From IMG/VR virus record IMGVR_UViG_2693429557_000011: a DNA stretch of 29,524 nucleotides; one strand, written 5' to 3'. Each line of letters starts with the position of its first letter. Within the stretch, counting starts at the first letter, position 1. The notes beneath the pieces were generated by a model that was given only the letters and a program-made list of their open reading frames with translations, was not told where the DNA came from and ran no database searches. Origin of the DNA: a virus. Lineage: Duplodnaviria > Heunggongvirae > Uroviricota > Caudoviricetes. Shown here one piece after another: positions 1 to 29,524 of the stretch. Position numbers and translations under genes: made by a program.

Positions 1-29
1 CAAAGTGATCTACTATTCCGCGCAGCTAT

Positions 30-494
30 TTAGATTCGTCTCGCCTGCCAGAAATTTTTCTGCCAATAGACATTATCAAGTGAGGAACGCATCACTCCCT
101 TGCTGGTAGAGGCGTGGATAAATTGGTTGTTGGTATCGTAAATACCTACATGCAAACCATTTTGTCCGGAACCCGTTTTGAAAAAGACCAGGTCACCAGG
201 CAGCAACTCGTCTTTATCAATTTGCGTGCCGATAGAGGCTTGTTCTTTGGTTTCTCGGGGCAGCTGCAAATCGAAACGATCGCGCATCGTTACAACCACA
301 AATCCCGAACAGTCCACACCGCGCCGCGTCATGCCACCATAACGATACGGCGTGCCATGCCAGCTTTGTAGCTGGTCGTTCAAACCGGCAATAACGGTAA
401 TCGAATCAGAAAGTCTGGCATTTGGCGGCGGTGCTTTATGGTGGCTACACCCGGCCAGAAACAGTGCTGTGATCAAAATAAGGCAGAAACGCAT
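30..494 (-). CDS. nlpC: NlpC/P60-family lipoprotein (peptidoglycan endopeptidase-like)
   Basis: 154-aa ORF with lipobox LAGC near the N-terminus and a DCSGF catalytic-Cys motif typical of NlpC/P60; lies downstream of btuD as in E. coli. Recognised from memory, not searched. Confidence 0.8.
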   Translation of the reverse strand: MRFCLILITALFLAGCSHHKAPPPNARLSDSITVIAGLNDQLQSWHGTPYRYGGMTRRGVDCSGFVVVTMRDRFDLQLPRETKEQASIGTQIDKDELLPGDLVFFKTGSGQNGLHVGIYDTNNQFIHASTSKGVMRSSLDNVYWQKNFWQARRI

Positions 495-571
495 TCCGTA
501 CGGTTCCTCTGTTTTTTATTCTTGCATTAATTTAGCGTCGTAATTACCCGATTTTCAAGATACTAATGAAA

Positions 572-1321
572 TCAGATGGTCGAAATCAGCATTCTGTGAC
601 CTTCGATATCCAGACGGCGAAAATTCATCCCATAGGCCTGCGCCAGATTTGGCGGCGTGAGCACCTCTTCTCTGCGTCCACTGGCCAGCATTTTTCCACC
701 TTTTAGCAACCACGCCCGATGCGCATGACGCAATGTGTGGTTGAGATCGTGACTGCTCATCACAATCGCCAGTCCTTGCTGACACAGAGCGCTCAGAATT
801 TTGTCTAACGCACTTTGTTGCGCAACATCAAGACTGTTCATCGGCTCATCAAGAAGCAGCAATTGGCCTGCGGGATTGGCTTGTGGTGTGATTTGCAGCA
901 CCACCGCAGCAAGACGTACGCGTTGCCATTCACCGCCGGAAAGTTGATTGGTGCTACGTCCGAGTTTGTCATCAAGAGCCAGCGCCCCTGCGACATCATT
1001 CAGTAGTTCGGTACGCGTTTTATCGTGCTGATGCAGTGTCAGATAGTGCCAGACCGGCATTGCAAACGGCGGCGTCTGCTGTTGTGAAAGATAGGCGCGA
1101 TGCAGCGCGAGTTTTGTTGCGGACCATGCTTCCAGTGGTTGCCCCGCGAACTGAATACTTCCCTTACCGCTGGTCATTCCGGCCATTCGTGCCAGTAAGG
1201 TACTCTTACCCGCGCCATTCGGCCCCACCAGGTGCAGGATCTCCCCAGCCCGAACCTCGCCAGAAAGTGGCCCCAGGCGGGTAGATTCCGCAACATCCTG
1301 TAACTGCATCACAATAGACAT
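572..1321 (-). CDS. btuD: Vitamin B12 ABC transporter ATP-binding protein
   Basis: 249-aa ORF with Walker [13 protein letters not shown] signature LSGGEWQR and Walker B LLLLDEP; operon position after btuE. Confidence 0.9.
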
Positions 1322-1872
1322 TATTTTGCCAACGCCAGTTTAATGCTTTCCATCACAATGGGGTCTTCCGGCGTCATATCCGGGGAAAAACGCTGGATGA
1401 CCAATCCGTCCCTGCCAACTAAAAATTTCTCAAAATTCCATAAAATATCATCAGGGTACAGCGGTGCACGACCTTTGCTGACCATACGGGCATAGAATCC
1501 GCTCTCTTCCGGCGCGACTGCGGTCGGCGCTGCGGCAATCAATTTTTGATACAGCGGATGGCGTCCTTCGCCGTTAACTTCAATCTTACTGAACATCGGG
1601 AACGTCACCCCCCATGTGGTGGTACAGTAAGTTTTAATCTCTTCATCGCTGCCCGGTTCTTGTTCCAGAAACTGGTTGCACGGGAATCCCAGCACCACAA
1701 AACCTCGATCGGCCCAGGCTTTCTGAATATTCTCCAACTGCTCATATTGCGGCGTTAAGCCACACTTTGAGGCGACATTGACAATCAACAGCACATTACC
1801 GGCGTACTTCTCCAGCGTGGTCACTTCACCGTCGATATCTTTCACTACGGTCGTCAGAATGGAATCTTGCAT
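1321..1872 (-). CDS. btuE: Glutathione peroxidase-family thioredoxin/glutathione peroxidase
   Basis: 183-aa ORF with [11 protein letters not shown] and FPCNQF motifs characteristic of glutathione peroxidases; start overlaps the btuD stop, sits between btuC and btuD. Confidence 0.9.
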
Positions 1873-1934
1873 CGTTTCTCCTGGGTGTGGTCAGTAAAAA
1901 TCTTAGCTTTTAATCATAGACCGTCTTTTTGCGG

Positions 1935-2915
1935 CTAACGTCCTGCTTTTAACAATAACCAGATAAACACCGGCGCACCCAACGTTGCGGTGACCACGCC
2001 AATAGGCAGCTCTGCGGCAGCTAATGCCAGGCGCGCTACAATATCGGCCAGCAGCACTGCGCTCGCCCCTGCCAGCGCGCAGCCGGGAAGTAATACGCGA
2101 TGATCGGTTAAACCACACAACCGAAGAATATGTGGGATCACCAGACCAATAAAGCCGATAGCACCCGCCAGCGCCACACTGACGCCAACCATCCAGCCGG
2201 TCGCTGCCACCAGCACATTGCGCCAGAACCACAGGGGTAAACCCAGTTGCCGCGCCGAGATCTCGCCAAGTGCTAACATATTCATCGGCCTGGACTGACA
2301 ACAGATCCACAACAACACGGGGATCAATGCCAGCATCAGCCAGCTTTGCCGCCAGTCTACGCCGCCAAAACCGCCCATCATCCAGTACATCAGCTGACGT
2401 AAATCAACAGAGGTGGAAAAGTAGATAGCCCACGTCATTAGTGCGCTACAGATAATCCCTAATGCAACGCCAGCCAGCAATAACCGACTGGTCGAAAGAT
2501 GACGACGGGCGAAACGTAAGAGTATTAAAGTGATGATAAGCGCGCCAGCAATCGCACACAGCCCTAGCGCCCAGTTGGGGAGTTGCCCTTGCCCAAGCAA
2601 TACCGCGGCGATAAGCCCCACGCCTGCGCCGTTAGAGACGCCAAGTAGTCCAGGTTCTGCCAGAGGATTTTCAAACAACGCCTGCATTACAGCGCCGGAT
2701 ATAGCCAGCGCCGCACCAACCAGCAATACAGCCAGCGTACGTGGCAGGCGAATTTGCCAGACGAACAGTTCGCCACGAGGAGTAAACCAGTCACCTGGCG
2801 AAATCCATTGTTCACCGGCGCAAAGGCTTAAGAGAAGCGCCAGCAGCATCAAAACTGACAGGCATAATAACCAGCGAATATTTTGTCGCTGTTGTTGGCG
2901 GGCAAGTGTCAGCAT
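1935..2915 (-). CDS. btuC: Vitamin B12 ABC transporter permease
   Basis: 326-aa highly hydrophobic multi-pass membrane ORF of FecCD/BtuC permease type; first gene of the btuCED cluster. Confidence 0.9.
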
Positions 2916-2974
2916 GGTATCCGTTCTGCTGAAGTGTCATGGCGTTGATTTTACGGTGACTCTTCGACAGTGAA

Positions 2975-2998
2975 AAGAAAAAAGGCCGCAGAGCGGCC
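2975..2998 (-). terminator. Rho-independent terminator for a leftward transcript (GGCCGC / GCGGCC stem then U-run on the minus strand)
   Basis: Stem GGCCGC (2984-2989) and GCGGCC (2993-2998) with a 3-nt loop; a run of A on the plus strand at 2975-2983 gives a U-tract after the stem on the minus strand; lies about 110 bp downstream of the 3108-3662 gene. Confidence 0.5.
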
Positions 2999-3107
2999 AT
3001 AAACACAAACAAAAATCAATAAGTTAGGTAATTATCAAAGACTTACAGACACACAAAAACACAGCCAACCACAACAAATAACAGAGATGTGGTCAATTTG
3101 TGGATCA

Positions 3108-3662
3108 TCAGCCAACAAATTTAGCAACAAATACAGCAACCGCCGCTGTGAAAATGGTTGTGCACACTGGCACAATAATGCCACTCCAACGCCACTTCGT
3201 ATTATCATCAACCTTGTCAAACCGCCGATTCATCTCATCCATAATCTTGTCAAAGCGTTTATCCATCGCTTCGGTAAGCTCACCCTTCAGGCTGTTAATG
3301 TCTGATTTGAGCTGCTCTTTCAGGTTAGCTGTATCAGATTTAAGCTCACCTTTCAGATTCGCAATATCGCATTCAAGATCACCTTTCAGATGTGCTATGT
3401 CTGCTTTGAGTTCACCTTTCACCTCACCAACATCGGCTTTAGTTGAGAGGTTTGTAGTGCGTTCAGCAAGCGTCGCAAGGTCGTTTCTTGTTAGCGATAA
3501 ATCACCTTCGAGCCGCTCAATTCGCCTTTCAAGTTTATCTGACATTCCGCCTCCACTACTGCCGCCATCGCCACCATGATAAAGCACATCACGCTCAGAA
3601 TGCGACACACTACCTGCTGAATTACCGAAAAGATTTCTTGCTACATTACCCATTATCACCAT
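3108..3662 (-). CDS. Coiled-coil protein with five tandem 11-residue repeats and a C-terminal transmembrane anchor (XhlA-like architecture, function unknown)
   Basis: 184-aa ORF with a Gly/Ser-rich N-terminus, repeats LKGELKADIAH / LKGDLECDIAN / LKGELKSDTAN / LKEQLKSDINS / LKGELTEAMDK, and a C-terminal hydrophobic segment IIVPVCTTIFTAAVAVFVAKFV; its start overlaps the stop of the upstream gene (translational coupling). The antisense plus-strand ORF is a low-complexity Ser-rich artefact. Confidence 0.6.
   Translation of the reverse strand: MVIMGNVARNLFGNSAGSVSHSERDVLYHGGDGGSSGGGMSDKLERRIERLEGDLSLTRNDLATLAERTTNLSTKADVGEVKGELKADIAHLKGDLECDIANLKGELKSDTANLKEQLKSDINSLKGELTEAMDKRFDKIMDEMNRRFDKVDDNTKWRWSGIIVPVCTTIFTAAVAVFVAKFVG
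3276..3440. repeat. 5 x 33-bp in-frame tandem repeat inside the coiled-coil gene
   Basis: Five consecutive 33-bp units (3276-3308, 3309-3341, 3342-3374, 3375-3407, 3408-3440) sharing the core CACCTTTCAG; they encode the 11-residue protein repeats. Confidence 0.8.
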
Positions 3663-4146
3663 CCTGCGCTTTGTCTTTCTCCAACCACTTCAGCACCGCA
3701 GACGTACGATAAAGGCTCAGGTAACCACAATTCAGGCAATGCAGCGTGTAATAAGTTTTGCGCATATCAGGTATGCTCTTAACATCACCCAAAAAAGCAT
3801 AAGATACATAATGCTTTATGTTCTCTTTAATTAACTCACTCTGTTCCTCCAGGGGTAGATTGTTAAAATTTTCTGGTTTCTTATTTTTATCCCAGCAAAG
3901 ATCCATACTTTCTGGAACAGATAATCGCGACGATCCACATGAAGGGCAGACACTGGAGACCCCCTTCTCAGACAAGAAACGGAAGAAGATTTCTGGCGTA
4001 ATCTCCATCAGCCGCTCTTTATGTTTTTTGACACGACTCATCGACTTCTTATTGATTTCATCAGCTTCTTCTTTGCATTTATCTTCTATATATTTCGATA
4101 GTAAATAGTCATATAACTCTTTTTTTGTAGGTTTTTTTATTTCCAT
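3646..4146 (-). CDS. Hypothetical zinc-ribbon protein (CxxC...CxxC), AT-rich cargo gene
   Basis: 166-aa ORF with CPSCGSS and CLNCGY pairs and a Lys/Glu-rich N-terminus; visibly AT-rich compared with the flanking phage backbone; begins 3 nt after the integrase stop on the same strand. Confidence 0.55.
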   Translation of the reverse strand: MEIKKPTKKELYDYLLSKYIEDKCKEEADEINKKSMSRVKKHKERLMEITPEIFFRFLSEKGVSSVCPSCGSSRLSVPESMDLCWDKNKKPENFNNLPLEEQSELIKENIKHYVSYAFLGDVKSIPDMRKTYYTLHCLNCGYLSLYRTSAVLKWLEKDKAQDGDNG

Positions 4147-4148
4147 AG

Positions 4149-5126
4149 TTACATTCCTCCCAAGGGATTAAACCTCACCGCATCCTGCAAGTAATCCGGC
4201 GCAAGATGGGCATAAATCATCGTTGTCTGAATCTTTGCGTGCCCCAGAATTTTCTGGAGCGTCAGAATATTGCCGCCGTTCATCATGAAATGACTGGCGA
4301 AGGTGTGGCGCAGCGCATGAACAGCCTGGCCGTCAGGAACATCAGGTGCGACCGTTTTGATGACATCGCGAACCAATGAATAATCCAGCGTCGGAAACAC
4401 CAGTTTCCCGCCCCGTTTTTTGATCTTTTCAAACAGGCTTTCAGAAATAGGAACGGTACGGTTTTTGCTGTTCTTCGTTTTTGAAAAAGTGATTCGACAA
4501 TGAAGAACACGGCGCTGCTCCAGTGCCGCTACCTCGCCCCATCGCGCCCCGGTCGACAGAAGGATTTCGACGGCCAGCCGTTCATCGGGATTTTCAGCCA
4601 GTGCATCCAGCAACTGAACACATTCAGACTTACTCAGATATCCCATTTCACGCTCGTTAACCTTCATTCCTTTAAGGCCTTGAACGGGGTTATCGTTAAG
4701 AAAATGGCCGGATGAGATGAGTGCGGTAAACATCGCGCTTAACGCCCCAATCTCTCGATTTATGGTGCTGGGCTGTATCCCCTGCTCTATCCTGGACACA
4801 CGTAGCTCGGTGAGCATCGTTGTATTAAGTTTATGCACGCACGGGTCATCCATTGCCTCACTCAAGCGCAGCAATTTAAGGCGCGTGTTATGCCCTGACT
4901 TCATTAGCTGGCCGTGGTATTTCCACCACAAGTCAATAAGCACTGACAGCGGACGGCGATCAATGGAGTTTCCTTTCCACTCATTGTTATGCTGTTGCGC
5001 CAGCACCCACCGCTCATATAAAACTGCATCCGATTTCGTTTTAAATTTTTTGCGAATGCGTTTGCCTTTACGCCCCTCAGGACGCATGTCAAGAAGATAC
5101 CCTCCCGGAATTGATTTTATGCTCAT
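4149..5126 (-). CDS. int: P2-type tyrosine integrase
   Basis: C-terminal catalytic box AVHALRHTFASHF ... LGHAKIQTTMIYAHL (R, H-x-x-R, Y) and overall similarity to P2 Int. Start taken at the internal Met (MSIKSIPGG...), which parallels the P2 Int N-terminus and avoids overlap with the C gene; the longer ORF to 5276 is less likely. Confidence 0.9.
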   Translation of the reverse strand: MSIKSIPGGYLLDMRPEGRKGKRIRKKFKTKSDAVLYERWVLAQQHNNEWKGNSIDRRPLSVLIDLWWKYHGQLMKSGHNTRLKLLRLSEAMDDPCVHKLNTTMLTELRVSRIEQGIQPSTINREIGALSAMFTALISSGHFLNDNPVQGLKGMKVNEREMGYLSKSECVQLLDALAENPDERLAVEILLSTGARWGEVAALEQRRVLHCRITFSKTKNSKNRTVPISESLFEKIKKRGGKLVFPTLDYSLVRDVIKTVAPDVPDGQAVHALRHTFASHFMMNGGNILTLQKILGHAKIQTTMIYAHLAPDYLQDAVRFNPLGGM

Positions 5127-5175
5127 TCGTGAAGCCCCAGCGTTACAAGACCACCATGCCCCCAGCGTTCCATGA

Positions 5176-5487
5176 TTAGCCGGGCTGTGTGCCAGTCTTG
5201 CGGGATTTTTGAGAAGACGATGTGTTTTCTGGCCCATCAGGGGAGAGAGAAGGACTGATCTGCCCAGCAGCCTCATTTGTTTCGTTACTCATCAACCACG
5301 TAGTGTATTTTTTAAATTCCGGGTGCATTGTGATTTTCAGTAAAACCTCCGTTCCCACACCTCGAATACCAGTCTCGTATTGCTTAACCGTACCAACCGC
5401 AATACCTATTGAATCCGCGAACTTTGCCTGACTAAGCCCCTCAGATTCTCGAATTGCTTTTAGCTTCTTTGATATCTCTATTGACAT
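5176..5487 (-). CDS. Immunity repressor, P2 C-like (XRE-type HTH)
   Basis: About 103 aa from the internal Met (MSIEISKKLKAIRESEGLSQAKFADSIGIAVGTVKQYETG), a classic helix-turn-helix; sits directly upstream of int on the same strand and faces the cox-like gene, as C does in P2. Confidence 0.75.
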   Translation of the reverse strand: MSIEISKKLKAIRESEGLSQAKFADSIGIAVGTVKQYETGIRGVGTEVLLKITMHPEFKKYTTWLMSNETNEAAGQISPSLSPDGPENTSSSQKSRKTGTQPG

Positions 5488-5518
5488 GGTGTGCACCTGA
5501 ATACTATATTGGTTATCA
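5481..5518 (+). promoter_or_regulatory. Candidate early rightward promoter (Pe-like): -35 TTGACA (5481-5486), -10 TATATT (5505-5510), with repeat GGTTATCA at the predicted start site
   Basis: Consensus -35 hexamer with 18-bp spacing to a good -10; the -35 overlaps the C start codon, consistent with face-to-face Pe/Pc in P2-like switches. GGTTATCA occurs twice (5511-5518 and 5571-5578). Confidence 0.45.
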
Positions 5519-5582
5519 GTTGAGTACCACTTGACGCTACAAAGAGCCACAAATAGCACCAGATTGAATAGGTTATCACACC

Positions 5583-5861
5583 ATGGCAAAAGTCCTTAAC
5601 ACATACGAACAAGCGGATTTTGAGCGTTTGGCGGCGTTCTACCCATACCGTAATGAACATGGGCTACCGGTACTTGAAGAAAGCCTAGAGGATTATGCGA
5701 AACGCACAAATCAAAGCATTCTCGCTGTAAGAAGGCAGGCTGATAGATCGGTAATTCCCGTTACTCAAGAAGGAAGAAACACAAAACGCAAAGTAAATCT
5801 CTTCGCAATTTTCCTGAAAACCATCAGAAACGCAGAGAAATACGTGCAGATGACAAAATAA
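5583..5861 (+). CDS. Cox-like early regulator (positional assignment; no clear sequence similarity to P2 Cox recognised)
   Basis: 92-aa first gene of the rightward early operon, divergent from the C repressor; ATG preceded by a short purine-rich stretch. Confidence 0.4.
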   Translation: MAKVLNTYEQADFERLAAFYPYRNEHGLPVLEESLEDYAKRTNQSILAVRRQADRSVIPVTQEGRNTKRKVNLFAIFLKTIRNAEKYVQMTK

Positions 5862-5875
5862 CGAGGTGTCATTTT

Positions 5876-6214
5876 ATGCTGAAGCAACGCCGTAATTTTT
5901 GTACCGGAACAGAACGCCACGCTAACCGTTTCACTACCAGTGCATCACGCAGCAACATCCGCTACAGCCTGAGTGATACACACGCAACGCCGGATGGCTA
6001 CCCAGTAAAACAAATCGGCGAGCACGCCTGGCTGATTGAGAAAGCTGGAATCGTGATCCACAAATGCCCACGCAATCCGTTTACCGGAAACCGCATTTTT
6101 GCACTGAGCTGTGGCGACAATCAGTTCGGGCAGGATTTCACATTATACGAAGCACTTCGCACGGTTGATCGTCTGCTTCGCGGGCAAAGTTTTATTAAAC
6201 AGGCTGATTTATAA
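5876..6214 (+). CDS. Hypothetical early protein
   Basis: 112-aa ORF in the early operon; no family recognised. Confidence 0.4.
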   Translation: MLKQRRNFCTGTERHANRFTTSASRSNIRYSLSDTHATPDGYPVKQIGEHAWLIEKAGIVIHKCPRNPFTGNRIFALSCGDNQFGQDFTLYEALRTVDRLLRGQSFIKQADL

Positions 6215-6224
6215 CAGGTGCTTT

Positions 6225-6512
6225 ATGACCAAAGACAATGCACAAGGTGTATTTATCCGTTTTATTGATTTTCGCGGTGAACTGTTATTACGTGCATCCG
6301 CTATTGACGGAGTGACTCCGGCGGGTAAAAACGGAGCCGACGAAGCCACTTACGTTTATCTGAACGGCACGCGACTGCTTGTGGAACTTCCGTACCAGAC
6401 CGTACGAGAAATCATCAGCGAAGATGAAAAGGCACGCCAGGTTAATGGCGATGAACCCTATATCGAAATTATTTGTATGGATTCAGAAGCTGAAATACAG
6501 AAAGCAGATTAA
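6225..6512 (+). CDS. Hypothetical early protein
   Basis: 95 aa from the internal ATG at 6225 (MTKDNAQGVF...); acidic C-terminus; the upstream extension to 6111 overlaps the previous gene and is less plausible. Confidence 0.4.
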   Translation: MTKDNAQGVFIRFIDFRGELLLRASAIDGVTPAGKNGADEATYVYLNGTRLLVELPYQTVREIISEDEKARQVNGDEPYIEIICMDSEAEIQKAD

Positions 6513-6520
6513 AGGGCGTT

Positions 6521-6766
6521 GTGATGGGCAAAGAATATAAAACTCTCATTAACAAAGCACTTGAGCGTTTTTATTTTCGCTTAAGTGCATCAGGCGCTCA
6601 TGCTGAACGTGCGGCCCGTGACTCATTGACCAGAGCAATCCGAAGTCTGTATGACGTGGCTTTTTACGCTGATGATCTGGATGCACTTAACGAACTTTCC
6701 GAGCTGATCTGTGCCGCAGAATGCGGGGAACATATTGAACCGTATAAGCTGGGAAATATCGCATGA
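6521..6766 (+). CDS. Hypothetical early protein
   Basis: 81-aa ORF, GTG/ATG start at 6521/6524; its stop overlaps the start of the next small ORF (ATGA). Confidence 0.4.
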   Translation: MMGKEYKTLINKALERFYFRLSASGAHAERAARDSLTRAIRSLYDVAFYADDLDALNELSELICAAECGEHIEPYKLGNIA

Positions 6767-6876
6767 GTATATTTATTTCATGGCTTGTTCTGATTATTTC
6801 GGTGGTCTGCGCCATTGGGATTATGCGAATTATTAATTCAGTAAAAAAGATTGAACGCTTTTTCACTGAAGAATAA
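6763..6876 (+). CDS. Possible small hydrophobic protein (37 aa, single predicted membrane helix)
   Basis: Translates to MSIFISWLVLIISVVCAIGIMRIINSVKKIERFFTEE; start coupled to the upstream stop; too short for the ORF track, so low confidence. Confidence 0.25.
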   Translation: MSIFISWLVLIISVVCAIGIMRIINSVKKIERFFTEE

Positions 6877-6962
6877 CCGCGCAAATAAGACCCCAGGTTA
6901 AATAAGAAAATGTGAAAACAATCCGCATTCGCGGAGGTATTCGCACACGCCAAGGAGGCGTA

Positions 6963-7166
6963 ATGGCAATTAAGCATTTTCCTGTCGTTCGTTTCACCTC
7001 CAGAGGACGTGAATACGAAGTTGACGAACGCCTGATTACCACAATCGACAAACACCGTTCAGAAAAGGATGCACATCATATCTATCTCACTGACGGCACT
7101 TACTTCTGCGCCACCAACGTGGTGCAGGTGAATCTTATCAGACAGGTACAGGAGTCACGCAGATGA
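6963..7166 (+). CDS. Hypothetical early protein
   Basis: 67 aa from the ATG at 6963, preceded by a strong Shine-Dalgarno AAGGAGG; its stop overlaps the next start. Confidence 0.45.
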   Translation: MAIKHFPVVRFTSRGREYEVDERLITTIDKHRSEKDAHHIYLTDGTYFCATNVVQVNLIRQVQESRR

Positions 7167-7408
7167 CCATTCTGGACTACATCGCTGCCAATCCGGGTTG
7201 TAGCAGTGGAGAAATCGCCGCAGCACTGAATACACCAACCACAACCATTAATGCGGAGCTACGCCGTCTCTGGCGCAGCGGTTTAGTCACAAGAAAAGAG
7301 CGCAAAACAGGCGGTCGCTTTTCTTATCAGGTAAACCTGATGCCGTTTGGGTGTAGCAACCCACTAACCCAGATGTTCAACCAGCTACTGAGGGAAATCA
7401 GAGCATGA
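7163..7408 (+). CDS. Hypothetical small DNA-binding-like protein (possible winged helix)
   Basis: 81-aa ORF; the segment SSGEIAAALNTPTTTINAELRRLWRSGLVTRKE resembles a winged-helix recognition region; start overlaps the previous stop. Confidence 0.4.
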   Translation: MTILDYIAANPGCSSGEIAAALNTPTTTINAELRRLWRSGLVTRKERKTGGRFSYQVNLMPFGCSNPLTQMFNQLLREIRA

Positions 7409-7549
7409 GCACCTCCAACTGCCGGAAACCACGTCGGGCTTCAGCAGCTCATCCGGCAGCAAAACAAACTCCATTAATTCCTGTTCCGGGCCTTTCCTGC
7501 ACCTTGCGGCGGGAGGCCTTCGCACATCTGTAACAAGAGGATTGCCGCA

Positions 7550-7915
7550 ATGATTCTCGCCAACGACTTTCTTGAATACCTGCTCAACACAGAGCGTGAT
7601 CTTGCCGCTCGCGTGCGTGATCGTTATGACATGTACCTGAAATCCCTGCCTGTACCGCAGCTCGCTGACGGAAAGATTGTTATTGATGGTCGCTACATGA
7701 TTGACAGCCACGAGGGAAATTACAGGCTTTACCGCATTGAAGGTGGCACCCCGTCCGTTATTGGCATTTACCAGCGCCCATCCTCTGCAATCGTCGATGT
7801 GATTGCCGACAGCATCCGCATCACACATCGCCATGCCGACACAGAAGACACCGTGCTGGAAATTCAGCGGCTGGCTACAGTCTGCCGCGACACCCTGAAT
7901 GGCATGACGAAGTAA
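7550..7915 (+). CDS. Hypothetical early protein immediately upstream of the replication gene
   Basis: 121-aa ORF ending 7 nt before the A-like gene start. Confidence 0.45.
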   Translation: MILANDFLEYLLNTERDLAARVRDRYDMYLKSLPVPQLADGKIVIDGRYMIDSHEGNYRLYRIEGGTPSVIGIYQRPSSAIVDVIADSIRITHRHADTEDTVLEIQRLATVCRDTLNGMTK

Positions 7916-7921
7916 ATCACT

Positions 7922-10744
7922 ATGACGGCAGAGTACATCAGGGACTGGCAACAACCGCGCCACGCAGTGGGGCGTGAAGGAACGGGGATCCCCGCTCCTG
8001 AATCCGCGCTTTCCTCCTGGCTGGATGCCCACCGGGCAGAGAACGAGCGCCGCCAGGAAATGGCTGATGCGGCGTTCTCCGCCACGCCACTGGGCAACCT
8101 GATTAATAAAAGCCTGGACGCACAGGAAAAACAGGACAAAACCATCACACTGGCAGGAGACGCCAGAAAACAGGCACGCGGCGCGGTGGATGAAGCCATG
8201 GCCTCGCTGCGCCTGCTGCCGTCCTATCTGCGCGATCCGCTTATTCGCCACCTCTCCTTCCTGCGCAAAAAACAGGAAGCCGATCGCCGGAAAGGCAAAA
8301 AGAGCTGGCAGGCGGAACGCTATGCACGCGGAACCCTGCGCAAAATATTCGAACGTCTGGATCGCACTGACGGACACTGGCTGACACCGGGTTATCGCTC
8401 CCTTGCCGGACGTGAACGCCTGGACGATTTGCTTTACCTGCCGCAACTCAACAAACACCAGATACAGACGCTGGCCACCATGACGGCGGCGATGTTCAGC
8501 AGCACCTTCGAAAAACTCTGCGATGGTTTTGGCGCGACTGATGGCGAGCTGACCATGGATGTAACGCTGAAGGCGTATCAGATGCTGGCCCGCATGGCGT
8601 TACACTTACACGCCATGCCTCCGCATTATGACGCACTGACAACAGACAAAGACCGGAGGCACGAACCGGACACAGAACTGCTGCCGGGCGCAATCCTTCG
8701 CCTGACCTGTGCGGAATGGTGGAAACGCAAACTGTGGCTGTTACGTTGCGAGTGGAGAGAAGAACAACTTCGCGCCGCCTGTCTGGTTTCCAGAAAAACA
8801 TCGCCCTATCTGAGCCAGGACGCGTTAAGCGAGTTTCGCGCACAGCGCGAGAAAACACGCGATTTCCTGAAAAGTTTCATGCTGGAAAATGAAGACGGGT
8901 TCACGATTGATCTCGAGACGGTGTATTACGCGGGAGTAAGTAACCCGGTTCACCGTAAGGCAGAAATGATGGCCACCATGAAGGGGCTGGAACTTCTGGC
9001 CGAAGCCCGTGGCGACAAAGCGGTGTTTCTGACTGTCACCTGCCCGTCAAAATACCACGCCACAACGGAGAACGGTCATCCGAATCCCAAATGGAACGGG
9101 GCCACAATGCGCGACTCCAGCGATTACCTGGTTAACACGTTTTTTGCGACGGTCCGCAAAAAACTGAACCGCGACGGCCTGCGCTGGTATGGCATCCGCA
9201 CGGCGGAGCCTCACCATGACGGCACCGTGCACTGGCATATGATGGTCTTTGCTCATCCGGAAGAAATCGACACCATTGTGTCCCACACCCGCGATATTGC
9301 CATTCAGGAAGATCGTCACGAGCTGGGCGATGACATAACTCCGCGCTTTAAGGCGGAGTATGTAGACGGCTCAAAAGGCACGCCAACCAGCTACATCGCC
9401 ACCTACATCGGGAAAAACCTGGACAGCCGCGCCGTGGATGGCATCGACCCGAAAACGGGCAAGCCACGCGTTGACCACGAAACCGGAAAATCAATGGCCG
9501 AGAGCGTGGAACGCGCCATCGGCTGGGCGCGCCTTCACCGGGTCCGCCAGTTCCAGTTCTTTGGCATCCCCTCCCGCCAGGTATGGCGTGAACTGCGCCG
9601 CCTTGCCAGCCAGATGGCACGCAACCCGGAAGGCCCGCAACGGCTGAAGGATGACGCAATGGATGCGGTTCTTGCCGCCGCTGATGCCGGATGTTTTGCC
9701 ACCTACATAGAGAAACAGGGCGGCGTACTTGTTCCACGCAAAGACTACCTGATTCGCACCGCCTACGACCTCGCCGATGAGCTGAACGATTACGGCGAAC
9801 AGAGCGTACAGATTTACGGGATCTGGTCACCACTCATCGGGGAATCCTCCCGTGTGTGCACGCATCCGGATAACTGGAAGCTGGTAAGACGCAAACCGGA
9901 AGCGGAAGACAGCGCCCGCGAAAATGGTTTTGACCTTCAGGGCGGCCCTGCCGCCCCTTGGACTCGTGGCAATAACTGTCCCCGTGTACAGGAAACGGAC
10001 AACAACGGGACAGAACAGCCGGAAGAACGGCCAGCACCGTGGCCGCAGCTCCCTGACGGCGTTGATGTGGATGAATGGATGCGCTCACTGAAACGGCACG
10101 AACGCCGGGCGCTGATGCGTTCGCTTCGTGACAAACAGGCAAAAAACAGCAGTGATGAAATGCAGAGCTGGACACAGAGCCGCAAACAGCAGCGGCCTTT
10201 GCCTGATAACCACGAATTACTCGCTAAAGAATGGCGGGAGTCTGCTGAATCTCTCGGCCTGCATATCGGTGAACAACAGATGCAGCACCTGTTACGGGGC
10301 GGCAGTCTGTACGTTGACGGCAGCATCATTGCACCGCAGGGATTTGAAATTGTACGCAAACCGGATACCCGCCCGGACAGCCGAATCACGCAGCTCTGGC
10401 AGCGCCTGAGCCGTAATCATGGCGTAAGCAGCACGGAGATCCGCCATAACCCGGTCGCCAGCTATCTGACACAGCTGGGGGCATCAGACCCTGAAGCCGC
10501 CGCACGCCTGGCATCCACACTTCAGCAGGACCAGAACACCATGAAAACACCCGTTACCGTGCTTTCTGACATGCTGCGCGCCATCCGCGACGCAGAGCAC
10601 GCACAGAGAATCAGTGAAACCACTGAACGCGCCCGCCGCAAAGCAGACCTGCTGCGGGGTGGCCTGACCAGTGGAAACAAAAAACAGACAGAAACGGGAC
10701 TCACGAATCCCGTAAATGAGCAAAAAACGCGCAGCGATATATGA
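7922..10744 (+). CDS. A: Rolling-circle replication initiator, P2 gpA-like HUH endonuclease, with a long low-complexity C-terminal extension
   Basis: 940-aa ORF with an HUH motif (HWHMMVFAH) and a downstream tyrosine motif (YIATYIGKN), as in P2/186 A proteins; the C-terminal ~300 residues are R/Q/E-rich and make it longer than the ~700-760 aa of classical A proteins. Confidence 0.85.
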   Translation: MTAEYIRDWQQPRHAVGREGTGIPAPESALSSWLDAHRAENERRQEMADAAFSATPLGNLINKSLDAQEKQDKTITLAGDARKQARGAVDEAMASLRLLPSYLRDPLIRHLSFLRKKQEADRRKGKKSWQAERYARGTLRKIFERLDRTDGHWLTPGYRSLAGRERLDDLLYLPQLNKHQIQTLATMTAAMFSSTFEKLCDGFGATDGELTMDVTLKAYQMLARMALHLHAMPPHYDALTTDKDRRHEPDTELLPGAILRLTCAEWWKRKLWLLRCEWREEQLRAACLVSRKTSPYLSQDALSEFRAQREKTRDFLKSFMLENEDGFTIDLETVYYAGVSNPVHRKAEMMATMKGLELLAEARGDKAVFLTVTCPSKYHATTENGHPNPKWNGATMRDSSDYLVNTFFATVRKKLNRDGLRWYGIRTAEPHHDGTVHWHMMVFAHPEEIDTIVSHTRDIAIQEDRHELGDDITPRFKAEYVDGSKGTPTSYIATYIGKNLDSRAVDGIDPKTGKPRVDHETGKSMAESVERAIGWARLHRVRQFQFFGIPSRQVWRELRRLASQMARNPEGPQRLKDDAMDAVLAAADAGCFATYIEKQGGVLVPRKDYLIRTAYDLADELNDYGEQSVQIYGIWSPLIGESSRVCTHPDNWKLVRRKPEAEDSARENGFDLQGGPAAPWTRGNNCPRVQETDNNGTEQPEERPAPWPQLPDGVDVDEWMRSLKRHERRALMRSLRDKQAKNSSDEMQSWTQSRKQQRPLPDNHELLAKEWRESAESLGLHIGEQQMQHLLRGGSLYVDGSIIAPQGFEIVRKPDTRPDSRITQLWQRLSRNHGVSSTEIRHNPVASYLTQLGASDPEAAARLASTLQQDQNTMKTPVTVLSDMLRAIRDAEHAQRISETTERARRKADLLRGGLTSGNKKQTETGLTNPVNEQKTRSDI

Positions 10745-10789
10745 AGCGCGCACAAAACAGGCAAAAACGGGATTTCAGAATCCCGTAAA
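10681..10789. repeat. Two 36-bp direct repeats, each with an internal 5-bp-stem hairpin (CGGGA...TCCCG); candidate parC-like centromere or origin element
   Basis: Copy 1 at 10681-10716 and copy 2 at 10754-10789 (about 80% identical), spanning the end of gene A and the leader of the ParM-like gene. Confidence 0.5.
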
Positions 10790-10820
10790 CGATTAATTAA
10801 TCAACATAAGGAAAAGCGAC

Positions 10821-11780
10821 ATGAAAATTTGTATCGACGACGGCTCCACCAACATCAAGCTGGCATGGACTGAGAACGGCGAACGCCGCAACGCCATCAG
10901 CCCGAACAGCTTCAAGTCGGAATGGTCTGCGCCGTTCGGTGGCATGCAGCCCGCGAACTACATGCTTGATGGCGTGCGCTATGGTTTTGATCCGGTCAGC
11001 GATCGCTTTGTCCAGACAACCGACACGCAATACCAGTACAGCGATGTAAATGTCATTGCCATTCATCACGCGCTGGTCAAATCAGGCATCACGCCACAGG
11101 AGGTGGATGTGGTTGTCACCCTGCCACTGAGCGAGTATTTCGACACAAACGCACAGCCGGACATGGCCAACATCAACCGCAAAAAAGCGAACGTTATGCG
11201 CCCGGTGGAGTACCAGAACGGCGAAGCATTCACTATCCGTAACGTGCGGGTTATGCCTGAATCCATTCCGGCTGGCTTTAAGGCACTGGCTGACATGAGT
11301 CCGTTTGAATCCCTGCTGATTGTGGATTTGGGCGGAACCACGCTGGATGTGGCAAAGGTTCAGGGGCAACTGGCAGGTATCAGCCAGGTGTTTTGCGATC
11401 CACACGTAGGCGTTTCTCTGATGGCCGATGCCGTACTGTCGGTGATGGCCACTAACGGTATGCGCACCAGTCACCACATCGCCAATACCATTATCGAACA
11501 TCGCCATGATGAAGCCTGGCTGCGCCAGCACATCCACAATGACGCGCATTACGCCAGCCTGATGGCGGTTATTCGTGAAAAGGAAGAAACACTGAAACAA
11601 CGCGTGATCCGCGCGCTGGCGGGTTTTTCGGGTTACGGGCGGGTGATGGTTGTCGGTGGAGGGGCGGAGATTGTGGCACCCGCTATCCGCGAAGCCTGCG
11701 GAGTTAATGCGACTTTCATCGCGGACGGGGTGCCACAGTTTGCTCTGGTTAATGGGCTGTACGCAATGGACAAGGAGTAA
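10821..11780 (+). CDS. parM: ParM/StbA-family actin-like segregation ATPase
   Basis: 319-aa ORF with N-terminal IDDGSTNIKL phosphate-1 motif, SPNSFK, YQYSDVNVIAIHHAL, PESIPAGF, LIVDLGGTTLD, VVGGGAE and a C-terminal LVNGLY; size and motif order match plasmid R1 ParM as recalled from memory. Confidence 0.8.
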   Translation: MKICIDDGSTNIKLAWTENGERRNAISPNSFKSEWSAPFGGMQPANYMLDGVRYGFDPVSDRFVQTTDTQYQYSDVNVIAIHHALVKSGITPQEVDVVVTLPLSEYFDTNAQPDMANINRKKANVMRPVEYQNGEAFTIRNVRVMPESIPAGFKALADMSPFESLLIVDLGGTTLDVAKVQGQLAGISQVFCDPHVGVSLMADAVLSVMATNGMRTSHHIANTIIEHRHDEAWLRQHIHNDAHYASLMAVIREKEETLKQRVIRALAGFSGYGRVMVVGGGAEIVAPAIREACGVNATFIADGVPQFALVNGLYAMDKE

Positions 11781-11784
11781 ACCA

Positions 11785-12096
11785 ATGACGACACCAACCA
11801 GACGGATAAGTTTCTATCTGAAGCCTGCGGCCGTCAAGAACGAAAGCGAAGCATGCGCCTGGCTGGGCAGCCTTACACCAGAAGCCCGCAAAAGCGGCCA
11901 ACGCGTGGCTTTTCTGGCCGGGCTGGCACTTCTGAAAATGAATCCAGCAGAGGCTTACCGACTGGCTGCATGGGCTGACGATGAGGCGTTATCGGTGACA
12001 CAAACCAGGACAGAACGCCCCGTGCCACAGCCAGTACCAACCGCACAGATAACCAGTCAGATAGCAGGGAATATCCGGGCATTATTTCCTGAATGA
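11785..12096 (+). CDS. parR: ParR-like centromere-binding adaptor (putative)
   Basis: 103 aa from the ATG 4 nt after the parM stop; RRISFYLKP and AFLAGLALL segments and a C-terminal IRALFP resemble R1 ParR (RRTIAFKLNP / ALTAGLAL / LRSLFP) as recalled. The longer upstream ORF start at 11650 lies inside parM and is rejected. Confidence 0.55.
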   Translation: MTTPTRRISFYLKPAAVKNESEACAWLGSLTPEARKSGQRVAFLAGLALLKMNPAEAYRLAAWADDEALSVTQTRTERPVPQPVPTAQITSQIAGNIRALFPE

Positions 12097-12156
12097 CGAA
12101 TTTGACGGCTTTTAATTTTATCGGGGTGCACTGTCGCCCCGCACGAGGAAAACACG

Positions 12157-12681
12157 ATGAAAAAATACGAATACATGCTAATGAAAGAAGCACTGCGGGC
12201 TGGTCTGGCTCCCTGTCCTGTATCCGTAGAAGCTGTTGTTGGGAACACGATTTTCCGAACGCTGCGAAATCGCGTATCCGTGAAGATGGTTCACCAACCA
12301 CCCAAATCTACCAGCATGATCTATCTGCCGCTGCCCGAGGCTATCAAACTTATGCGTTCGCTGAAATTTGCGATTTGGATGCAGACACAAATCAACAAAG
12401 CGGTGCAAAACACCTTCGTTAAGAGACTAATACCGGAGCTTGCTGCCAGATGTGCAAAATGTACCAGACCCGCACTTCAATTTGATCTGTCATTGATTCA
12501 ACAAGCTACGGAGGCAGAACTGTACCGCCTGTCACCTATCCGTGATGCTCACACGGAAGCATCAGAAATGTTCCGGCTCATGTTTCAATTTAATTTTGCC
12601 GTTCGACGCACACGCGTTCAGGTCAATCGCATGATGCAGGAGCAGGAAGAGTTAACACAGTACAAAGGGGGCAGCCAGTGA
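12157..12681 (+). CDS. Hypothetical protein (174 aa), accessory locus
   Basis: ATG with an upstream GAGG; no family recognised; stop overlaps the GTG start of the next ORF. Confidence 0.5.
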   Translation: MKKYEYMLMKEALRAGLAPCPVSVEAVVGNTIFRTLRNRVSVKMVHQPPKSTSMIYLPLPEAIKLMRSLKFAIWMQTQINKAVQNTFVKRLIPELAARCAKCTRPALQFDLSLIQQATEAELYRLSPIRDAHTEASEMFRLMFQFNFAVRRTRVQVNRMMQEQEELTQYKGGSQ

Positions 12682-12917
12682 GTAATTCAGCACGACTACA
12701 GCTTGGTTTTTCACCGCTATCAAAAACCATCGTATTGGCAAAAATGCGTGACTTAGGAGACGGAACAAAACGCCGCGTAGGAAATGATCGCGGTCGCGAT
12801 GTAACCAACGAGGCCGCTCAACTCGTTTGGCATCTAGTCATGGCAGAAGGCGGTGAAATTAATTGGGAGCTGGATGATGGTTCTCGTATGATTTTGAGGG
12901 CCGAGAAGAGTAAATAG
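12678..12917 (+). CDS. Hypothetical protein (79 aa), translationally coupled to the 174-aa gene
   Basis: GTG start overlapping the upstream TGA (GTGA); acidic C-terminal half; no family recognised. Confidence 0.4.
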   Translation: MSNSARLQLGFSPLSKTIVLAKMRDLGDGTKRRVGNDRGRDVTNEAAQLVWHLVMAEGGEINWELDDGSRMILRAEKSK

Positions 12918-12931
12918 CTCAAGGGGGATTA

Positions 12932-13117
12932 ATGCTAAATGATGATGAAGAAGAGCTGCTTATGCAGGAATGGTCGCTCGGTGATTATGATAATGGTGAA
13001 AATGGGTGCCCGCATTGTGGCCGTTATCGTTTATGTATCTGCCAGAATGGAAAACACAGATGTGAAAAGTGCAATTGGTCTCCGGAACTTAATGACTACG
13101 TGCCGATCGAGTGGTAG
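12932..13117 (+). CDS. Small Cys-rich zinc-binding-like protein (61 aa)
   Basis: Six cysteines in CPHC-x5-CxC-x6-CxxC spacing and an acidic N-terminus; not similar to the Ogr zinc finger as recalled. Confidence 0.45.
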   Translation: MLNDDEEELLMQEWSLGDYDNGENGCPHCGRYRLCICQNGKHRCEKCNWSPELNDYVPIEW

Positions 13118-13608
13118 AGGTAAGTCACACTAGGTGTTTTTTAGTTGATTTTATAAATGCACAATAGTGCACAAATTTGCACAATTTTTTTGAACGACTT
13201 TTTGCCCTTCCGGCCCGCGTGGCGGCTGGATCCGTCAAGGATCCGTGCATGCACAAAAAAACGCGTTTTTTCTGCGCGCAGGTGACGGGGGAACAGCCCG
13301 CGTTTCAGGGGGTAAATAGCATTCCCTGAACGATGTCGCAGAGATACAACAGAATGGCTGTATTTCTCACGCTGAGCGTGAAAAAGACGTGAGGGCTTTT
13401 GATTTGATGGGGTGAAAGGTAAGGCCGTCAAAATCGCACTGAGACGGCGAGAATATGCAGTCAACGAGGTGGGATTGCGTAAGAGTCTGACTGTCGATGA
13501 TGGCAATCAGCAGGAAAGCGTCGTGAAATTATCTGACTGATACAGGAGCTGGAGAGTCGGGGCATAAATTTTTTATGCCCCGGCGAAGCAGCAGACAAGC
13601 GAAGCGCG
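13118..13608. other. Non-coding cos-proximal region downstream of Q (probable packaging/cos region) with phased repeats and a palindrome
   Basis: In P2 the cos site lies just beyond the 3-prime end of Q. Here TGCACAA occurs at 13158, 13168 and 13178 (10-bp phasing), GGATCCGT at 13228 and 13239, and an A7-CGCG-T6 palindrome at 13255-13271. No convincing ORF; the minus-strand ORF 13141-13506 lacks coding character. Confidence 0.4.
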
Positions 13609-14655
13609 TCAGGATGTGGGCTGGGTGTCTAACAGTGCGTAAGGGTTAAAGCGGATCACCTCTTCGCCAAGCCAGTCATTGATGTGCTTCATGGCCTCCA
13701 TGACGGGCATCAGCTCGTTAATTGCGTAAACCCGCGCGGCCTTCTCCACATCACCAAACGCACTTTTTTCGCCCGGCATCGCCCCCATCAGTTGCGGCGG
13801 AACGCGGTGCGCAGCCAGCACATCATCACGGGATGCCGCCTTAACATTCATGAACTCATCCTTTGCGGTGATCTGCTGGAACGGCAAAATTTGCACCCCC
13901 TCTTTGCCCCCGTTGGGCGCATGAATGAGCACGTTTTTAAACGCACCACCACCACGTGCCCCCTGTAGCGTTTCTTTCAGGGAGTCCATGCTTTCGCGGT
14001 TTACCTGCGCTGCACCGATGTAGATGATGCACCCGGCGTGGGATCCGTTGTCGTAGTACAGTTTTCTGAACATGTCCGCCGAATGAGAAAGGCTGGCCGA
14101 GAGTAATGCGCCAAGATATTCCGGCATGCCGTAGATTTCCTGGTTAATATCCGGATTCATCAGGTGGCACACTTTGCCAGGACGAAACTGAAACGCATCC
14201 TTGCCATCCTGCACATACCACCATGATTCAAGATCGCTTCCGCGTCGCATGTATTTCGCCAGGGCGTGCCGTAATTTAAGCGGTTCGCCGAGCATATTGC
14301 TCCGAAGCTCAAGGAATGCGTTACCGAACACAAACCAGTCCAGCGCCAGCGCCGAGAAATCCTGCCGGGAAAGCAGCGGGTGCGGAATATAGCAGCCGAG
14401 CAATACATTGCGCTTAAAGTAAAGCGCAGACTGATGCCAGGACGTTTGCCGGGCAGCTCTTGCCAGACCGTACCAGTCCACCGGGGTTTCATACCACCGC
14501 CCGTTATCAGCACAGTACATATTGTCCAGCAGGTCATGCCCGGTCAGGCGGTAAGGACCATCAAATGTGAATGCACTGAGCGACGATTCTTTCCTGAGCG
14601 CATCAGCGAGATCAATGCGTGAACTCATGCGCACTTTTTTATTTTTTCTGCTCAT
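13609..14655 (-). CDS. Q: Portal protein (P2 gpQ-like)
   Basis: 348-aa ORF, size and position as P2 Q, directly downstream of and overlapping the terminase gene on the same strand. Confidence 0.9.
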   Translation of the reverse strand: MSRKNKKVRMSSRIDLADALRKESSLSAFTFDGPYRLTGHDLLDNMYCADNGRWYETPVDWYGLARAARQTSWHQSALYFKRNVLLGCYIPHPLLSRQDFSALALDWFVFGNAFLELRSNMLGEPLKLRHALAKYMRRGSDLESWWYVQDGKDAFQFRPGKVCHLMNPDINQEIYGMPEYLGALLSASLSHSADMFRKLYYDNGSHAGCIIYIGAAQVNRESMDSLKETLQGARGGGAFKNVLIHAPNGGKEGVQILPFQQITAKDEFMNVKAASRDDVLAAHRVPPQLMGAMPGEKSAFGDVEKAARVYAINELMPVMEAMKHINDWLGEEVIRFNPYALLDTQPTS

Positions 14656-16406
14656 CAGAACTCCATAACCGTGAAACGCTCGTTTTCTCCTTCGCCGCCA
14701 ATCGGTTCGTTAATGACAGCAAGCATGGTTGCCCACGCAAGGTCGCCGTGGCTGATCCCCCTCGCGCGGTCCGTTTCGTAAGTGATAAAACCGCCCGGTG
14801 TTTTCACCTTACGCACGGCGTTAAAGGCCGCAACCAGCTCGCGTTCGGCGCGATCGTATTCCCACCGCCCGGCACGCATTATTTGCAGCATTTTCAGTAC
14901 CAGCGACCGTTTTGATGACAGCGTGAAGGTGTAAGGGATGGCGGCGGGAAAAAACCGTTTCACTATCTGATAGACGGCATCCCCGTGCCCGCCCGTCGCA
15001 TCAATGCCGATGTGTTCCACGTTGTAGCGATACGTGAACTCTTCAATAACTCTGGCCTGCTCTTCAAATTCCAGCCCCTGAACGCGTCGCGTCTCCACCG
15101 TTCTGAAACGACCACCAGGAACAGCCGGAGGAACCACCACGGACACAGCGCCGCTGTCGCCGTTACCACTGCTGCCGTTTGCGTCATACCCAATCCATAC
15201 CGGACGATTCCCCATCGGGCGGGGGGCAAAGGGTTTCCAGTCTTTCCAGTCGTCGTATCCGTCAACACCGCAGCCAATCAGGATATTCAGGTTAAATGCC
15301 GATTCCCCTTCGCGGACAAACTCACACATATAGAGATTGCGGAACTCGTCTTCGGTGTTTTCATCACGAATTTCATCAATATCGGTGTGTTTCCAGCCGT
15401 GATTAACCACATCTTCCAGCGTGACAATTTGCCGCCACGTCCGGTCAGGGCAGATAAGCCCGTTATGCAGCGTTTTCCAGTCCACAGAAAAACGCTGGCG
15501 TTTATGCGCGGCCTTTTTCTCGTTCCAGCGGTCGCCGTTCCAGTAGGCGTATGCCTCGTGCGTTTCGGTGGATGGCGTGGAGAAGCAGGTGCGCCGCAGT
15601 CCGCTGAGGGTTGCCATAGCGCCAGCCACCTTGCGCAGTTCAGCAAAGCGACTGACCCAGAAAAATTCATCAAAATAAAAATTGCCCGTGTAAGATTGCG
15701 CCGTCGCAGCAGAAGTGCCGAGAAAATGCATCTCTGCGCCGTTGGAGAGGATGATTTTATCGCCCCCTTTCAGCTCCACATCGACTTCAGCCGCGGCCTT
15801 CTGAATAATGCTTTTAAACTGGAACGCCTGACGACGCGACGCAGACAAAAAAATCTGGTTACGCTGGTAAGGTTGTGCCACATCGTCACGCAGCGCCATC
15901 AGCAGTGCTTCCTGTGCAAAATACCAGGTCGCCCCAATCTGTCGGGATTTCAGGATCATCCTGTTACGTATCCCGGCTTCCCTGCAAAGCGTCAGGGAGT
16001 CAAACCAGCCCCGCTGATGCCACTCCAGCCTGCTGATGATTTTTTCCCGCAGTGCGGCAATCTGTTCCGGCGTGAAATGATTTTTGAGTTTTTTCGCCCG
16101 GCCTTTCTTTCCTGTGGCCGTCGCATCCGGCTGGCCATCATGCAGTTTTTTAAGCTGCCGGGTCAGCAGGTCTATTTCCTTAAAGTCACCACCTGTTTTA
16201 TTCTGTTTTTCAGTAAGCTGGATGAGGCGCGCATCGATGGACTGCGTGACACGCTGCACGGGTGGCGTTTCATCCCACTGGTCGCGTTTTTTCCACGCAT
16301 AAATCGTGTTCGGGTTTATTCCCATCAGACGTGATATTTCTGCGGGCGGATAACCCTGCCAGTAAAGTTGCCGCGCACGCTGGCGCACAAAAGCGTCCTG
16401 AATCAT
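14655..16406 (-). CDS. P: Terminase large (ATPase) subunit (P2 gpP-like)
   Basis: 583-aa ORF divergent from the capsid operon, as P is from O in P2; size close to P2 gpP. Confidence 0.9.
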   Translation of the reverse strand: MIQDAFVRQRARQLYWQGYPPAEISRLMGINPNTIYAWKKRDQWDETPPVQRVTQSIDARLIQLTEKQNKTGGDFKEIDLLTRQLKKLHDGQPDATATGKKGRAKKLKNHFTPEQIAALREKIISRLEWHQRGWFDSLTLCREAGIRNRMILKSRQIGATWYFAQEALLMALRDDVAQPYQRNQIFLSASRRQAFQFKSIIQKAAAEVDVELKGGDKIILSNGAEMHFLGTSAATAQSYTGNFYFDEFFWVSRFAELRKVAGAMATLSGLRRTCFSTPSTETHEAYAYWNGDRWNEKKAAHKRQRFSVDWKTLHNGLICPDRTWRQIVTLEDVVNHGWKHTDIDEIRDENTEDEFRNLYMCEFVREGESAFNLNILIGCGVDGYDDWKDWKPFAPRPMGNRPVWIGYDANGSSGNGDSGAVSVVVPPAVPGGRFRTVETRRVQGLEFEEQARVIEEFTYRYNVEHIGIDATGGHGDAVYQIVKRFFPAAIPYTFTLSSKRSLVLKMLQIMRAGRWEYDRAERELVAAFNAVRKVKTPGGFITYETDRARGISHGDLAWATMLAVINEPIGGEGENERFTVMEF

Positions 16407-16560
16407 TGCTCCCCCTGAGTAATTACAGGAAGATTACCCGCGCGCGAAACCGTTCTCCTTAACCCCCTGTTCTGGCCGTTTTCTTACAACAAAAGCCCTT
16501 TGTATCAGCCTGTTACGCTTTGCCATCATGACTGAAGAACCAGTCAGAGGGGCAAAAACT
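16407..16560. promoter_or_regulatory. Divergent late-promoter region between P (leftward) and O (rightward)
   Basis: 154-bp intergenic region in the position of the P2 late P/O promoters; no clean TGT-N12-ACA Ogr-type dyad found (only TGT-N15-ACA), so the activator site is unassigned. Confidence 0.4.
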
Positions 16561-17397
16561 ATGGCTAATGAAAAAAAGACATCCCGCAAAAAGTTTCGCG
16601 TGGCTGTCTCCGGATCAACTGTTGATGGCCGTGAAATCAGTCCGGTGCATCTGCGTGAAGCCGCCGAGAACTTCAACCCGGATGTTTACGCTGCCCGCGT
16701 GAACGTTGAGCACTATCTCTCGCCATGCCCGTCAAGCGAATTTTCCGCAATGGGCGATGTCACCGCACTGAGTACGGAAGACATTACGGAAGGTCCGCTG
16801 GCCGGACGTACTGCGCTGTATGCAGAAATCGAACCGACCGAGCGCATGAAGCAGCTTGTCGCGGACGGCAAGAAAATCTATTCCAGTATCGAACTGCACC
16901 CGCAGTTCTCCGTTAACGGGCGCGCCTATCTGGTCGGGCTGGCGATGACCGACACCCCGGCAAGCCTGGGCACTGAGCGCCTGAAATTCACGGCACAGCA
17001 ACGTCAGGCGGTGATGACGTTCAACAGTATCCAGGGTGAAGCACCGCTTATCTCCGAAGCCATCGAGTCTGAAATCATCGAAATGGCAGAACAACGCCAG
17101 GAAGAAGGCACCCAGTGGTTTAACCGCGTAATGGGGATTATTGGTCGTGGCCGCAAAGCGGATGACGCCAGTTTCTCCCGTATTCAGGAAGCGGTGGAAA
17201 GCGTCGCAACGTCACAGGCCGACATTATCGACCGTTTTAATGCGCTGGAAACACGCCATCAGCAGGACAGCCAGAAAATCACTTTACTGACCACGGAGCT
17301 GACAGCACTGAAGGAAAAACTGCGCACGCAGGACGGCGATCCGCAGAACCGGTTCACCGCAACGGGCGCAGCCTCCGACCAGCTGGCTGACTTCTGA
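16561..17397 (+). CDS. O: Capsid scaffolding protein (P2 gpO-like)
   Basis: About 278 aa from MANEKKTSRKKFRVAVSGSTVDGREIS..., with a conserved YLVGLAMTDTPASLGTE segment like P2 gpO; the longer ORF start at 16528 is less likely. Confidence 0.85.
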   Translation: MANEKKTSRKKFRVAVSGSTVDGREISPVHLREAAENFNPDVYAARVNVEHYLSPCPSSEFSAMGDVTALSTEDITEGPLAGRTALYAEIEPTERMKQLVADGKKIYSSIELHPQFSVNGRAYLVGLAMTDTPASLGTERLKFTAQQRQAVMTFNSIQGEAPLISEAIESEIIEMAEQRQEEGTQWFNRVMGIIGRGRKADDASFSRIQEAVESVATSQADIIDRFNALETRHQQDSQKITLLTTELTALKEKLRTQDGDPQNRFTATGAASDQLADF

Positions 17398-17420
17398 TAA
17401 GACAAAGGAGCAAATTTTTT

Positions 17421-18473
17421 ATGAATCTGGTGATGTCAGATATTACCCGCAACAAGCTGGGTTGCTATATGGCGCAGCAGGCGTCGCTTAACAATATCCC
17501 GGTTTCTGCACTGGTATCGCGATTTACCGTGGAACCTGCGGTGCAGCAACGTTTTGAAAACGCCTCAAAGGATAGCACCGAACTTACAAAAAAAATTAAC
17601 GTGATCGGCGTGACCGACCAGAAAGGCGAAAAAATCCTCCTGGACACCACAGGACCGATTGCACGCACAAATACCAGTTATGACGGAACAAAACGCCGTA
17701 ACCCGAATAACGTGGTTGATCTGAAAAACCGCAAATACCAGTGCGAACAGGTGAACTACGACACGTTTATTTCGTATCCGCAGCTTGATGCCTGGTCGGC
17801 ACACAGCGATTTTCAGTCCCGCATCAGCGCACAGATTGCCCGACAGGTGGCACTTGACCGCATCATGATCGGTTTCAACGGCACATCTCACGCGGATGAG
17901 TCCAACTTCAGCACCAACAAGCTGCTTCAGGACGTTAACGTGGGGTGGCTGGAGCACATCAGAACCAATGCCAGCGAGCGCGTAATGAATGACGTGACGC
18001 TGACTTCCCGCAACATGGACAACACCGTGGCGCACGCGGGTAAATACGCGAACCCTGATGCACTGGTACAGGACGCGCGCTCATCTCTGCTGGATGAATG
18101 GCACAAGGAAGCTGACGACCTCGTGGTGATTATGGGGCGCAACCTGTTTAACTCGCTGCGTCTGCCAGTGCTGAACAGCATCAGCGGCCAGAATCCCAAT
18201 GCGGAATTACTTGCCGGGCAGCTCATCCTGTCATCGCGCACCATTGGCGGGCTGGGTGTGTTCCTTGCACCGTTCTTCCCGGATGCAACGATGCTGATCA
18301 CCTCATTCAACAACCTGTCGATTTACTGGCAGAAAGGTTCAATGCGTCGTCTGATGAAAGACGAACCGGAATACAACCGCATCGCCACCTACCAGTCCAT
18401 CAATGACGCTTATGTCGTTGAAGACTATGGCAAGTGCGCGATGGTCACTGGCCTGAAGTTCGCCGACAGCTAA
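17421..18473 (+). CDS. N: Major capsid protein (P2 gpN-like)
   Basis: 350-aa ORF with FTVEP, GFNG, VGWL and YVVEDY segments matching P2 N-family capsid proteins; follows O. Confidence 0.9.
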   Translation: MNLVMSDITRNKLGCYMAQQASLNNIPVSALVSRFTVEPAVQQRFENASKDSTELTKKINVIGVTDQKGEKILLDTTGPIARTNTSYDGTKRRNPNNVVDLKNRKYQCEQVNYDTFISYPQLDAWSAHSDFQSRISAQIARQVALDRIMIGFNGTSHADESNFSTNKLLQDVNVGWLEHIRTNASERVMNDVTLTSRNMDNTVAHAGKYANPDALVQDARSSLLDEWHKEADDLVVIMGRNLFNSLRLPVLNSISGQNPNAELLAGQLILSSRTIGGLGVFLAPFFPDATMLITSFNNLSIYWQKGSMRRLMKDEPEYNRIATYQSINDAYVVEDYGKCAMVTGLKFADS

Positions 18474-18518
18474 TCAACTCACGGCGGGCATCATGCCCGC
18501 CTGTAACGGAGAGAAAAA

Positions 18519-19319
18519 ATGATTACTCCTGCACAGCAACACTGGCAGAACGTGATGGCACAGCGCGCAGGCCGGGCGAATGAAGGTGTGGACCACGCCG
18601 CGCGTACCGCGCATGAAGAGGTGCTGTATCGTCTGCGTCTGGCACAGGCCCGGCTTAAGGGCGTACAGGCCAGAAGCGCGAAAGCCGACATCAAAAAAGC
18701 GTTGTTGCCGGACTTTTCCGGCTGGATTGAGGGAACGCTGGAGGCTGACGGCGGGCAACAGGACGAAGTGATTGCCACGCTGATGGTGTGGGCGATTGAC
18801 TGCGGCGATCTTCCGCTTGCGCTGCGTATTGGTGCGTATGCGGTCCGTCACAACCTCATCATGCCGGATAACTTTGGCCGTACTGCTGCCACAGTGCTGA
18901 CCGAAGAAATCTGCAATCCGGTACTGACGCAGGCCGGGACGGATGCCGACGCGGATTTGTCCGTCTTTATCGAACCACTGGACACACTTTGGGAAATTGT
19001 CGCCAACCAGGATATGCCGGACGAAGTGCGCGCCAAATTATGCAAGGCGTGCGCCTTTGCCCGCCGTGGCCTGAGCGATGCGGACAGCATGGCCTCATCA
19101 CTGAAGCTGCTGCGCGAAGCGATGCATCTGAACCAGAACGCAGGTGTGAAACGCGAGATTGCAACCCTTTCCCGCGCCCTGAAAAAAGCCGATTCCGCAG
19201 CCGCACCAGAAGACGCCAGCGCACAGCAGGCGCAGGACGAAAGCAGCGAAAGTAAAAAGACAACGCGGAAGCCTGCAACACGAAAAACCACCGCGACGCA
19301 GAAGGCGAAGCGCGGTTAA
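18519..19319 (+). CDS. M: Terminase small/endonuclease subunit (P2 gpM-like)
   Basis: 266-aa ORF with TADMPDEVRAKL-like segment (here NQDMPDEVRAKL) and a basic Lys/Arg-rich C-terminal tail as in P2 M. Confidence 0.85.
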   Translation: MITPAQQHWQNVMAQRAGRANEGVDHAARTAHEEVLYRLRLAQARLKGVQARSAKADIKKALLPDFSGWIEGTLEADGGQQDEVIATLMVWAIDCGDLPLALRIGAYAVRHNLIMPDNFGRTAATVLTEEICNPVLTQAGTDADADLSVFIEPLDTLWEIVANQDMPDEVRAKLCKACAFARRGLSDADSMASSLKLLREAMHLNQNAGVKREIATLSRALKKADSAAAPEDASAQQAQDESSESKKTTRKPATRKTTATQKAKRG

Positions 19320-19335
19320 CGACTGACCCCGTCAG

Positions 19336-19406
19336 CGGGCGGCGTGCGCGGTGTTCCGGTTTGGCTCCGTGACCGTTTACACCGCGCACCCACCGCCCGA
19401 TTTTTT
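19336..19406 (+). terminator. Large GC-rich hairpin followed by T6 between M and L (candidate attenuator or intrinsic terminator)
   Basis: Left arm CGGGCGGCGTGCGCGGTG (19336-19353) pairs with right arm CACCGCGCACCCACCGCCCG (19380-19399) apart from a small internal loop; followed by A then TTTTTT (19401-19406). Confidence 0.35.
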
Positions 19407-19420
19407 CAGGAGTGAACCCC

Positions 19421-19915
19421 ATGAGTATGGTTGCCAGAACTGAACCCGGACCCGCAGAGGACGACATCACCGACACCGAAGATGGCGATACCCGTATTTC
19501 AGCGAGTGCATTCTGGCCGGATATTGTGCTGCGCGAGCTGCGTCTGGCGGTACGACTGCCGGGCCGCGTGACCACCTCCCGCCTGCTGCATACCGCCACC
19601 GGGGCCGTGGCACACGTTACCCGCGAGCTGGAAGCATGGCAGCAGGAACAGCAGGCGGCTGGCCATCAGACGCTGGCCGATGTTCCGGCACCTGTAATTA
19701 ACGGAGAAAGCGTCAATCTCTGGCACTGGCGCAATGCTGTTTATACCGCCACACGCGCCCTGATTCTGGAGCGTTACCGCGATGCGGACACAACGGACAA
19801 GGGCGACCGCCGGGCGGACGCACTGGATATACAGACATCGGATTTGTGGCGCGATGTGAGCTGGGCCATCTCTGACATTCTGTGCCGCCCGCGAATCTTT
19901 GCGGAGTTGTGCTGA
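19421..19915 (+). CDS. L: Head completion/stabilisation protein (P2 gpL-like)
   Basis: ATG at 19421 is 9 nt after AGGAG; LADVPA and DLWRDV segments match P2 L; stop overlaps the X start (ATGA). Confidence 0.8.
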   Translation: MSMVARTEPGPAEDDITDTEDGDTRISASAFWPDIVLRELRLAVRLPGRVTTSRLLHTATGAVAHVTRELEAWQQEQQAAGHQTLADVPAPVINGESVNLWHWRNAVYTATRALILERYRDADTTDKGDRRADALDIQTSDLWRDVSWAISDILCRPRIFAELC

Positions 19916-20112
19916 TGAAAGTGAAGACACTGGAAGGCGACACCGTGGATTCGCTCTGTTTCCGGTACTACGGCACGACGCAGGGCGTCACCGAAAAGGT
20001 GCTGGATGCCAACCCCGGACTCTGCCGACAGGTATTTCTGGAAGCCGGACAGGAGGTGGAAATGCCGGAGCCGGAGAAGAAAAAACAACGAGAGATGATA
20101 CAGCTATGGTAA
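19915..20112 (+). CDS. X: Tail protein X (P2 gpX-like, LysM-like small protein)
   Basis: 65 aa, MKVKTLEGDTVDSLCFRYYG...ANPGL, closely parallel to P2 X (MKTFALQGDTLDAICVRYYG...ANPGL). Confidence 0.75.
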   Translation: MKVKTLEGDTVDSLCFRYYGTTQGVTEKVLDANPGLCRQVFLEAGQEVEMPEPEKKKQREMIQLW

Positions 20113-20408
20113 CAGGTTTTTTTCAGCGGGTGAGTGACTGGATCACCTTCTGGGCATCAGTCACAGCCACCACAATAGGCGTGATGACCATCAGTGAAAA
20201 AATCGCCCTTGCCGGGTTGTTACTCGGTTCTCTGTCTGCATTACATGCCTGGCGACATCGCCGCCTGATGGAAACCGCCATGCAGCGTCGCAATGAACTC
20301 ATCGCCAGTATCCTGGCGCAGTCAGACGCACGGCCACTTCACGACAGTGAGCGTCAGGCTCTGAACATTCTGCGGGATAACGATACACATGATAAAGCTG
20401 CCCGTTAA
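20106..20408 (+). CDS. Holin (P2 gpY position)
   Basis: 100 aa with two hydrophobic segments and a charged C-terminus, immediately upstream of the endolysin. Confidence 0.55.
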   Translation: MVTGFFQRVSDWITFWASVTATTIGVMTISEKIALAGLLLGSLSALHAWRHRRLMETAMQRRNELIASILAQSDARPLHDSERQALNILRDNDTHDKAAR

Positions 20409-20937
20409 ACGTTACGCCGTAGCCGCCATTGTGGCGCTGGGGTTCTCCATTGCCCCTCACAAACTCCGGACCAGCCCGGAAGCGCAAATCCGCATTGCCA
20501 CATGGGAGGACTGTCGCGCAACGCCTTACCGGGATATTGCCGGGGTAATGACCGTGGGGTGCGGCTCGACCGGGCATGTGGAAAATCGTCTGTACACCGA
20601 AACGGAAGTCGCCGGGCGCTGGGTTAATGATATGCAACATGCAGAAAACTGCATAAATCAGAACTTCAGCGGCAACGCCATGCCACAGTCCGCGTTTGAG
20701 GCAATGACAGATGCCGCCTTTAATCTTGGATGCAGAAATCTTATGTGGTTCAGGGATAAGAACCGTAACTACCACCGCACCACTATCTGGAAACATGCAC
20801 AGGCGCACAACTGGCCTGACATGTGCAACAGACTGACTGACTTCGTGAACAGCGGCGGCGAACGCTCACAGGGACTGGTTAACCGTCGTACTGATTTTCG
20901 TGCATGGTGCTTACGTGACACCGGAGGCCAGTCATGA
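20389..20937 (+). CDS. Endolysin, lysozyme-type with N-terminal signal-anchor-release (SAR) segment
   Basis: 182 aa; Gly/Ala-rich weakly hydrophobic N-terminus (YAVAAIVALGFSIAP) followed by catalytic spacing E-x8-D-x5-T (WEDCRATPYRDIAGVMT), like the phage 21 SAR endolysin. Confidence 0.8.
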   Translation: MIKLPVKRYAVAAIVALGFSIAPHKLRTSPEAQIRIATWEDCRATPYRDIAGVMTVGCGSTGHVENRLYTETEVAGRWVNDMQHAENCINQNFSGNAMPQSAFEAMTDAAFNLGCRNLMWFRDKNRNYHRTTIWKHAQAHNWPDMCNRLTDFVNSGGERSQGLVNRRTDFRAWCLRDTGGQS

Positions 20938-21407
20938 AAGTGCGTTACATCCTGATGATGGCACTGACCGTCCTCACGCTGCTGACCATAACACTCTGGC
21001 AGACATTCAGACTGGGGCAGGAAGACGGACACAACCGTTATACACAGGCGCAACTGGACGATTACAGCCGGACCCTGAAAGAGGCCGGCACCATCATCAG
21101 CACCGCATCCGGTGTACTGCGTGACGTCATGACAGCGCGCCAGAACCGACAACAGGAAGGGGAAATCCGACGTGAACAGCTACGCAACGATATCACGACA
21201 GATGCATGTGCCCGCGCTGTTCCTGACGCTCGCTTTACTGAGCGGTTGCACCAGCACGCAGAACGCGTCCGCGCCGCCGCCGTCGTTCCGTTTCATCCCG
21301 GAAGGGCTGACCGCCCCCGTACTTCCCCCGCCGTTTCCGGTGACGCCATCATGGGGAAACATCGGGATATGGAGCGACAGCCTCATGGACGCACTGGAAA
21401 CCTGTAA
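20934..21407 (+). CDS. Inner-membrane spanin component (Rz / LysB-like)
   Basis: 157 aa with an N-terminal transmembrane helix then a charged coiled-coil-like region; its 3-prime third overlaps the o-spanin gene in another frame. Confidence 0.55.
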   Translation: MKVRYILMMALTVLTLLTITLWQTFRLGQEDGHNRYTQAQLDDYSRTLKEAGTIISTASGVLRDVMTARQNRQQEGEIRREQLRNDITTDACARAVPDARFTERLHQHAERVRAAAVVPFHPGRADRPRTSPAVSGDAIMGKHRDMERQPHGRTGNL

Positions 21408-21492
21408 CGCCGATAAGCGGGCCATTGAATTACTGGAACAGCGCAGGCTGCAACGACTGAACAACGAGGACAACAACCATGCTGAAAACTGA
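21202..21492 (+). CDS. Outer-membrane lipoprotein spanin component (Rz1 / LysC-like), overlapped architecture
   Basis: Signal peptide with lipobox LLSGC, proline-rich mature region (APPPSFRFIPEGLTAPVLPPPFPVTP); starts inside the i-spanin gene in the +1 frame and extends beyond its stop. Confidence 0.6.
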   Translation: MHVPALFLTLALLSGCTSTQNASAPPPSFRFIPEGLTAPVLPPPFPVTPSWGNIGIWSDSLMDALETCNADKRAIELLEQRRLQRLNNEDNNHAEN

Positions 21493-21946
21493 TTCCCTGC
21501 GTGAAGCCATGACCCGTTCATGCCGGTGGTGTCATGCCAACCCGGAAAAATTCACCATTTTCGTGGAGAGCGGCAACATTGAAACGACCGGAGAAACCCC
21601 ATCGTTTGTTTACCGCTATCAGATAGTGATGTTTGTCATGGATTACGCCGGAGAGCTGGACGACCTCACGCTGCCGCTGCTGGCGTGGTTATCCGAAAAT
21701 CAGCCACAGTTGTTGCTCAATCCGGAGCGTAATCAGGACATCAAATTTTCCGCCGTTATCAATGACGATGACAGCGCCGATCTCCTGTTTACGCTCCCCC
21801 TGCGGGAACGCGTTCGCATCACGCGCAGCAGTCAGGGCACACCGCAGGCAGAACACCTGCCGGAGCCAAAACCCCGCCTGCCCTCTTCCGAAGGCGACTG
21901 GTCGCATGTATTCCAGGATGTGACGTGGGGGGAAAGCGATGGATAA
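21479..21946 (+). CDS. R: Tail completion protein (P2 gpR-like)
   Basis: 155 aa, MLKTDSLREAMT...LPLLAWLSENQP, parallel to P2 R (MLKPDSLRRALT...VPVLAWLRENQP). Confidence 0.8.
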   Translation: MLKTDSLREAMTRSCRWCHANPEKFTIFVESGNIETTGETPSFVYRYQIVMFVMDYAGELDDLTLPLLAWLSENQPQLLLNPERNQDIKFSAVINDDDSADLLFTLPLRERVRITRSSQGTPQAEHLPEPKPRLPSSEGDWSHVFQDVTWGESDG

Positions 21947-22574
21947 GGCATTCACCCGCGTGGATGAAACCTTTGAGGCTATCCGCGACAGCCTGAATCA
22001 GCAGGCCATTAATAACATCGCCAGAAAGCTGGCACAGGATTTACGCCGCGCCCAGCAGGCGCGTATCCGGTCACAGAAAGCGCCGGACGGGACCGCATGG
22101 ACACCACGCAGACGCCGCGTAACCCGGATACAGGAGCGCATTCGCTTTATCTGGAATAACGAAGCACGCACGCTGAAAAACTGGCATCACGACACGGGGA
22201 AATACGGGCGAACCATCACCGGGTGGGATGAGGATAAAAACAATATCCGCACGTTTTACCGGGATGACATCGACCGTTTTCTGGAAATACGCACCCGGCG
22301 CATCAACCAGGACAGCACCAGGCGCGTCTCCATGTTCGTAAAACTGCGCACCGCCCGCTACCTGAAAGCCCGTGCAGATGCTTCCGGTGTGACGGTGGGT
22401 TACAGCGGCGTGGCCGCACGTATTGCACGCGTTCATCAGTTCGGTGAGCGCGATCAGGTTGCGCCGGGCATTTTCACCGATTACCCGGTACGTGAGCTGC
22501 TGGGTATCAGCCAGGCAGATGAGCGCCTGATTTATAACACGGTGCTGGGCCGGATTGCGGAGGCTGTACGATGA
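21939..22574 (+). CDS. S: Tail completion / virion morphogenesis protein (P2 gpS-like)
   Basis: 211-aa ORF between R and V; assigned by position and family-like character; longer than P2 S. Confidence 0.65.
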   Translation: MDKAFTRVDETFEAIRDSLNQQAINNIARKLAQDLRRAQQARIRSQKAPDGTAWTPRRRRVTRIQERIRFIWNNEARTLKNWHHDTGKYGRTITGWDEDKNNIRTFYRDDIDRFLEIRTRRINQDSTRRVSMFVKLRTARYLKARADASGVTVGYSGVAARIARVHQFGERDQVAPGIFTDYPVRELLGISQADERLIYNTVLGRIAEAVR

Positions 22575-23152
22575 GCGCAGAACTCATGCGACTGCTGAGC
22601 AATATCATCCGCACCGGGATCATCTCTGAAGTTGATGAGGAATCCTGGTGCGTGCGCGTTCGCAGCGGCGAACTGGAAACAGGCTGGCTGCGCTGGAACA
22701 CCACGCGCGCGGGAGACTTCAACGTGTGGTTTCCGCCATCACCAGGCGAACAGGTGGCAATTGCCTGCATCGGCGGCAACCCGGAAACCGCCATGATAAT
22801 CGGCAGCCTGTGGAGTGATGCCATTCCGGCACCCGGCAAAAGCCTGAAAGAAATCGTGGTCAGCGCGCCGGACGGCGCGGTGTTCCGCTACGACGCGGAC
22901 GCAGGCGCACTGAGCGCAAGCGGCATGAAAACGGCCACTTTGCAGGCATCCATCAGCGTGACACTGAACACGCCTGTCGTGGAATGCACAGACCTTCTGA
23001 GAACAGCGACGCTTGACGTCACAAAAGGGGGAACGATGAGCGGCAATATCACGCACAGCGGCGGCGATTTCACCTCAAACGGCATCACAGTGCATACGCA
23101 TAAGCACGGTGGCGTTAAAGGTGGCAGCGATTCGACAGGAGGCCCGCAGTGA
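22571..23152 (+). CDS. V: Baseplate spike protein (P2 gpV-like)
   Basis: 193-aa ORF in conserved order S-V-W-J; Gly-rich C-terminus. Confidence 0.8.
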   Translation: MSAELMRLLSNIIRTGIISEVDEESWCVRVRSGELETGWLRWNTTRAGDFNVWFPPSPGEQVAIACIGGNPETAMIIGSLWSDAIPAPGKSLKEIVVSAPDGAVFRYDADAGALSASGMKTATLQASISVTLNTPVVECTDLLRTATLDVTKGGTMSGNITHSGGDFTSNGITVHTHKHGGVKGGSDSTGGPQ

Positions 23153-23499
23153 CAACCCGCTACACAGGAATGAACCCGGACGGGACGGGAAACCTGAACG
23201 ATATGGCGCACCTGAAACAGTCAGTCAGGGACATCCTGACCACCCCGCTGGCAAGCCGGGTTATGCGACGGGAATATGGCAGCCTTGTGCCTGATTTGAT
23301 TGACGAACCCATGAATAACACCACGCGTCTGCAATGCATGAGTGCTACCGTGATTGCACTGACACGATGGGAACCACGCATTGCCCTGAACGCCATCGAC
23401 GTTGTCTGGAAGGCAGGAGGCCACGCCGGGGTGACGCTGTCGGGCACTGTCATGCAGACCATGCAGAATGTTGAATTAACCATCACGCTGAGGGAGTAA
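23149..23499 (+). CDS. W: Baseplate wedge protein (P2 gpW-like)
   Basis: 116-aa ORF, size and position as P2 W; start overlaps the V stop. Confidence 0.8.
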   Translation: MTTRYTGMNPDGTGNLNDMAHLKQSVRDILTTPLASRVMRREYGSLVPDLIDEPMNNTTRLQCMSATVIALTRWEPRIALNAIDVVWKAGGHAGVTLSGTVMQTMQNVELTITLRE

Positions 23500-23502
23500 A
23501 TC

Positions 23503-24399
23503 ATGCCTGCCGTTGACCTTTCCCAGTTACCGGAACCCGCCATCATCGCGGAGCCTGACTTTGAGGCAATTCTGGCTGACACAAAGGCCATGATGATTGC
23601 AGCTTATCCCGCCGAACAGCGTGAAGTCGTCTCCGCCGCACTGGAACTGGAATCGGAACCCCTGAACGTTATCGCTCAAACCATGTCGTTTCGTGAAATG
23701 CTGTTACGCCAGCGGGTCAATGAGGCCGCACGCGCCTGCATGTTGAGCCACAGCGCCGGAACAGACCTGGACAACCTCGCGGGCAATATGAACACAAAGC
23801 GCCTGGTTATCACTCCGGCAACGGATACCACCGACGTGGTGATGGAGAACGACACCTCGCTGAGACTGCGGGCGCAGCGGGCGTATGACGGCCTGAGTGT
23901 TGCAGGCCCGTCAGGCGCATACGAGTATTTTGCCCGCAGCGCCAGCGGTCTGGTGCGCGATGCGCGGGCCATCAGTCCGTCTCCGGCAAATGTGACGGTT
24001 TCCATCCTGTCCACTGAGGGCGACGGCACAGCAACGGAGGCGTTGCTTAATACCGTTCGCGCCGTTCTGAATGCAGAGGATACCCGCCCGGTGGCCGACC
24101 GCCTGACCGTACAGAGTGCCAGAATCGTGACATGGCGGCTGAATGCAAAACTGTACTTTTACCCCGGTCCGGAATCCGAACCTATTCTGGCTGCGGCTGA
24201 ATCGTCGTTCAGGAAGTGGCTGGCTGAGCAGGGGCTTATCGGTCAGGACGTGGCGTTGTCCGCCATTGCTGCCGCACTGCATGTGCACGGTGTGCAACGC
24301 GTGGAGATAATCGAACCCACACAGAATATGGCCATCAGCGACATACAGGCGGCGCGCTGTGAGTCATTCACCATCAGCGAAGGTGGGCGTAATGAGTAA
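23503..24399 (+). CDS. J: Baseplate assembly protein (P2 gpJ-like)
   Basis: 298-aa ORF, size and position as P2 J. Confidence 0.85.
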   Translation: MPAVDLSQLPEPAIIAEPDFEAILADTKAMMIAAYPAEQREVVSAALELESEPLNVIAQTMSFREMLLRQRVNEAARACMLSHSAGTDLDNLAGNMNTKRLVITPATDTTDVVMENDTSLRLRAQRAYDGLSVAGPSGAYEYFARSASGLVRDARAISPSPANVTVSILSTEGDGTATEALLNTVRAVLNAEDTRPVADRLTVQSARIVTWRLNAKLYFYPGPESEPILAAAESSFRKWLAEQGLIGQDVALSAIAAALHVHGVQRVEIIEPTQNMAISDIQAARCESFTISEGGRNE

Positions 24400-24922
24400 T
24401 TCACTGTTACCACCATCAGCCAGCAATTTCATGCGTTGTGCCGAAGCCGTCGGAACACGCATTACAGACATTCCGGCAGACCTCAACACGCTGTGGTCGC
24501 CGGACACCTGCCCGGTGCATCTGCTGCCTTATCTCGCCTGGGCGTTTTCCGTTGACCGCTGGGATCGCAACTGGCCGGAAGAGACAAAGCGACAGGTGAT
24601 TCGTGATGCATGGCTGATACACCGACACAAAGGAACCATCAGCGCCCTGCGACGGGCCATTGAGCCGCTGGGATACCTCATTCGCGTGTCTGAGTGGTGG
24701 GAGTTCAACGGCGAACCCGGAACATTCAAGATTGATGTTGGCACGCTGGACAGTGGCGTGACGGAGGAAATGTATCTGGAAATGGAGCGGTTGATTGCTG
24801 ATGCCCGCCCGGTCAGCCGCCACATGACAGGGCTGAATATCATTCAGGAGATTCAGGGAGATATTTTCGCGGCAGCAGCAACTTACGACGGTGAAGTCAT
24901 TACCATTTATCCGGACGATTAA
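24392..24922 (+). CDS. I: Baseplate/tail protein (P2 gpI-like)
   Basis: About 176 aa from MSNSLLPPSAS...; its ATG overlaps the J stop. Confidence 0.8.
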   Translation: MSNSLLPPSASNFMRCAEAVGTRITDIPADLNTLWSPDTCPVHLLPYLAWAFSVDRWDRNWPEETKRQVIRDAWLIHRHKGTISALRRAIEPLGYLIRVSEWWEFNGEPGTFKIDVGTLDSGVTEEMYLEMERLIADARPVSRHMTGLNIIQEIQGDIFAAAATYDGEVITIYPDD

Positions 24923-24924
24923 GC

Positions 24925-25847
24925 ATGAGTACCACAACACGAAAATTTAAAACCATTATCACCGATACGGGTGCAAAAAAATTAGCGCAGGCAACCGCGC
25001 CAGATGGGAAACCTGTCCGCCTGACACATATGGCCGTGGGTGACGGCGGCGGTACTTTACCCACGCCAGACAGTAAGCAGACCCGTCTTGTGCATGAGGT
25101 GTGGCGACATACCGTTAATCGCGTCACCCTGGACGCAACACATCAGAACCACATTATTGCGGAGCTGGTTATTCCTCCTGAAACGGGCGGATTCTGGATC
25201 CGGGAAATTGGTGTGTTTGATGAGCACGGCGATTTGATCGCGGTAGGCAATACTGCCGAAAGTTACAAGCCAACCGTTGCCGAAGGATCCGGACGTGCAC
25301 AAACATTTCGCACCATTCTGACCGTATCCAGCACTGCCACTGTGGCGCTTACCGTGGATAACACCATGGTGATGGCCACAGTGAATTACGTGGATGACAA
25401 ACTGAAAGAGCATGAACAGTCACGACGTCACCCGGACGCCTCGCTGACCGCAAAAGGCCTTGTCCAGCTCAGCAACGCCACCAACAGCACGTCTGAAACG
25501 CTGGCAGCGACACCAAAAGCCGTTAAGGCAGTAATGGATGAAACGAACAAGAAAGCCCCATTAAACAGCCCGGCACTGACCGGAACGCCAACAACACCAA
25601 CTGCGCGACAGGGAACGAATAATACCCAAATCGCAAGCACGGCTTTCGTTATGGCTGCGATTGCCGCCCTTGTAGATTCGTCACCTGATGCACTGAACAC
25701 GCTGAACGAGCTGGCTGCGGCGCTGGGCAACGACCCGAATTTTGCGACCACCATGACTAACGCGCTTGCGGGTAAGCAACCGAAAGATGCCACTCTGACG
25801 GCGCTGGCGGGGCTTGCTACTGCGGCAGACAGGTTTCCGTATTTTAC
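24925..25847 (+). CDS. H: Tail fibre protein (P2 gpH-like), N-terminal ~307 codons only; frame ends at the NN junction
   Basis: MSTTTRKFKTIITDTGAKKLAQATAP...HEVWRH...IAELVIPPE matches the P2 H N-terminus and continues through the conserved LSNATNSTSETLAATPKAV...KQPKDATLTALAGL module; broken at NN 25848-25849. Confidence 0.7.
25462..25793. repeat. About 330-bp tail-fibre module, near-identical to 29193-29524 (shared between the H-like and Stf-like genes)
   Basis: Direct comparison of the two stretches shows long runs of identical sequence (for example ...ctgaccggaacgccaacaacaccaactgcgcgacagggaacgaataatacccaaatcgcaagcacggctttcgttatggctgcgattgcc...). Confidence 0.8.
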
Positions 25848-25849
25848 NN
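25848..25849. other. Ambiguous bases (NN) at an abrupt P2-like / lambda-like junction
   Basis: Two N characters; the reading frame and the apparent phage family both change across them. Confidence 0.9.
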
Positions 25850-26962
25850 CGCAGTGTGAACACCGTTGGCAAATCGGCATTCGTGGAGGCTGTCGGTCGG
25901 GCGAGCGATGATGCGGAAGGTTACTTGGATTTTTTCAAAGGAGAGATAGGGAAAACACATCTGGCTCAGGAGCTGTGGACGCAGATTGATAACGGTCAGC
26001 TTGCGCCTGACCTGGCTGAAATCAGGACGTCCATTACGGATGTCAGCAATGAAATCACGCAGACCGTCAATAAGAAACTGGAAGACCAGAGTGCGGCAAT
26101 TCAGCAGATACAGAAGGTTCAGGTTGATACAAATAATAATCTGAACAGCATGTGGGCTGTGAAGCTGCAACAGATGAAGGACGGACGCCTTTATATTGCG
26201 GGTATCGGTGCCGGTATTGAGAATACGCCAGCAGGAATGCAGAGTCAGGTGCTGCTGGCGGCAGACAGGATTGCGATGATTAATCCTGCGAATGGCAACA
26301 CAAAGCCGATGTTTGTTGGTCAGGGCGATCAGATATTCATGAACGACGTGTTCCTGAAACGCCTGACGGCTCCCACCATTACCAGCGGCGGTAATCCTCC
26401 GGCATTTTCCCTGACACCGGACGGAAAACTGACCGCTAAAAATGCAGATATCAGTGGCAGTGTGAATGCGAACGCCGGGACGCTCAACAATGTCACAATT
26501 AATGAGAACTGTCAGATTAAGGGGAAACTGTCAGCCAACCAGATTGAAGGCGATATAGTCAAAACAGTGGGTAAGGCTTTTCCGCGGGACTCCCGGGCAC
26601 CGGAGCGGTGGCCATCAGGGACCATTACCGTCAGGATTTATGACGATCAGCCTTTTGACAGGCAAATTGTTATTCCGGCGGTGGCATTCAGCGGCGCTAA
26701 ACATGAGCGGGAGAATAACGATATTTATTCGTCATGCCGCCTGATAGTACGGAAAAACGGTGCTGAAATTTATAACCGTACCGCGCTGGATAATACGCTG
26801 ATTTACAGTGGTGTTATTGATATGCCAGCTGGTCGCGGCCACATGACGCTGGAGTTTTCGGTGTCAGCATGGCTGGTGAATAACTGGTATCCCACAGCAA
26901 GTATCAGCGATTTGCTGGTTGTGGTGATGAAGAAAGCCACCGCAGGCATCAGTATCAGCTGA
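25850..26962 (+). CDS. C-terminal part (about 370 aa) of a lambda J-like host-specificity / central tail fibre protein (5-prime truncated at NN)
   Basis: Open frame with no plausible start, lying immediately upstream of lom as J does in lambda; assignment is mainly positional with only a vague sequence recollection. Confidence 0.5.
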
Positions 26963-26981
26963 ATTTTATAACCCATATACG

Positions 26982-27008
26982 GGCGCCAGAAATGGCGCCT
27001 TTTTTATT
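26982..27008 (+). terminator. Rho-independent terminator after the J-like gene
   Basis: GGCGCC (26982-26987), a 6-nt loop, GGCGCC (26994-26999), then TTTTTTATT. Confidence 0.6.
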
Positions 27009-27029
27009 GCAGAAAAGCGAGAGGTAATT

Positions 27030-27661
27030 ATGCGTAAAGTTTGTGCAGCCATTTTGTCCGCAGCCATTTGCCTGGCCGTATCCGGTGCGCCTGCATGGGC
27101 GTCTGAACATCAGTCCACACTGAGCGCGGGGTATCTTCATGCCCGTACGAACGCTCCCGGCAGCGATAATCTGAACGGGATTAACGTGAAATACCGTTAT
27201 GAGTTTACGGACGCGCTGGGGCTGNNNNNNNNNNNNNNNNNNNNNNNNNNNNNNNNNNNNNNNNNNNNNNNNNNNNNNNNNNNNNNNNNNNNNNNNNNNN
27301 NNNNTACAGCGATACCCGCTGGCATGAAGATTCCGTGCGTAACCGCTGGTTCAGCGTGATGGCGGGGCCGTCTGTACGCGTGAATGAATGGTTCAGCGCG
27401 TATGCGATGGTGGGTGTGGCTTACAGCCGTGTGTCGACTTTCTCCGGGGATTATCTCCGCGTAACTGACAACAAGGGGAAAACGCACGATGTGCTGACCG
27501 GAAGTGATGACGGTCGCCACAGCAACACGTCTCTGGCGTGGGGGGCTGGCGTGCAGTTTAACCCGACCGAATCCGTGACCATTGACCTTGCTTATGAAGG
27601 TTCCGGTAGTGGTGACTGGCGAACGGATGCATTTATTGTTGGTATCGGATACCGTATCTGA
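27030..27661 (+). CDS. lom: Lom-family outer-membrane beta-barrel protein (Ail/Lom/OmpX/PagC family), interrupted by an 80-N gap
   Basis: Signal peptide MRKVCAAILSAAICLAVSGAPAWA, GINVKYRYEFTD, VMAGPSVRVNEWFSAYAMVGVAYSR, and the C-terminal AYEGSGSGDWRTDAFIVGIGYRI, nearly identical to the lambda Lom C-terminus as recalled; the two halves are out of frame because of the gap. Confidence 0.8.
27225..27304. other. Run of 80 N (assembly gap or masked segment) inside lom
   Basis: Literal n characters; flanking reading frames are offset, so the true length is unknown. Confidence 0.95.
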
Positions 27662-27766
27662 CAACAGACGCCGATTTATCTTCTGTAAATATTGTTATGA
27701 TACGCAGGTTCATCCACCTTATGGGGTGAACTGCGTTTGAGGAAACGTAAAGTTACACTGTCCTGA

Positions 27767-27798
27767 AGCCCGTGGCGTCACTGCTGCGGGCTTTTTTT
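27767..27798 (+). terminator. Rho-independent terminator between lom and stf
   Basis: AGCCCG (27767-27772), 14-nt loop, CGGGCT (27787-27792), running into T7. Confidence 0.55.
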
Positions 27799-27812
27799 AT
27801 TGGTGGAAAAGT

Positions 27813-29524
27813 ATGACAGTAAAAATTTCTGGCGTGCTTAAAGATGGCACAGGAAAACCAGTACAGAACTGCACCATTGTGCTGAAGGCCAGACGAACCA
27901 GCAGCACGATGGTGGTGAACACGGTGGCCTCTGAAAATCCGGATGAAGCCGGACGTTACAGCATGGATGTTGAGCATGGTCAGTACAGCGTCACCCTGCT
28001 GGTTGAAGGTTTTCCGCCTTCACATGCCGGGACCATTACCGTCTATGAAGGTTCCAGACCAGGTACGCTGAATGATTTTCTCGGTGCCATGACGGAGGAT
28101 GATGTCCGACCGGAGGCACTGCGCCGCTTTGAGCAGATGGTGGAAGAGGTGTCACGTAACGCCTCCGCGGTTGCACAGAATACGGCAGCCGCGAAAAAAT
28201 CAGCCAGCGAGGCGGCAACTCATGCAACCGATGCTGCAGCCTCAGCACGTGCCGCCAGCACGTCAGCCGGACAGGCCGCGTCGTCGGCTCAGTCAGCGTC
28301 TTCCAGCGCAGGAACGGCATCGACAAAGGCCCGTGAAGCAGCAAAAAGTGCTGCTGCAGAGTCATCAAAAAGCGCGGCAGCTACCAGCGCCAGTGCCGCG
28401 AAAACGTCAGAAACGAATGCCGCAGCATCACAAAAATCGGCAGCCACTTCTGCATCCACAGCGACCACGAAGGCGTCAGAAGCTGCCACCTCGGCACGGG
28501 GTGCGGCGGCCTCAAAAGAGGCAGCGAAATCTTCAGAAACGAATGCATCATCAAGTGCCAGTAGTGCAGCTTCCTCGGCAACGGCGGCAGGAAATTCCGC
28601 GAAGGCGGCAAAAACGTCCGAGACGAACGCTAAGTCTTCTGAAACAGCAGCGGGACAGAGCGCCTCAGCTGCGGCAGGTTCAAAAACAGCGGCTGCATTA
28701 TCTGCCAGTGCCGCGTCAACAAGTGCCGGGCAGGCCTCAGCCAGTGCCACCGCCGCCGGAAAATCGGCAGAAAGCGCCGCATCATCCGCTTCAACAGCCA
28801 CAACGAAGGCTGGCAAAGCCACTGAGCAAGCCACTGCAGCAGCGAGGTCTGCTTCTGCAGCAAAAACCTCTGAAACAAATGCAAAGACTTCAGCAGACAA
28901 TGCTGCTTCCTCTAAGGCAGCAGCCGCATCGTCAGCCAGTTCAGCGGCGTCATCGGCATCATCTGCGTCTGCTTCAAAAGATGAGGCGACCAGACAAGCG
29001 TCAGCAGCGAAAGGTAGTGCCACGACAGCAACAACGAAAGCATCAGAGGCGGCAGGCAGTGCGACGGCTGCATCTCAGAGCAAAGTTGCTGCTGAATCCG
29101 CGGCAACGCGCGCCGAGACAGCAGCAAAACGGGCAGAGGATATTGCATCCGCCGTGGCGCTTGAGGATGCGAGCACGACGAAAAAGGGGATAGTACAGCT
29201 CAGCAGTGCGACCAACAGCACTTCCGAGTCACTGGCGGCAACGCCAAAAGCGGTTAAGGCGGTAATGGGTGAAACGAACAAGAAAGCGCCCTTAAATAGT
29301 CCTGCACTGACCGGAACGCCAACAACACCAACTGCGCGACAGGGAACGAATAATACCCAAATCGCAAGCACGGCTTTCGTTATGGCTGCGATTGCCGCAC
29401 TTGTAGACTCTTCGCCTGATGCACTGAACACACTGAACGAGCTGGCGGCGGCGCTGGGCAACGACCCGAATTTTGCGACCACCATGACTAACGCGCTTGC
29501 GGGTAAGCAACCGAAAGATGCCAC
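27813..29524 (+). CDS. stf: Side tail fibre protein Stf (lambda Stf-like), 3-prime end beyond the window
   Basis: MTVKISGVLKDGTGKPVQNCTIVLKARRTSSTMVVNTVASENPDEAGRYSMDVEHGQYSVTLLVEGFPPSHAGTITVYE parallels the lambda Stf N-terminus, followed by a long Ala/Ser/Thr-rich repetitive region and the conserved LSSATNSTSESLAATPKAV module. The frame is open to the last base; it is absent from the ORF track because it has no stop in the window. Confidence 0.8.
   Translation, partial: MTVKISGVLKDGTGKPVQNCTIVLKARRTSSTMVVNTVASENPDEAGRYSMDVEHGQYSVTLLVEGFPPSHAGTITVYEGSRPGTLNDFLGAMTEDDVRPEALRRFEQMVEEVSRNASAVAQNTAAAKKSASEAATHATDAAASARAASTSAGQAASSAQSASSSAGTASTKAREAAKSAAAESSKSAAATSASAAKTSETNAAASQKSAATSASTATTKASEAATSARGAAASKEAAKSSETNASSSASSAASSATAAGNSAKAAKTSETNAKSSETAAGQSASAAAGSKTAAALSASAASTSAGQASASATAAGKSAESAASSASTATTKAGKATEQATAAARSASAAKTSETNAKTSADNAASSKAAAASSASSAASSASSASASKDEATRQASAAKGSATTATTKASEAAGSATAASQSKVAAESAATRAETAAKRAEDIASAVALEDASTTKKGIVQLSSATNSTSESLAATPKAVKAVMGETNKKAPLNSPALTGTPTTPTARQGTNNTQIASTAFVMAAIAALVDSSPDALNTLNELAAALGNDPNFATTMTNALAGKQPKDA

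What the first reader, a model, noticed from the sequence alone, without database searches (positions are those of the whole stretch)
3108..4146. AT-rich two-gene cassette between the integrase and the prophage/host junction: zinc-ribbon protein plus repeat-containing membrane-anchored coiled-coil protein
Seen in sequence: two translationally coupled minus-strand genes immediately downstream of int (3-nt gap), ended by an intrinsic terminator at 2975-2998; base composition is visibly more AT-rich than the surrounding phage backbone. The distal protein has five 11-residue repeats and a C-terminal transmembrane anchor; the proximal one has two CxxC pairs. Established: in P2 the int 3-prime end abuts attP with no genes between, so these are accessory cargo (a moron). 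Inference: a membrane-tethered coiled-coil protein paired with a zinc-ribbon partner could be a superinfection-exclusion or abortive-infection device, or a lysogenic-conversion surface factor.
Basis: partly seen in the sequence, partly recalled or inferred. Interest (0 to 1): 0.7.

Follow-up and report, generated by a model that had tools for sequence, protein, structure and literature searches.

The report
Prophage zinc-ribbon plus membrane coiled-coil cassette
Two small, tightly coupled genes tucked between the integrase and the end of a P2/186-like E. coli prophage are one version of a fast-diversifying, uncharacterised gene pair that hops between accessory slots of many temperate phages and most likely protects the lysogen against other phages, though no function has been tested.

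Summary
Gene A (3646-4146, minus strand, 166 aa, four invariant Cys) and gene B (3108-3653, minus strand, 181 aa) lie between int and attR of a P2/186-like prophage inserted between ihfA and btuC. B has a disordered Gly-rich tail, a hendecad coiled coil with a DUF1640-type beta-layer motif, and a C-terminal membrane anchor. The genes overlap by 8 nt, are AT-rich and are under purifying selection. The terminator that ends them is the 25-bp att core, a copy of the ihfA terminator.

New findings:
- **Variable slot.** 306 of 5,426 complete E. coli genomes carry this prophage family, with near-identical int and att arm but swappable contents. 23 have this cassette, about 105 have diverged homologous pairs, and 158 have one unrelated ORF.
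- **Conserved pair.** In 45 of 50 evaluable distinct viral-contig A sequences, B follows directly.
- **Mobile module.** It occurs in four phage slots: int-att, cI-int, directly after cI, and the HK97 gp15 moron slot.
- **Modular variation.** A type co-varies with B's N-terminal tail, not with its stalk.

No curated family, defence model, fold match or paper assigns a function. My best reading is a lysogen-expressed exclusion or abortive-infection module acting at the inner face of the membrane (about 0.45). That rests on context alone.

The parts
2974..2998 (-). att core (attR copy). This 25-bp repeat is the ihfA intrinsic terminator and ends the cI-int-A-B transcript.
   Evidence: The identical 25-mer AAAGAAAAAAGGCCGCAGAGCGGCC sits at attL next to ihfA and in K-12 attB. 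The hairpin has -11.6 kcal/mol, z -3.6, and is followed by a U-run.
2999..3107 (.). Phage-side att arm. It is non-coding, 32% GC, and forms the conserved right flank of the variable slot.
   Evidence: It is 94-98% identical in prophages that carry different cargo.
3108..3653 (-). Gene B, 181 aa, a tail-anchored coiled-coil protein. RefSeq names it 'DUF1640/CCDC90 family' and calls it from 3545.
   Evidence: The model shows residues 1-35 disordered, a helix at 37-147 and a helix at 153-180. dN/dS is 0.14-0.23.
3546..3653 (-). B N-terminal tail (residues 1-36). It is variable and ends in the Gly-rich linker GGDGGSSGGG. It co-varies with the type of A.
   Evidence: Alignments are. The Mantel test gives A vs tail r = 0.64, p about 2e-4. 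The divergent block against L030/L007 spans A plus roughly the first 100 nt of B.
3432..3449 (-). Beta-layer motif L-S-T-K-A-D (B residues 69-74).
   Evidence: T71 and K72 are invariant in the 23-sequence alignment and nearly so in the 10-sequence one. The motif [aliphatic]-A-T-K-[polar]-[DE] was reported for DUF1640 membrane proteins (PMC4786415).
3198..3428 (-). Hendecad (11-residue) repeat stalk, B residues 76-152. Copy number varies between homologues.
   Evidence: TRF finds a 33-nt period. Periodicity is 3.67-3.7 residues. Homologue lengths step by 11 aa: 112, 123, 134, 145, 156.
3120..3185 (-). C-terminal transmembrane anchor, B residues about 157-178.
   Evidence: The maximum 19-residue Kyte-Doolittle score is 2.43. 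It is a helix in the model and is conserved in every B homologue examined.
3646..3653 (-). 8-nt overlap between the B start and the A stop (ATGGGTAA), indicating translational coupling.
   Evidence: The same overlap occurs in Salmonella, E. coli-variant and Providencia pairs.
3646..4146 (-). Gene A, 166 aa, a soluble Cys4 zinc-ribbon protein assigned to PHROG 4293 (function unknown).
   Evidence: The family has 88 representatives among 1.84 billion. The model has pLDDT 81. No fold match was found.
3937..3948 (-). First CxxC knuckle of A (C67-P-S-C70).
   Evidence: It is invariant in alignments A2 and A3.
3727..3738 (-). Second CxxC knuckle of A (C137-L-N-C140).
   Evidence: It is invariant in alignments A2 and A3.
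4156..4160 (-). GGAGG ribosome-binding site for A. It lies inside the last codons of int, 9 nt upstream of the ATG.
   Evidence: Read directly from the sequence.
4149..5126 (-). Tyrosine integrase, the conserved left flank of the slot. The start is as in RefSeq; the longest ORF runs to 5276.
   Evidence: Pfam Int_N and Phage_integrase. It is 98-100% identical up to its stop codon in prophages with different cargo.
5176..5487 (-). cI-type HTH repressor, the first gene of the co-directional operon cI-int-A-B.
   Evidence: RefSeq annotation of a locus 99.9-100% identical across window 2900-5300. No sigma-70-like promoter was predicted on the minus strand between cI and A.

Best explanation
The cassette is a mobile two-gene phage accessory module (a moron). 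I expect it to be expressed in the lysogen and to work as a membrane-tethered complex at the cytoplasmic face of the inner membrane, most likely to exclude or abort infection by other phages.

**Shown**
- A and B are real genes under purifying selection and are translationally coupled.
- They are conserved as a pair across Enterobacterales and Aeromonas prophages.
- They occupy a slot with near-identical flanks and swappable contents.
- The same module sits in at least four different accessory slots of P2-like, lambdoid and siphovirus-like prophages.
- A plus B's N-terminal tail are exchanged as one block against a constant B stalk.

**Inferred**
- The pair is transcribed by read-through of the cI-int lysogenic transcript and stops at the att-core terminator.
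- B forms a parallel, probably trimeric, hendecad coiled coil about 16 nm long. It is anchored by its C-terminal helix and points into the cytoplasm.
- B's flexible Gly-linked N-terminal tail docks the zinc-ribbon protein A.
- A, the most variable part, is the specificity or sensor subunit. B is the tether or effector.
- On infection the complex either blocks genome entry and early steps at the membrane, or perturbs the membrane (Rex-like abortive infection).
For: **Variable slot**
- The prophage family is in 306 of 5,426 E. coli genomes.
- This cassette is in 23, the L029-type pair in 86, the L002-type pair in 17-19, and an unrelated 131-aa ORF in 158.
- Identity drops sharply at the int stop codon and recovers at the att arm.

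**Homologous alternatives**
- The alternative cargos are diverged homologues with the same motifs.

**Pair conservation**
- The pair recurs in Salmonella, E. coli, Providencia, Klebsiella, Dickeya, Aeromonas and a metagenomic phage.
- B follows A directly in 45 of 50 evaluable distinct A sequences from IMG/VR.

**Positions**
- cI-int-A-B in this window.
- cI-(Flk_N)-A-B-int in Dickeya and Aeromonas.
- Directly after an S24-type cI, where lambda carries rexAB.
- Between the DUF6246 protein and the tape-measure gene, beside KilA-N/ORF6N and lipoprotein genes. [quoted passage not shown]

**Known hotspot**
- int-att and the tail-to-cI region are already listed as P2 hotspots (PMC13586616; bioRxiv 10.1101/2024.10.15.618418).

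**Modular diversification**
- A identity tracks B-tail identity (r = 0.64, p about 2e-4) better than stalk identity (r = 0.37).
- A 2x2 mosaic of A/tail type against stalk type is seen.

**Other support**
- dN/dS is 0.08-0.23.
- The cassette lies inside a 32-kb P2-like phage record deposited as an unnamed plasmid, separate from the chromosome.
- SNIPE is a precedent for defence at the inner face of the membrane (PMC13190303).
Against: - There is no sequence or fold link to any characterised defence or exclusion protein.
  - PADLOC-DB gave no significant hit for A, B or ten diverse relatives. Only weak, coiled-coil-biased hits to LmuB, ZorA and LeoBC appeared, with E of 4e-5 or worse.
- No paper mentions these proteins.
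- Guilt by location is weak. Morons also carry virulence, stress and conversion genes. Half of the sister prophages carry an unrelated small ORF in the slot.
- Expression in the lysogen, oligomeric state, A-B binding, topology and any phenotype are all untested.
- The A/B-tail co-variation could be simple physical linkage, since the two are adjacent in the DNA.
- B has no recognisable catalytic or pore-forming domain.
- A occurs alone in a Morganella-type lineage.
Confidence: 0.45

Rival explanations
1. The pair is a lysogenic-conversion or host-physiology module. It would be a membrane-tethered scaffold that changes a host process such as stress tolerance, ribosome or protein sequestration at the membrane, or envelope physiology, and would benefit the lysogen without acting on phages.
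For: - B shares its stalk and anchor with DUF1640/CCDC90-type proteins, whose eukaryotic members are described as a mitochondrial scaffold regulating metabolism.
- From my own knowledge, the tail-anchored architecture resembles the E. coli stationary-phase proteins ElaB, YqjD and YgaM.
- Morons are known to carry many non-defence functions (PMC3594210).
- The hosts are often pathogenic E. coli (STEC, ETEC) and Salmonella.
Against: - Allelic diversification with block-wise swapping of A plus the B tail is more typical of conflict genes than of housekeeping modulators.
- No DUF883, ElaB or other host-physiology family was hit.
- The canonical DUF1640 head is absent.
Confidence: 0.2
2. The pair is a toxin-antitoxin-like addiction module. 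B would be a membrane-active toxin and A its cognate, translationally coupled antitoxin, stabilising the prophage. This overlaps with abortive infection if phage-triggered.
For: - The gene order and overlap fit type II modules: small soluble protein first, then the effector.
- A and B's tail vary in a cognate-like way.
- A survives alone in some lineages.
- B is frameshifted while A stays intact in one Dickeya strain.
- Another small toxin gene (hok/gef) sits at the other att end of the same prophage family.
- A sub-threshold resemblance links a diverged B to XhlA, and B to holin-type PHROGs.
Against: - There is no similarity to any known TA family.
- At 100-210 aa with a long, length-variable stalk, B is unlike known small membrane toxins.
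- No toxicity data exist.
Confidence: 0.12
3. The pair is a prophage self-regulation device. B would hold the zinc-ribbon protein A at the membrane to tune integration, excision, repressor activity or induction.
For: - In P2-like phages the pair is always next to int, cI or ogr and co-directional with them.
- Zinc ribbons often bind nucleic acids. Only weak zinc-ribbon family hits were found.
Against: - In roughly 50-kb siphovirus-like prophages the same module sits in the tail operon, far from any int or cI gene.
- Half of otherwise near-identical sister prophages lack it and carry an unrelated ORF, so it is dispensable for lysogeny.
Confidence: 0.1
4. The pair is a lysis accessory factor, an XhlA- or holin-like membrane protein with a partner that acts late in the lytic cycle.
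For: - There are weak matches to PHROG holin and hemolysin families, E 0.004-0.02.
- The diverged B of ETEC4069 scores 18.5 bits to Pfam XhlA.
Against: - All these matches are below threshold (XhlA gathering score is 34.7 bits).
- The pair is transcribed with cI and int, opposite to the early lytic genes that begin just beyond cI.
- The near-identical RM8426 copy of this prophage has a full holin, endolysin and spanin cassette elsewhere.
Confidence: 0.04
5. The ORFs are chance or decaying sequences with no function.
For: RefSeq leaves A unannotated in at least one genome and starts B at a later codon.
Against: - dN/dS is 0.08-0.23.
- Four Cys and one Trp are invariant across the aligned diverse members of a family that has 88 representatives at 50% identity.
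- The reading frames stay open and the two genes stay coupled in dozens of diverged loci.
Confidence: 0.01

Closest known systems
Lambda RexA/RexB (abortive infection genes in the cI operon)
   Same: Both are two-gene modules co-transcribed with the repressor in the lysogen. Each has one soluble protein and one membrane protein. A metagenomic lambdoid relative carries A-B directly downstream of an S24-type cI, which from my own knowledge is where lambda carries rexAB.
   Different: No sequence similarity was found. From my own knowledge, RexB is a polytopic channel-like protein, whereas B has a single C-terminal helix and a long coiled coil. The mechanism of A-B is untested.
HK97 gp15 moron (superinfection exclusion; PMC3594210)
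   Same: In roughly 50-kb siphovirus-like prophages, A-B lies between the DUF6246 protein (at the tail assembly chaperone position) and the tape-measure gene, the slot described for gp15. Both are small inner-membrane proteins expected to be made from the prophage.
   Different: gp15 is a single YebO-like protein. There is no homology, and A-B has a soluble zinc-ribbon partner.
DUF1640 / CCDC90-like family (Pfam PF07798; MCUR1, CCDC90B and prokaryotic homologues)
   Same: B has the beta-layer motif (LSTKAD) at the start of the stalk, a coiled-coil stalk and a C-terminal membrane anchor. RefSeq names B 'DUF1640/CCDC90 family'. Solitary DUF1640 genes also occur in Liberibacter SC1/SC2 and APSE phages.
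   Different: The Pfam score is 24.1 bits against a gathering score of 33.5, and it covers only the stalk and anchor part of the profile. A disordered Gly-rich tail replaces the N-terminal globular head. The obligate zinc-ribbon partner has not been described for that family.
P2 accessory hotspots (old/tin, Z/fun, and the minor int-att and tail-to-cI hotspots)
   Same: The pattern is the same: conserved flanks and swappable cargo. The int-att slot is reported to hold 3% of P2 defence systems (PMC13586616).
   Different: The cargo here matches none of the systems those surveys recognise (PADLOC). About 40% of the slot's contents in this prophage lineage (129 of 306 genomes) are versions of one gene-pair family rather than unrelated systems.
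SNIPE (membrane-bound nuclease acting during genome injection; PMC13190303)
   Same: It shows that a defence protein can be constitutively tethered at the inner membrane and act on incoming phage DNA from the cytoplasmic side.
   Different: A-B has no nuclease or other enzymatic domain and no homology to SNIPE. The comparison is conceptual only.
PBSX XhlA and the E. coli tail-anchored proteins ElaB/YqjD/YgaM
   Same: All are short proteins with an N-terminal coiled coil and a single C-terminal membrane helix. There are weak XhlA-type matches.
   Different: All matches are below threshold, and no DUF883 hit was found. The genomic context differs. The ElaB comparison rests on my own knowledge and was not tested here.

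Membership tests
DUF1640 / CCDC90-like (PF07798) | Pfam profile match at or above the gathering score (33.5 bits) | tested here: not met
   The score is 24.1 bits, E 3.7e-5. B residues 56-176 match profile positions 68-170 of 175. Some close relatives carry precomputed PF07798 hits and RefSeq uses the name.
DUF1640 / CCDC90-like (PF07798) | Beta-layer motif [aliphatic]-A-T-K-[polar]-[DE] at the start of the stalk (PMC4786415) | tested here: met
   B has L-S-T-K-A-D at residues 69-74, and T71 and K72 are invariant or nearly so. Relatives have FATKSD. The Dickeya homologue has about six tandem ATKADLQxx nine-residue units.
DUF1640 / CCDC90-like (PF07798) | Single C-terminal transmembrane anchor | tested here: met
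   The 19-residue Kyte-Doolittle score is 2.43 at residues 159-177 of 181. It is a helix in the model.
DUF1640 / CCDC90-like (PF07798) | Folded N-terminal head domain (head-neck-stalk-anchor plan). This feature is taken from my own knowledge of the family literature, which was not readable here. | tested here: not met
   Residues 1-35 are predicted disordered (pLDDT below 50), are sequence-variable and end in a poly-Gly linker.
DUF1640 / CCDC90-like (PF07798) | Trimeric parallel coiled coil | not testable with these tools
   Only monomer prediction was available. The 3.67-residue periodicity and the beta-layer motif are compatible with a trimer.
Zinc ribbon (Cys4) | Two CxxC knuckles conserved across the family | tested here: met
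   C67, C70, C137 and C140 are invariant in the A2 alignment, and the equivalent four Cys are invariant in A3. In the model the knuckles flank beta strands.
Zinc ribbon (Cys4) | Match to a curated zinc-ribbon family at threshold | tested here: not met
   The best match is Zn_ribbon_13 at 17.3 bits against a threshold of 23. All others are weaker.
Phage moron (Juhala/Hendrix sense) | Extra gene(s) present or absent between conserved neighbours | tested here: met
   int and the att arm are 94-100% identical while the contents differ in 306 genomes.
Phage moron (Juhala/Hendrix sense) | Base composition unlike the surrounding genome | tested here: met
   The cassette is 42.1% GC, against 49.4% for int and 53.4% for the prophage part of the window.
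Phage moron (Juhala/Hendrix sense) | Own promoter and terminator | tested here: inconclusive
   A terminator is present, but it is the att core. The consensus scan found no sigma-70-like promoter on the minus strand between cI and A. The 2-nt gap after int suggests read-through from the cI-int operon.
Phage moron (Juhala/Hendrix sense) | Expression from the repressed prophage | not testable with these tools
   No transcriptome data were available. Expression is inferred only from co-orientation with cI and int.
Known anti-phage defence systems (PADLOC-DB v2.0) | Significant match of either protein to a defence-system model | tested here: not met
   Only coiled-coil-biased weak hits appeared: LmuB 3.8e-5, LeoBC 9.2e-5, ZorA 1.1e-4. 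A had none of significance. Ten diverse relatives were also negative. Newer DefenseFinder models could not be run.
Lambda Rex-type exclusion | Homology to RexA or RexB, or a polytopic membrane partner | tested here: not met
   No such family appeared in the Pfam, NCBIfam or PADLOC output. B has a single membrane helix. Only the operon position is shared.
XhlA (PF10779) | Pfam match at the gathering score (34.7 bits) | tested here: not met
   XhlA is not among the 25 best of the 26 Pfam families that hit the window's B at E up to 1. The diverged ETEC4069 B scores 18.5 bits.

The most novel reading that the evidence does not exclude
A-B would be a previously unrecognised class of prophage-borne immune module. 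A trimeric alpha/beta-type coiled-coil stalk, tail-anchored in the inner membrane, would present polymorphic zinc-ribbon 'heads' (A) on flexible Gly-linked tails at the cytoplasmic face. There they would intercept incoming phage DNA or ejected proteins. The exchangeable block of A plus the B tail would set target specificity, and the repeat-variable stalk would set reach.
Probability: 0.25. Interest if true: 0.8.

Novelty: new variant of a known kind. Interest (0 to 1): 0.55.

Why it matters
- **A concrete candidate.** If the pair is an exclusion or abortive-infection module, it is a compact defence system of about 1 kb with no characterised relative. It is carried by P2-like, lambdoid and siphovirus-like prophages of E. 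coli (including STEC and ETEC), Salmonella, Klebsiella, Dickeya, Aeromonas and others. Current defence-finding models miss it.
- **A testable design.** The natural allelic series swaps A plus the B tail against a constant stalk, and stalk length varies in 11- or 9-residue steps. This works as a ready-made domain-swap experiment for asking how a membrane-tethered sensor recognises phages.
- **Annotation fixes.** RefSeq starts B too late and sometimes omits A.
- **Support for a minor hotspot.** The result gives concrete content to the little-studied int-att hotspot of P2-like phages.
- **Value even if not defence.** It would still give the first genomic handle on bacterial DUF1640-type proteins, whose function is unknown.

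Tried and rejected
**Family scans**
- Pfam, NCBIfam, PHROGs and PADLOC scans of both proteins gave only unknown-function PHROGs (4293 and 9415) and sub-threshold, coiled-coil-biased hits.
- PADLOC on alternative cargos and ten diverse relatives gave nothing.
- The weak LeoBC/LeoC (Eleos), LmuB and ZorA hits were treated as compositional, not as homology.

**Structure**
- It had no BFVD hit at E of 0.001 or better; the best was E 0.005 with a query-normalised TM-score of 0.34.
- The afdb50 library was unavailable.
- The model of B is a single long helix with low confidence (pLDDT 59), so I did not use it for a fold search.
- A PDB sequence search with B gave nothing significant.

**Collections**
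- No protein match for A was found in 50,697 deposited phage records or 72,556 plasmids.
- The DNA matches no deposited phage apart from a short int segment.

**Literature**
- Searches on DUF1640, the RefSeq protein accessions, and tail-anchored, coiled-coil or exclusion terms found no paper on these proteins.
- The structural paper on MCUR1/CCDC90B was not in the library.

**RNA**
- The Rfam scan of 2800-5700 gave only a sub-threshold STnc540 hit over the host-phage junction.

**Ideas rejected**
- A cassette-specific terminator: it is the att core.
- Random slot contents: they are mostly homologous pairs.
- A module strictly linked to int or cI: it also occurs in tail operons.
- A surface-exposed conversion factor: the inferred topology argues against it.

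**Technical failure**
- A single profile of all distant A members was too diverse for back-translated scanning. I used three subgroup alignments instead.
Full report
**Setting**

The left 3 kb of the window is E. coli nlpC-btuD-btuE-btuC, on the minus strand. Homology to prophage-free genomes such as K-12 stops at window 2998. From 2999 onward the window is a P2/186-like prophage. It carries a cI-type repressor, a tyrosine integrase, a replication endonuclease, a P2-family capsid and contractile tail genes.

The prophage is inserted between ihfA and btuC. A 25-bp core, AAAGAAAAAAGGCCGCAGAGCGGCC, is present at attR (window 2974-2998), at attL next to ihfA in a near-identical lysogen, and once in K-12. 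On the minus strand this core is the ihfA intrinsic terminator. Its hairpin has -11.6 kcal/mol, z = -3.6 against shuffles, and is followed by a U-run.

**Checking the observation**

- **Gene A** runs 3646-4146 on the minus strand (166 aa). It starts 2 nt after the int stop codon and has a GGAGG ribosome-binding site inside int.
- **Gene B** overlaps the end of A by 8 nt (ATGGGTAA) and runs 3108-3653 (181 aa). RefSeq instead starts B at an internal Met (window 3545, 145 aa) and leaves a 100-nt 'gap'.
- **The long form of B is better supported.** The same start/stop overlap recurs in Salmonella, a second E. coli allele and Providencia, at 45-58% protein identity. It also recurs in 45 distinct viral-contig pairs. 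In some homologues the tail carries a conserved motif upstream of any internal Met, for example GFSIPY shared between E. coli ETEC4069 and Aeromonas.
- **Composition.** GC is 38.5% for A and 45.2% for B, against 49.4% for int and 53.4% for the prophage part of the window.
- **Selection.** Both genes are under purifying selection between close alleles, with dN/dS of 0.08-0.23. The counts are small and the comparisons are not independent.

**Anatomy of A**

A is soluble, with no hydrophobic segment and a pI of 8.1. Its four Cys (C67/C70 and C137/C140) and one Trp are invariant across the aligned diverse members. The family is small: 88 representatives at 50% identity among 1.84 billion proteins.

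The conserved pattern is (V/I)TPxxFxxFLxxKG...CxxCG ... YxxxCxNCG ... VxxW(L/I/V)E, followed in most members by an acidic tail. The AlphaFold model (pLDDT 81) has a long N-terminal helix, a small sheet carrying the two knuckles and a C-terminal helix. It has no significant structural neighbour in the PDB or BFVD. The only family assignment is PHROG 4293, of unknown function.

**Anatomy of B**

B has four parts.

- **Tail.** An N-terminal tail of about 36 residues is predicted disordered and varies in sequence. It ends in a Gly-rich linker.
- **Start of the helix.** The conserved opening is M-x-D-x-LERRIERLEGD, followed by the motif L-S-T-K-A-D.
- **Stalk.** Five clear and two degenerate 11-residue repeats follow, with hydrophobic periodicity of 3.67-3.7 residues.
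- **Anchor.** A single C-terminal membrane helix has only about 3 residues after it.

The LSTKAD motif matches the beta-layer consensus that Hartmann et al. reported at the start of the stalk of DUF1640 membrane proteins (PMC4786415). Repeat number varies between homologues in exact 11-residue steps. The Dickeya homologue instead carries about six tandem nine-residue ATKADLQxx units. Another relative has 7-residue repeats.

B scores below the Pfam DUF1640 threshold and lacks a folded head. It shares the neck, stalk and anchor of that family but is not a canonical member. B has no signal peptide and A is a Cys4 protein, so I infer that both face the cytoplasm.

**The slot is variable and mostly holds versions of the same pair**

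A prophage with this int and this 108-bp att arm is present in 306 of 5,426 complete E. coli genomes. Identity is 98-100% through int up to its stop codon. It collapses over the cargo and returns to 94-98% in the att arm.

| Slot contents | Genomes |
|---|---|
| This cassette | 23 |
| 120-aa + 145-aa pair (L029 type) | 86 |
| 127-aa + 99-aa pair (L002 type) | 17-19 |
| 132-aa A with a near-identical B stalk | a few |
| Single unrelated 131-aa ORF | 158 |

Reading the alternative pairs shows that they are diverged homologues. Each has a Cys4 protein with the same FxxFL...CxxCG...CxNCG...W motif. Each also has a protein with a variable tail, a coiled coil and a C-terminal membrane helix. The L029-type B additionally has the Gly linker, the LExRV helix start and FATKSD; the shorter L002-type B lacks these.

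**The pair is conserved and mobile**

The pair occurs in several arrangements.

- **cI-int-A-B-att** in E. coli, Salmonella and a 32-kb Klebsiella P2-like phage record deposited as an unnamed plasmid, separate from the chromosome. The last shows that the phage genome itself carries the pair.
- **cI-(Flk_N)-A-B-int** in Dickeya and Aeromonas.
- **Next to ogr** in Providencia.
- **Directly after an S24-type cI** in a metagenomic lambdoid phage, where lambda carries rexAB.

Three subgroup scans of IMG/VR returned 97 loci with 53 distinct A sequences. Of 50 evaluable ones, 45 are followed within -37 to +3 nt by a B-type protein, 4 are solo A genes of a Morganella type, and 1 has a different small membrane protein.

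In the P2-sized contigs the neighbours are cI, Flk_N and int. In the roughly 50-kb contigs the order is tail terminator, major tail protein (Big_2 domain), DUF6246, then A and B, then the tape-measure gene. KilA-N or ORF6N genes often sit just upstream of A, and lipoprotein genes often sit just downstream of B. I take DUF6246 to be the tail assembly chaperone from its position only. On that reading, this is the slot described for the HK97 gp15 moron, a proven superinfection-exclusion protein (PMC3594210).

The module is therefore a moron that moves between accessory slots. This argues against a role tied to integration or repressor control.

**Modular diversification**

Across 13 pairs, A identity correlates with B-tail identity (r = 0.64, Mantel p about 2e-4). 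The correlation with stalk-plus-anchor identity is weaker (r = 0.37).

A clean 2x2 mosaic exists.

- The window has long A, tail type 1 and the E. coli stalk.
- L030 and L042 have the 132-aa A, tail type 2 and the same stalk at 95% identity.
- Salmonella L004 and L044 repeat the two A/tail types on a Salmonella stalk.

Against L030 and L007, the diverged DNA block is A plus roughly the first 100 nt of B. This fits a model in which B's tail docks A and the two are exchanged as one specificity unit. Because they are adjacent in the DNA, linkage alone could give the same pattern.

**What it most likely does**

Nothing links either protein to a characterised function.

- PADLOC gave only weak coiled-coil hits.
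- There is no fold match.
- A has no match in deposited phages or plasmids.
- No paper mentions these proteins.

The inference rests on context.

- The pair is co-transcribed with cI and int, or sits in classic moron slots.
- No promoter was predicted between cI and A.
- The slot has hotspot behaviour, and int-att and the tail-to-cI region are listed as P2 hotspots.
- Alleles are swapped block-wise.
- The architecture is a soluble variable subunit plus a membrane-anchored constant subunit.

I therefore favour a lysogen-expressed exclusion or abortive-infection module acting at the inner face of the membrane, with confidence about 0.45. It would be functionally analogous to RexAB or gp15, and conceptually to SNIPE. 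Rivals are:

- a host-physiology or conversion scaffold (0.20);
- a toxin-antitoxin-like addiction pair (0.12);
- prophage self-regulation (0.10);
- a lysis accessory (0.04).

**Novelty and verdict**

The kind of thing is known: a phage moron in a known, minor hotspot. The gene-pair family, its architecture and its allelic structure are uncharacterised, and the defence models I could run (PADLOC-DB v2.0) do not detect them. I rate it a new variant of a known kind, with interest 0.55.

Noticed in passing
window 10821-12096 (+): The prophage carries a plasmid-type partition pair, ParM (StbA_N + ParM_N) and a Plasmid_stab_B protein, between the replication endonuclease gene and the portal gene. 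This is the classic old/tin hotspot position. A related 32-kb Klebsiella P2-like record (CP052639.1) is deposited as an 'unnamed plasmid'. Some of these phages may therefore persist as phage-plasmids.
   Followed up: partly
window 12157-13600: Between the partition genes and the portal gene (13609-14655, minus strand) lie ORFs with no Pfam match, for example 12157-12681 (174 aa). Here the window differs from the otherwise near-identical O26 RM8426 prophage, so this second hotspot is also variable between close relatives.
   Followed up: partly
L038 11822-14159 (NZ_CP028116.1; the attL end, outside the window): At the other prophage end of the near-identical lysogen, a 500-aa PIN-domain protein and a Hok/Gef toxin gene flank ogr, just inside attL. 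Both att-proximal ends of this prophage family therefore carry accessory cargo.
   Followed up: no
L028 407-802 (E. coli 1303) and 157 other genomes: The commonest alternative content of the int-att slot is a single 131-aa ORF with no Pfam or PADLOC match and no resemblance to A or B.
   Followed up: partly
L032 5431-6063 and L033 5431-5983 (Dickeya zeae): The Dickeya B homologue has about six tandem nine-residue ATKADLQxx units, which are repeated beta-layer motifs. In a second strain the gene is split by a frameshift inside these repeats while A stays intact.
   Followed up: partly
L032 4285-4896, L035 4188-4991, and several IMG/VR loci (L098, L100, L114, L115, L139): In Dickeya, Aeromonas and related P2-like prophages, a Flk_N-domain protein sits between cI and the A-B pair. 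The Dickeya copy (203 aa) ends in a hydrophobic, tail-anchor-like segment. Several membrane-tethered proteins may share the lysogenic operon.
   Followed up: no
L034 1752-2231; L125, L126, L130, L137: A Morganella-type lineage has a solo A homologue with an extended acidic C-terminus and no B. Instead a 55-70-aa protein with two hydrophobic segments lies about 150-190 nt downstream. In L034 this sits next to type I-F Csy1-4 genes.
   Followed up: partly
L030 941-1354 (E. coli 06-00048); window 3545-3653: There are two annotation problems in RefSeq. The A gene is not called at all in some genomes, and B is started at an internal Met, which hides the 8-nt overlap and the variable N-terminal tail.
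   Followed up: yes
window 2916-3039 (-): There is a sub-threshold Rfam match to the enterobacterial sRNA STnc540 (22 bits against a gathering score of 38). It spans the btuC-proximal host sequence, the att core and the first 41 bases of phage DNA. If real, the prophage insertion splits or rewires the ihfA-btuC intergenic transcript.
   Followed up: no
L040 2917-3294 (Liberibacter phage SC1) and L041 2890-3462 (APSE-1 P47): Solitary DUF1640-type proteins, without an annotated A-like partner gene beside them, occur next to replication genes in Liberibacter phages and in the aphid-symbiont phage APSE-1. In APSE-1 the gene overlaps an annotated 'tail fibre' ORF on the opposite strand.
   Followed up: no

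Follow-up and report, generated by a model that had tools for sequence, protein, structure and literature searches.

Two systems offer the closest described parallels for partition in elements that integrate. The srpMRC genes form a strictly conserved type II partition locus of the SXT/R391 ICEs, integrated elements whose excised circle is replicated by a rolling-circle initiator; srpMRC is expressed only upon induction and raises element stability (Carraro et al. 2015, PMC4489591). In the Corynebacterium prophage CGP3, AlpA and AlpC comprise an actin-like ATPase and a co-transcribed adaptor that binds its own upstream repeats. This pair is induced early after excision and tethers the circular phage DNA to filaments; efficient replication of CGP3 DNA depends on it (Donovan et al. 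2015, PMC4446434). In P2-like phages, the interval between gpA and Q has been described as a defence hotspot (PMC13586616). Here, we analyzed a partition cassette of the ParMRC type that lies between these two genes. The window, that is, the whole stretch of 29,524 nucleotides that was analyzed (IMGVR_UViG_2693429557_000011), contains the following features.

4149-5276: integrase, adjoining host genes
7922-10744, plus strand: gpA, rolling-circle replication endonuclease of 940 aa (PF05840, E 6.6e-131)
10678-10719, plus strand: parC-like repeat 1, 42 nt, within the last codons of gpA
10751-10792, plus strand: parC-like repeat 2, 42 nt, 73 nt from repeat 1
10821-11780, plus strand: parM, 319 aa, ATG start, with AAGGA 8-9 nt 5' of the start
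11785-12096, plus strand: parR, 103 aa, ATG 4 nt past the parM TAA, with AAGGAG overlapping the parM end
12097-13608, no strand assigned: variable cargo region from parR to the portal gene, context outside the partition cassette
12157-12681: orf174, in the cargo region, present in 8 of 85 related loci
12678-12917: DUF7446 gene, in the cargo region, present in 3 of 85 related loci
12932-13117: small zinc-ribbon ORF, in the cargo region, present in 3 of 85 related loci
13609-14655, minus strand: portal gene Q, right of the cargo region

The original prediction of a complete ParM/ParR-type cassette between gpA and Q was borne out: parMR occupies 10821-12096, both genes are intact, and a repeat element lies upstream. 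An integrated P2-like prophage had also been predicted, and this is supported on the left side, where genes of the host (NlpC/P60, ABC ATPase, glutathione peroxidase, and FecCD permease, at 30-2915) are adjoined by the integrase; the right end of the prophage lies beyond the window.

The 319-aa product is an actin-fold ATPase of the R1 ParM/StbA family, as its motifs had suggested. It contains a StbA_N domain (PF06406, E 2.7e-82) and a second Pfam domain (PF21523, E 1.3e-68), and phmmer matched it to R1 ParM in the PDB (1mwk) with an E of 8.5e-93; the two proteins are 46.5% identical over their full length. The AF2 model of ParM showed a pLDDT of 91.4, and its top PDB fold match in Foldseek was 4a62_A, which is R1 ParM with a ParR peptide (TM 0.96, rmsd 1.4 Å). 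The nucleotide-binding motifs, namely phosphate-1 DDGSTNIK, PES, phosphate-2 DLGGTTLD, and GGGA, were invariant. Moreover, the parM reading frame was unbroken in 86 of 86 loci, and parM is under strong purifying selection, with a dN/dS of 0.052 compared to 0.118 for gpA, the latter computed on the 5' 1800 nt only.

The 103-aa ORF that follows 4 nt after parM was likewise confirmed as ParR-like, matching PF10784 (Plasmid_stab_B, E 2e-23) in Pfam and phrog_2515 in PHROGs. Its layout consists of an N-terminal ribbon-helix-helix-type segment (RRISFYLKP...), a variable linker, and a C-terminal tail, NIRALFPE. Two deeply diverged ParR alleles were observed, in which the N-terminus and the NIRALFPE tail are kept while identity in the linker and core falls to ~52%. 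The N-terminal segment aligns with the ParRs of R1, IncF, IncK, and D6, and the tail motif [RK]-x-N-A/I-x-x-L/M-F is common to these ParRs and to those of other prophages. Structural comparison with the R1 proteins gave a divided result: the ParM model matched the complex of R1 ParM with the ParR peptide, whereas the AF2 monomer model of ParR was poor (pLDDT 54), with a C-terminal helix predicted at residues 87-100. A search of the PDB with the ParR sequence returned no match. Judged from its sequence, ParR would be a centromere-binding adaptor with a putative ParM-capturing C-terminal tail.

We then examined the repeats ahead of parM. Two 36-bp direct repeats had been predicted where a centromere or promoter would sit. 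Repeats are indeed present at this position, both of them 5' of parM, but they are 42 nt long; repeat 1 falls within the gpA coding sequence, at its 3' end, rather than in intergenic DNA, and no consensus sigma-70 promoter was found between gpA and parM. The two repeats are 81% identical. The dyad of repeat 1, ACGGGACTCACGAATCCCGT, is located at 10694-10713 and is preceded by the A/C-rich 11-mers CAAAAAACAGA and CAGAAACGGGA. The dyad of repeat 2, ACGGGATT-TCAG-AATCCCGT, has perfect 8-bp arms and is located at 10767-10786, 54 nt 5' of the parM ATG, so that the dyads start at -127 and -54 relative to parM. Each repeat holds a GGG-N10-CCC dyad, and the pattern ACGGGA-N8-TCCCGT had 2 matches in the window compared to 0 in 100 shuffles. 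Most of the 85 related loci keep the dyad core, with changes mainly in the spacer. Similarly, two GGG-N10-CCC dyads were found at -131 and -59 from the parM ATG in a Plesiomonas prophage and at -128 and -55 in a Hafnia prophage, a spacing of 72-73 nt as in the prophage of the window, although ParM is only 62-63% and gpA 33-55% identical in these prophages. The two-dyad layout is thus conserved across three lineages.

These repeats could alternatively be RNA-level or transcriptional elements, with the ParR site located elsewhere or absent; they might serve as minus-strand tandem terminators that keep antisense transcription out of gpA, or as hairpins in the plus-strand mRNA. On the minus strand, both repeats were in fact called weak intrinsic terminator-like structures (8-bp stem, 4-nt loop, and U-rich tail), with hairpin energies from -9 to -12.7 kcal/mol, and a frequent variant, AATCCCG to AATCCTG, preserves G-U pairing on the plus strand. 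However, directly to the right there is no minus-strand gene that would need termination, and a leftward transcript would cross parR and parM first. The Plesiomonas and Hafnia equivalents have no U-rich tails, yet they keep the dyad pair, its spacing, and its distance to parM. Furthermore, an Rfam search of the repeats gave no family match, and the site just 5' of parM is the same place that parC occupies in R1. We therefore consider a purely RNA-level or transcriptional role unlikely and regard the two repeats as a candidate centromere.

Compared with ParMRC of R1/NR1 (StbA/StbB/parC), the prophage cassette has the same gene order of repeats, parM, and parR, a ParM of the same fold, and a ParR of the same Pfam family, with an N-terminal R-R-x-I-x-F and a C-terminal N-A/I-x-x-L tail in both. 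An A/C-rich upstream region with CAAAAAC-like 11-mers and a similar ribosome-binding context, CATAAGGA, are also shared. In contrast, the R1 system is carried on a plasmid, whereas the prophage cassette is located beside gpA on an integrating P2-like phage. Its ParR is ~25% identical to that of R1, with 103 instead of 116 aa, and is without ~12 residues after the core domain. R1 parC consists of 2 x 5 direct 11-bp iterons, unlike the two dyad-bearing 42-nt repeats of the prophage, one of which lies in a coding region. A StbA that is 47-48% identical to the prophage ParM, followed by StbB, is found in the P1-like phage-plasmid D6, the only other phage with an R1-type ParM in a collection of 50,697 phage records. 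D6 is a plasmid prophage, for which a partition system is expected, whereas P88-like phages integrate. The D6 record's own annotation reads "similar to phage P88 StbA protein".

The prophage in the window is itself P88-like (Xuanwuvirus, Peduoviridae): over the cassette its DNA is 97-98% identical to P88, PhiR44_2, and P884B11, with which it also shares the arrangement of genes from gpA to the end of the structural genes. The cassette had been taken for a plasmid machine swapped or added at a variable locus and unusual for its phage family; neither view held up. The order gpA-parM-parR did not vary among the 85 related loci, with ParM 98.7-100% identical, and gpA ends ~80 nt ahead of parM in nearly all of those having gpA. 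The stretch from parR to the portal gene, on the other hand, measures between 995 and 4174 bp in the 85 loci, HicAB or a KAP NTPase occupies the position after parR in other lineages, and the three cargo ORFs of the window recur in just 3-8 of these 85, which indicates that the hotspot starts after parR. Of 5426 complete E. coli genomes, 1308 carried the cassette. It also occurs in P88 and in 13 further phage records, under the annotation of ParM or partition protein, and ParM as well as ParR has a "partition protein" family in PHROGs; the cassette is therefore already annotated in public records and is not rare swapped-in cargo. Sister cassettes adjoin gpA in P2-like prophages of four further genera, and a single clade (bootstrap 73/100) unites the prophage ParMs of Escherichia, Plesiomonas, Hafnia, Serratia, and Enterobacter. 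Among the plasmid ParMs found, none exceeded 52% identity, and we saw no sign of a recent plasmid origin. These results show the cassette to be a constant element of the replication region in P88-like phages and in a wider P2-like set. Nevertheless, among the 382 phage records with a gpA match, an R1-type ParM was found in only 14, all P88-like. Since ParMR is missing from P2, 186, and the majority of the other phages with gpA, it is not essential to the P2 life cycle. The survey of the interval from gpA to Q thus placed these genes in the core of the P88-like lineage, but not in the core of all P2-like phages; for this lineage, it is an outcome that the original prediction had itself named as counting against it.

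Such a cassette would be expected if P88-like phages persisted over many generations in the form of low-copy plasmids that are partitioned by ParMRC. A circular "plasmid" record of 34,461 bp, NZ_CP148288.1, is a whole P88-like phage, and the related StbA/StbB pair of the phage-plasmid D6 (47% identical) points in the same direction. However, over 12 kb this record shows 100% identity to a prophage in the chromosome of another strain, and assembly may just have caught a replicative form that had been induced or excised. Of the 1456 places at which the cassette was found in complete E. coli genomes, 1454 were chromosomal. An integrase was present in every full-length relative examined, with chromosomal sites that differ among relatives, and the copy in the window stands beside host genes and an integrase. 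Plasmid records of phage size with a P2-family capsid occur in many lineages (Arsenophonus, Zymomonas, Pseudomonas, and Enterobacter) that are absent from the close ParM matches. The P88 type is common, yet just one full-size plasmid record was found, indicating no enrichment of phage-plasmids for this type. The stable episomal lifestyle raised in the original prediction is accordingly not supported, and we regard it as improbable.

Incompatibility through partition is an established phenomenon in plasmids. The prophage ParR and ParM could in this way disturb how incoming ParMRC plasmids, or related phages, are partitioned and act as a defence gene, as had also been suggested; the cassette does adjoin the gpA-Q defence hotspot (PMC13586616), and genomes with as many as 3 cassette copies, the highest number per E. 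coli genome, were found. The suggestion gained no support from our data. Neither ParM nor ParR matched any PADLOC model with E values as high as 0.1 allowed, and the cassette is invariant, not rapidly exchanged like the neighbouring cargo. With a ParR only distantly similar to that of R1 and with repeats unlike the parC iterons, the cassette is not likely to cross-react with known plasmid centromeres. Moreover, strong purifying selection across the ATPase suits a working motor more than a decoy. An exclusion device is thus quite improbable. That the cassette is a decaying or functionless relic of past plasmid-phage recombination, which its absence from P2, 186, and most other P2-like phages might suggest, is scarcely credible and effectively refuted by the intact parM frames, a dN/dS of 0.05 that is below that of gpA, the invariance of all ATPase motifs, and the retention of the cassette in five genera.

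We therefore return to a type II (ParMRC) module, bona fide by gene identity, ParM fold, motif conservation, and repeat architecture, which probably, though with some reserve, serves the phage genome while it is circular and extrachromosomal, following infection or excision. By homology with R1, ParR dimers would bind the two dyad repeats straddling the gpA stop codon, a parC-like site in which the dyads are 73 bp (~7 helical turns) apart. The ParR C-terminal tail would capture the ends of ParM-ATP filaments, and elongating filaments would then drive ParR-bound DNA molecules apart. The substrate would be the circular genome replicated by gpA via rolling circle, as the integrated prophage cannot be a substrate. 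Neither a plus-strand terminator nor a consensus promoter was predicted between gpA and parM, so parMR is probably co-expressed with the gpA operon; on this ground, which is the only one for the timing, it would be expressed with the early or replication operon, i.e., while the genome is episomal.

A literature search found no functional study of a P88-like parMRC, and the closest functional analogue of the proposed role would be srpMRC. SrpM and SrpR are distant from R1 ParMR, in contrast to the phage proteins, which are close members of the R1 family; srpMRC is carried on a conjugative element and not a virus, and its function has been shown, whereas that of the phage cassette is putative. 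AlpAC differs in its distant actin-like family, its Gram-positive host, and an adaptor gene located 5' of the ATPase gene, and our searches detected no sequence relationship between AlpA/AlpC and the P88-like ParM/ParR. By analogy with these two systems, a transient episomal form is most likely what the cassette serves and is the best remaining reading of its role. The benefit to P88-like phages may be either or both of two: the few circles would be shared to both daughter cells, as shown for srpMRC, with no loss before integration or after abortive excision, and replicating circles would, as shown for AlpAC, be spatially organised during lytic growth.

The ORF table and the raw sequence place parM and parR in tandem between gpA and the portal gene Q, and a repeat search revealed direct repeats ahead of parM. 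The features are as follows.

7922-10744: gpA, 940 aa, upstream of parM (Pfam Phage_GPA, E 6.6e-131)
10678-10719 and 10751-10792: pair of 42-nt direct repeats, the best in the region, 81% identical and 73 nt apart
10821-11780, plus strand: parM, 319 aa
11785-12096, plus strand: parR, 103 aa
12157-13117: rare cargo genes downstream of parR (orf174, one DUF7446 ORF and a zinc-ribbon ORF of 61 aa)
13609-14655, minus strand: portal gene, downstream, beyond three small plus-strand ORFs

The parR ATG follows the parM stop codon by 4 nt, and an AAGGAG sequence overlaps the end of parM. Thus, the complete parM/parR cassette with upstream repeats, as described in the original prediction, was borne out by the ORF table, the raw sequence and the repeat search. 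The direct repeats are present as expected, but they measure 42 nt rather than 36, and one lies within coding sequence, since the last codons of gpA contain repeat 1. Each repeat carries an ACGGGA-N8-TCCCGT dyad, a pattern with two occurrences in the window and none in 100 shuffles.

The identity of both proteins was analyzed by profile searches and structure prediction, as the original prediction had proposed. ParM matched Pfam StbA_N (E 2.7e-82) and the ParM C-terminal family (E 1.3e-68), and matched PDB chains of plasmid R1 ParM (E 8.5e-93); its identity to R1 ParM was 46.5%, and every nucleotide-binding motif was kept. ParR matched Pfam Plasmid_stab_B (E 2e-23). The AlphaFold2 model of ParM (pLDDT 91.4) showed the R1 ParM fold, superposing on 4a62_A (R1 ParM with a ParR peptide) with a TM score of 0.96 and an rmsd of 1.4 A, whereas the monomer model of ParR was poor (pLDDT 54). 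ParR was only ~25% identical to R1 ParR, and no match to PDB sequences was obtained for it at E up to 10. ParR was further aligned with those of R1, IncF and IncK plasmids, phage-plasmid D6 and four other prophages. As observed, the N-terminal R-R-I-S-F-Y-L-x-P segment and the following helices were common to all of them, and the C-terminal tail, NIRALFPE, fits the shared motif [RK]-x-N-A/I-x-x-L/M-F. The P88-type ParR is shorter, missing ~12 residues past the core domain. The 'partition protein' families of PHROGs cover both ParM and ParR, NCBIfam gave sub-threshold matches for ParM and none for ParR, and PADLOC gave no match for either protein or for the three ORFs that follow. We conclude that the cassette is a real, intact R1-family ParMRC module, in which the repeats are the candidate centromere.

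The repeats were then analyzed as a candidate centromere. Among 85 related P88-like loci, the dyad core CGGGATT-N4-AATCCCG was kept in most copies, with changes mostly in the spacer. Two GGG-N10-CCC dyads showed the same layout in three lineages, at these distances from the parM ATG.

Window: -125 and -52
Plesiomonas: -131 and -59
Hafnia: -128 and -55

In the prophages of Serratia and Enterobacter, the region ahead of parM has GGGAAC-type sequences that form a longer inverted repeat. A/C-rich 11-mers (CAAAAAACAGA, CAGAAACGGGA, CACAAAACAGG and CAAAAACGGGA) make up the left halves of the two repeats in the window and resemble the CAAAAAC-type iterons of R1 parC. Alternatively, the repeats could be read as minus-strand intrinsic terminators. 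However, no minus-strand feature in need of termination lies directly to the right, the Plesiomonas and Hafnia equivalents have no U-rich tails yet keep the same spacing and position, and Rfam gave no match in 10300-13700, all of which speaks against the terminator reading. An approximate query for the P2 ori nick sequence did not match the window at up to 3 mismatches.

We compared the gpA-to-portal interval across the 85 loci (80 from IMG/VR, P88, one plasmid record and three genome representatives). The order gpA, then parM ~80 nt on, then parR was found in all 85, with ParM identity at 98.7-100% compared to 72-100% for gpA, while the distance from parR to the portal gene ranged from 995 to 4174 bp. 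As the gpA-parM-parR order is fixed and the stretch past parR varies, the hotspot begins after parR, and parMR belongs to the core of the lineage. The proposal that ParMR had been swapped or added at a variable locus was therefore overturned for this lineage. Pairwise Nei-Gojobori dN/dS was 0.052 for parM, compared to 0.118 over the initial 1800 nt of gpA and 0.30 in parR, and parM was intact in 86/86 copies. Purifying selection is thus stronger on parM than on the phage's own replication initiator. A 2026 survey of P2 hotspots took gpA and the portal gene as the borders of its main hotspot and left partition genes unmentioned (PMC13586616). For this lineage, surveys should start the gpA-Q 'defence hotspot' where parR ends instead of at gpA.

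Within the variable stretch, orf174 was found in 8 of the 85 loci and the DUF7446 and zinc-ribbon ORFs in 3. The combination of all three, at the position of P2-like defence genes, also occurs in only 3/85, and orf174 matched no family in Pfam, NCBIfam, PADLOC or PHROGs. The portal was only ~30% identical to that of the window in the loci L003, L030, L041, L044, L047, L050, L057, L061, L071 and L088. The same gpA-parM-parR block was retained in them, indicating that a different head module was joined to the same replication/partition module.

Two deeply diverged alleles of parR were also observed, ~84-100% and ~50-55% identical to that of the window, next to ParMs of at least 98.7% identity. 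Both share the N-terminal ~24 residues and the C-terminal NIRALFPE, and DNA similarity to one phage group ends at ~11839, within parR. The diverged allele mostly accompanies the 30%-identical portal module. No link was seen between parR allele and dyad sequence, as the same dyad variants occur with both alleles. On the left side of the prophage, two minus-strand ORFs (3108-4146) lie between host btu-like genes and the integrase and may be cargo in a minor att-integrase hotspot. One encodes a 184-aa coiled-coil protein with weak PADLOC matches to LmuB/ZorA coiled-coil regions (E ~4e-5 to 3e-3), and the other, of 166 aa, gave a very weak DUF3800-like match; these matches are probably coiled-coil noise.

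To place the module among its relatives, ParM homologues were collected from plasmids and prophages. At least 5000 plasmid-collection records carry one, all below 60% identity to that of the window and, among the matches listed, at most ~52%; the exceptions were six records, each with a P88-like prophage. The next relatives in a large protein database (54-63% identity) are encoded between gpA and portal by P2-like prophages from Plesiomonas, Hafnia, Serratia and Enterobacter; in every case a Plasmid_stab_B gene comes next, and variable cargo after it (e.g., HicAB, KAP NTPase). These distant relatives came from protein search and contig look-ups, whereas a genome-contig scan with the one protein gave three species representatives, all nearly identical, and nothing else. 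Homologues at 52% identity or below were in plasmid or ICE contexts, and in a neighbour-joining tree the eight prophage-borne ParMs formed one clade (bootstrap 73/100). Identity of gpA to that of the window did not follow ParM identity, as in Hafnia (ParM 62%, gpA 33%), and therefore the module has remained in the P2-like phages through exchanges of the modules next to it. A gpA match was found in 382 deposited phage records, and R1-type ParM only in the 14 P88-like ones plus D6, whose GenBank record remarks on likeness to 'phage P88 StbA'. Among the tblastn matches listed, other gpAs (Fels-2, 186, L-413C and others) align only to about residues 690-860 of 940. The last ~140-250 residues thus look like a lineage-specific C-terminal extension, and repeat 1 of the candidate centromere overlaps its last codons.

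The 1.6-kb region was 95-98% identical to Escherichia phage P88, Xuanwuvirus P884B11, Citrobacter phage phiSM and others (14 phage records), in which the two genes already bear the labels 'plasmid segregation protein ParM' and 'partition protein'. Of 5426 complete E. coli genomes, 1308 contain the region. Being common, lineage-fixed and already annotated in RefSeq/GenBank and PHROGs, the ParMRC module is neither novel nor a rare acquisition; as a sequence feature it is ordinary. In the literature on P88 and P2-like ParMR we found no analysis of the cassette, only annotation-level mentions, and the P88 paper leaves it unmentioned. One related locus, L004 (NZ_JBQPOM010000071.1), is a 226-kb contig labelled 'Vagococcus sp.', a Gram-positive genus, with a P88-like prophage whose ParM is 98% identical to that of the window; the assembly is most likely contaminated or mislabelled.

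The window prophage adjoins host genes beside its integrase, and in strain EA2 the same phage type adjoins pheA with another integrase. The stable phage-plasmid state proposed originally is poorly supported: the one 34.5-kb circular P88-like record is identical to a copy that another strain carries integrated, placements in complete E. coli genomes were overwhelmingly integrated (1454 chromosomal, 2 plasmid), and phage-size 'plasmids' with P2-family capsids also occur in many other lineages absent from the close ParM matches. The circular record, L002 (NZ_CP148288.1), holds a complete P88-like phage as a 34,461-bp 'plasmid' of cat isolate Z1323PEC0009 and is 100% identical over 12 kb to a prophage in the chromosome (NZ_CP148378.1) of Z1323HEC0067, a similarly named strain isolated from a human. 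The circular record may be an assembled excised replicative form or a true episome; records of the cat isolate itself were not among the E. coli collection matches listed. Episomal records were not enriched among ParMR-positive P2-like phages. Quite apart from ParMR, P2-like phage-plasmids may account for the plasmid records of 32-41 kb with P2-family capsid genes that recur in Arsenophonus nasoniae, Zymomonas mobilis, Pseudomonas aeruginosa, Enterobacter soli and Haematospirillum. The other proposed role, exclusion of or incompatibility with incoming elements, is unsupported, given the lack of a PADLOC match, a cassette fixed without turnover and the ~25% identity of ParR to R1 ParR.

In the most likely mechanism, by homology, ParR would bind both dyads on phage DNA, its C-terminal tail would cap ParM-ATP filaments, and growing filaments would drive the ParR-bound molecules apart. 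An integrated prophage has no need of partition, and the substrate would therefore have to be the circular genome after infection or excision, copied by gpA. The gpA-parM gap contains neither a plus-strand terminator nor a consensus promoter (a sigma-70 scan found no promoter there, and only weak hexamers between the repeats could be picked by hand), so co-expression of parMR with gpA is plausible. The benefit may be inheritance of an episomal form or organisation of lytic replication. The srpMRC system of SXT/R391 ICEs is strictly conserved, is expressed only on induction and stabilises the excised element replicating by rolling circle (PMC4489591). Similarly, in prophage CGP3, AlpAC links circular phage DNA to actin-like filaments, and efficient replication requires it (PMC4446434). 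By analogy, these two systems, both studied by experiment, show that the logic of partition or filaments for episomal elements can work. We tentatively propose, as a possibility we hold to be rather unlikely, that this P2-like integrating clade uses its own actin-like ParMRC spindle on gpA-made circular monomers. This would measurably affect burst size, lysogenisation or how well the prophage is retained when excision is abortive, and would permit a facultative plasmid state where no attachment site is available.

The clade is found in roughly one in four complete E. coli genomes and extends to Plesiomonas, Hafnia, Serratia and Enterobacter. If the proposal is true, the module would be the first cytoskeletal system for DNA positioning to be characterised in an integrating tailed phage of Gram-negative bacteria, and its minimal centromere, of two dyads, would lie partly within the replication gene. 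A functional answer would extend to very abundant enterobacterial prophages both the need for plasmid-like maintenance in an episomal phase, as in SXT/R391 ICEs, and the organisation of phage DNA by cytoskeletal filaments, as in CGP3.

Follow-up and report, generated by a model that had tools for sequence, protein, structure and literature searches.

Two 42-nt direct repeats at the junction of gpA and parM in a P2-like prophage of E. coli most probably (we put the chance at roughly 0.65) make up a parC-like centromere, one arm each, for a type II (ParM/ParR) DNA-segregation cassette, and they may also serve as its operator. This reading is supported by co-inheritance of the repeats with parMR, by their absence where parMR is absent, and by a conserved two-box layout. 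The window, meaning the whole 29,524-nt stretch of DNA that was analysed, is a P88-like (Xuanwuvirus) prophage of E. coli and is P2-like; its gene order at this point is gpA, parM, parR. The prophage region is carried by 1372 of 5426 complete E. coli genomes (about a quarter), including O104:H4 and O157:H7 strains.

Features of the region, by position in the window:

10678..10719, no strand: repeat arm 1, the A-rich tract AAAAACAGACAGAAAC plus dyad box 1, overlapping the last gpA codons (repeat family D2, 42 nt, 81%)
10682..10744, plus strand: last 20 codons of gpA and the stop codon, reading through arm 1
10696..10711, no strand: dyad box 1, GGGACTCACGAATCCC (GGGATTCACAAATCCC in most relatives), a putative ParR-binding core (pattern match and 73 variants)
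10720..10750, no strand: inter-arm core of 31 bp with a small GC palindrome, CGCGC...GCGCG (per-site variation)
10751..10792, no strand: repeat arm 2, the A-rich tract AAAACAGGCAAAAAC plus dyad box 2, within the parM leader
10769..10784, no strand: dyad box 2, GGGATTTCAGAATCCC, a putative ParR-binding core 73 bp from box 1
10809..10816, plus strand: parM Shine-Dalgarno region, AAGGAAAA, read from the sequence and almost invariant in 73 variants
10821..11780, plus strand: parM, actin-like segregation ATPase, 319 aa (Pfam StbA_N, E=2.7e-82; ParM C-terminal domain, E=1.3e-68)
11785..12096, plus strand: parR, adaptor/DNA-binding protein, 103 aa (Pfam PF10784 Plasmid_stab_B, E=2e-23)

Anatomy of the repeat pair

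A sequence-only reading had described two 36-bp direct repeats, each holding an inverted repeat CGGGA...TCCCG and the first lying within the last codons of the replication gene. All three observations were borne out, and the pair proved to extend to 42 nt: a repeat search placed the copies at 10678-10719 and 10751-10792, with 34 of 42 positions identical and starts 73 bp apart. The best 42-mer direct pair within 20-200 nt was recorded for each of 200 first-order Markov resamples (25.8 kb); these pairs averaged 25.8 matches and none had more than 30, versus the 34 observed. Copy 1 occupies codons 921-932 of the 940-codon gpA ORF (7922-10744, TGA stop at 10742-10744), and copy 2 ends 29 nt short of the parM ATG.

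The inverted repeat inside each copy reads ACGGGA(C/T)...ATCCCGT, with stems of 6-8 pairs and RNA folding energies of -8.7 to -10.7 kcal/mol, and it includes a 16-bp dyad, GGGAY-N6-ATCCC (in its broader form, GGG-N10-CCC). Exact matches to CGGGA-N8-TCCCG occur at two sites only in the 29.5-kb window, both of them in the repeats. The palindromes of the two copies are also able to pair with each other. No short tandem iterons were found within the arms, each of which is a single unit of A-tract and dyad. The inter-arm core is the most variable stretch yet is fixed in length, the only indels being rare homopolymer length changes. A-tracts across 10670-10800 are phased at 10.5 bp (equal power in 0.65% of shuffles), and the box spacing of 73 bp corresponds to about seven helical turns, which would place the dyads on the same face of the DNA. 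The tract AAACAGRCARAAAC is over-represented in the window, with 10 matches against 0.9 expected, mostly on the plus strand inside gpA, and we judged this excess to be an effect of coding composition.

A promoter scan detected no sigma-70 promoter in 10400-11000, hence none between or beside the repeats, and the nearest strong promoter-like site upstream lies at 5481-5510. A conserved ATTAAT motif is present 19-23 nt before the parM ATG and is poor as a -10 element. Because this interval is devoid of a detectable sigma-70 promoter and the core between the arms is so variable, an operator role is unsupported.

The repeats are inherited with parM and parR

The DNA upstream of parM was compared among relatives of the prophage. 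In two E. coli prophages (L097 and L098), the gpA C-terminal region is 93-95% identical to that of the window, but the cargo is different, parMR is missing and the repeats are absent; homology to the window stops at about 10632-10650. In another relative (L045), homology to the window comprises 10680-12097, opening with repeat 1 and closing at the parR stop codon, and here, as in L099, the gpA end is replaced by a separate 155-aa ORF. Among the relatives compared, leaving aside two with a different layout, every parMR locus has the boxes and no locus without parMR does, while the neighbouring genes differ. As judged from these alignments, the repeats travel with parMR as one block and not with gpA.

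The arrangement of the boxes is preserved as well. Exactly two GGG-N10-CCC boxes lie in the 300 bp upstream of parM in the window, in L084, in two Hafnia loci (L094 and L102) and in a Plesiomonas locus (L104). Measured from the parM ATG, they lie at -125/-52 in the window and in L084, -124/-51 in Hafnia L094, -128/-55 in Hafnia L102 and -131/-59 in Plesiomonas L104, so that the spacing is 73 bp in the first four and 72 bp in the last. ParM is 62% identical to that of the window in Hafnia L102 and 63% in Plesiomonas L104, the lineages compared spanning about 62-90%. The two relatives with the different layout, from Serratia and Enterobacter (L105 and L106), have one long inverted repeat upstream instead of two boxes. 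The contigs of two intermediate ParR lineages (P0029 and P0031) end inside parM, which places them outside the comparison of upstream DNA. Scans for additional relatives yielded only ParM loci that are 99-100% identical in IMG/VR, and three near-identical loci in GTDB genomes.

All 73 distinct variants of the P88 family have unchanged central GG/CC pairs; a point against the centromere reading is that the repeats as such are about as variable in this family as the gpA 3' end. None of the 73 variants contains a two-sided (compensatory) change in a stem pair. In Hafnia L102 and Plesiomonas L104, the interior of the boxes is not self-complementary, plus-strand folding energies are only -3.3 to -4.9 kcal/mol, and the minus-strand T-run is missing. 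What is conserved thus looks like sequence and not structure, and the dyad resembles a protein site.

That arm 1 overlaps gpA is probably incidental and seems to follow from the cassette lying flush against the gpA stop codon; over its last 20 codons, gpA is probably reading on into cassette DNA. In L084, gpA ends at a TAA in place of the CAG found at 10685-10687 of the window, and in Hafnia L094 it ends in another frame inside the box-1 loop; box 1 is kept in both.

The gene products fit the assignment of the cassette. ParM of the window matched the R1 ParM structure 1MWK (E=8.5e-93). ParR had no sequence match in the PDB, and its AlphaFold2 monomer model was poor (pLDDT 55). The ParR N-terminal segment, R(R/K)(I/V)SFYL(K/N)P, is kept in all lineages compared, in keeping with a DNA target that is conserved too; across variants that are 42-93% identical, RRISFYLKP (residues 6-14) and the C-terminal tail (NI...FP) do not vary. 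ParR variants 54-93% identical accompany ParM proteins that are at least 98% identical, with the differences confined to a linker whose hypervariability could stem from diversifying selection. Co-variation of ParR with the repeats was uninformative, since these ParR variants differ in the linker only.

The repeats thus lie immediately upstream of parM-parR, consist of two 42-nt repeated units, and are inherited together with the two genes as the block 10680-12097. The sequence-only reading had offered ParR-binding centromere iterons flanking the parM promoter as one explanation. The centromere part of it is supported by inheritance with parM-parR and by a two-box layout kept upstream of diverged parM genes; the short tandem iterons of the R1 type and the promoter between the repeats were not found. 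A comparison of prophages with and without parMR, which that reading had proposed, came out in favour of the centromere, as L097 and L098 have a homologous gpA and other cargo and are without the repeats.

Alternative explanations for the repeats

Both copies in the window take the form of a GC-rich stem-loop followed by a T-run, and they may be read as a pair of Rho-independent terminators on the minus strand that would keep antisense transcription out of gpA and the parM leader (e.g., read-through of the late P-Q operon across cos, or an antisense RNA). On that strand, both pass a terminator scan and rank 1 and 2 of 20 matches in 5000-14000, with stems of 8 pairs at about -10 kcal/mol followed by the T-runs TTTTTGCCTGTTTT and TTCTGTCTGTTTTTT, and P2 cargo genes downstream of A that are transcribed towards A provide a precedent for convergent transcription at this junction. 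However, there is no minus-strand gene or promoter-like site from the hairpins to the portal gene, and L098, which has other plus-strand cargo, has no such hairpins. L102 and L104 retain the boxes but not the stable stems or the T-runs. Among the 73 P88-family variants, hairpin 2 has its closing pair changed to G-T on the plus strand (A-C on the minus strand) in 23, and a G-C pair is changed in the same manner in 15; the lack of compensatory stem changes also counts against a terminator. The hairpins therefore do not end a minus-strand unit, nor are stem and T-run conserved in relatives, and we regard termination as a rather unlikely explanation, although a secondary, lineage-specific terminator role could exist beside the predicted ParR binding. 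Folding on the plus strand gives an improbable alternative, in which parM translation or the stability of the mRNA is controlled by the two stem-loops, alone or paired with each other, together with a 26-codon ORF at 10716-10796. On that strand, no shuffle folds as well as the 161-nt region (z = -3.6). The stop codon of the ORF is 25 nt ahead of the parM ATG, and its 26 codons are open in Hafnia L094 and in 67 of the 73 P88-family variants. The stems, in contrast, are not conserved in L102 and L104 and show no covariation, and Rfam gave no credible match for the repeat region. The ORF has no Shine-Dalgarno sequence before its ATG, is absent in L104, and is replaced in L102 by a different 167-aa ORF that contains the boxes; by a hand tally, its variable sites fall at codon positions 1/2/3 in numbers of 9/14/13, so that neither a third-position excess nor conservation in distant relatives marks it as protein-coding. 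Relative to the repeat unit, this ORF (in copy 2) and gpA (in copy 1) share one register, giving a repeat at the peptide level (KQTETGLTNPVNE from gpA and KQAKTGFQNPVND from the small ORF). We rejected that repeat as the reason for conservation because gpA of L084 stops before box 1, Hafnia uses another frame, there is no bias at codon position 3, and the ORF is absent in L104.

A conserved dyad is typical of protein sites in general, and the comparative data do not give the identity of the protein. The boxes might bind a host factor or a phage regulator instead of ParR and regulate the cassette with no centromere being involved. For the ParR proteins studied to date, the binding sites are direct iterons (PMC2241845), which favours this reading. 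Against it, the shared block holds parM and parR only, the boxes track the presence or absence of parMR while neighbouring genes differ, and the exact dyad pattern recurs nowhere else in the window, which together make another binding protein an unlikely candidate. The second explanation of the sequence-only reading, that the repeats belong to the replication origin and so to a site that gpA would recognise or nick, drew on the location of P2-type origins inside the 3' part of gene A, and copy 1 is indeed inside gpA. We rejected it as extremely improbable. The annotated P2 nick region is GCGCCTCG^GAGTCCTGTCAATAACTGT, at 29892, and the counterpart of this region and of the 186 origin (itself inferred by similarity) is found at 9932-9980 (GGCGGCCCTGCCGCCCCTTGGACTCGTGGCAATAACTGT), about 700 bp upstream of the repeats and with an equivalent upstream GC hairpin. 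The repeats neither resemble the P2/186 nick region nor are inherited with gpA: they are absent from the prophages with a 93-95% identical gpA end, the very observation that the sequence-only reading had named as evidence against an origin, and in L045 they follow a different gene. The P2-type origin is at 9932-9980 and not in the repeats, which corrects a likely annotation trap.

Proposed function and significance

With the repeats taken as a centromere, we propose that each arm, an A-rich tract followed by the 16-bp dyad, would be a docking site for ParR. ParR belongs to the R1 StbB/ParR family; its dimers would occupy the GGG/CCC half-sites, probably together with the A-rich DNA next to them, and the two loaded arms would form a bent nucleoprotein complex. 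The conserved C-terminal tail of ParR may then capture the ends of ParM filaments, which would push apart copies of the excised or replicating phage genome; partition activity of the predicted cassette is what these steps would amount to. The same complex would regulate parMR if transcription starts in or crosses the region. As a counterpoint, two dyads provide only four obvious half-sites, a number that may not suffice for a ParR scaffold if the A-rich DNA is left unbound.

More broadly, and as a tentative proposal that we hold to be possible rather than probable, the cargo slot that separates gpA from cos in P2-like integrating prophages of the Enterobacterales may house a functional segregation machine of the actin type with a minimal two-dyad centromere (GGG-N10-CCC twice, 72-73 bp apart) that segregates or positions excised or replicating phage circles. 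The hosts of prophage parMR would then include E. coli, E. albertii, Salmonella, Hafnia, Plesiomonas, Serratia and Enterobacter. If this is true, a supposedly strictly integrative phage persists as a plasmid-like episode and does so with a site unlike plasmid iteron arrays. A 34.5-kb circular 'plasmid' record of the phage exists. The ParM and ParR genes of the prophage are routinely annotated, and the cis site adds an uncharacterised example to a known kind of element; our literature search found no report of the cis site or of a partition-system role in an integrating P2-like phage, and none on par in P88-like or CP-933T-like phages. The two dyad boxes, 73 bp apart, offer a concrete target for binding, stability and imaging work that bears on the episomal phase of such phages and on how few ParR sites a ParM machine needs.

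Comparison with known partition systems

A search of PLSDB plasmids with the 156-bp upstream region as query returned only records holding the same prophage sequence (gpA-parM, 94-99% identical). Partition loci of IncF, IncL/M and IncK plasmids and of the plasmid-prophage D6 encode ParM proteins 47-52% identical to that of the window in the same gene order, and their ParR proteins have the N-terminal motif xSFYxxP in common with it. In the IncL/M example, the repeats are also 72-73 bp apart. The parC sites of these plasmids differ, however, being AT-rich intergenic regions of 200-300 bp with many T-rich iterons of 10-11 bp or TCTCA pentamers, and no GGG-N10-CCC boxes were found in the parC regions of IncF, IncL/M, IncK or D6. 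Among prophages, AlpAC/alpS of the Corynebacterium prophage CGP3 is similar in that the prophage encodes an actin-like protein along with an adaptor that binds DNA, and has cognate sites for it (PMC4446434, PMC5539076), whereas, going by the portions of the published descriptions available to us, its proteins, host and site sequences appear unrelated.

The centromere of plasmid R1 is also located directly upstream of its parM-type gene, as is that of the SXT/R391 elements (PMC2241845, PMC4489591). The site in the window resembles R1 parC in lying directly upstream of parM-parR, with a ParR of the StbB/ParR Pfam family, and in having two arms and a short core (about 42+31+42 bp here, 55+39+55 bp in R1). 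R1 parC is described as strongly curved (PMC2241845), and the phasing of A-tracts suggests curvature here as well. It differs in that R1 has ten 11-bp direct iterons, in two sets of five in tandem, with the promoter in the core, whereas each arm here is one long unit with a 16-bp dyad in place of tandem iterons; R1 is also a plasmid, whereas the host replicon here is an integrating P2-like prophage. The srpMRC system of the SXT/R391 ICEs differs in that SrpR has no recognisable similarity to ParR, its repeats are 13 bp long and of unrelated sequence, and the element is an ICE and not a phage. Its centromere, upstream of the ParM-like gene, has no more than four short repeats, some direct and some inverted (PMC4489591), and, like the cassette proposed here, srpMRC is an actin-type partition cassette on a normally integrated element, where it acts on the transient extrachromosomal form (PMC4489591).

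The repeat pair and its setting

The window represents a P88-like prophage (genus Xuanwuvirus, family Peduoviridae), and its 10300-11100 region shows 97-99% identity to 14 phage records and is present in 1372 of 5426 complete E. coli genomes. Downstream of parR come small cargo ORFs and then, on the minus strand, the genes for portal and terminase; in the tail-fibre region, runs of N at 25848-25849 (2 bases) and 27225-27304 (80 bases) are masked or unresolved.

7922-10744, gpA (Phage_GPA, E=6.6e-131)
10678-10719, repeat 1, with dyad box 1 at 10696-10711
10751-10792, repeat 2, with dyad box 2 at 10769-10784
10821-11780, parM (StbA_N, E=2.7e-82; R1 ParM structure 1MWK, E=8.5e-93)
11785-12096, parR (PF10784 Plasmid_stab_B, E=2e-23)

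The two direct repeats quoted in the sequence-only reading were found where it had placed them, and a repeat finder lengthened them to 42 nt, with 34/42 positions identical and starts 73 bp apart. The best 42-mer direct pair within 200 nt had a mean of 25.8 matches and at most 30 in 200 first-order Markov resamples based on 25.8 kb of the window. The internal hairpins it described are present in both copies (ACGGGA(C/T)...ATCCCGT), with stems of 6-8 pairs and folding energies of -8.7 to -10.7 kcal/mol, and these are the only exact CGGGA-N8-TCCCG matches in the window. Copy 1 does lie in the final gpA codons, at codons 921-932 of the 940-codon ORF. Both copies are palindromic and so able to pair with one another; the predicted minimum-energy fold of either strand makes use of this long-range pairing. 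An Rfam search of the repeat region gave no credible match. A-tracts over 10670-10800 are phased at 10.5 bp, with equal power in only 0.65% of shuffles. A 33-nt periodic direct repeat at 3280-3420, inside the minus-strand ORF 3108-3662, equals the gpA/parM pair at 34/42 matches; its likely product is a coiled-coil-like protein with 11-residue repeats.

Linkage to parMR and probable location of the origin

The repeats had been proposed either as ParR sites flanking the parM promoter or as part of a replication origin. In the E. coli prophages L097 and L098, which carry different cargo, the gpA C-terminal region is 93-95% identical to that of the window, but the repeats are missing: homology ends at ~10632-10650, and neither hairpin nor box was found beyond it. 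By the criteria that the sequence-only reading itself set, this speaks against an origin and in favour of a function linked to parMR. In L045 (IMG/VR) and L099 (E. coli), the last ~590 bp of gpA are replaced, gpA stops earlier and is followed by a separate 155-aa ORF, and homology to the window restarts at 10680, the first base of repeat 1, and stops at 12097, at the parR stop codon. L084 (90.6% identical overall) has a gpA stop, TAA, at the position of the window's CAG (10685-10687), and gpA of Hafnia L094 ends in another frame, within the box-1 loop. Since both keep box 1 despite these other gpA ends, the overlap of repeat 1 with the gpA reading frame is probably incidental. On these sequence comparisons, we regard it as settled that the repeats belong to parMR rather than gpA. 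The last ~190 residues of the 940-aa gpA (window ~10158-10744) match by position a separate 155-167-aa ORF in some relatives (L045, 2457-2924; L099, 2598-3065; L102, 2953-3456), which suggests gene fusion or fission, or module replacement, at the gpA 3' end.

The origin reading is also contradicted by a homolog of the P2 nick site elsewhere in gpA. In the P2 record the nick site is at 29892, within GCGCCTCG^GAGTCCTGTCAATAACTGT, and the origin in the 186 record is annotated by similarity to P2. The window counterpart, 9932-9980 (GGCGGCCCTGCCGCCCCTTGGACTCGTGGCAATAACTGT), lies about 700 bp upstream of the repeats and shares the upstream GC hairpin and CAATAACTGT with the P2/186 region, the hairpin being GGCGGC-CCT-GCCGCC, followed by CCTTGGACTCGTGGCAATAACTGT. 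The true origin of the phage probably lies here. An inverted repeat, CTGTCCCCGTGT / ACAACGGGACAG, is found immediately downstream of the origin motif at 9976-10013; the 79% similarity of 9988-10011 to the A-tract plus ACGGGAC of repeat 1 is probably due to chance or composition.

Conserved boxes upstream of parM

The closest plasmid ParM proteins are only about 52% identical, and the plasmid parM genes are preceded by long, AT-rich arrays of iterons that do not resemble the repeats. ParM proteins of intermediate relatedness came from a protein search: 62% identity in Hafnia, 63% in Plesiomonas, 58% in Serratia and 54% in Enterobacter. Each is encoded in a P2-like prophage, in the interval from gpA to the portal gene. 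When GGG-N10-CCC was surveyed within 300 bp upstream of parM, exactly two boxes were found in each of five lineages.

Positions of the GGG-N10-CCC boxes upstream of parM
Lineage, box 1, box 2, spacing
Window, -125, -52, 73 bp
L084, -125, -52, 73 bp
Hafnia L094, -124, -51, 73 bp
Hafnia L102, -128, -55, 73 bp
Plesiomonas L104, -131, -59, 72 bp

In L102 and L104, the box interiors are not self-complementary, the plus-strand boxes reach only -3.3 to -4.9 kcal/mol (3-4 GC pairs, 10-nt loops), the minus-strand T-run is absent, and the boxes lie in different coding contexts. Serratia and Enterobacter have instead a single long inverted repeat (arms 14-20 nt, gap 26-28 nt), and in Enterobacter L106 the half-sites are GGGAAC near -117 and GTTCCC near -57. 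The ParR N-terminal segment R(R/K)(I/V)SFYL(K/N)P is kept in all compared lineages. An ATTAAT(C/A)AA motif 19-23 nt upstream of the parM ATG (window 10792-10804) is common to four lineages, the others being L094, L102 and L104, despite diverged flanks; it is a poor sigma-70 -10 element.

Within the P88 family, 92 loci yielded 73 distinct sequences, in which the central GG/CC pairs of both boxes are invariant. The outer stem positions and loops vary, all departures are one-sided, and no compensatory stem change was found among the 73 variants; variation is highest in the spacer separating the arms, but its length is constant. ParR is much more variable than ParM at the same loci (54-93% versus at least 98% identity; proteins P0001-P0084). 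All of its divergence falls in the linker (central and C-proximal), with no change in residues 6-14 or in the NI...FP tail at the C-terminus. Diversifying selection or recombination may account for this variability. The conserved entity is a pair of dyad-symmetric boxes with fixed spacing, always linked to parM-parR; such a pattern marks a site bound by protein rather than a hairpin in RNA or DNA.

Transcription and alternative roles

A promoter scan near the repeats detected none; transcription of parMR may therefore come by read-through from the early operon. No plus-strand terminator-like site was found between the gpA stop and parM, so that gpA and parMR may share a transcript. The strongest sigma-70 promoter-like site between 5000 and 14000 lies at 5481-5510 (TTGACA-18-TATATT, 11/12) and probably serves as the early promoter. 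Read on the minus strand, both copies have the form of a hairpin with a T-run after it, and they take the top two places among terminator-like sites in 5000-14000. Minus-strand termination is thus a good fit to the window sequence and may be a secondary function of the repeats in the E. coli lineage. Against it, no transcription unit is there to be terminated, and the hairpin/T-run feature is not conserved alongside the boxes.

A plus-strand RNA element or leader peptide seems doubtful. A 26-codon ORF (10716-10796, MSKKRAAIYEARTKQAKTGFQNPVND) spans the core and box 2, and its register over copy 2 equals that of gpA over copy 1 (KQTETGLTNPVNE). Its frame is open in 67/73 P88-family variants and in Hafnia L094, and the ORF is absent from L102 and L104. 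No Shine-Dalgarno precedes it, and a hand tally of variable sites at codon positions 1/2/3 (9/14/13) gave no third-position bias and no sign of selection on the peptide. It is possible that the boxes are bound by a protein other than ParR.

A candidate centromere

ParR would be the most economical candidate to bind the boxes, which would make the region a parC-like centromere. Most likely, the repeats are an as yet uncharacterised centromere belonging to a system of known type, with ParR binding and partition as presumed activities; the region might also be supposed to act as an operator. A 34,461-bp circular record labelled E. coli plasmid (NZ_CP148288.1) carries the gpA-repeats-parM-parR region at 98.7% identity and probably represents the complete genome of a P88-like phage, assembled as a circle outside the chromosome. 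This record hints at episomal persistence or segregation via the cassette, and the finding would matter more if such very common prophages do behave in this way. A 98% identical ParM locus is found on a 226-kb contig labelled with a Gram-positive genus (NZ_JBQPOM010000071.1, 'Vagococcus sp. WN89Y'), likely through contamination or mislabelling.

The parC of plasmid R1 has a 39-bp core containing the promoter, with a block of five 11-bp iterons on either side; each iteron takes up roughly one ParR dimer, and the curved DNA adopts a U-shaped fold (PMC2241845). The window has two ~42-bp arms either side of a 31-bp core. Both the host replicon and the two-dyad layout of the candidate centromere are unusual. 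SXT/R391 elements, which are integrated and have an actin-type partition system, provide a precedent; four short repeats, direct and inverted, are all that their centromere contains (PMC4489591).

Follow-up and report, generated by a model that had tools for sequence, protein, structure and literature searches.

What the short, repeat-rich region at 13118-13608 does next to the 3′ end of a phage portal gene is the question raised by this part of the window (the whole stretch of 29,524 nt that was analyzed). The phages closest to the window are P88-like Peduoviridae, and its sequence identifies the region as the cos site in a P88-like (Xuanwuvirus, P2-family) prophage of Escherichia coli. Our main reading, to which we assign a probability of about 0.6, is that the cohesive-end and packaging site of this prophage spans from 13158 to ∼13312 and is composed of heptamers read by the terminase and of an arm of bent DNA. 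As such, it is a cos site of an ordinary and known kind in a very common P2-family prophage: the element is found in 1142 of 5426 complete E. coli genomes, about one in five, and it is unannotated in all the records among the matches listed.

Genomic Setting

The cos region sits between the accessory genes of the right end and the 3′ end of the portal gene Q, with the terminase gene P beyond Q:

13609-14655, minus strand: portal gene Q (match to PF04860)
14655-16406, minus strand: large terminase gpP (matches to Terminase_5, HTH_23 and Terminase_6N/6C)
18519-19319, plus strand: homologue of the small terminase gpM (PF05944), the alternative candidate reader of the heptamers

Together with this gene position, the region has the other traits that mark a P2-family cos, namely a G-rich 19-mer, a core with TGCAY and an A run, and a cognate P2-type terminase. 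The initial annotation had proposed a P2-type cos region adjoining the 3′ end of Q, and this is borne out by the gene context, the homology of cosN and the conserved core; it had, however, missed both the cleavage site at 13281-13299 and a fourth TGCACAA at 13250. Published accounts of P2-type cos describe "a 55-bp core" and flanks that aid packaging (PMC9122126, PMC5694545, PMC9594776); in particular, P2 and P4 share a core of ∼55 bp around 19-nt 5′ cohesive ends, according to Ziermann and Calendar (1990) as cited in these three papers, and P4 is reported to have only the cos region in common with P2 (PMC9122126).

Organization of the cos Site

From left to right, the elements of the site are the following (negative positions in the text are counted from cosN):

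13118-13157, no strand: variable junction from the last cargo ORF (stop at 13117) to the conserved cos, with information content close to zero in 49 relatives
13158-13184, plus strand: distal array, three TGCACAA in 10-bp phase at −123, −113 and −103, read from the sequence and its conservation; candidate terminase recognition site
13185-13191, plus strand: T7 tract right after the array, with high information content, conserved in TGCACAA-type relatives
13204-13227, no strand: GC-rich segment, partly conserved; in relatives a GC-rich dyad, e.g., CGCCAG-NN-CTGGCG
13228-13235, plus strand: first GGATCCGT copy, lineage-specific, with low information content
13239-13246, plus strand: second GGATCCGT copy, whose GGATC part (a Dam GATC site) is moderately conserved in the information profile
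13250-13259, plus strand: proximal heptamer at −31 with its A tract (TGCACAAAAA), where the P2-type core begins on the left; near-maximal information content
13256-13271, no strand: perfect 16-nt palindrome AAAAAACG/CGTTTTTT in the core spacer, found by an inverted-repeat scan; its symmetry is not conserved
13272-13280, no strand: CTGCGCGCA flank abutting the top-strand nick site, with high information content
13281-13299, plus strand: cosN, where homology to the ends mapped in P2, 186 and P4 predicts a 19-nt cohesive-end sequence, GGTGACGGGGGAACAGCCC
13300-13312, no strand: right flank of the core (GCG...GGGGG), where family-wide conservation stops

Regarding the cleavage site, GGTGACGGGGGAACAGCCC shares 13 of its 19 positions with the end annotated in P2 as cosL, GGCGAGGCGGGGAAAGCAC, and it is similar to the mapped end of phiRSA1, GGTGAGGCGGGGTCCAAC (PMC5694545). 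This cosN is kept in >100 loci at a constant distance from the flanking motifs, and a second cosN type, GGCGAGGCGGGGGAGCAAG, occupies the equivalent position in other relatives; homology predicts a top-strand nick before 13281 and a bottom-strand nick after 13299. The same order of elements, that is TGCACAAAAA, spacer, GCGCGCA, 19-mer and CGC, was found in ∼40 loci from many Enterobacterales genera that were retrieved through the Q protein, a search blind to the motifs; in the relatives, GCGCGCA to the left of cosN and CGCGCGC to its right make up a two-fold symmetric flank. Queries from three cos types returned no phage record that ends at the predicted cosN or annotates it. The one linear record among the relatives, P88_4B11 (NC_049391), is cut at 13202/13203 of the window, 78 bp to the left of the predicted cosN, which is probably an arbitrary break.

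As for the heptamers, the array copies start at 13158, 13168 and 13178, exactly where they had been reported and in exact 10-bp steps, and the fourth copy, at 13250-13256, is on the same strand as the array. TGCACAA is not enriched in the window as a whole, with 9 copies versus 8.1 expected; four of the nine lie within 99 bp on one strand, and the pattern TGCACAA-N3-TGCACAA-N3-TGCACAA, allowing up to three mismatches, occurred in 0 of 100 shuffles.

Conservation was followed with an information profile built on 49 non-redundant relatives from many genera, with pairwise identity <90%. The profile peaks at the three heptamers, the T7 tract, the GGATC of the second doublet copy, TGCACAAAAA at −31, the CGCGCGCA flank, cosN, and the CGC and GGGGG conserved directly to its right; within the array, copy 1 is the least conserved of the three, and the fourth heptamer is the most conserved element outside cosN. 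In the distal zone, 40 of the 49 sequences have at least two exact TGCA[CT] copies, 8 have a single one and 1 has none; the proximal copy is present in 48 of 49, the interval from the last distal copy to the proximal one is 72 bp in 42 of 47 sequences, and outside both zones just 12 TGCA[CT] copies were counted in 4998 positions. The triplet is kept across many genera as a sub-element of cos and is no chance repeat.

The three phased TGCACAA are part of a strictly spaced four-copy motif common to the whole phage family, satellite P4 included. Indeed, TGCAT copies occur in P2, 186, PSP3, the Ralstonia phage RSA1 and P4 at about −124, −111 and −101, plus one at −29 (the outermost copy is at ∼−129 in RSA1 and at ∼−120 in PSP3), and TGCATTAAAACC is found at −29 in P2, 186, P4 and phiRSA1. 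The T7 tract that follows the array may act as an intrinsic bend; it is missing in P2 and 186, and P4 has just a T4 run in that place. Moving further away, simple scans recognized neither a cos nor a phased array next to the distant Q homologues of Shewanella, Pseudoalteromonas, Colwellia and Porphyrobacter. A screen of 219 viral loci, the first 120 with P4 psu and the other 99 with psu, sid, delta and alpha, found no satellite with a TGCACAA-type cos, and in E. coli the cos core occurs in no more places than the whole region (1256 versus 1308). The cos part (171 bp) is better conserved than the 491-bp region taken whole: it is present at 95-99% identity in 1013 of 1108 records, compared with 590 of 1143 for the latter. 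Overall, what the comparison establishes at the level of sequence is which site this is, where homology places cosN, and how the motifs are conserved and spaced.

The status of the doublet and of the palindrome is based on conservation counts. GGATCCGT is present at 13228 and 13239, 11 bp apart, in agreement with its first description; the two-copy doublet is found in 50 of 53 distinct P88-like sequences and in 0 of 67 others, and GGATC at −50 to −35 is found in 53 of 53 and in 34 of 67, respectively. On these counts, the full doublet belongs to the P88-like lineage alone, and its wider conservation is that of the GGATC of the second copy only. As for the palindrome, the string AAAAAAACGCGTTTTTT described at 13255-13271 is there, but only part of it is symmetric: it has 17 nt with 7 A but 6 T, and the perfect palindrome has 16 nt, from 13256 to 13271. 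The latter is found in 24 of the 53 distinct P88-like sequences and in none of the 67 others; its center is, by this measure, lineage-specific, and the symmetry is not kept even in close relatives. The palindrome fills the weakly conserved spacer that goes from the −31 heptamer to the CGCGCGCA flank, and a bend in the DNA may result from its A and T tracts.

Cargo Boundary

On the left side, BLAST homology to relatives, both phages and E. coli genomes, begins at 13155-13158, and the sequence to the left of heptamer 1 is unrelated between loci; by this comparison, everything left of heptamer 1 is swappable cargo, whose ORFs read toward the cos region and not away from it. P2-like phages have a cos-adjacent hotspot for accessory (anti-phage) genes between gpA and gpQ (Rousset et al. 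2022, PMC9122126). The cargo of the window (ORFs up to 13117) holds that same position and ends directly at cos, with the difference that here the junction is placed at the first heptamer; a PADLOC search of this cargo gave no match.

parM and the partition gene lie at 10821-12096. A ParMRC centromere (parC iterons) was considered for the array and discarded, because the array has the same distance from cosN in P2, 186, P4 and many relatives in which the cos-adjacent cargo is unrelated and no parM/parR module was seen.

The Segment between cos and Q

Two features lie between the right flank of the core and Q:

13313-13557, no strand: lineage-specific non-coding spacer between cos and Q, unrelated in other lineages
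13558-13582, minus strand: inverted repeat with two perfect 11-bp arms, located 26 nt beyond the stop codon of Q and unchanged across 62 distinct relatives

The initial annotation had called the whole region highly structured, which applies to its right part only: as RNA, 13301-13608 folds more stably than its shuffled versions (z = −5.2 on the plus strand and −3.7 on the minus strand), whereas 13118-13300, folded as single-stranded DNA, is not (z = −0.73). The inverted repeat gives a hairpin of −17.8 kcal/mol (z = −4.8) that recurs in the predicted structures; it is in the position of the annotated P2 terminator tQ, and no U tract accompanies it on either strand. Even at a permissive E-value, the sole Rfam match was gyrA RNA, on this hairpin, with 22.2 bits versus a threshold of 45. 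RNAalifold on 62 sequences found almost no compensatory changes on either strand, the relatives being 90-99% identical and too similar to inform. Relatives carry insertions of ∼570-620 bp at ∼13536/46 and ∼13612/34, which the spacer tolerates.

The small ORFs annotated here as hypothetical proteins in P88 and P88_4B11 were rejected as genes for their lack of third-position bias: over the 62 distinct relatives, the variable sites at codon positions 1/2/3 are 22/19/16 for ORF 13412-13540 and 18/13/18 for ORF 13461-13598. As for the promoter or small RNA for the accessory locus that had been suggested, a scan of 13118-13608 detected no promoter-like site, no Rfam family and no coding signature emerged, and the accessory genes read toward the region; a promoter, a small RNA or a gene in 13300-13608 is without support.

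Recognition by the Terminase and Other Explanations

The heptamers are best read as terminase recognition sites. In the mechanism that we propose, the terminase (gpP and gpM) would nick the two strands 19 nt apart at 13281-13299, producing the 5′ cohesive ends of the virion DNA, and it would recognize the site by means of the four same-strand TGCACAA, one at −31 inside the classical core of ∼55 bp and three at −123, −113 and −103, with a fixed distance of 72 bp between the last distal copy and the proximal one. The T7, A7 and T6 tracts would help to bend this 72-bp arm, which may allow one terminase assembly to be held over cosN by the distal array and the proximal site together. As the array would be the outermost required element, it would also set the fixed boundary where the exchangeable accessory cargo starts. 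The binder of the heptamers, the bending of the DNA and the cleavage itself are the parts of this scheme that we infer.

The heptamers would most likely be bound by a helix-turn-helix of the terminase; the best candidate is the N-terminal domain of gpP (residues 6-63, nt 16218-16391), and the alternative is the gpM homologue, which is 36% identical to P2 gpM. Comparing the helix-turn-helix of gpP (residues 1-65), TGCACAA-type loci, which include two different cosN sequences, are 78-91% identical to the window in this domain and 65-78% in the rest of the protein, whereas the domain of the window is just 40% identical to its counterpart in the TGCAT users P2 and 186. For the putative recognition helix, the sequence is xK(R/P)xTV(Q/H)SWK in P2, 186 and RSA1 and IN(P/Q)NTIYAWK in the TGCACAA group; this link between helix-turn-helix type and heptamer type covers two or three clades only and is confounded by phylogeny. 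PDB sequence searches with gpP and gpM found no useful relative.

From this, a further and more tentative proposal can be made, with the odds in our judgment somewhat against it: the TGCAY array, with its proximal copy 72 bp away, may be an uncharacterized, family-wide equivalent of cosB in P2-type cos, read by the N-terminal helix-turn-helix of gpP instead of the small subunit and lying on the side of cosN opposite to that of lambda cosB; its variant (TGCACAA or TGCAT) may set packaging specificity among co-resident P2-family phages and satellites, and the array may fix the junction of the anti-phage cargo.

Other explanations start from the same elements. In lambda cosB, IHF bends the DNA for the terminase at site I1, and the heptamers and A/T tracts could likewise be architectural sites where a host nucleoid protein (IHF, HU, Fis or similar) bends cos, the terminase reading only the core by cosN. 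The A/T tracts beside the heptamers, the IHF site and R3-R6 repeats annotated near cos in the record of phage phiCTX, and the conservation from Escherichia to Ralstonia hosts, which would suit a conserved host protein, agree with this explanation; we hold it to be unlikely, given that 13118-13608 contains no IHF consensus (WATCAANNNNTTR) even with one mismatch, that we know of no host-factor consensus matching TGCACAA, and that in the same host, E. coli, P2 and 186 have TGCAT and P88-like phages TGCACAA, which a phage-encoded reader fits better. It is improbable, too, that the array owes its conservation solely to marking where the cargo hotspot recombines, as an exchange site or homology edge with no role in packaging. 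The homology of relatives does begin exactly at heptamer 1, with unrelated cargo to its left, and the cos-side hotspot is documented, with recombination at cos proposed (PMC9122126); yet P4 has its hotspot across cosN from there, in the interval from cos to int (PMC9122126), the P4 array is still found between psu and cosN at the same distances, and the fixed 72-bp spacing to the proximal copy is left unexplained.

A transcriptional role has even less in its favor. Heptamers 2 and 3 with the T7 tract might act as a weak intrinsic terminator or insulator against read-through from the rightward cargo into cos: the terminator scan flags GTGCA-CAAATT-TGCAC followed by AATTTTTTTG, the cargo ORFs read toward the array, and the T tract is kept in TGCACAA-type relatives. 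However, direct repeats of a motif with the palindromic core TGCA yield such hairpins automatically, and this one has a stem of just 5 bp and −6.1 kcal/mol, no better than shuffles (z = −0.39); P2 and 186 have the repeats without the T tract, P4 has just a T4 run after the third copy, 186 has a separate annotated terminator upstream of the array, and several other relatives have, by eye, a hairpin with a T-run in that place. Neither the heptamer hairpin nor the one at 13558-13582 shows the stable GC-rich stem with a U tract and conserved structure of an intrinsic terminator, and we judge this role very improbable. A small RNA, a small protein or a promoter of the accessory locus within the region is hardly credible: the RNA folding of 13301-13608 (z = −5.2 and −3.7) and the small hypothetical ORFs annotated in P88 and P88_4B11 point in that direction, but no Rfam family reached its threshold, no promoter-like site was found, the two ORFs show no codon-position bias, and the sequence is unrelated in other lineages and interrupted by insertions in relatives.

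Practical Implications

P2/P4 cosmid systems serve for antimicrobial delivery, and longer cos flanks are reported to raise transduction ∼10⁴-fold (PMC9594776); the distal array is an obvious candidate for this flank effect. Should packaging specificity depend on the heptamer variant, the latter would tell in advance which satellites a given helper can mobilize. Finally, with cosN placed at 13281-13299 and the outer limit of cos at 13158, P88-like prophages gain a base-level landmark for annotation, and the cos-adjacent cargo hotspot is delimited as well.

Comparison with Known cos Systems

The cos of lambda consists of cosQ, cosN and cosB, the last with the gpNu1 sites R3, R2 and R1 and the IHF site I1; cosB is located between cosN and the terminase gene Nu1, at the end that is packaged first. 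The site in the window resembles it in having a nicking site with partial two-fold symmetry, a repeat array within ∼120 bp and sequences that favor bending. It differs in that the head and terminase genes, Q and P among them, are across cosN from the array, which occupies the cargo side at the right end of the genome and so not the place of a lambda-type cosB; the motifs are unrelated, there is no IHF consensus in the window, and the candidate reader is possibly a helix-turn-helix on the large subunit, not on the small one.

As for the Pseudomonas phage phiCTX (NC_003278), its cos is also of the P2 family and has R3-R6 repeats and an IHF site annotated around it, with GTGCAGAAAAAG at −33 and more GCAGAAA copies upstream. 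Its repeat sequences are different, and R3 (AATTACCTTTC) is 180-370 bp away from cos; we suspect that the R3 repeats belong to the integration site.

The closest match is with P2, 186 and P4. In common with these, the site lies between the right end of the accessory genes and the 3′ end of Q, and it has a G-rich 19-mer with a GC-rich nick flank, TGCAY and an A run ∼30 bp to the left, three TGCAY ∼100-124 bp to the left, the 72-bp gap, and a P2-type gpP and gpM. Some differences are found: the ends of P2, 186 and P4 are mapped and the cosN of the lineage of the window is placed by homology alone, differing at 6 of 19 positions; the heptamer is TGCACAA and not (T/G)TGCAT, the spacing of the array is 10/10 bp instead of 12-13/10 bp, a T7 tract follows the array, and the spacer, which in P2 has a GC hairpin (CCGCCC-N8-GGGCGG), here has an A/T palindrome. 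On the whole, the basic picture is that of a normal cos site.

Genomic setting

The window belongs to a prophage of the P2 family, P88/Xuanwuvirus type; the stretch between its partition genes and Q is where P2-like phages are described as having the cos site and a cos-adjacent accessory hotspot (PMC9122126). The neighbouring genes are the following:

10821-12096, left of the cos region: parM and a partition gene
12157-13117, cos-adjacent cargo: 174-aa ORF, DUF7446 protein (79 aa), 61-aa ORF
13609-14655, minus strand: portal gene Q
14655-16406, minus strand: large terminase gene P
18519-19319, plus strand: small terminase gpM homologue

The 10821-12096 segment lies between the replication gene and the cargo, in the same place as in P88 and phiSM, and encodes a partition protein (phrog_2515) and a 319-aa ParM-like actin; for a P2-like phage that integrates, this is an unusual pair of genes. 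To their right, small ORFs of unknown function point toward the cos region, the final one stopping at 13117. As for the cargo, the 174-aa ORF had no match in Pfam, the 61-aa ORF had a weak zinc-ribbon match (phrog_24897) below threshold, and none of these ORFs matched PADLOC, despite the known anti-phage hotspot position.

Elements of the cos region and their conservation

The region is a normal P2-family cos site. The initial annotation placed TGCACAA heptamers at 13158, 13168 and 13178 and a GGATCCGT doublet at 13228 and 13239, all of which are present; the string AAAAAAACGCGTTTTTT also occupies 13255-13271, but the perfect palindrome claimed for it is limited to 16 nt (13256-13271), since the string contains one T fewer (6) than A (7). 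A fourth heptamer occurs at 13250, on the same strand as the other three. Over the whole window, heptamer copies are about as many as expected (9 vs 8.1), with no enrichment, but four of the nine lie in a 99-bp stretch, and the phased triple pattern was found in none of 100 shuffles, even with 3 mismatches permitted.

Elements and their information content in 49 cos regions with pairwise identity <90%, P2, 186 and P4 among them
13118-13157: junction, low
13158-13191: heptamer 1, moderate; heptamers 2 and 3 with T7 tract (13185-13191), high
GC-rich segment: high in parts
13228: first GGATCCGT copy, low
13239-13243: GGATC, moderate
13250-13259: TGCACAAAAA, proximal heptamer and A tract, near maximal
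13255-13261 and 13266-13271: A7 and T6 tracts; palindrome centre, low
13273-13280: flank CGCGCGCA, high
13281-13299: cosN, the predicted cohesive end, high
13301-13303: CGC, high
13308-13312: GGGGG, high

Features were also counted in 120 distinct sequences (53 P88-like and 67 others). The exact triplet occurred in 44/53 P88-like sequences and 25/67 others, most of the remainder being degenerate; with the information profile, these counts identify it as a real, widely conserved element, and its earlier interpretation as part of a P2-type cos stands. The same interpretation is weak for the other two repeats: two GGATCCGT copies were present in 50/53 P88-like sequences and 0/67 others, only the single GGATC being wider, and the perfect palindrome in 24/53 and 0/67. 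The doublet is thus a lineage-specific elaboration of one conserved GGATC, and the symmetry of the palindrome is incidental.

BLAST homology with phages and E. coli genomes begins at 13155-13158, and in cosN-anchored alignments the bases directly left of heptamer 1 are unrelated across loci; the conserved cos region therefore has the array as its outer limit, and it is there that it joins the exchangeable cargo. On the right of cosN, conservation across the family ends after ~30 bp. Among E. coli records, conservation is higher for the 171-bp cos part than for the 491-bp region (1013/1108 vs 590/1143 records at 95-99% identity); the cos element was found in 1142 of 5426 complete genomes, unannotated in all records listed.

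Predicted cleavage site

The annotated P2 cohesive end is GGCGAGGCGGGGAAAGCAC, and window positions 13281-13299 read GGTGACGGGGGAACAGCCC, identical at 13 of 19 positions and also similar to GGTGAGGCGGGGTCCAAC, the mapped end of Ralstonia phage RSA1 (PMC5694545); by homology, the top and bottom nicks are predicted here. Relatives were gathered without reference to the motifs, with Q as protein query and one genome per species. Downstream of Q, ~40 loci (Citrobacter, Edwardsiella, Serratia, Kosakonia, Brenneria, Pantoea, Klebsiella, Morganella and others) had a common order of TGCACAAAAA, a 14-16 nt spacer, GCGCGCA and a 19-mer, either of the window's type or GGCGAGGCGGGGGAGCAAG, then CGC and a G run; the same order occurred in >200 additional viral-contig loci. 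Among viral loci with the GGCGAGGCGGGGGAGCAAG-type cos (L193-L217), many have a doubled proximal heptamer with a 10-bp offset (cTGCACaaagTGCACaaaaag, -39 and -29 relative to cosN), and most of these have a degenerate first distal copy, TGCAAAA.

The linear record NC_049391 (P88_4B11) is cut inside the cos region at window 13202/13203, a point 78 bp to the left of the predicted cosN that separates the GC-rich segment from the T-rich stretch following the array; the break may be arbitrary or may mark read termini. In another relative (L130, IMGVR_UViG_2681813261_000011), cosN has lost its usual left-hand sequence to one ending ...GTCATTACC, which we take to be an IS1 end and which stops 2 bp short of GGTGACGG; an IS1 insertion seems to have parted cosN from its recognition elements, so that the prophage is presumably packaging-defective.

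Spacer between cos and Q

Positions 13300-13608 are a lineage-specific non-coding spacer, whose RNA folding is more stable than that of shuffles; covariation analysis was uninformative. Its recurring hairpins include:

13558-13582: perfect 11-bp inverted repeat, invariant in 62 distinct relatives

This repeat occupies the position of the P2 terminator tQ with no U tract on either strand, and would be atypical as terminator of the P-Q operon. Some P88-like relatives (loci L098 and L075) have ~570-620 bp extra between cos and Q, inserted at window ~13536-13546 and ~13612-13634, with a 174-aa plus-strand ORF in L075; these insertions amount to another small slot for cargo, this one on the Q-facing side of cos, and phiRSY1 reportedly has similar ORFs between its cosL and Q (PMC5694545).

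Heptamer architecture, proposed recognition and alternatives

Motif positions relative to cosN (distal TGCAT copies; proximal copy)
P2: -123, -111, -101; -29
186: -124, -111, -101; -29
P4: -124, -111, -101; -29
PSP3: -120, -111, -101; -29
phiRSA1: -129, -110, -100; -29

In the non-redundant set, the last distal and the proximal copy were 72 bp apart in 42/47 sequences, and TGCA[CT] occurred beyond the two zones only 12 times in 4998 positions. Most likely, terminase would recognise the four heptamers and then cut at cosN. The 10-bp phase puts the three array copies on one helix face, and the constant 72-bp arm and the T7, A7 and T6 tracts suggest a bent or looped complex, the bending of which we infer. 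A candidate reader is the gpP N-terminal helix-turn-helix domain (Terminase_5/HTH_23, residues 6-63). In TGCACAA-type loci, which comprise two different cosN sequences, gpP residues 1-65 are 78-91% identical to those of the window and the rest 65-78%; identity over residues 1-65 is only 40% with P2 and 186, which use TGCAT, and by the putative recognition helix P2, 186 and RSA1 (all TGCAT) cluster apart from the TGCACAA group. These comparisons are suggestive only, covering few clades and being confounded by phylogeny; gpM (PF05944) is the alternative candidate.

That the heptamers and A/T tracts instead serve a host architectural factor is unlikely, as the IHF consensus is absent and the motif is not the same among phages sharing a host. 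Nor is the array probably just a recombination boundary, a reading that its fixed spacing and its retention in P4 contradict: this satellite reportedly has only the cos region in common with P2, and its hotspot sits across cosN, on the opposite side (PMC9122126). Of the evidence here, this retention in P4 speaks most strongly for the array as part of the packaging signal. A terminator scan picked up heptamers 2 and 3 with T7 as a weak terminator; this is very unlikely to be their role, since the 5-bp stem is not better than shuffles and the T tract is absent in P2 and 186 and just T4 in P4. The promoter or small RNA suggested initially, or a small protein, is hardly credible: the region showed no Rfam family, promoter-like site or codon-position bias, and its sequence is unrelated in other lineages. 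A parC centromere was rejected: P2, 186, P4 and relatives whose cos-adjacent cargo is unrelated have the array too, and no parMR module was seen in any of them.

In the P2 record, the first distal TGCAT lies at the expected -35 of the leftward old/tin promoter (33424-33479; 2425-2480 in its locus L002), for which the record gives transcript starts of 33424 and 33426, and so a cargo promoter may overlap the array in P2.

The wider interest lies in a strictly spaced heptamer architecture common to the family and satellite P4, for whose function no description was found in the accessible literature, the key 1990 paper lying outside it. In phiCTX, GTGCAGAAAAAG stands at -33, and around its cos the record lists repeats together with an IHF site. 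Finally, what has been published as the '55-bp core' of cos (PMC5694545, PMC9594776) corresponds here to the 19-mer with its CGC flank, the spacer and the proximal copy, and leaves out the distal array.

Follow-up and report, generated by a model that had tools for sequence, protein, structure and literature searches.

A P2-to-lambda tail fibre junction in a Shigella sonnei draft scaffold is very probably a false join of contigs from two prophages

In a draft-assembly scaffold of Shigella sonnei, a P2-type tail fibre gene (H) gives way abruptly, across two uncalled bases, to a block of lambdoid tail genes. This switch is best explained as a false scaffold join of contigs derived from two prophages, and not as a hybrid phage, a reading to which a probability of about 93% is assigned. 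The window, that is, the whole stretch of DNA that was analysed (29,524 nt), is identical in sequence to the entire WGS record CXDR01000045.1 of assembly GCA_001260135.1 and thus represents one complete draft-assembly scaffold. The 368-aa product of the truncated J gene at the junction was found on two records, CXDR01000045.1 and CXDL01000021.1 (the sibling assembly, L022), both of which are annotated as Shigella sonnei. A look-up of the chimeric 328-aa H/J ORF gave no record, probably owing to its X residues. An earlier note on this DNA had preferred a scaffolding or mis-join artefact between two prophages, and this preference is upheld by the breaks in the reference matches at the NN, by the separate contexts in which the two blocks occur, and by the different partner to which the J contig is attached in the sibling.

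The NN separates P2/P88-type H, to its left, from lambdoid J, to its right. That the switch from a P2-type fibre gene to a lambda-type J-lom-stf block lies exactly here, as had been claimed, is borne out by the reference matches, which break at 25847 and 25850. The H-like frame had been described as open up to the NN and as reaching a stop about 20 codons later, which proved accurate: the frame (24925-25911) contains H sequence only to 25847, reads approximately 20 codons of out-of-frame J sequence past the NN, and stops at 25909-25911. A different frame was correctly seen to run to 26962, with lom and stf next in lambda order; J homology extends from 25850 to the stop at 26960-26962, lom occupies 27030-27661 and stf begins at 27813. 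The mechanical ORF that covers the J fragment opens at a chance TTG (25814) to the left of the NN, and the in-frame GTG at 25856 is the likely gene-caller start, from which the 368-aa product is obtained. At the level of the genes, codon 308 of 678 in H is joined onto codon 788 of 1157 in J with the frames offset by one base. Both genes are truncated, with 370 codons of H and 787 codons of J missing at the join. At the other end of the block, stf remains open for 570 codons and then runs off the window, whose end falls in the conserved fibre module where H, too, is interrupted. The earlier note was silent on this run-off, on the position of the window end inside the shared module, and on the second gap, a run of 80 N within lom. 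The coordinates of all features are collected in Table 1.

Table 1. Features of the 29,524-nt scaffold, with positions, strand and the basis of each assignment.
Feature	Position	Strand	Basis or remark
30-nt terminus of an IS630-type insertion sequence, at the left scaffold end	1..30		matches only L006, L008, L009
Contig 1: nlpC-btuD-btuE-btuC, then left arm of the P88/P2-like prophage (from ~3000) through gpI and H codons 1-308	1..25847	+	reference identity, gene order, Pfam
gpI (Tail_P2_I), last complete P2-type gene	24392..24922	+	
Truncated P2-type H with codons 1-308, the constant N-terminus (full length 678, or 656 in the alternative inversion state)	24925..25847	+	
Conserved tail-fibre module, H copy, common with stf	25573..25847	+	exact repeats 25573-25667 (95 nt) and 25717-25793 (77 nt)
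Mis-phased patch with stf-type bases in H	25668-25716	+	between the 95- and 77-nt repeats
NN, scaffold-gap residue; very probable site of the false join	25848..25849		
Contig 2: 3' part of lambdoid J (25850-26962, codons 788-1157), intergenic region, 5' part of lom	25850..27224	+	100% identical to L022
lom, Ail/Lom outer-membrane protein gene, broken by the 80-N gap	27030..27661	+	
80-N scaffold gap: correct join, size over-estimated (48 nt in all references)	27225..27304		
Contig 3: remainder of lom (3' part), then stf codons 1-570 (27813-29524), breaking off in the shared module	27305..29524	+	
stf copy of the shared module; H-type bases at 29399-29447	29283..29524	+	29448-29524 = 25717-25793

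The structure of the record is that of a scaffold of three contigs. Both flanks of the 80-N gap are collinear with the references, which shows that the N-runs in CXDR01000045.1 are inter-contig gaps with roughly estimated sizes; this particular join, inside lom, is correct. For large-scale bacterial assembly with Velvet, SSPACE and GapFiller, the authors of one pipeline describe the tools as greedy and capable of false joins, each join being recorded as a run of N that GapFiller then attempts to close over many iterations; 299 S. sonnei assemblies are listed there, with a mean of 405 contigs (Page et al., 2016; PMC5320598). The present records resemble the output of that pipeline in that several contigs are scaffolded across N-runs that are short and uneven (2 and 80 N here; 1, 1 and 2 N in the sibling), in having joins at repeat boundaries, and in the duplication of sequence around gaps in the sibling. 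Judging by its species and type of accession, and by its gaps, which are irregular or only 1-2 N long, GCA_001260135.1 probably originates from a pipeline of the Velvet/SSPACE/GapFiller type. From the N's, furthermore, we infer that no reads span the NN. The idea that the NN masks two real bases of an otherwise continuous sequence was rejected, as its flanks are contiguous in no reference.

A search across the junction bears on this point. Using positions 25350-26350 as the query, megablast against 5,426 complete E. coli genomes returned a match in 4,620 of them, and all alignments ended at query base 498 or started at query base 501, the bases that flank the NN. None of the 5,426 genomes spanned the junction, and in none was at least 80% of the query covered. 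In addition, the junction was absent from the longest contigs carrying identical flanking proteins (26 and 25, roughly 50 in total). When searched apart, the two blocks are common: 936 complete genomes contain the right block in collinear order, and 433 contain the H part. The best left reference continues with 370 further H codons, a tail-fibre assembly gene and the remaining P2-like tail region, and the best right reference is preceded by 787 J codons and lambdoid tail genes.

The left block belongs to a P88-like prophage located between btuC and ihfA. Its gene order is P2-like of the P88 type (int, regulators, gpA, Q P O N M L X, lysis genes, R S V W J I H), and its nearest phages are P88 and Citrobacter phage Shae_phiSM. 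It is collinear with Escherichia phage P88 at ~96% identity over 74% of the query, and also with Shae_phiSM and with the btuC-ihfA prophages of 180 complete E. coli genomes; contig 1 is 99.99% identical to the complete genome CP180280.1 over 20.7 kb. At the reference locus, the prophage goes on through H, tfa, tail genes and D to ogr-hok-ihfA-pheT. In comparison with prophages of the P88/Peduovirus type, the window lacks the whole right arm, namely the variable part of H, tfa, the invertase gene, U, T, E, FII, FI, D, ogr and attR. The left context was assessed on 26 contigs with an identical baseplate protein, mostly complete chromosomes, of which ten long loci are considered here. These are 99.6-99.9% identical to the window up to its last base of H, 25847, and past that base they continue with an intact H (656 or 678 aa), tfa, an inverted tfa' and an inverted C-terminal cassette, followed by a Resolvase/HTH_7 invertase gene and then U, T, E, FII and FI. 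Neither J nor lom was present within 8.5 kb in the ten long loci. At the far left end, three relatives (L006, L008 and L009) have a DDE_3 transposase beside nlpC and are the ones that match the first 30 bases of the window, and IS-free relatives align to it only from base 31. This 30-nt IS overhang was considered as a measure of the assembler's k and dropped, because the other contig ends do not fit cleanly.

The right block has an equally ordinary context of its own. It carries the C-terminal domains of J, an Ail/Lom gene and the N-terminal domain of Stf, in an order collinear with lambdoid prophages. Relatives were retrieved by means of a recorded antisense ORF inside stf, and the block was found at 99.5-99.7% identity in four complete or near-complete chromosomes (L025, L030, L031 and L032) and in two drafts (L027 and L028). 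In the four chromosomes the order is T-H-M-L-K-I-J-lom-stf-tfa with the tape measure gene directly before M and tfa' after tfa, adjoining trpB/trpA. J is unbroken in the relatives at the equivalent of 25850, where ...TTTTTACGTT is followed directly by CGCAGTGTGAAC... in continuous sequence. Truncation of J at 25850 by an insertion sequence in this lineage was ruled out, since J is continuous there in long-read assemblies, with no IS or break. Because the blocks lie at btuC-ihfA and at trp, respectively, in complete genomes, they represent two distinct prophages at separate loci of the chromosome. To see whether J breaks where repeated sequence gives way to unique sequence, the 300 nt on either side of the breakpoint were counted in E. 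coli genomes; the two sides are about equally repeated (12,870 places upstream and 10,908 downstream, with a median of 2 per genome for both), so that the counts do not discriminate. A 608-aa S. sonnei J protein (P0001) contains an internal duplication that begins at the same residue as the J fragment.

Repeats are found at all free contig ends of the scaffold: IS630 on the left, multi-copy J, and the module shared by H and stf. Most E. coli genomes have several copies of J, and a "partial J" protein on a draft contig of 2-7 kb is a very common finding. Similarly, most assemblies with this P88-like prophage, many hundreds of drafts, split it into contigs of 20-50 kb. A conserved tail-fibre module is reportedly common to P2 H, lambda Stf, Mu S and P1 S. 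Within the window, H (25452-25847) and stf (29183-29524) are 90% identical, and in the references the near-identity of the two genes begins ~130 nt ahead of the H break and extends to a 26-bp site; the 165 nt leading up to this bix site are 100% identical in one P2-type H and lambdoid stf genes of other genomes. The earlier claim that P2 H and lambda Stf share a module prone to recombination and to assembly collapse thus found support in the exact runs of 95 and 77 nt and in six variant bases that are swapped between the two copies in the window.

The 26-bp site connects this module with a known inversion system. The bixL sequence, a PinB site of the Shigella boydii B segment, is matched at 26 of 26 positions in H of the relatives, 77 nt past the H break, and bixR is likewise matched at 26 of 26 positions, inverted, 3 kb downstream of bixL in relatives L015 and L020, where a Resolvase+HTH_7 gene is also present. 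It is directly past bixL that the two forms of H (678 and 656 aa) diverge. An exact bixR is also present in the lambdoid fibre region of the lineage, and an exact bixL in stf of L022. With the PinB/B-segment switch of S. boydii, a Din-family system of the same kind as Gin/G of Mu, Cin/C of P1 and Pin/P of e14, the relatives share inverted bixL/bixR sites, convergent tfa genes, an alternative C-terminal cassette and an adjacent invertase gene. These sites and the invertase belong to the relatives, not to the window, in which no Din-type site within 3 mismatches and no invertase gene were detected. Inversion by the Pin recombinase inside fibre genes has been documented for e14 (PMC12529663). Contig 1 ends 77 nt before bixL, and contig 3 ends 54 nt earlier in the module. 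It was considered whether the H contig ends exactly at the inversion crossover, and this was excluded, its end being 77 nt upstream of bixL and inside the module shared with stf. The break of the assembly within H is attributed to the tangling of the assembly graph by the PinB-type switch together with the shared module.

A second sign of assembly trouble was found 130-180 nt from the join. Window H differs from the L012 reference at seven positions, six of which are 25668, 25677, 25680, 25683, 25701 and 25716; window stf differs from L030 at seven positions as well, and six of these are the homologous columns within 29399-29447. In all six columns, the stf base stands in window H and the H base in window stf. 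The sibling L022 is unswapped at these columns. The patch is bounded by the exact repeats, and the swap is perfectly reciprocal, as is expected when an assembler is unable to phase two repeat copies. Such mis-phasing is the favoured explanation of the pattern; reciprocal gene conversion between far-apart loci, in one isolate only, is far less likely.

The sibling assembly provides an independent view of the same contig. In L022, the sequence of contig 2 is 100% identical and starts at the same base as 25850, after a single N. Its left partner there is the end of the P2-type tfa (position 14013 of L012), not H codon 308, and the point of attachment thereby lies 1.67 kb further along the prophage. 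The scaffold of L022 contains further N and NN gaps, has the H N-terminus twice, and doubles 1.3 kb of single-copy I-H sequence, and because of this duplication it is demonstrably mis-built. That the J contig has the same start and a different partner in the two assemblies identifies this start as a recurrent contig boundary, and the joins as scaffolding behaviour, not as a biological junction. The window and L022 also have six private variants in J and lom in common. Attachment of the same J contig to the P88-like fibre region in two sibling assemblies points to a systematic cause. By BLAST, the J contig showed no similarity to the P88-like fibre region that could account for cross-mapped read pairs.

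A plausible course of events can be proposed for the false join. A scaffolder would have chained three short-read contigs of S. sonnei, contig 1 from the P88/P2-like prophage at btuC-ihfA and contigs 2 and 3 from the lambdoid prophage adjoining trpA, and the gaps between them would have been closed down to 2 N and 80 N. Both the H contig and the stf contig stop in a near-identical module of ~230 nt, directly upstream of the PinB bixL/bixR site. With two entries converging on the shared module and several alternative exits beyond it, a tangle in the assembly graph would be expected. At the NN, extension from the two sides probably consumed the estimated gap before any overlap of the ends was reached, leaving one or two N.

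Two other readings were weighed against the false join. The blocks could truly be close to each other in a sub-lineage of S. sonnei, for instance after an inter-prophage rearrangement, with repeat DNA in the gap; the link would then be right, and the 2-nt size and the direct fusion wrong. Such proximity would agree with the placement of the J contig right after the P88-like fibre region in both CXDR and CXDL, which are independent isolates, and with the private J and lom variants common to them. The left partners nevertheless differ, H codon 308 in one case and the end of tfa in the other, and the second placement comes from the mis-built scaffold with its doubled I-H sequence. The bix sites and the near-identical module of both prophages are suitable substrates for exchange, but an exchange would be expected to fall at bix or in the module and not in the middle of J, where similarity to the P88-like region is lacking. 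Furthermore, both loci occupy ordinary, separate contexts in all long or complete assemblies. True proximity is considered very unlikely on this evidence, and a small share of the probability is kept for it because the same linkage occurs in two isolates with no BLAST similarity to account for it. Even if the blocks were truly close, the direct fusion of H codon 308 to J codon 788 would not be real. There is also a slender chance that the recurrent linkage reflects a real bix-mediated or homologous exchange between prophages about half a megabase apart, perhaps in a sub-population of cells.

A genuine mosaic, in which H codon 308 became joined to J codon 788 through illegitimate recombination and the NN stands for two uncalled bases, was the less favoured option of the earlier note and did not hold up. 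Tail-fibre regions are known hot spots of mosaicism, many decayed and rearranged prophages are present in S. sonnei, and sequence alone cannot prove that zero reads cross the NN. Against these general considerations stands the fact that none of the gap-free sequences examined contains the junction, and the fusion is out of frame and inactivates both genes. A real exchange between P2 H and lambda Stf modules would join inside the module and in frame; here, the module abuts the middle of J, outside the shared homology. The uncalled bases lie exactly where homology breaks, in a record in which N-runs are contig gaps, and the identical J start is tied to another partner in L022, again across an N. 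In addition, a phasing error of the assembler is found nearby, and neither the lambdoid tail genes that normally precede J nor the P2 tail genes that normally follow H are present. Such a mosaic is therefore regarded as extremely improbable, and a false join of contigs from the two prophages is retained as the explanation of the switch.

The biology underlying both sides of the junction is already known, comprising a P88-like prophage, a lambdoid J-lom-stf block, the module shared by H and Stf, and the PinB/B-segment switch; the join itself is no genetic element. Its biological interest is small, and its practical value lies in the caution it advises for annotation and prophage typing. As deposited, the sequence gives rise to a chimeric "tail fibre" ORF of 328 aa and a "host specificity protein J" of 368 aa, neither of which exists as such, and tools for prophage typing, pangenome analysis or host-range prediction would take the scaffold for a P2-lambda hybrid. 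If the exchange between prophages were true, chromosomal rearrangements or swapped receptor-binding cassettes would be rendered as odd joins by short-read scaffolders. More generally, the case illustrates a failure mode in which fibre genes that share a module upstream of a Din-invertase site tangle the assembly graph, giving rise to broken assemblies, false joins and silent base swaps between paralogues.

The lambdoid J gene is called in two ORFs, of 547 and 513 aa or of 503 and 509/513 aa, in the lineage's long assemblies (L025, L028–L031 and L033), in contrast to the single J of about 1157 aa. This suggests that J is frameshifted in these relatives and that it is probably defective. The window and its sibling assembly have in common six variants that are private to them, at 26065, 26081, 26101, 27068, 27071 and 27075 in J and lom; these cluster in the manner of paralogue patches. 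Furthermore, a deposited Shigella sonnei product (P0001, the 608-aa 'Host specificity protein J') starts at the same position of the protein as the J fragment of the window, and part of its J C-terminal region is duplicated internally. This product, too, resembles an assembly artefact arising at that point in J.

In the sibling scaffold (L022, CXDL01000021.1), the N-free contig at 14753–19605 carries a P2-type I-H constant region, 100% identical to that of relative L012, which meets at bixL the variable cassette normally found 3' of lambdoid stf. The same I-H sequence is present a second time, earlier in the scaffold, and the contig represents either a gap-filling duplication or the trace of a genuine exchange at bix sites between the P88-like and the lambdoid prophage. 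In addition, two further drafts, probably also of S. sonnei (L029, FUFY01000052.1; L033, FUDX01000086.1), attach P2-type cassettes, invertase, U and T, or else sets of duplicated cassettes, to the lambdoid stf region across single-N gaps, which indicates that scaffolders were repeatedly misled by the fibre tangle. Within the window, comparison with complete genomes and the sibling assembly revealed six variant bases swapped reciprocally between 25668–25716 of the H contig and 29399–29447 of the stf contig, in a patch with an exact repeat on either side (95 and 77 nt). Assembler mis-phasing is the most likely origin of this swap, reciprocal gene conversion between H and stf being less likely.

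The scaffold begins 30 nt within an IS630-type element (window 1–30). Among the relatives, only some (L006, L008 and L009) have this element next to nlpC; it is a lineage marker, and the left end of the scaffold is another repeat-caused contig end. At the second scaffold gap, all references carry 48 nt and are collinear on both flanks, so the join is correct and the 80-N gap size over-estimated; because this gap lies inside lom, the gene is annotated as two ORFs in the record. In the P2-like prophage, the plasmid-type partition genes encode a ParM/StbA-like protein (319 aa) and a Plasmid_stab_B protein. Ahead of them, a 42-nt repeat that contains a hairpin occurs twice (10678–10719 and 10751–10792).

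Positions of scaffold, partition and inversion-site features in the window and its relatives
Feature	Sequence	Position	Location
Second scaffold gap, 80 N	Window	27225–27304	Inside lom
Plasmid-type partition genes	Window	10821–12096	P2-like prophage, directly after replication gene gpA
bix sites	L012/L015/L020	12423–12448 and 15498–15523	P88-like prophage; outside the window, relatives only
Exact bixR	L030/L031	6427–6452	Lambdoid fibre region, same lineage

In the relatives' P88-like prophage, bixL and bixR match the S. boydii B-segment sites exactly (26/26). The prophage also encodes an invertase of the Resolvase/HTH_7 type, and its H has two alternative C-termini, giving forms of 678 and 656 aa. 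Together, these features show that this prophage holds a PinB/B-segment host-range switch in the relatives. Since an exact bixR also occurs in the lambdoid fibre region, a single invertase could in principle serve both the P88-like and the lambdoid prophage.
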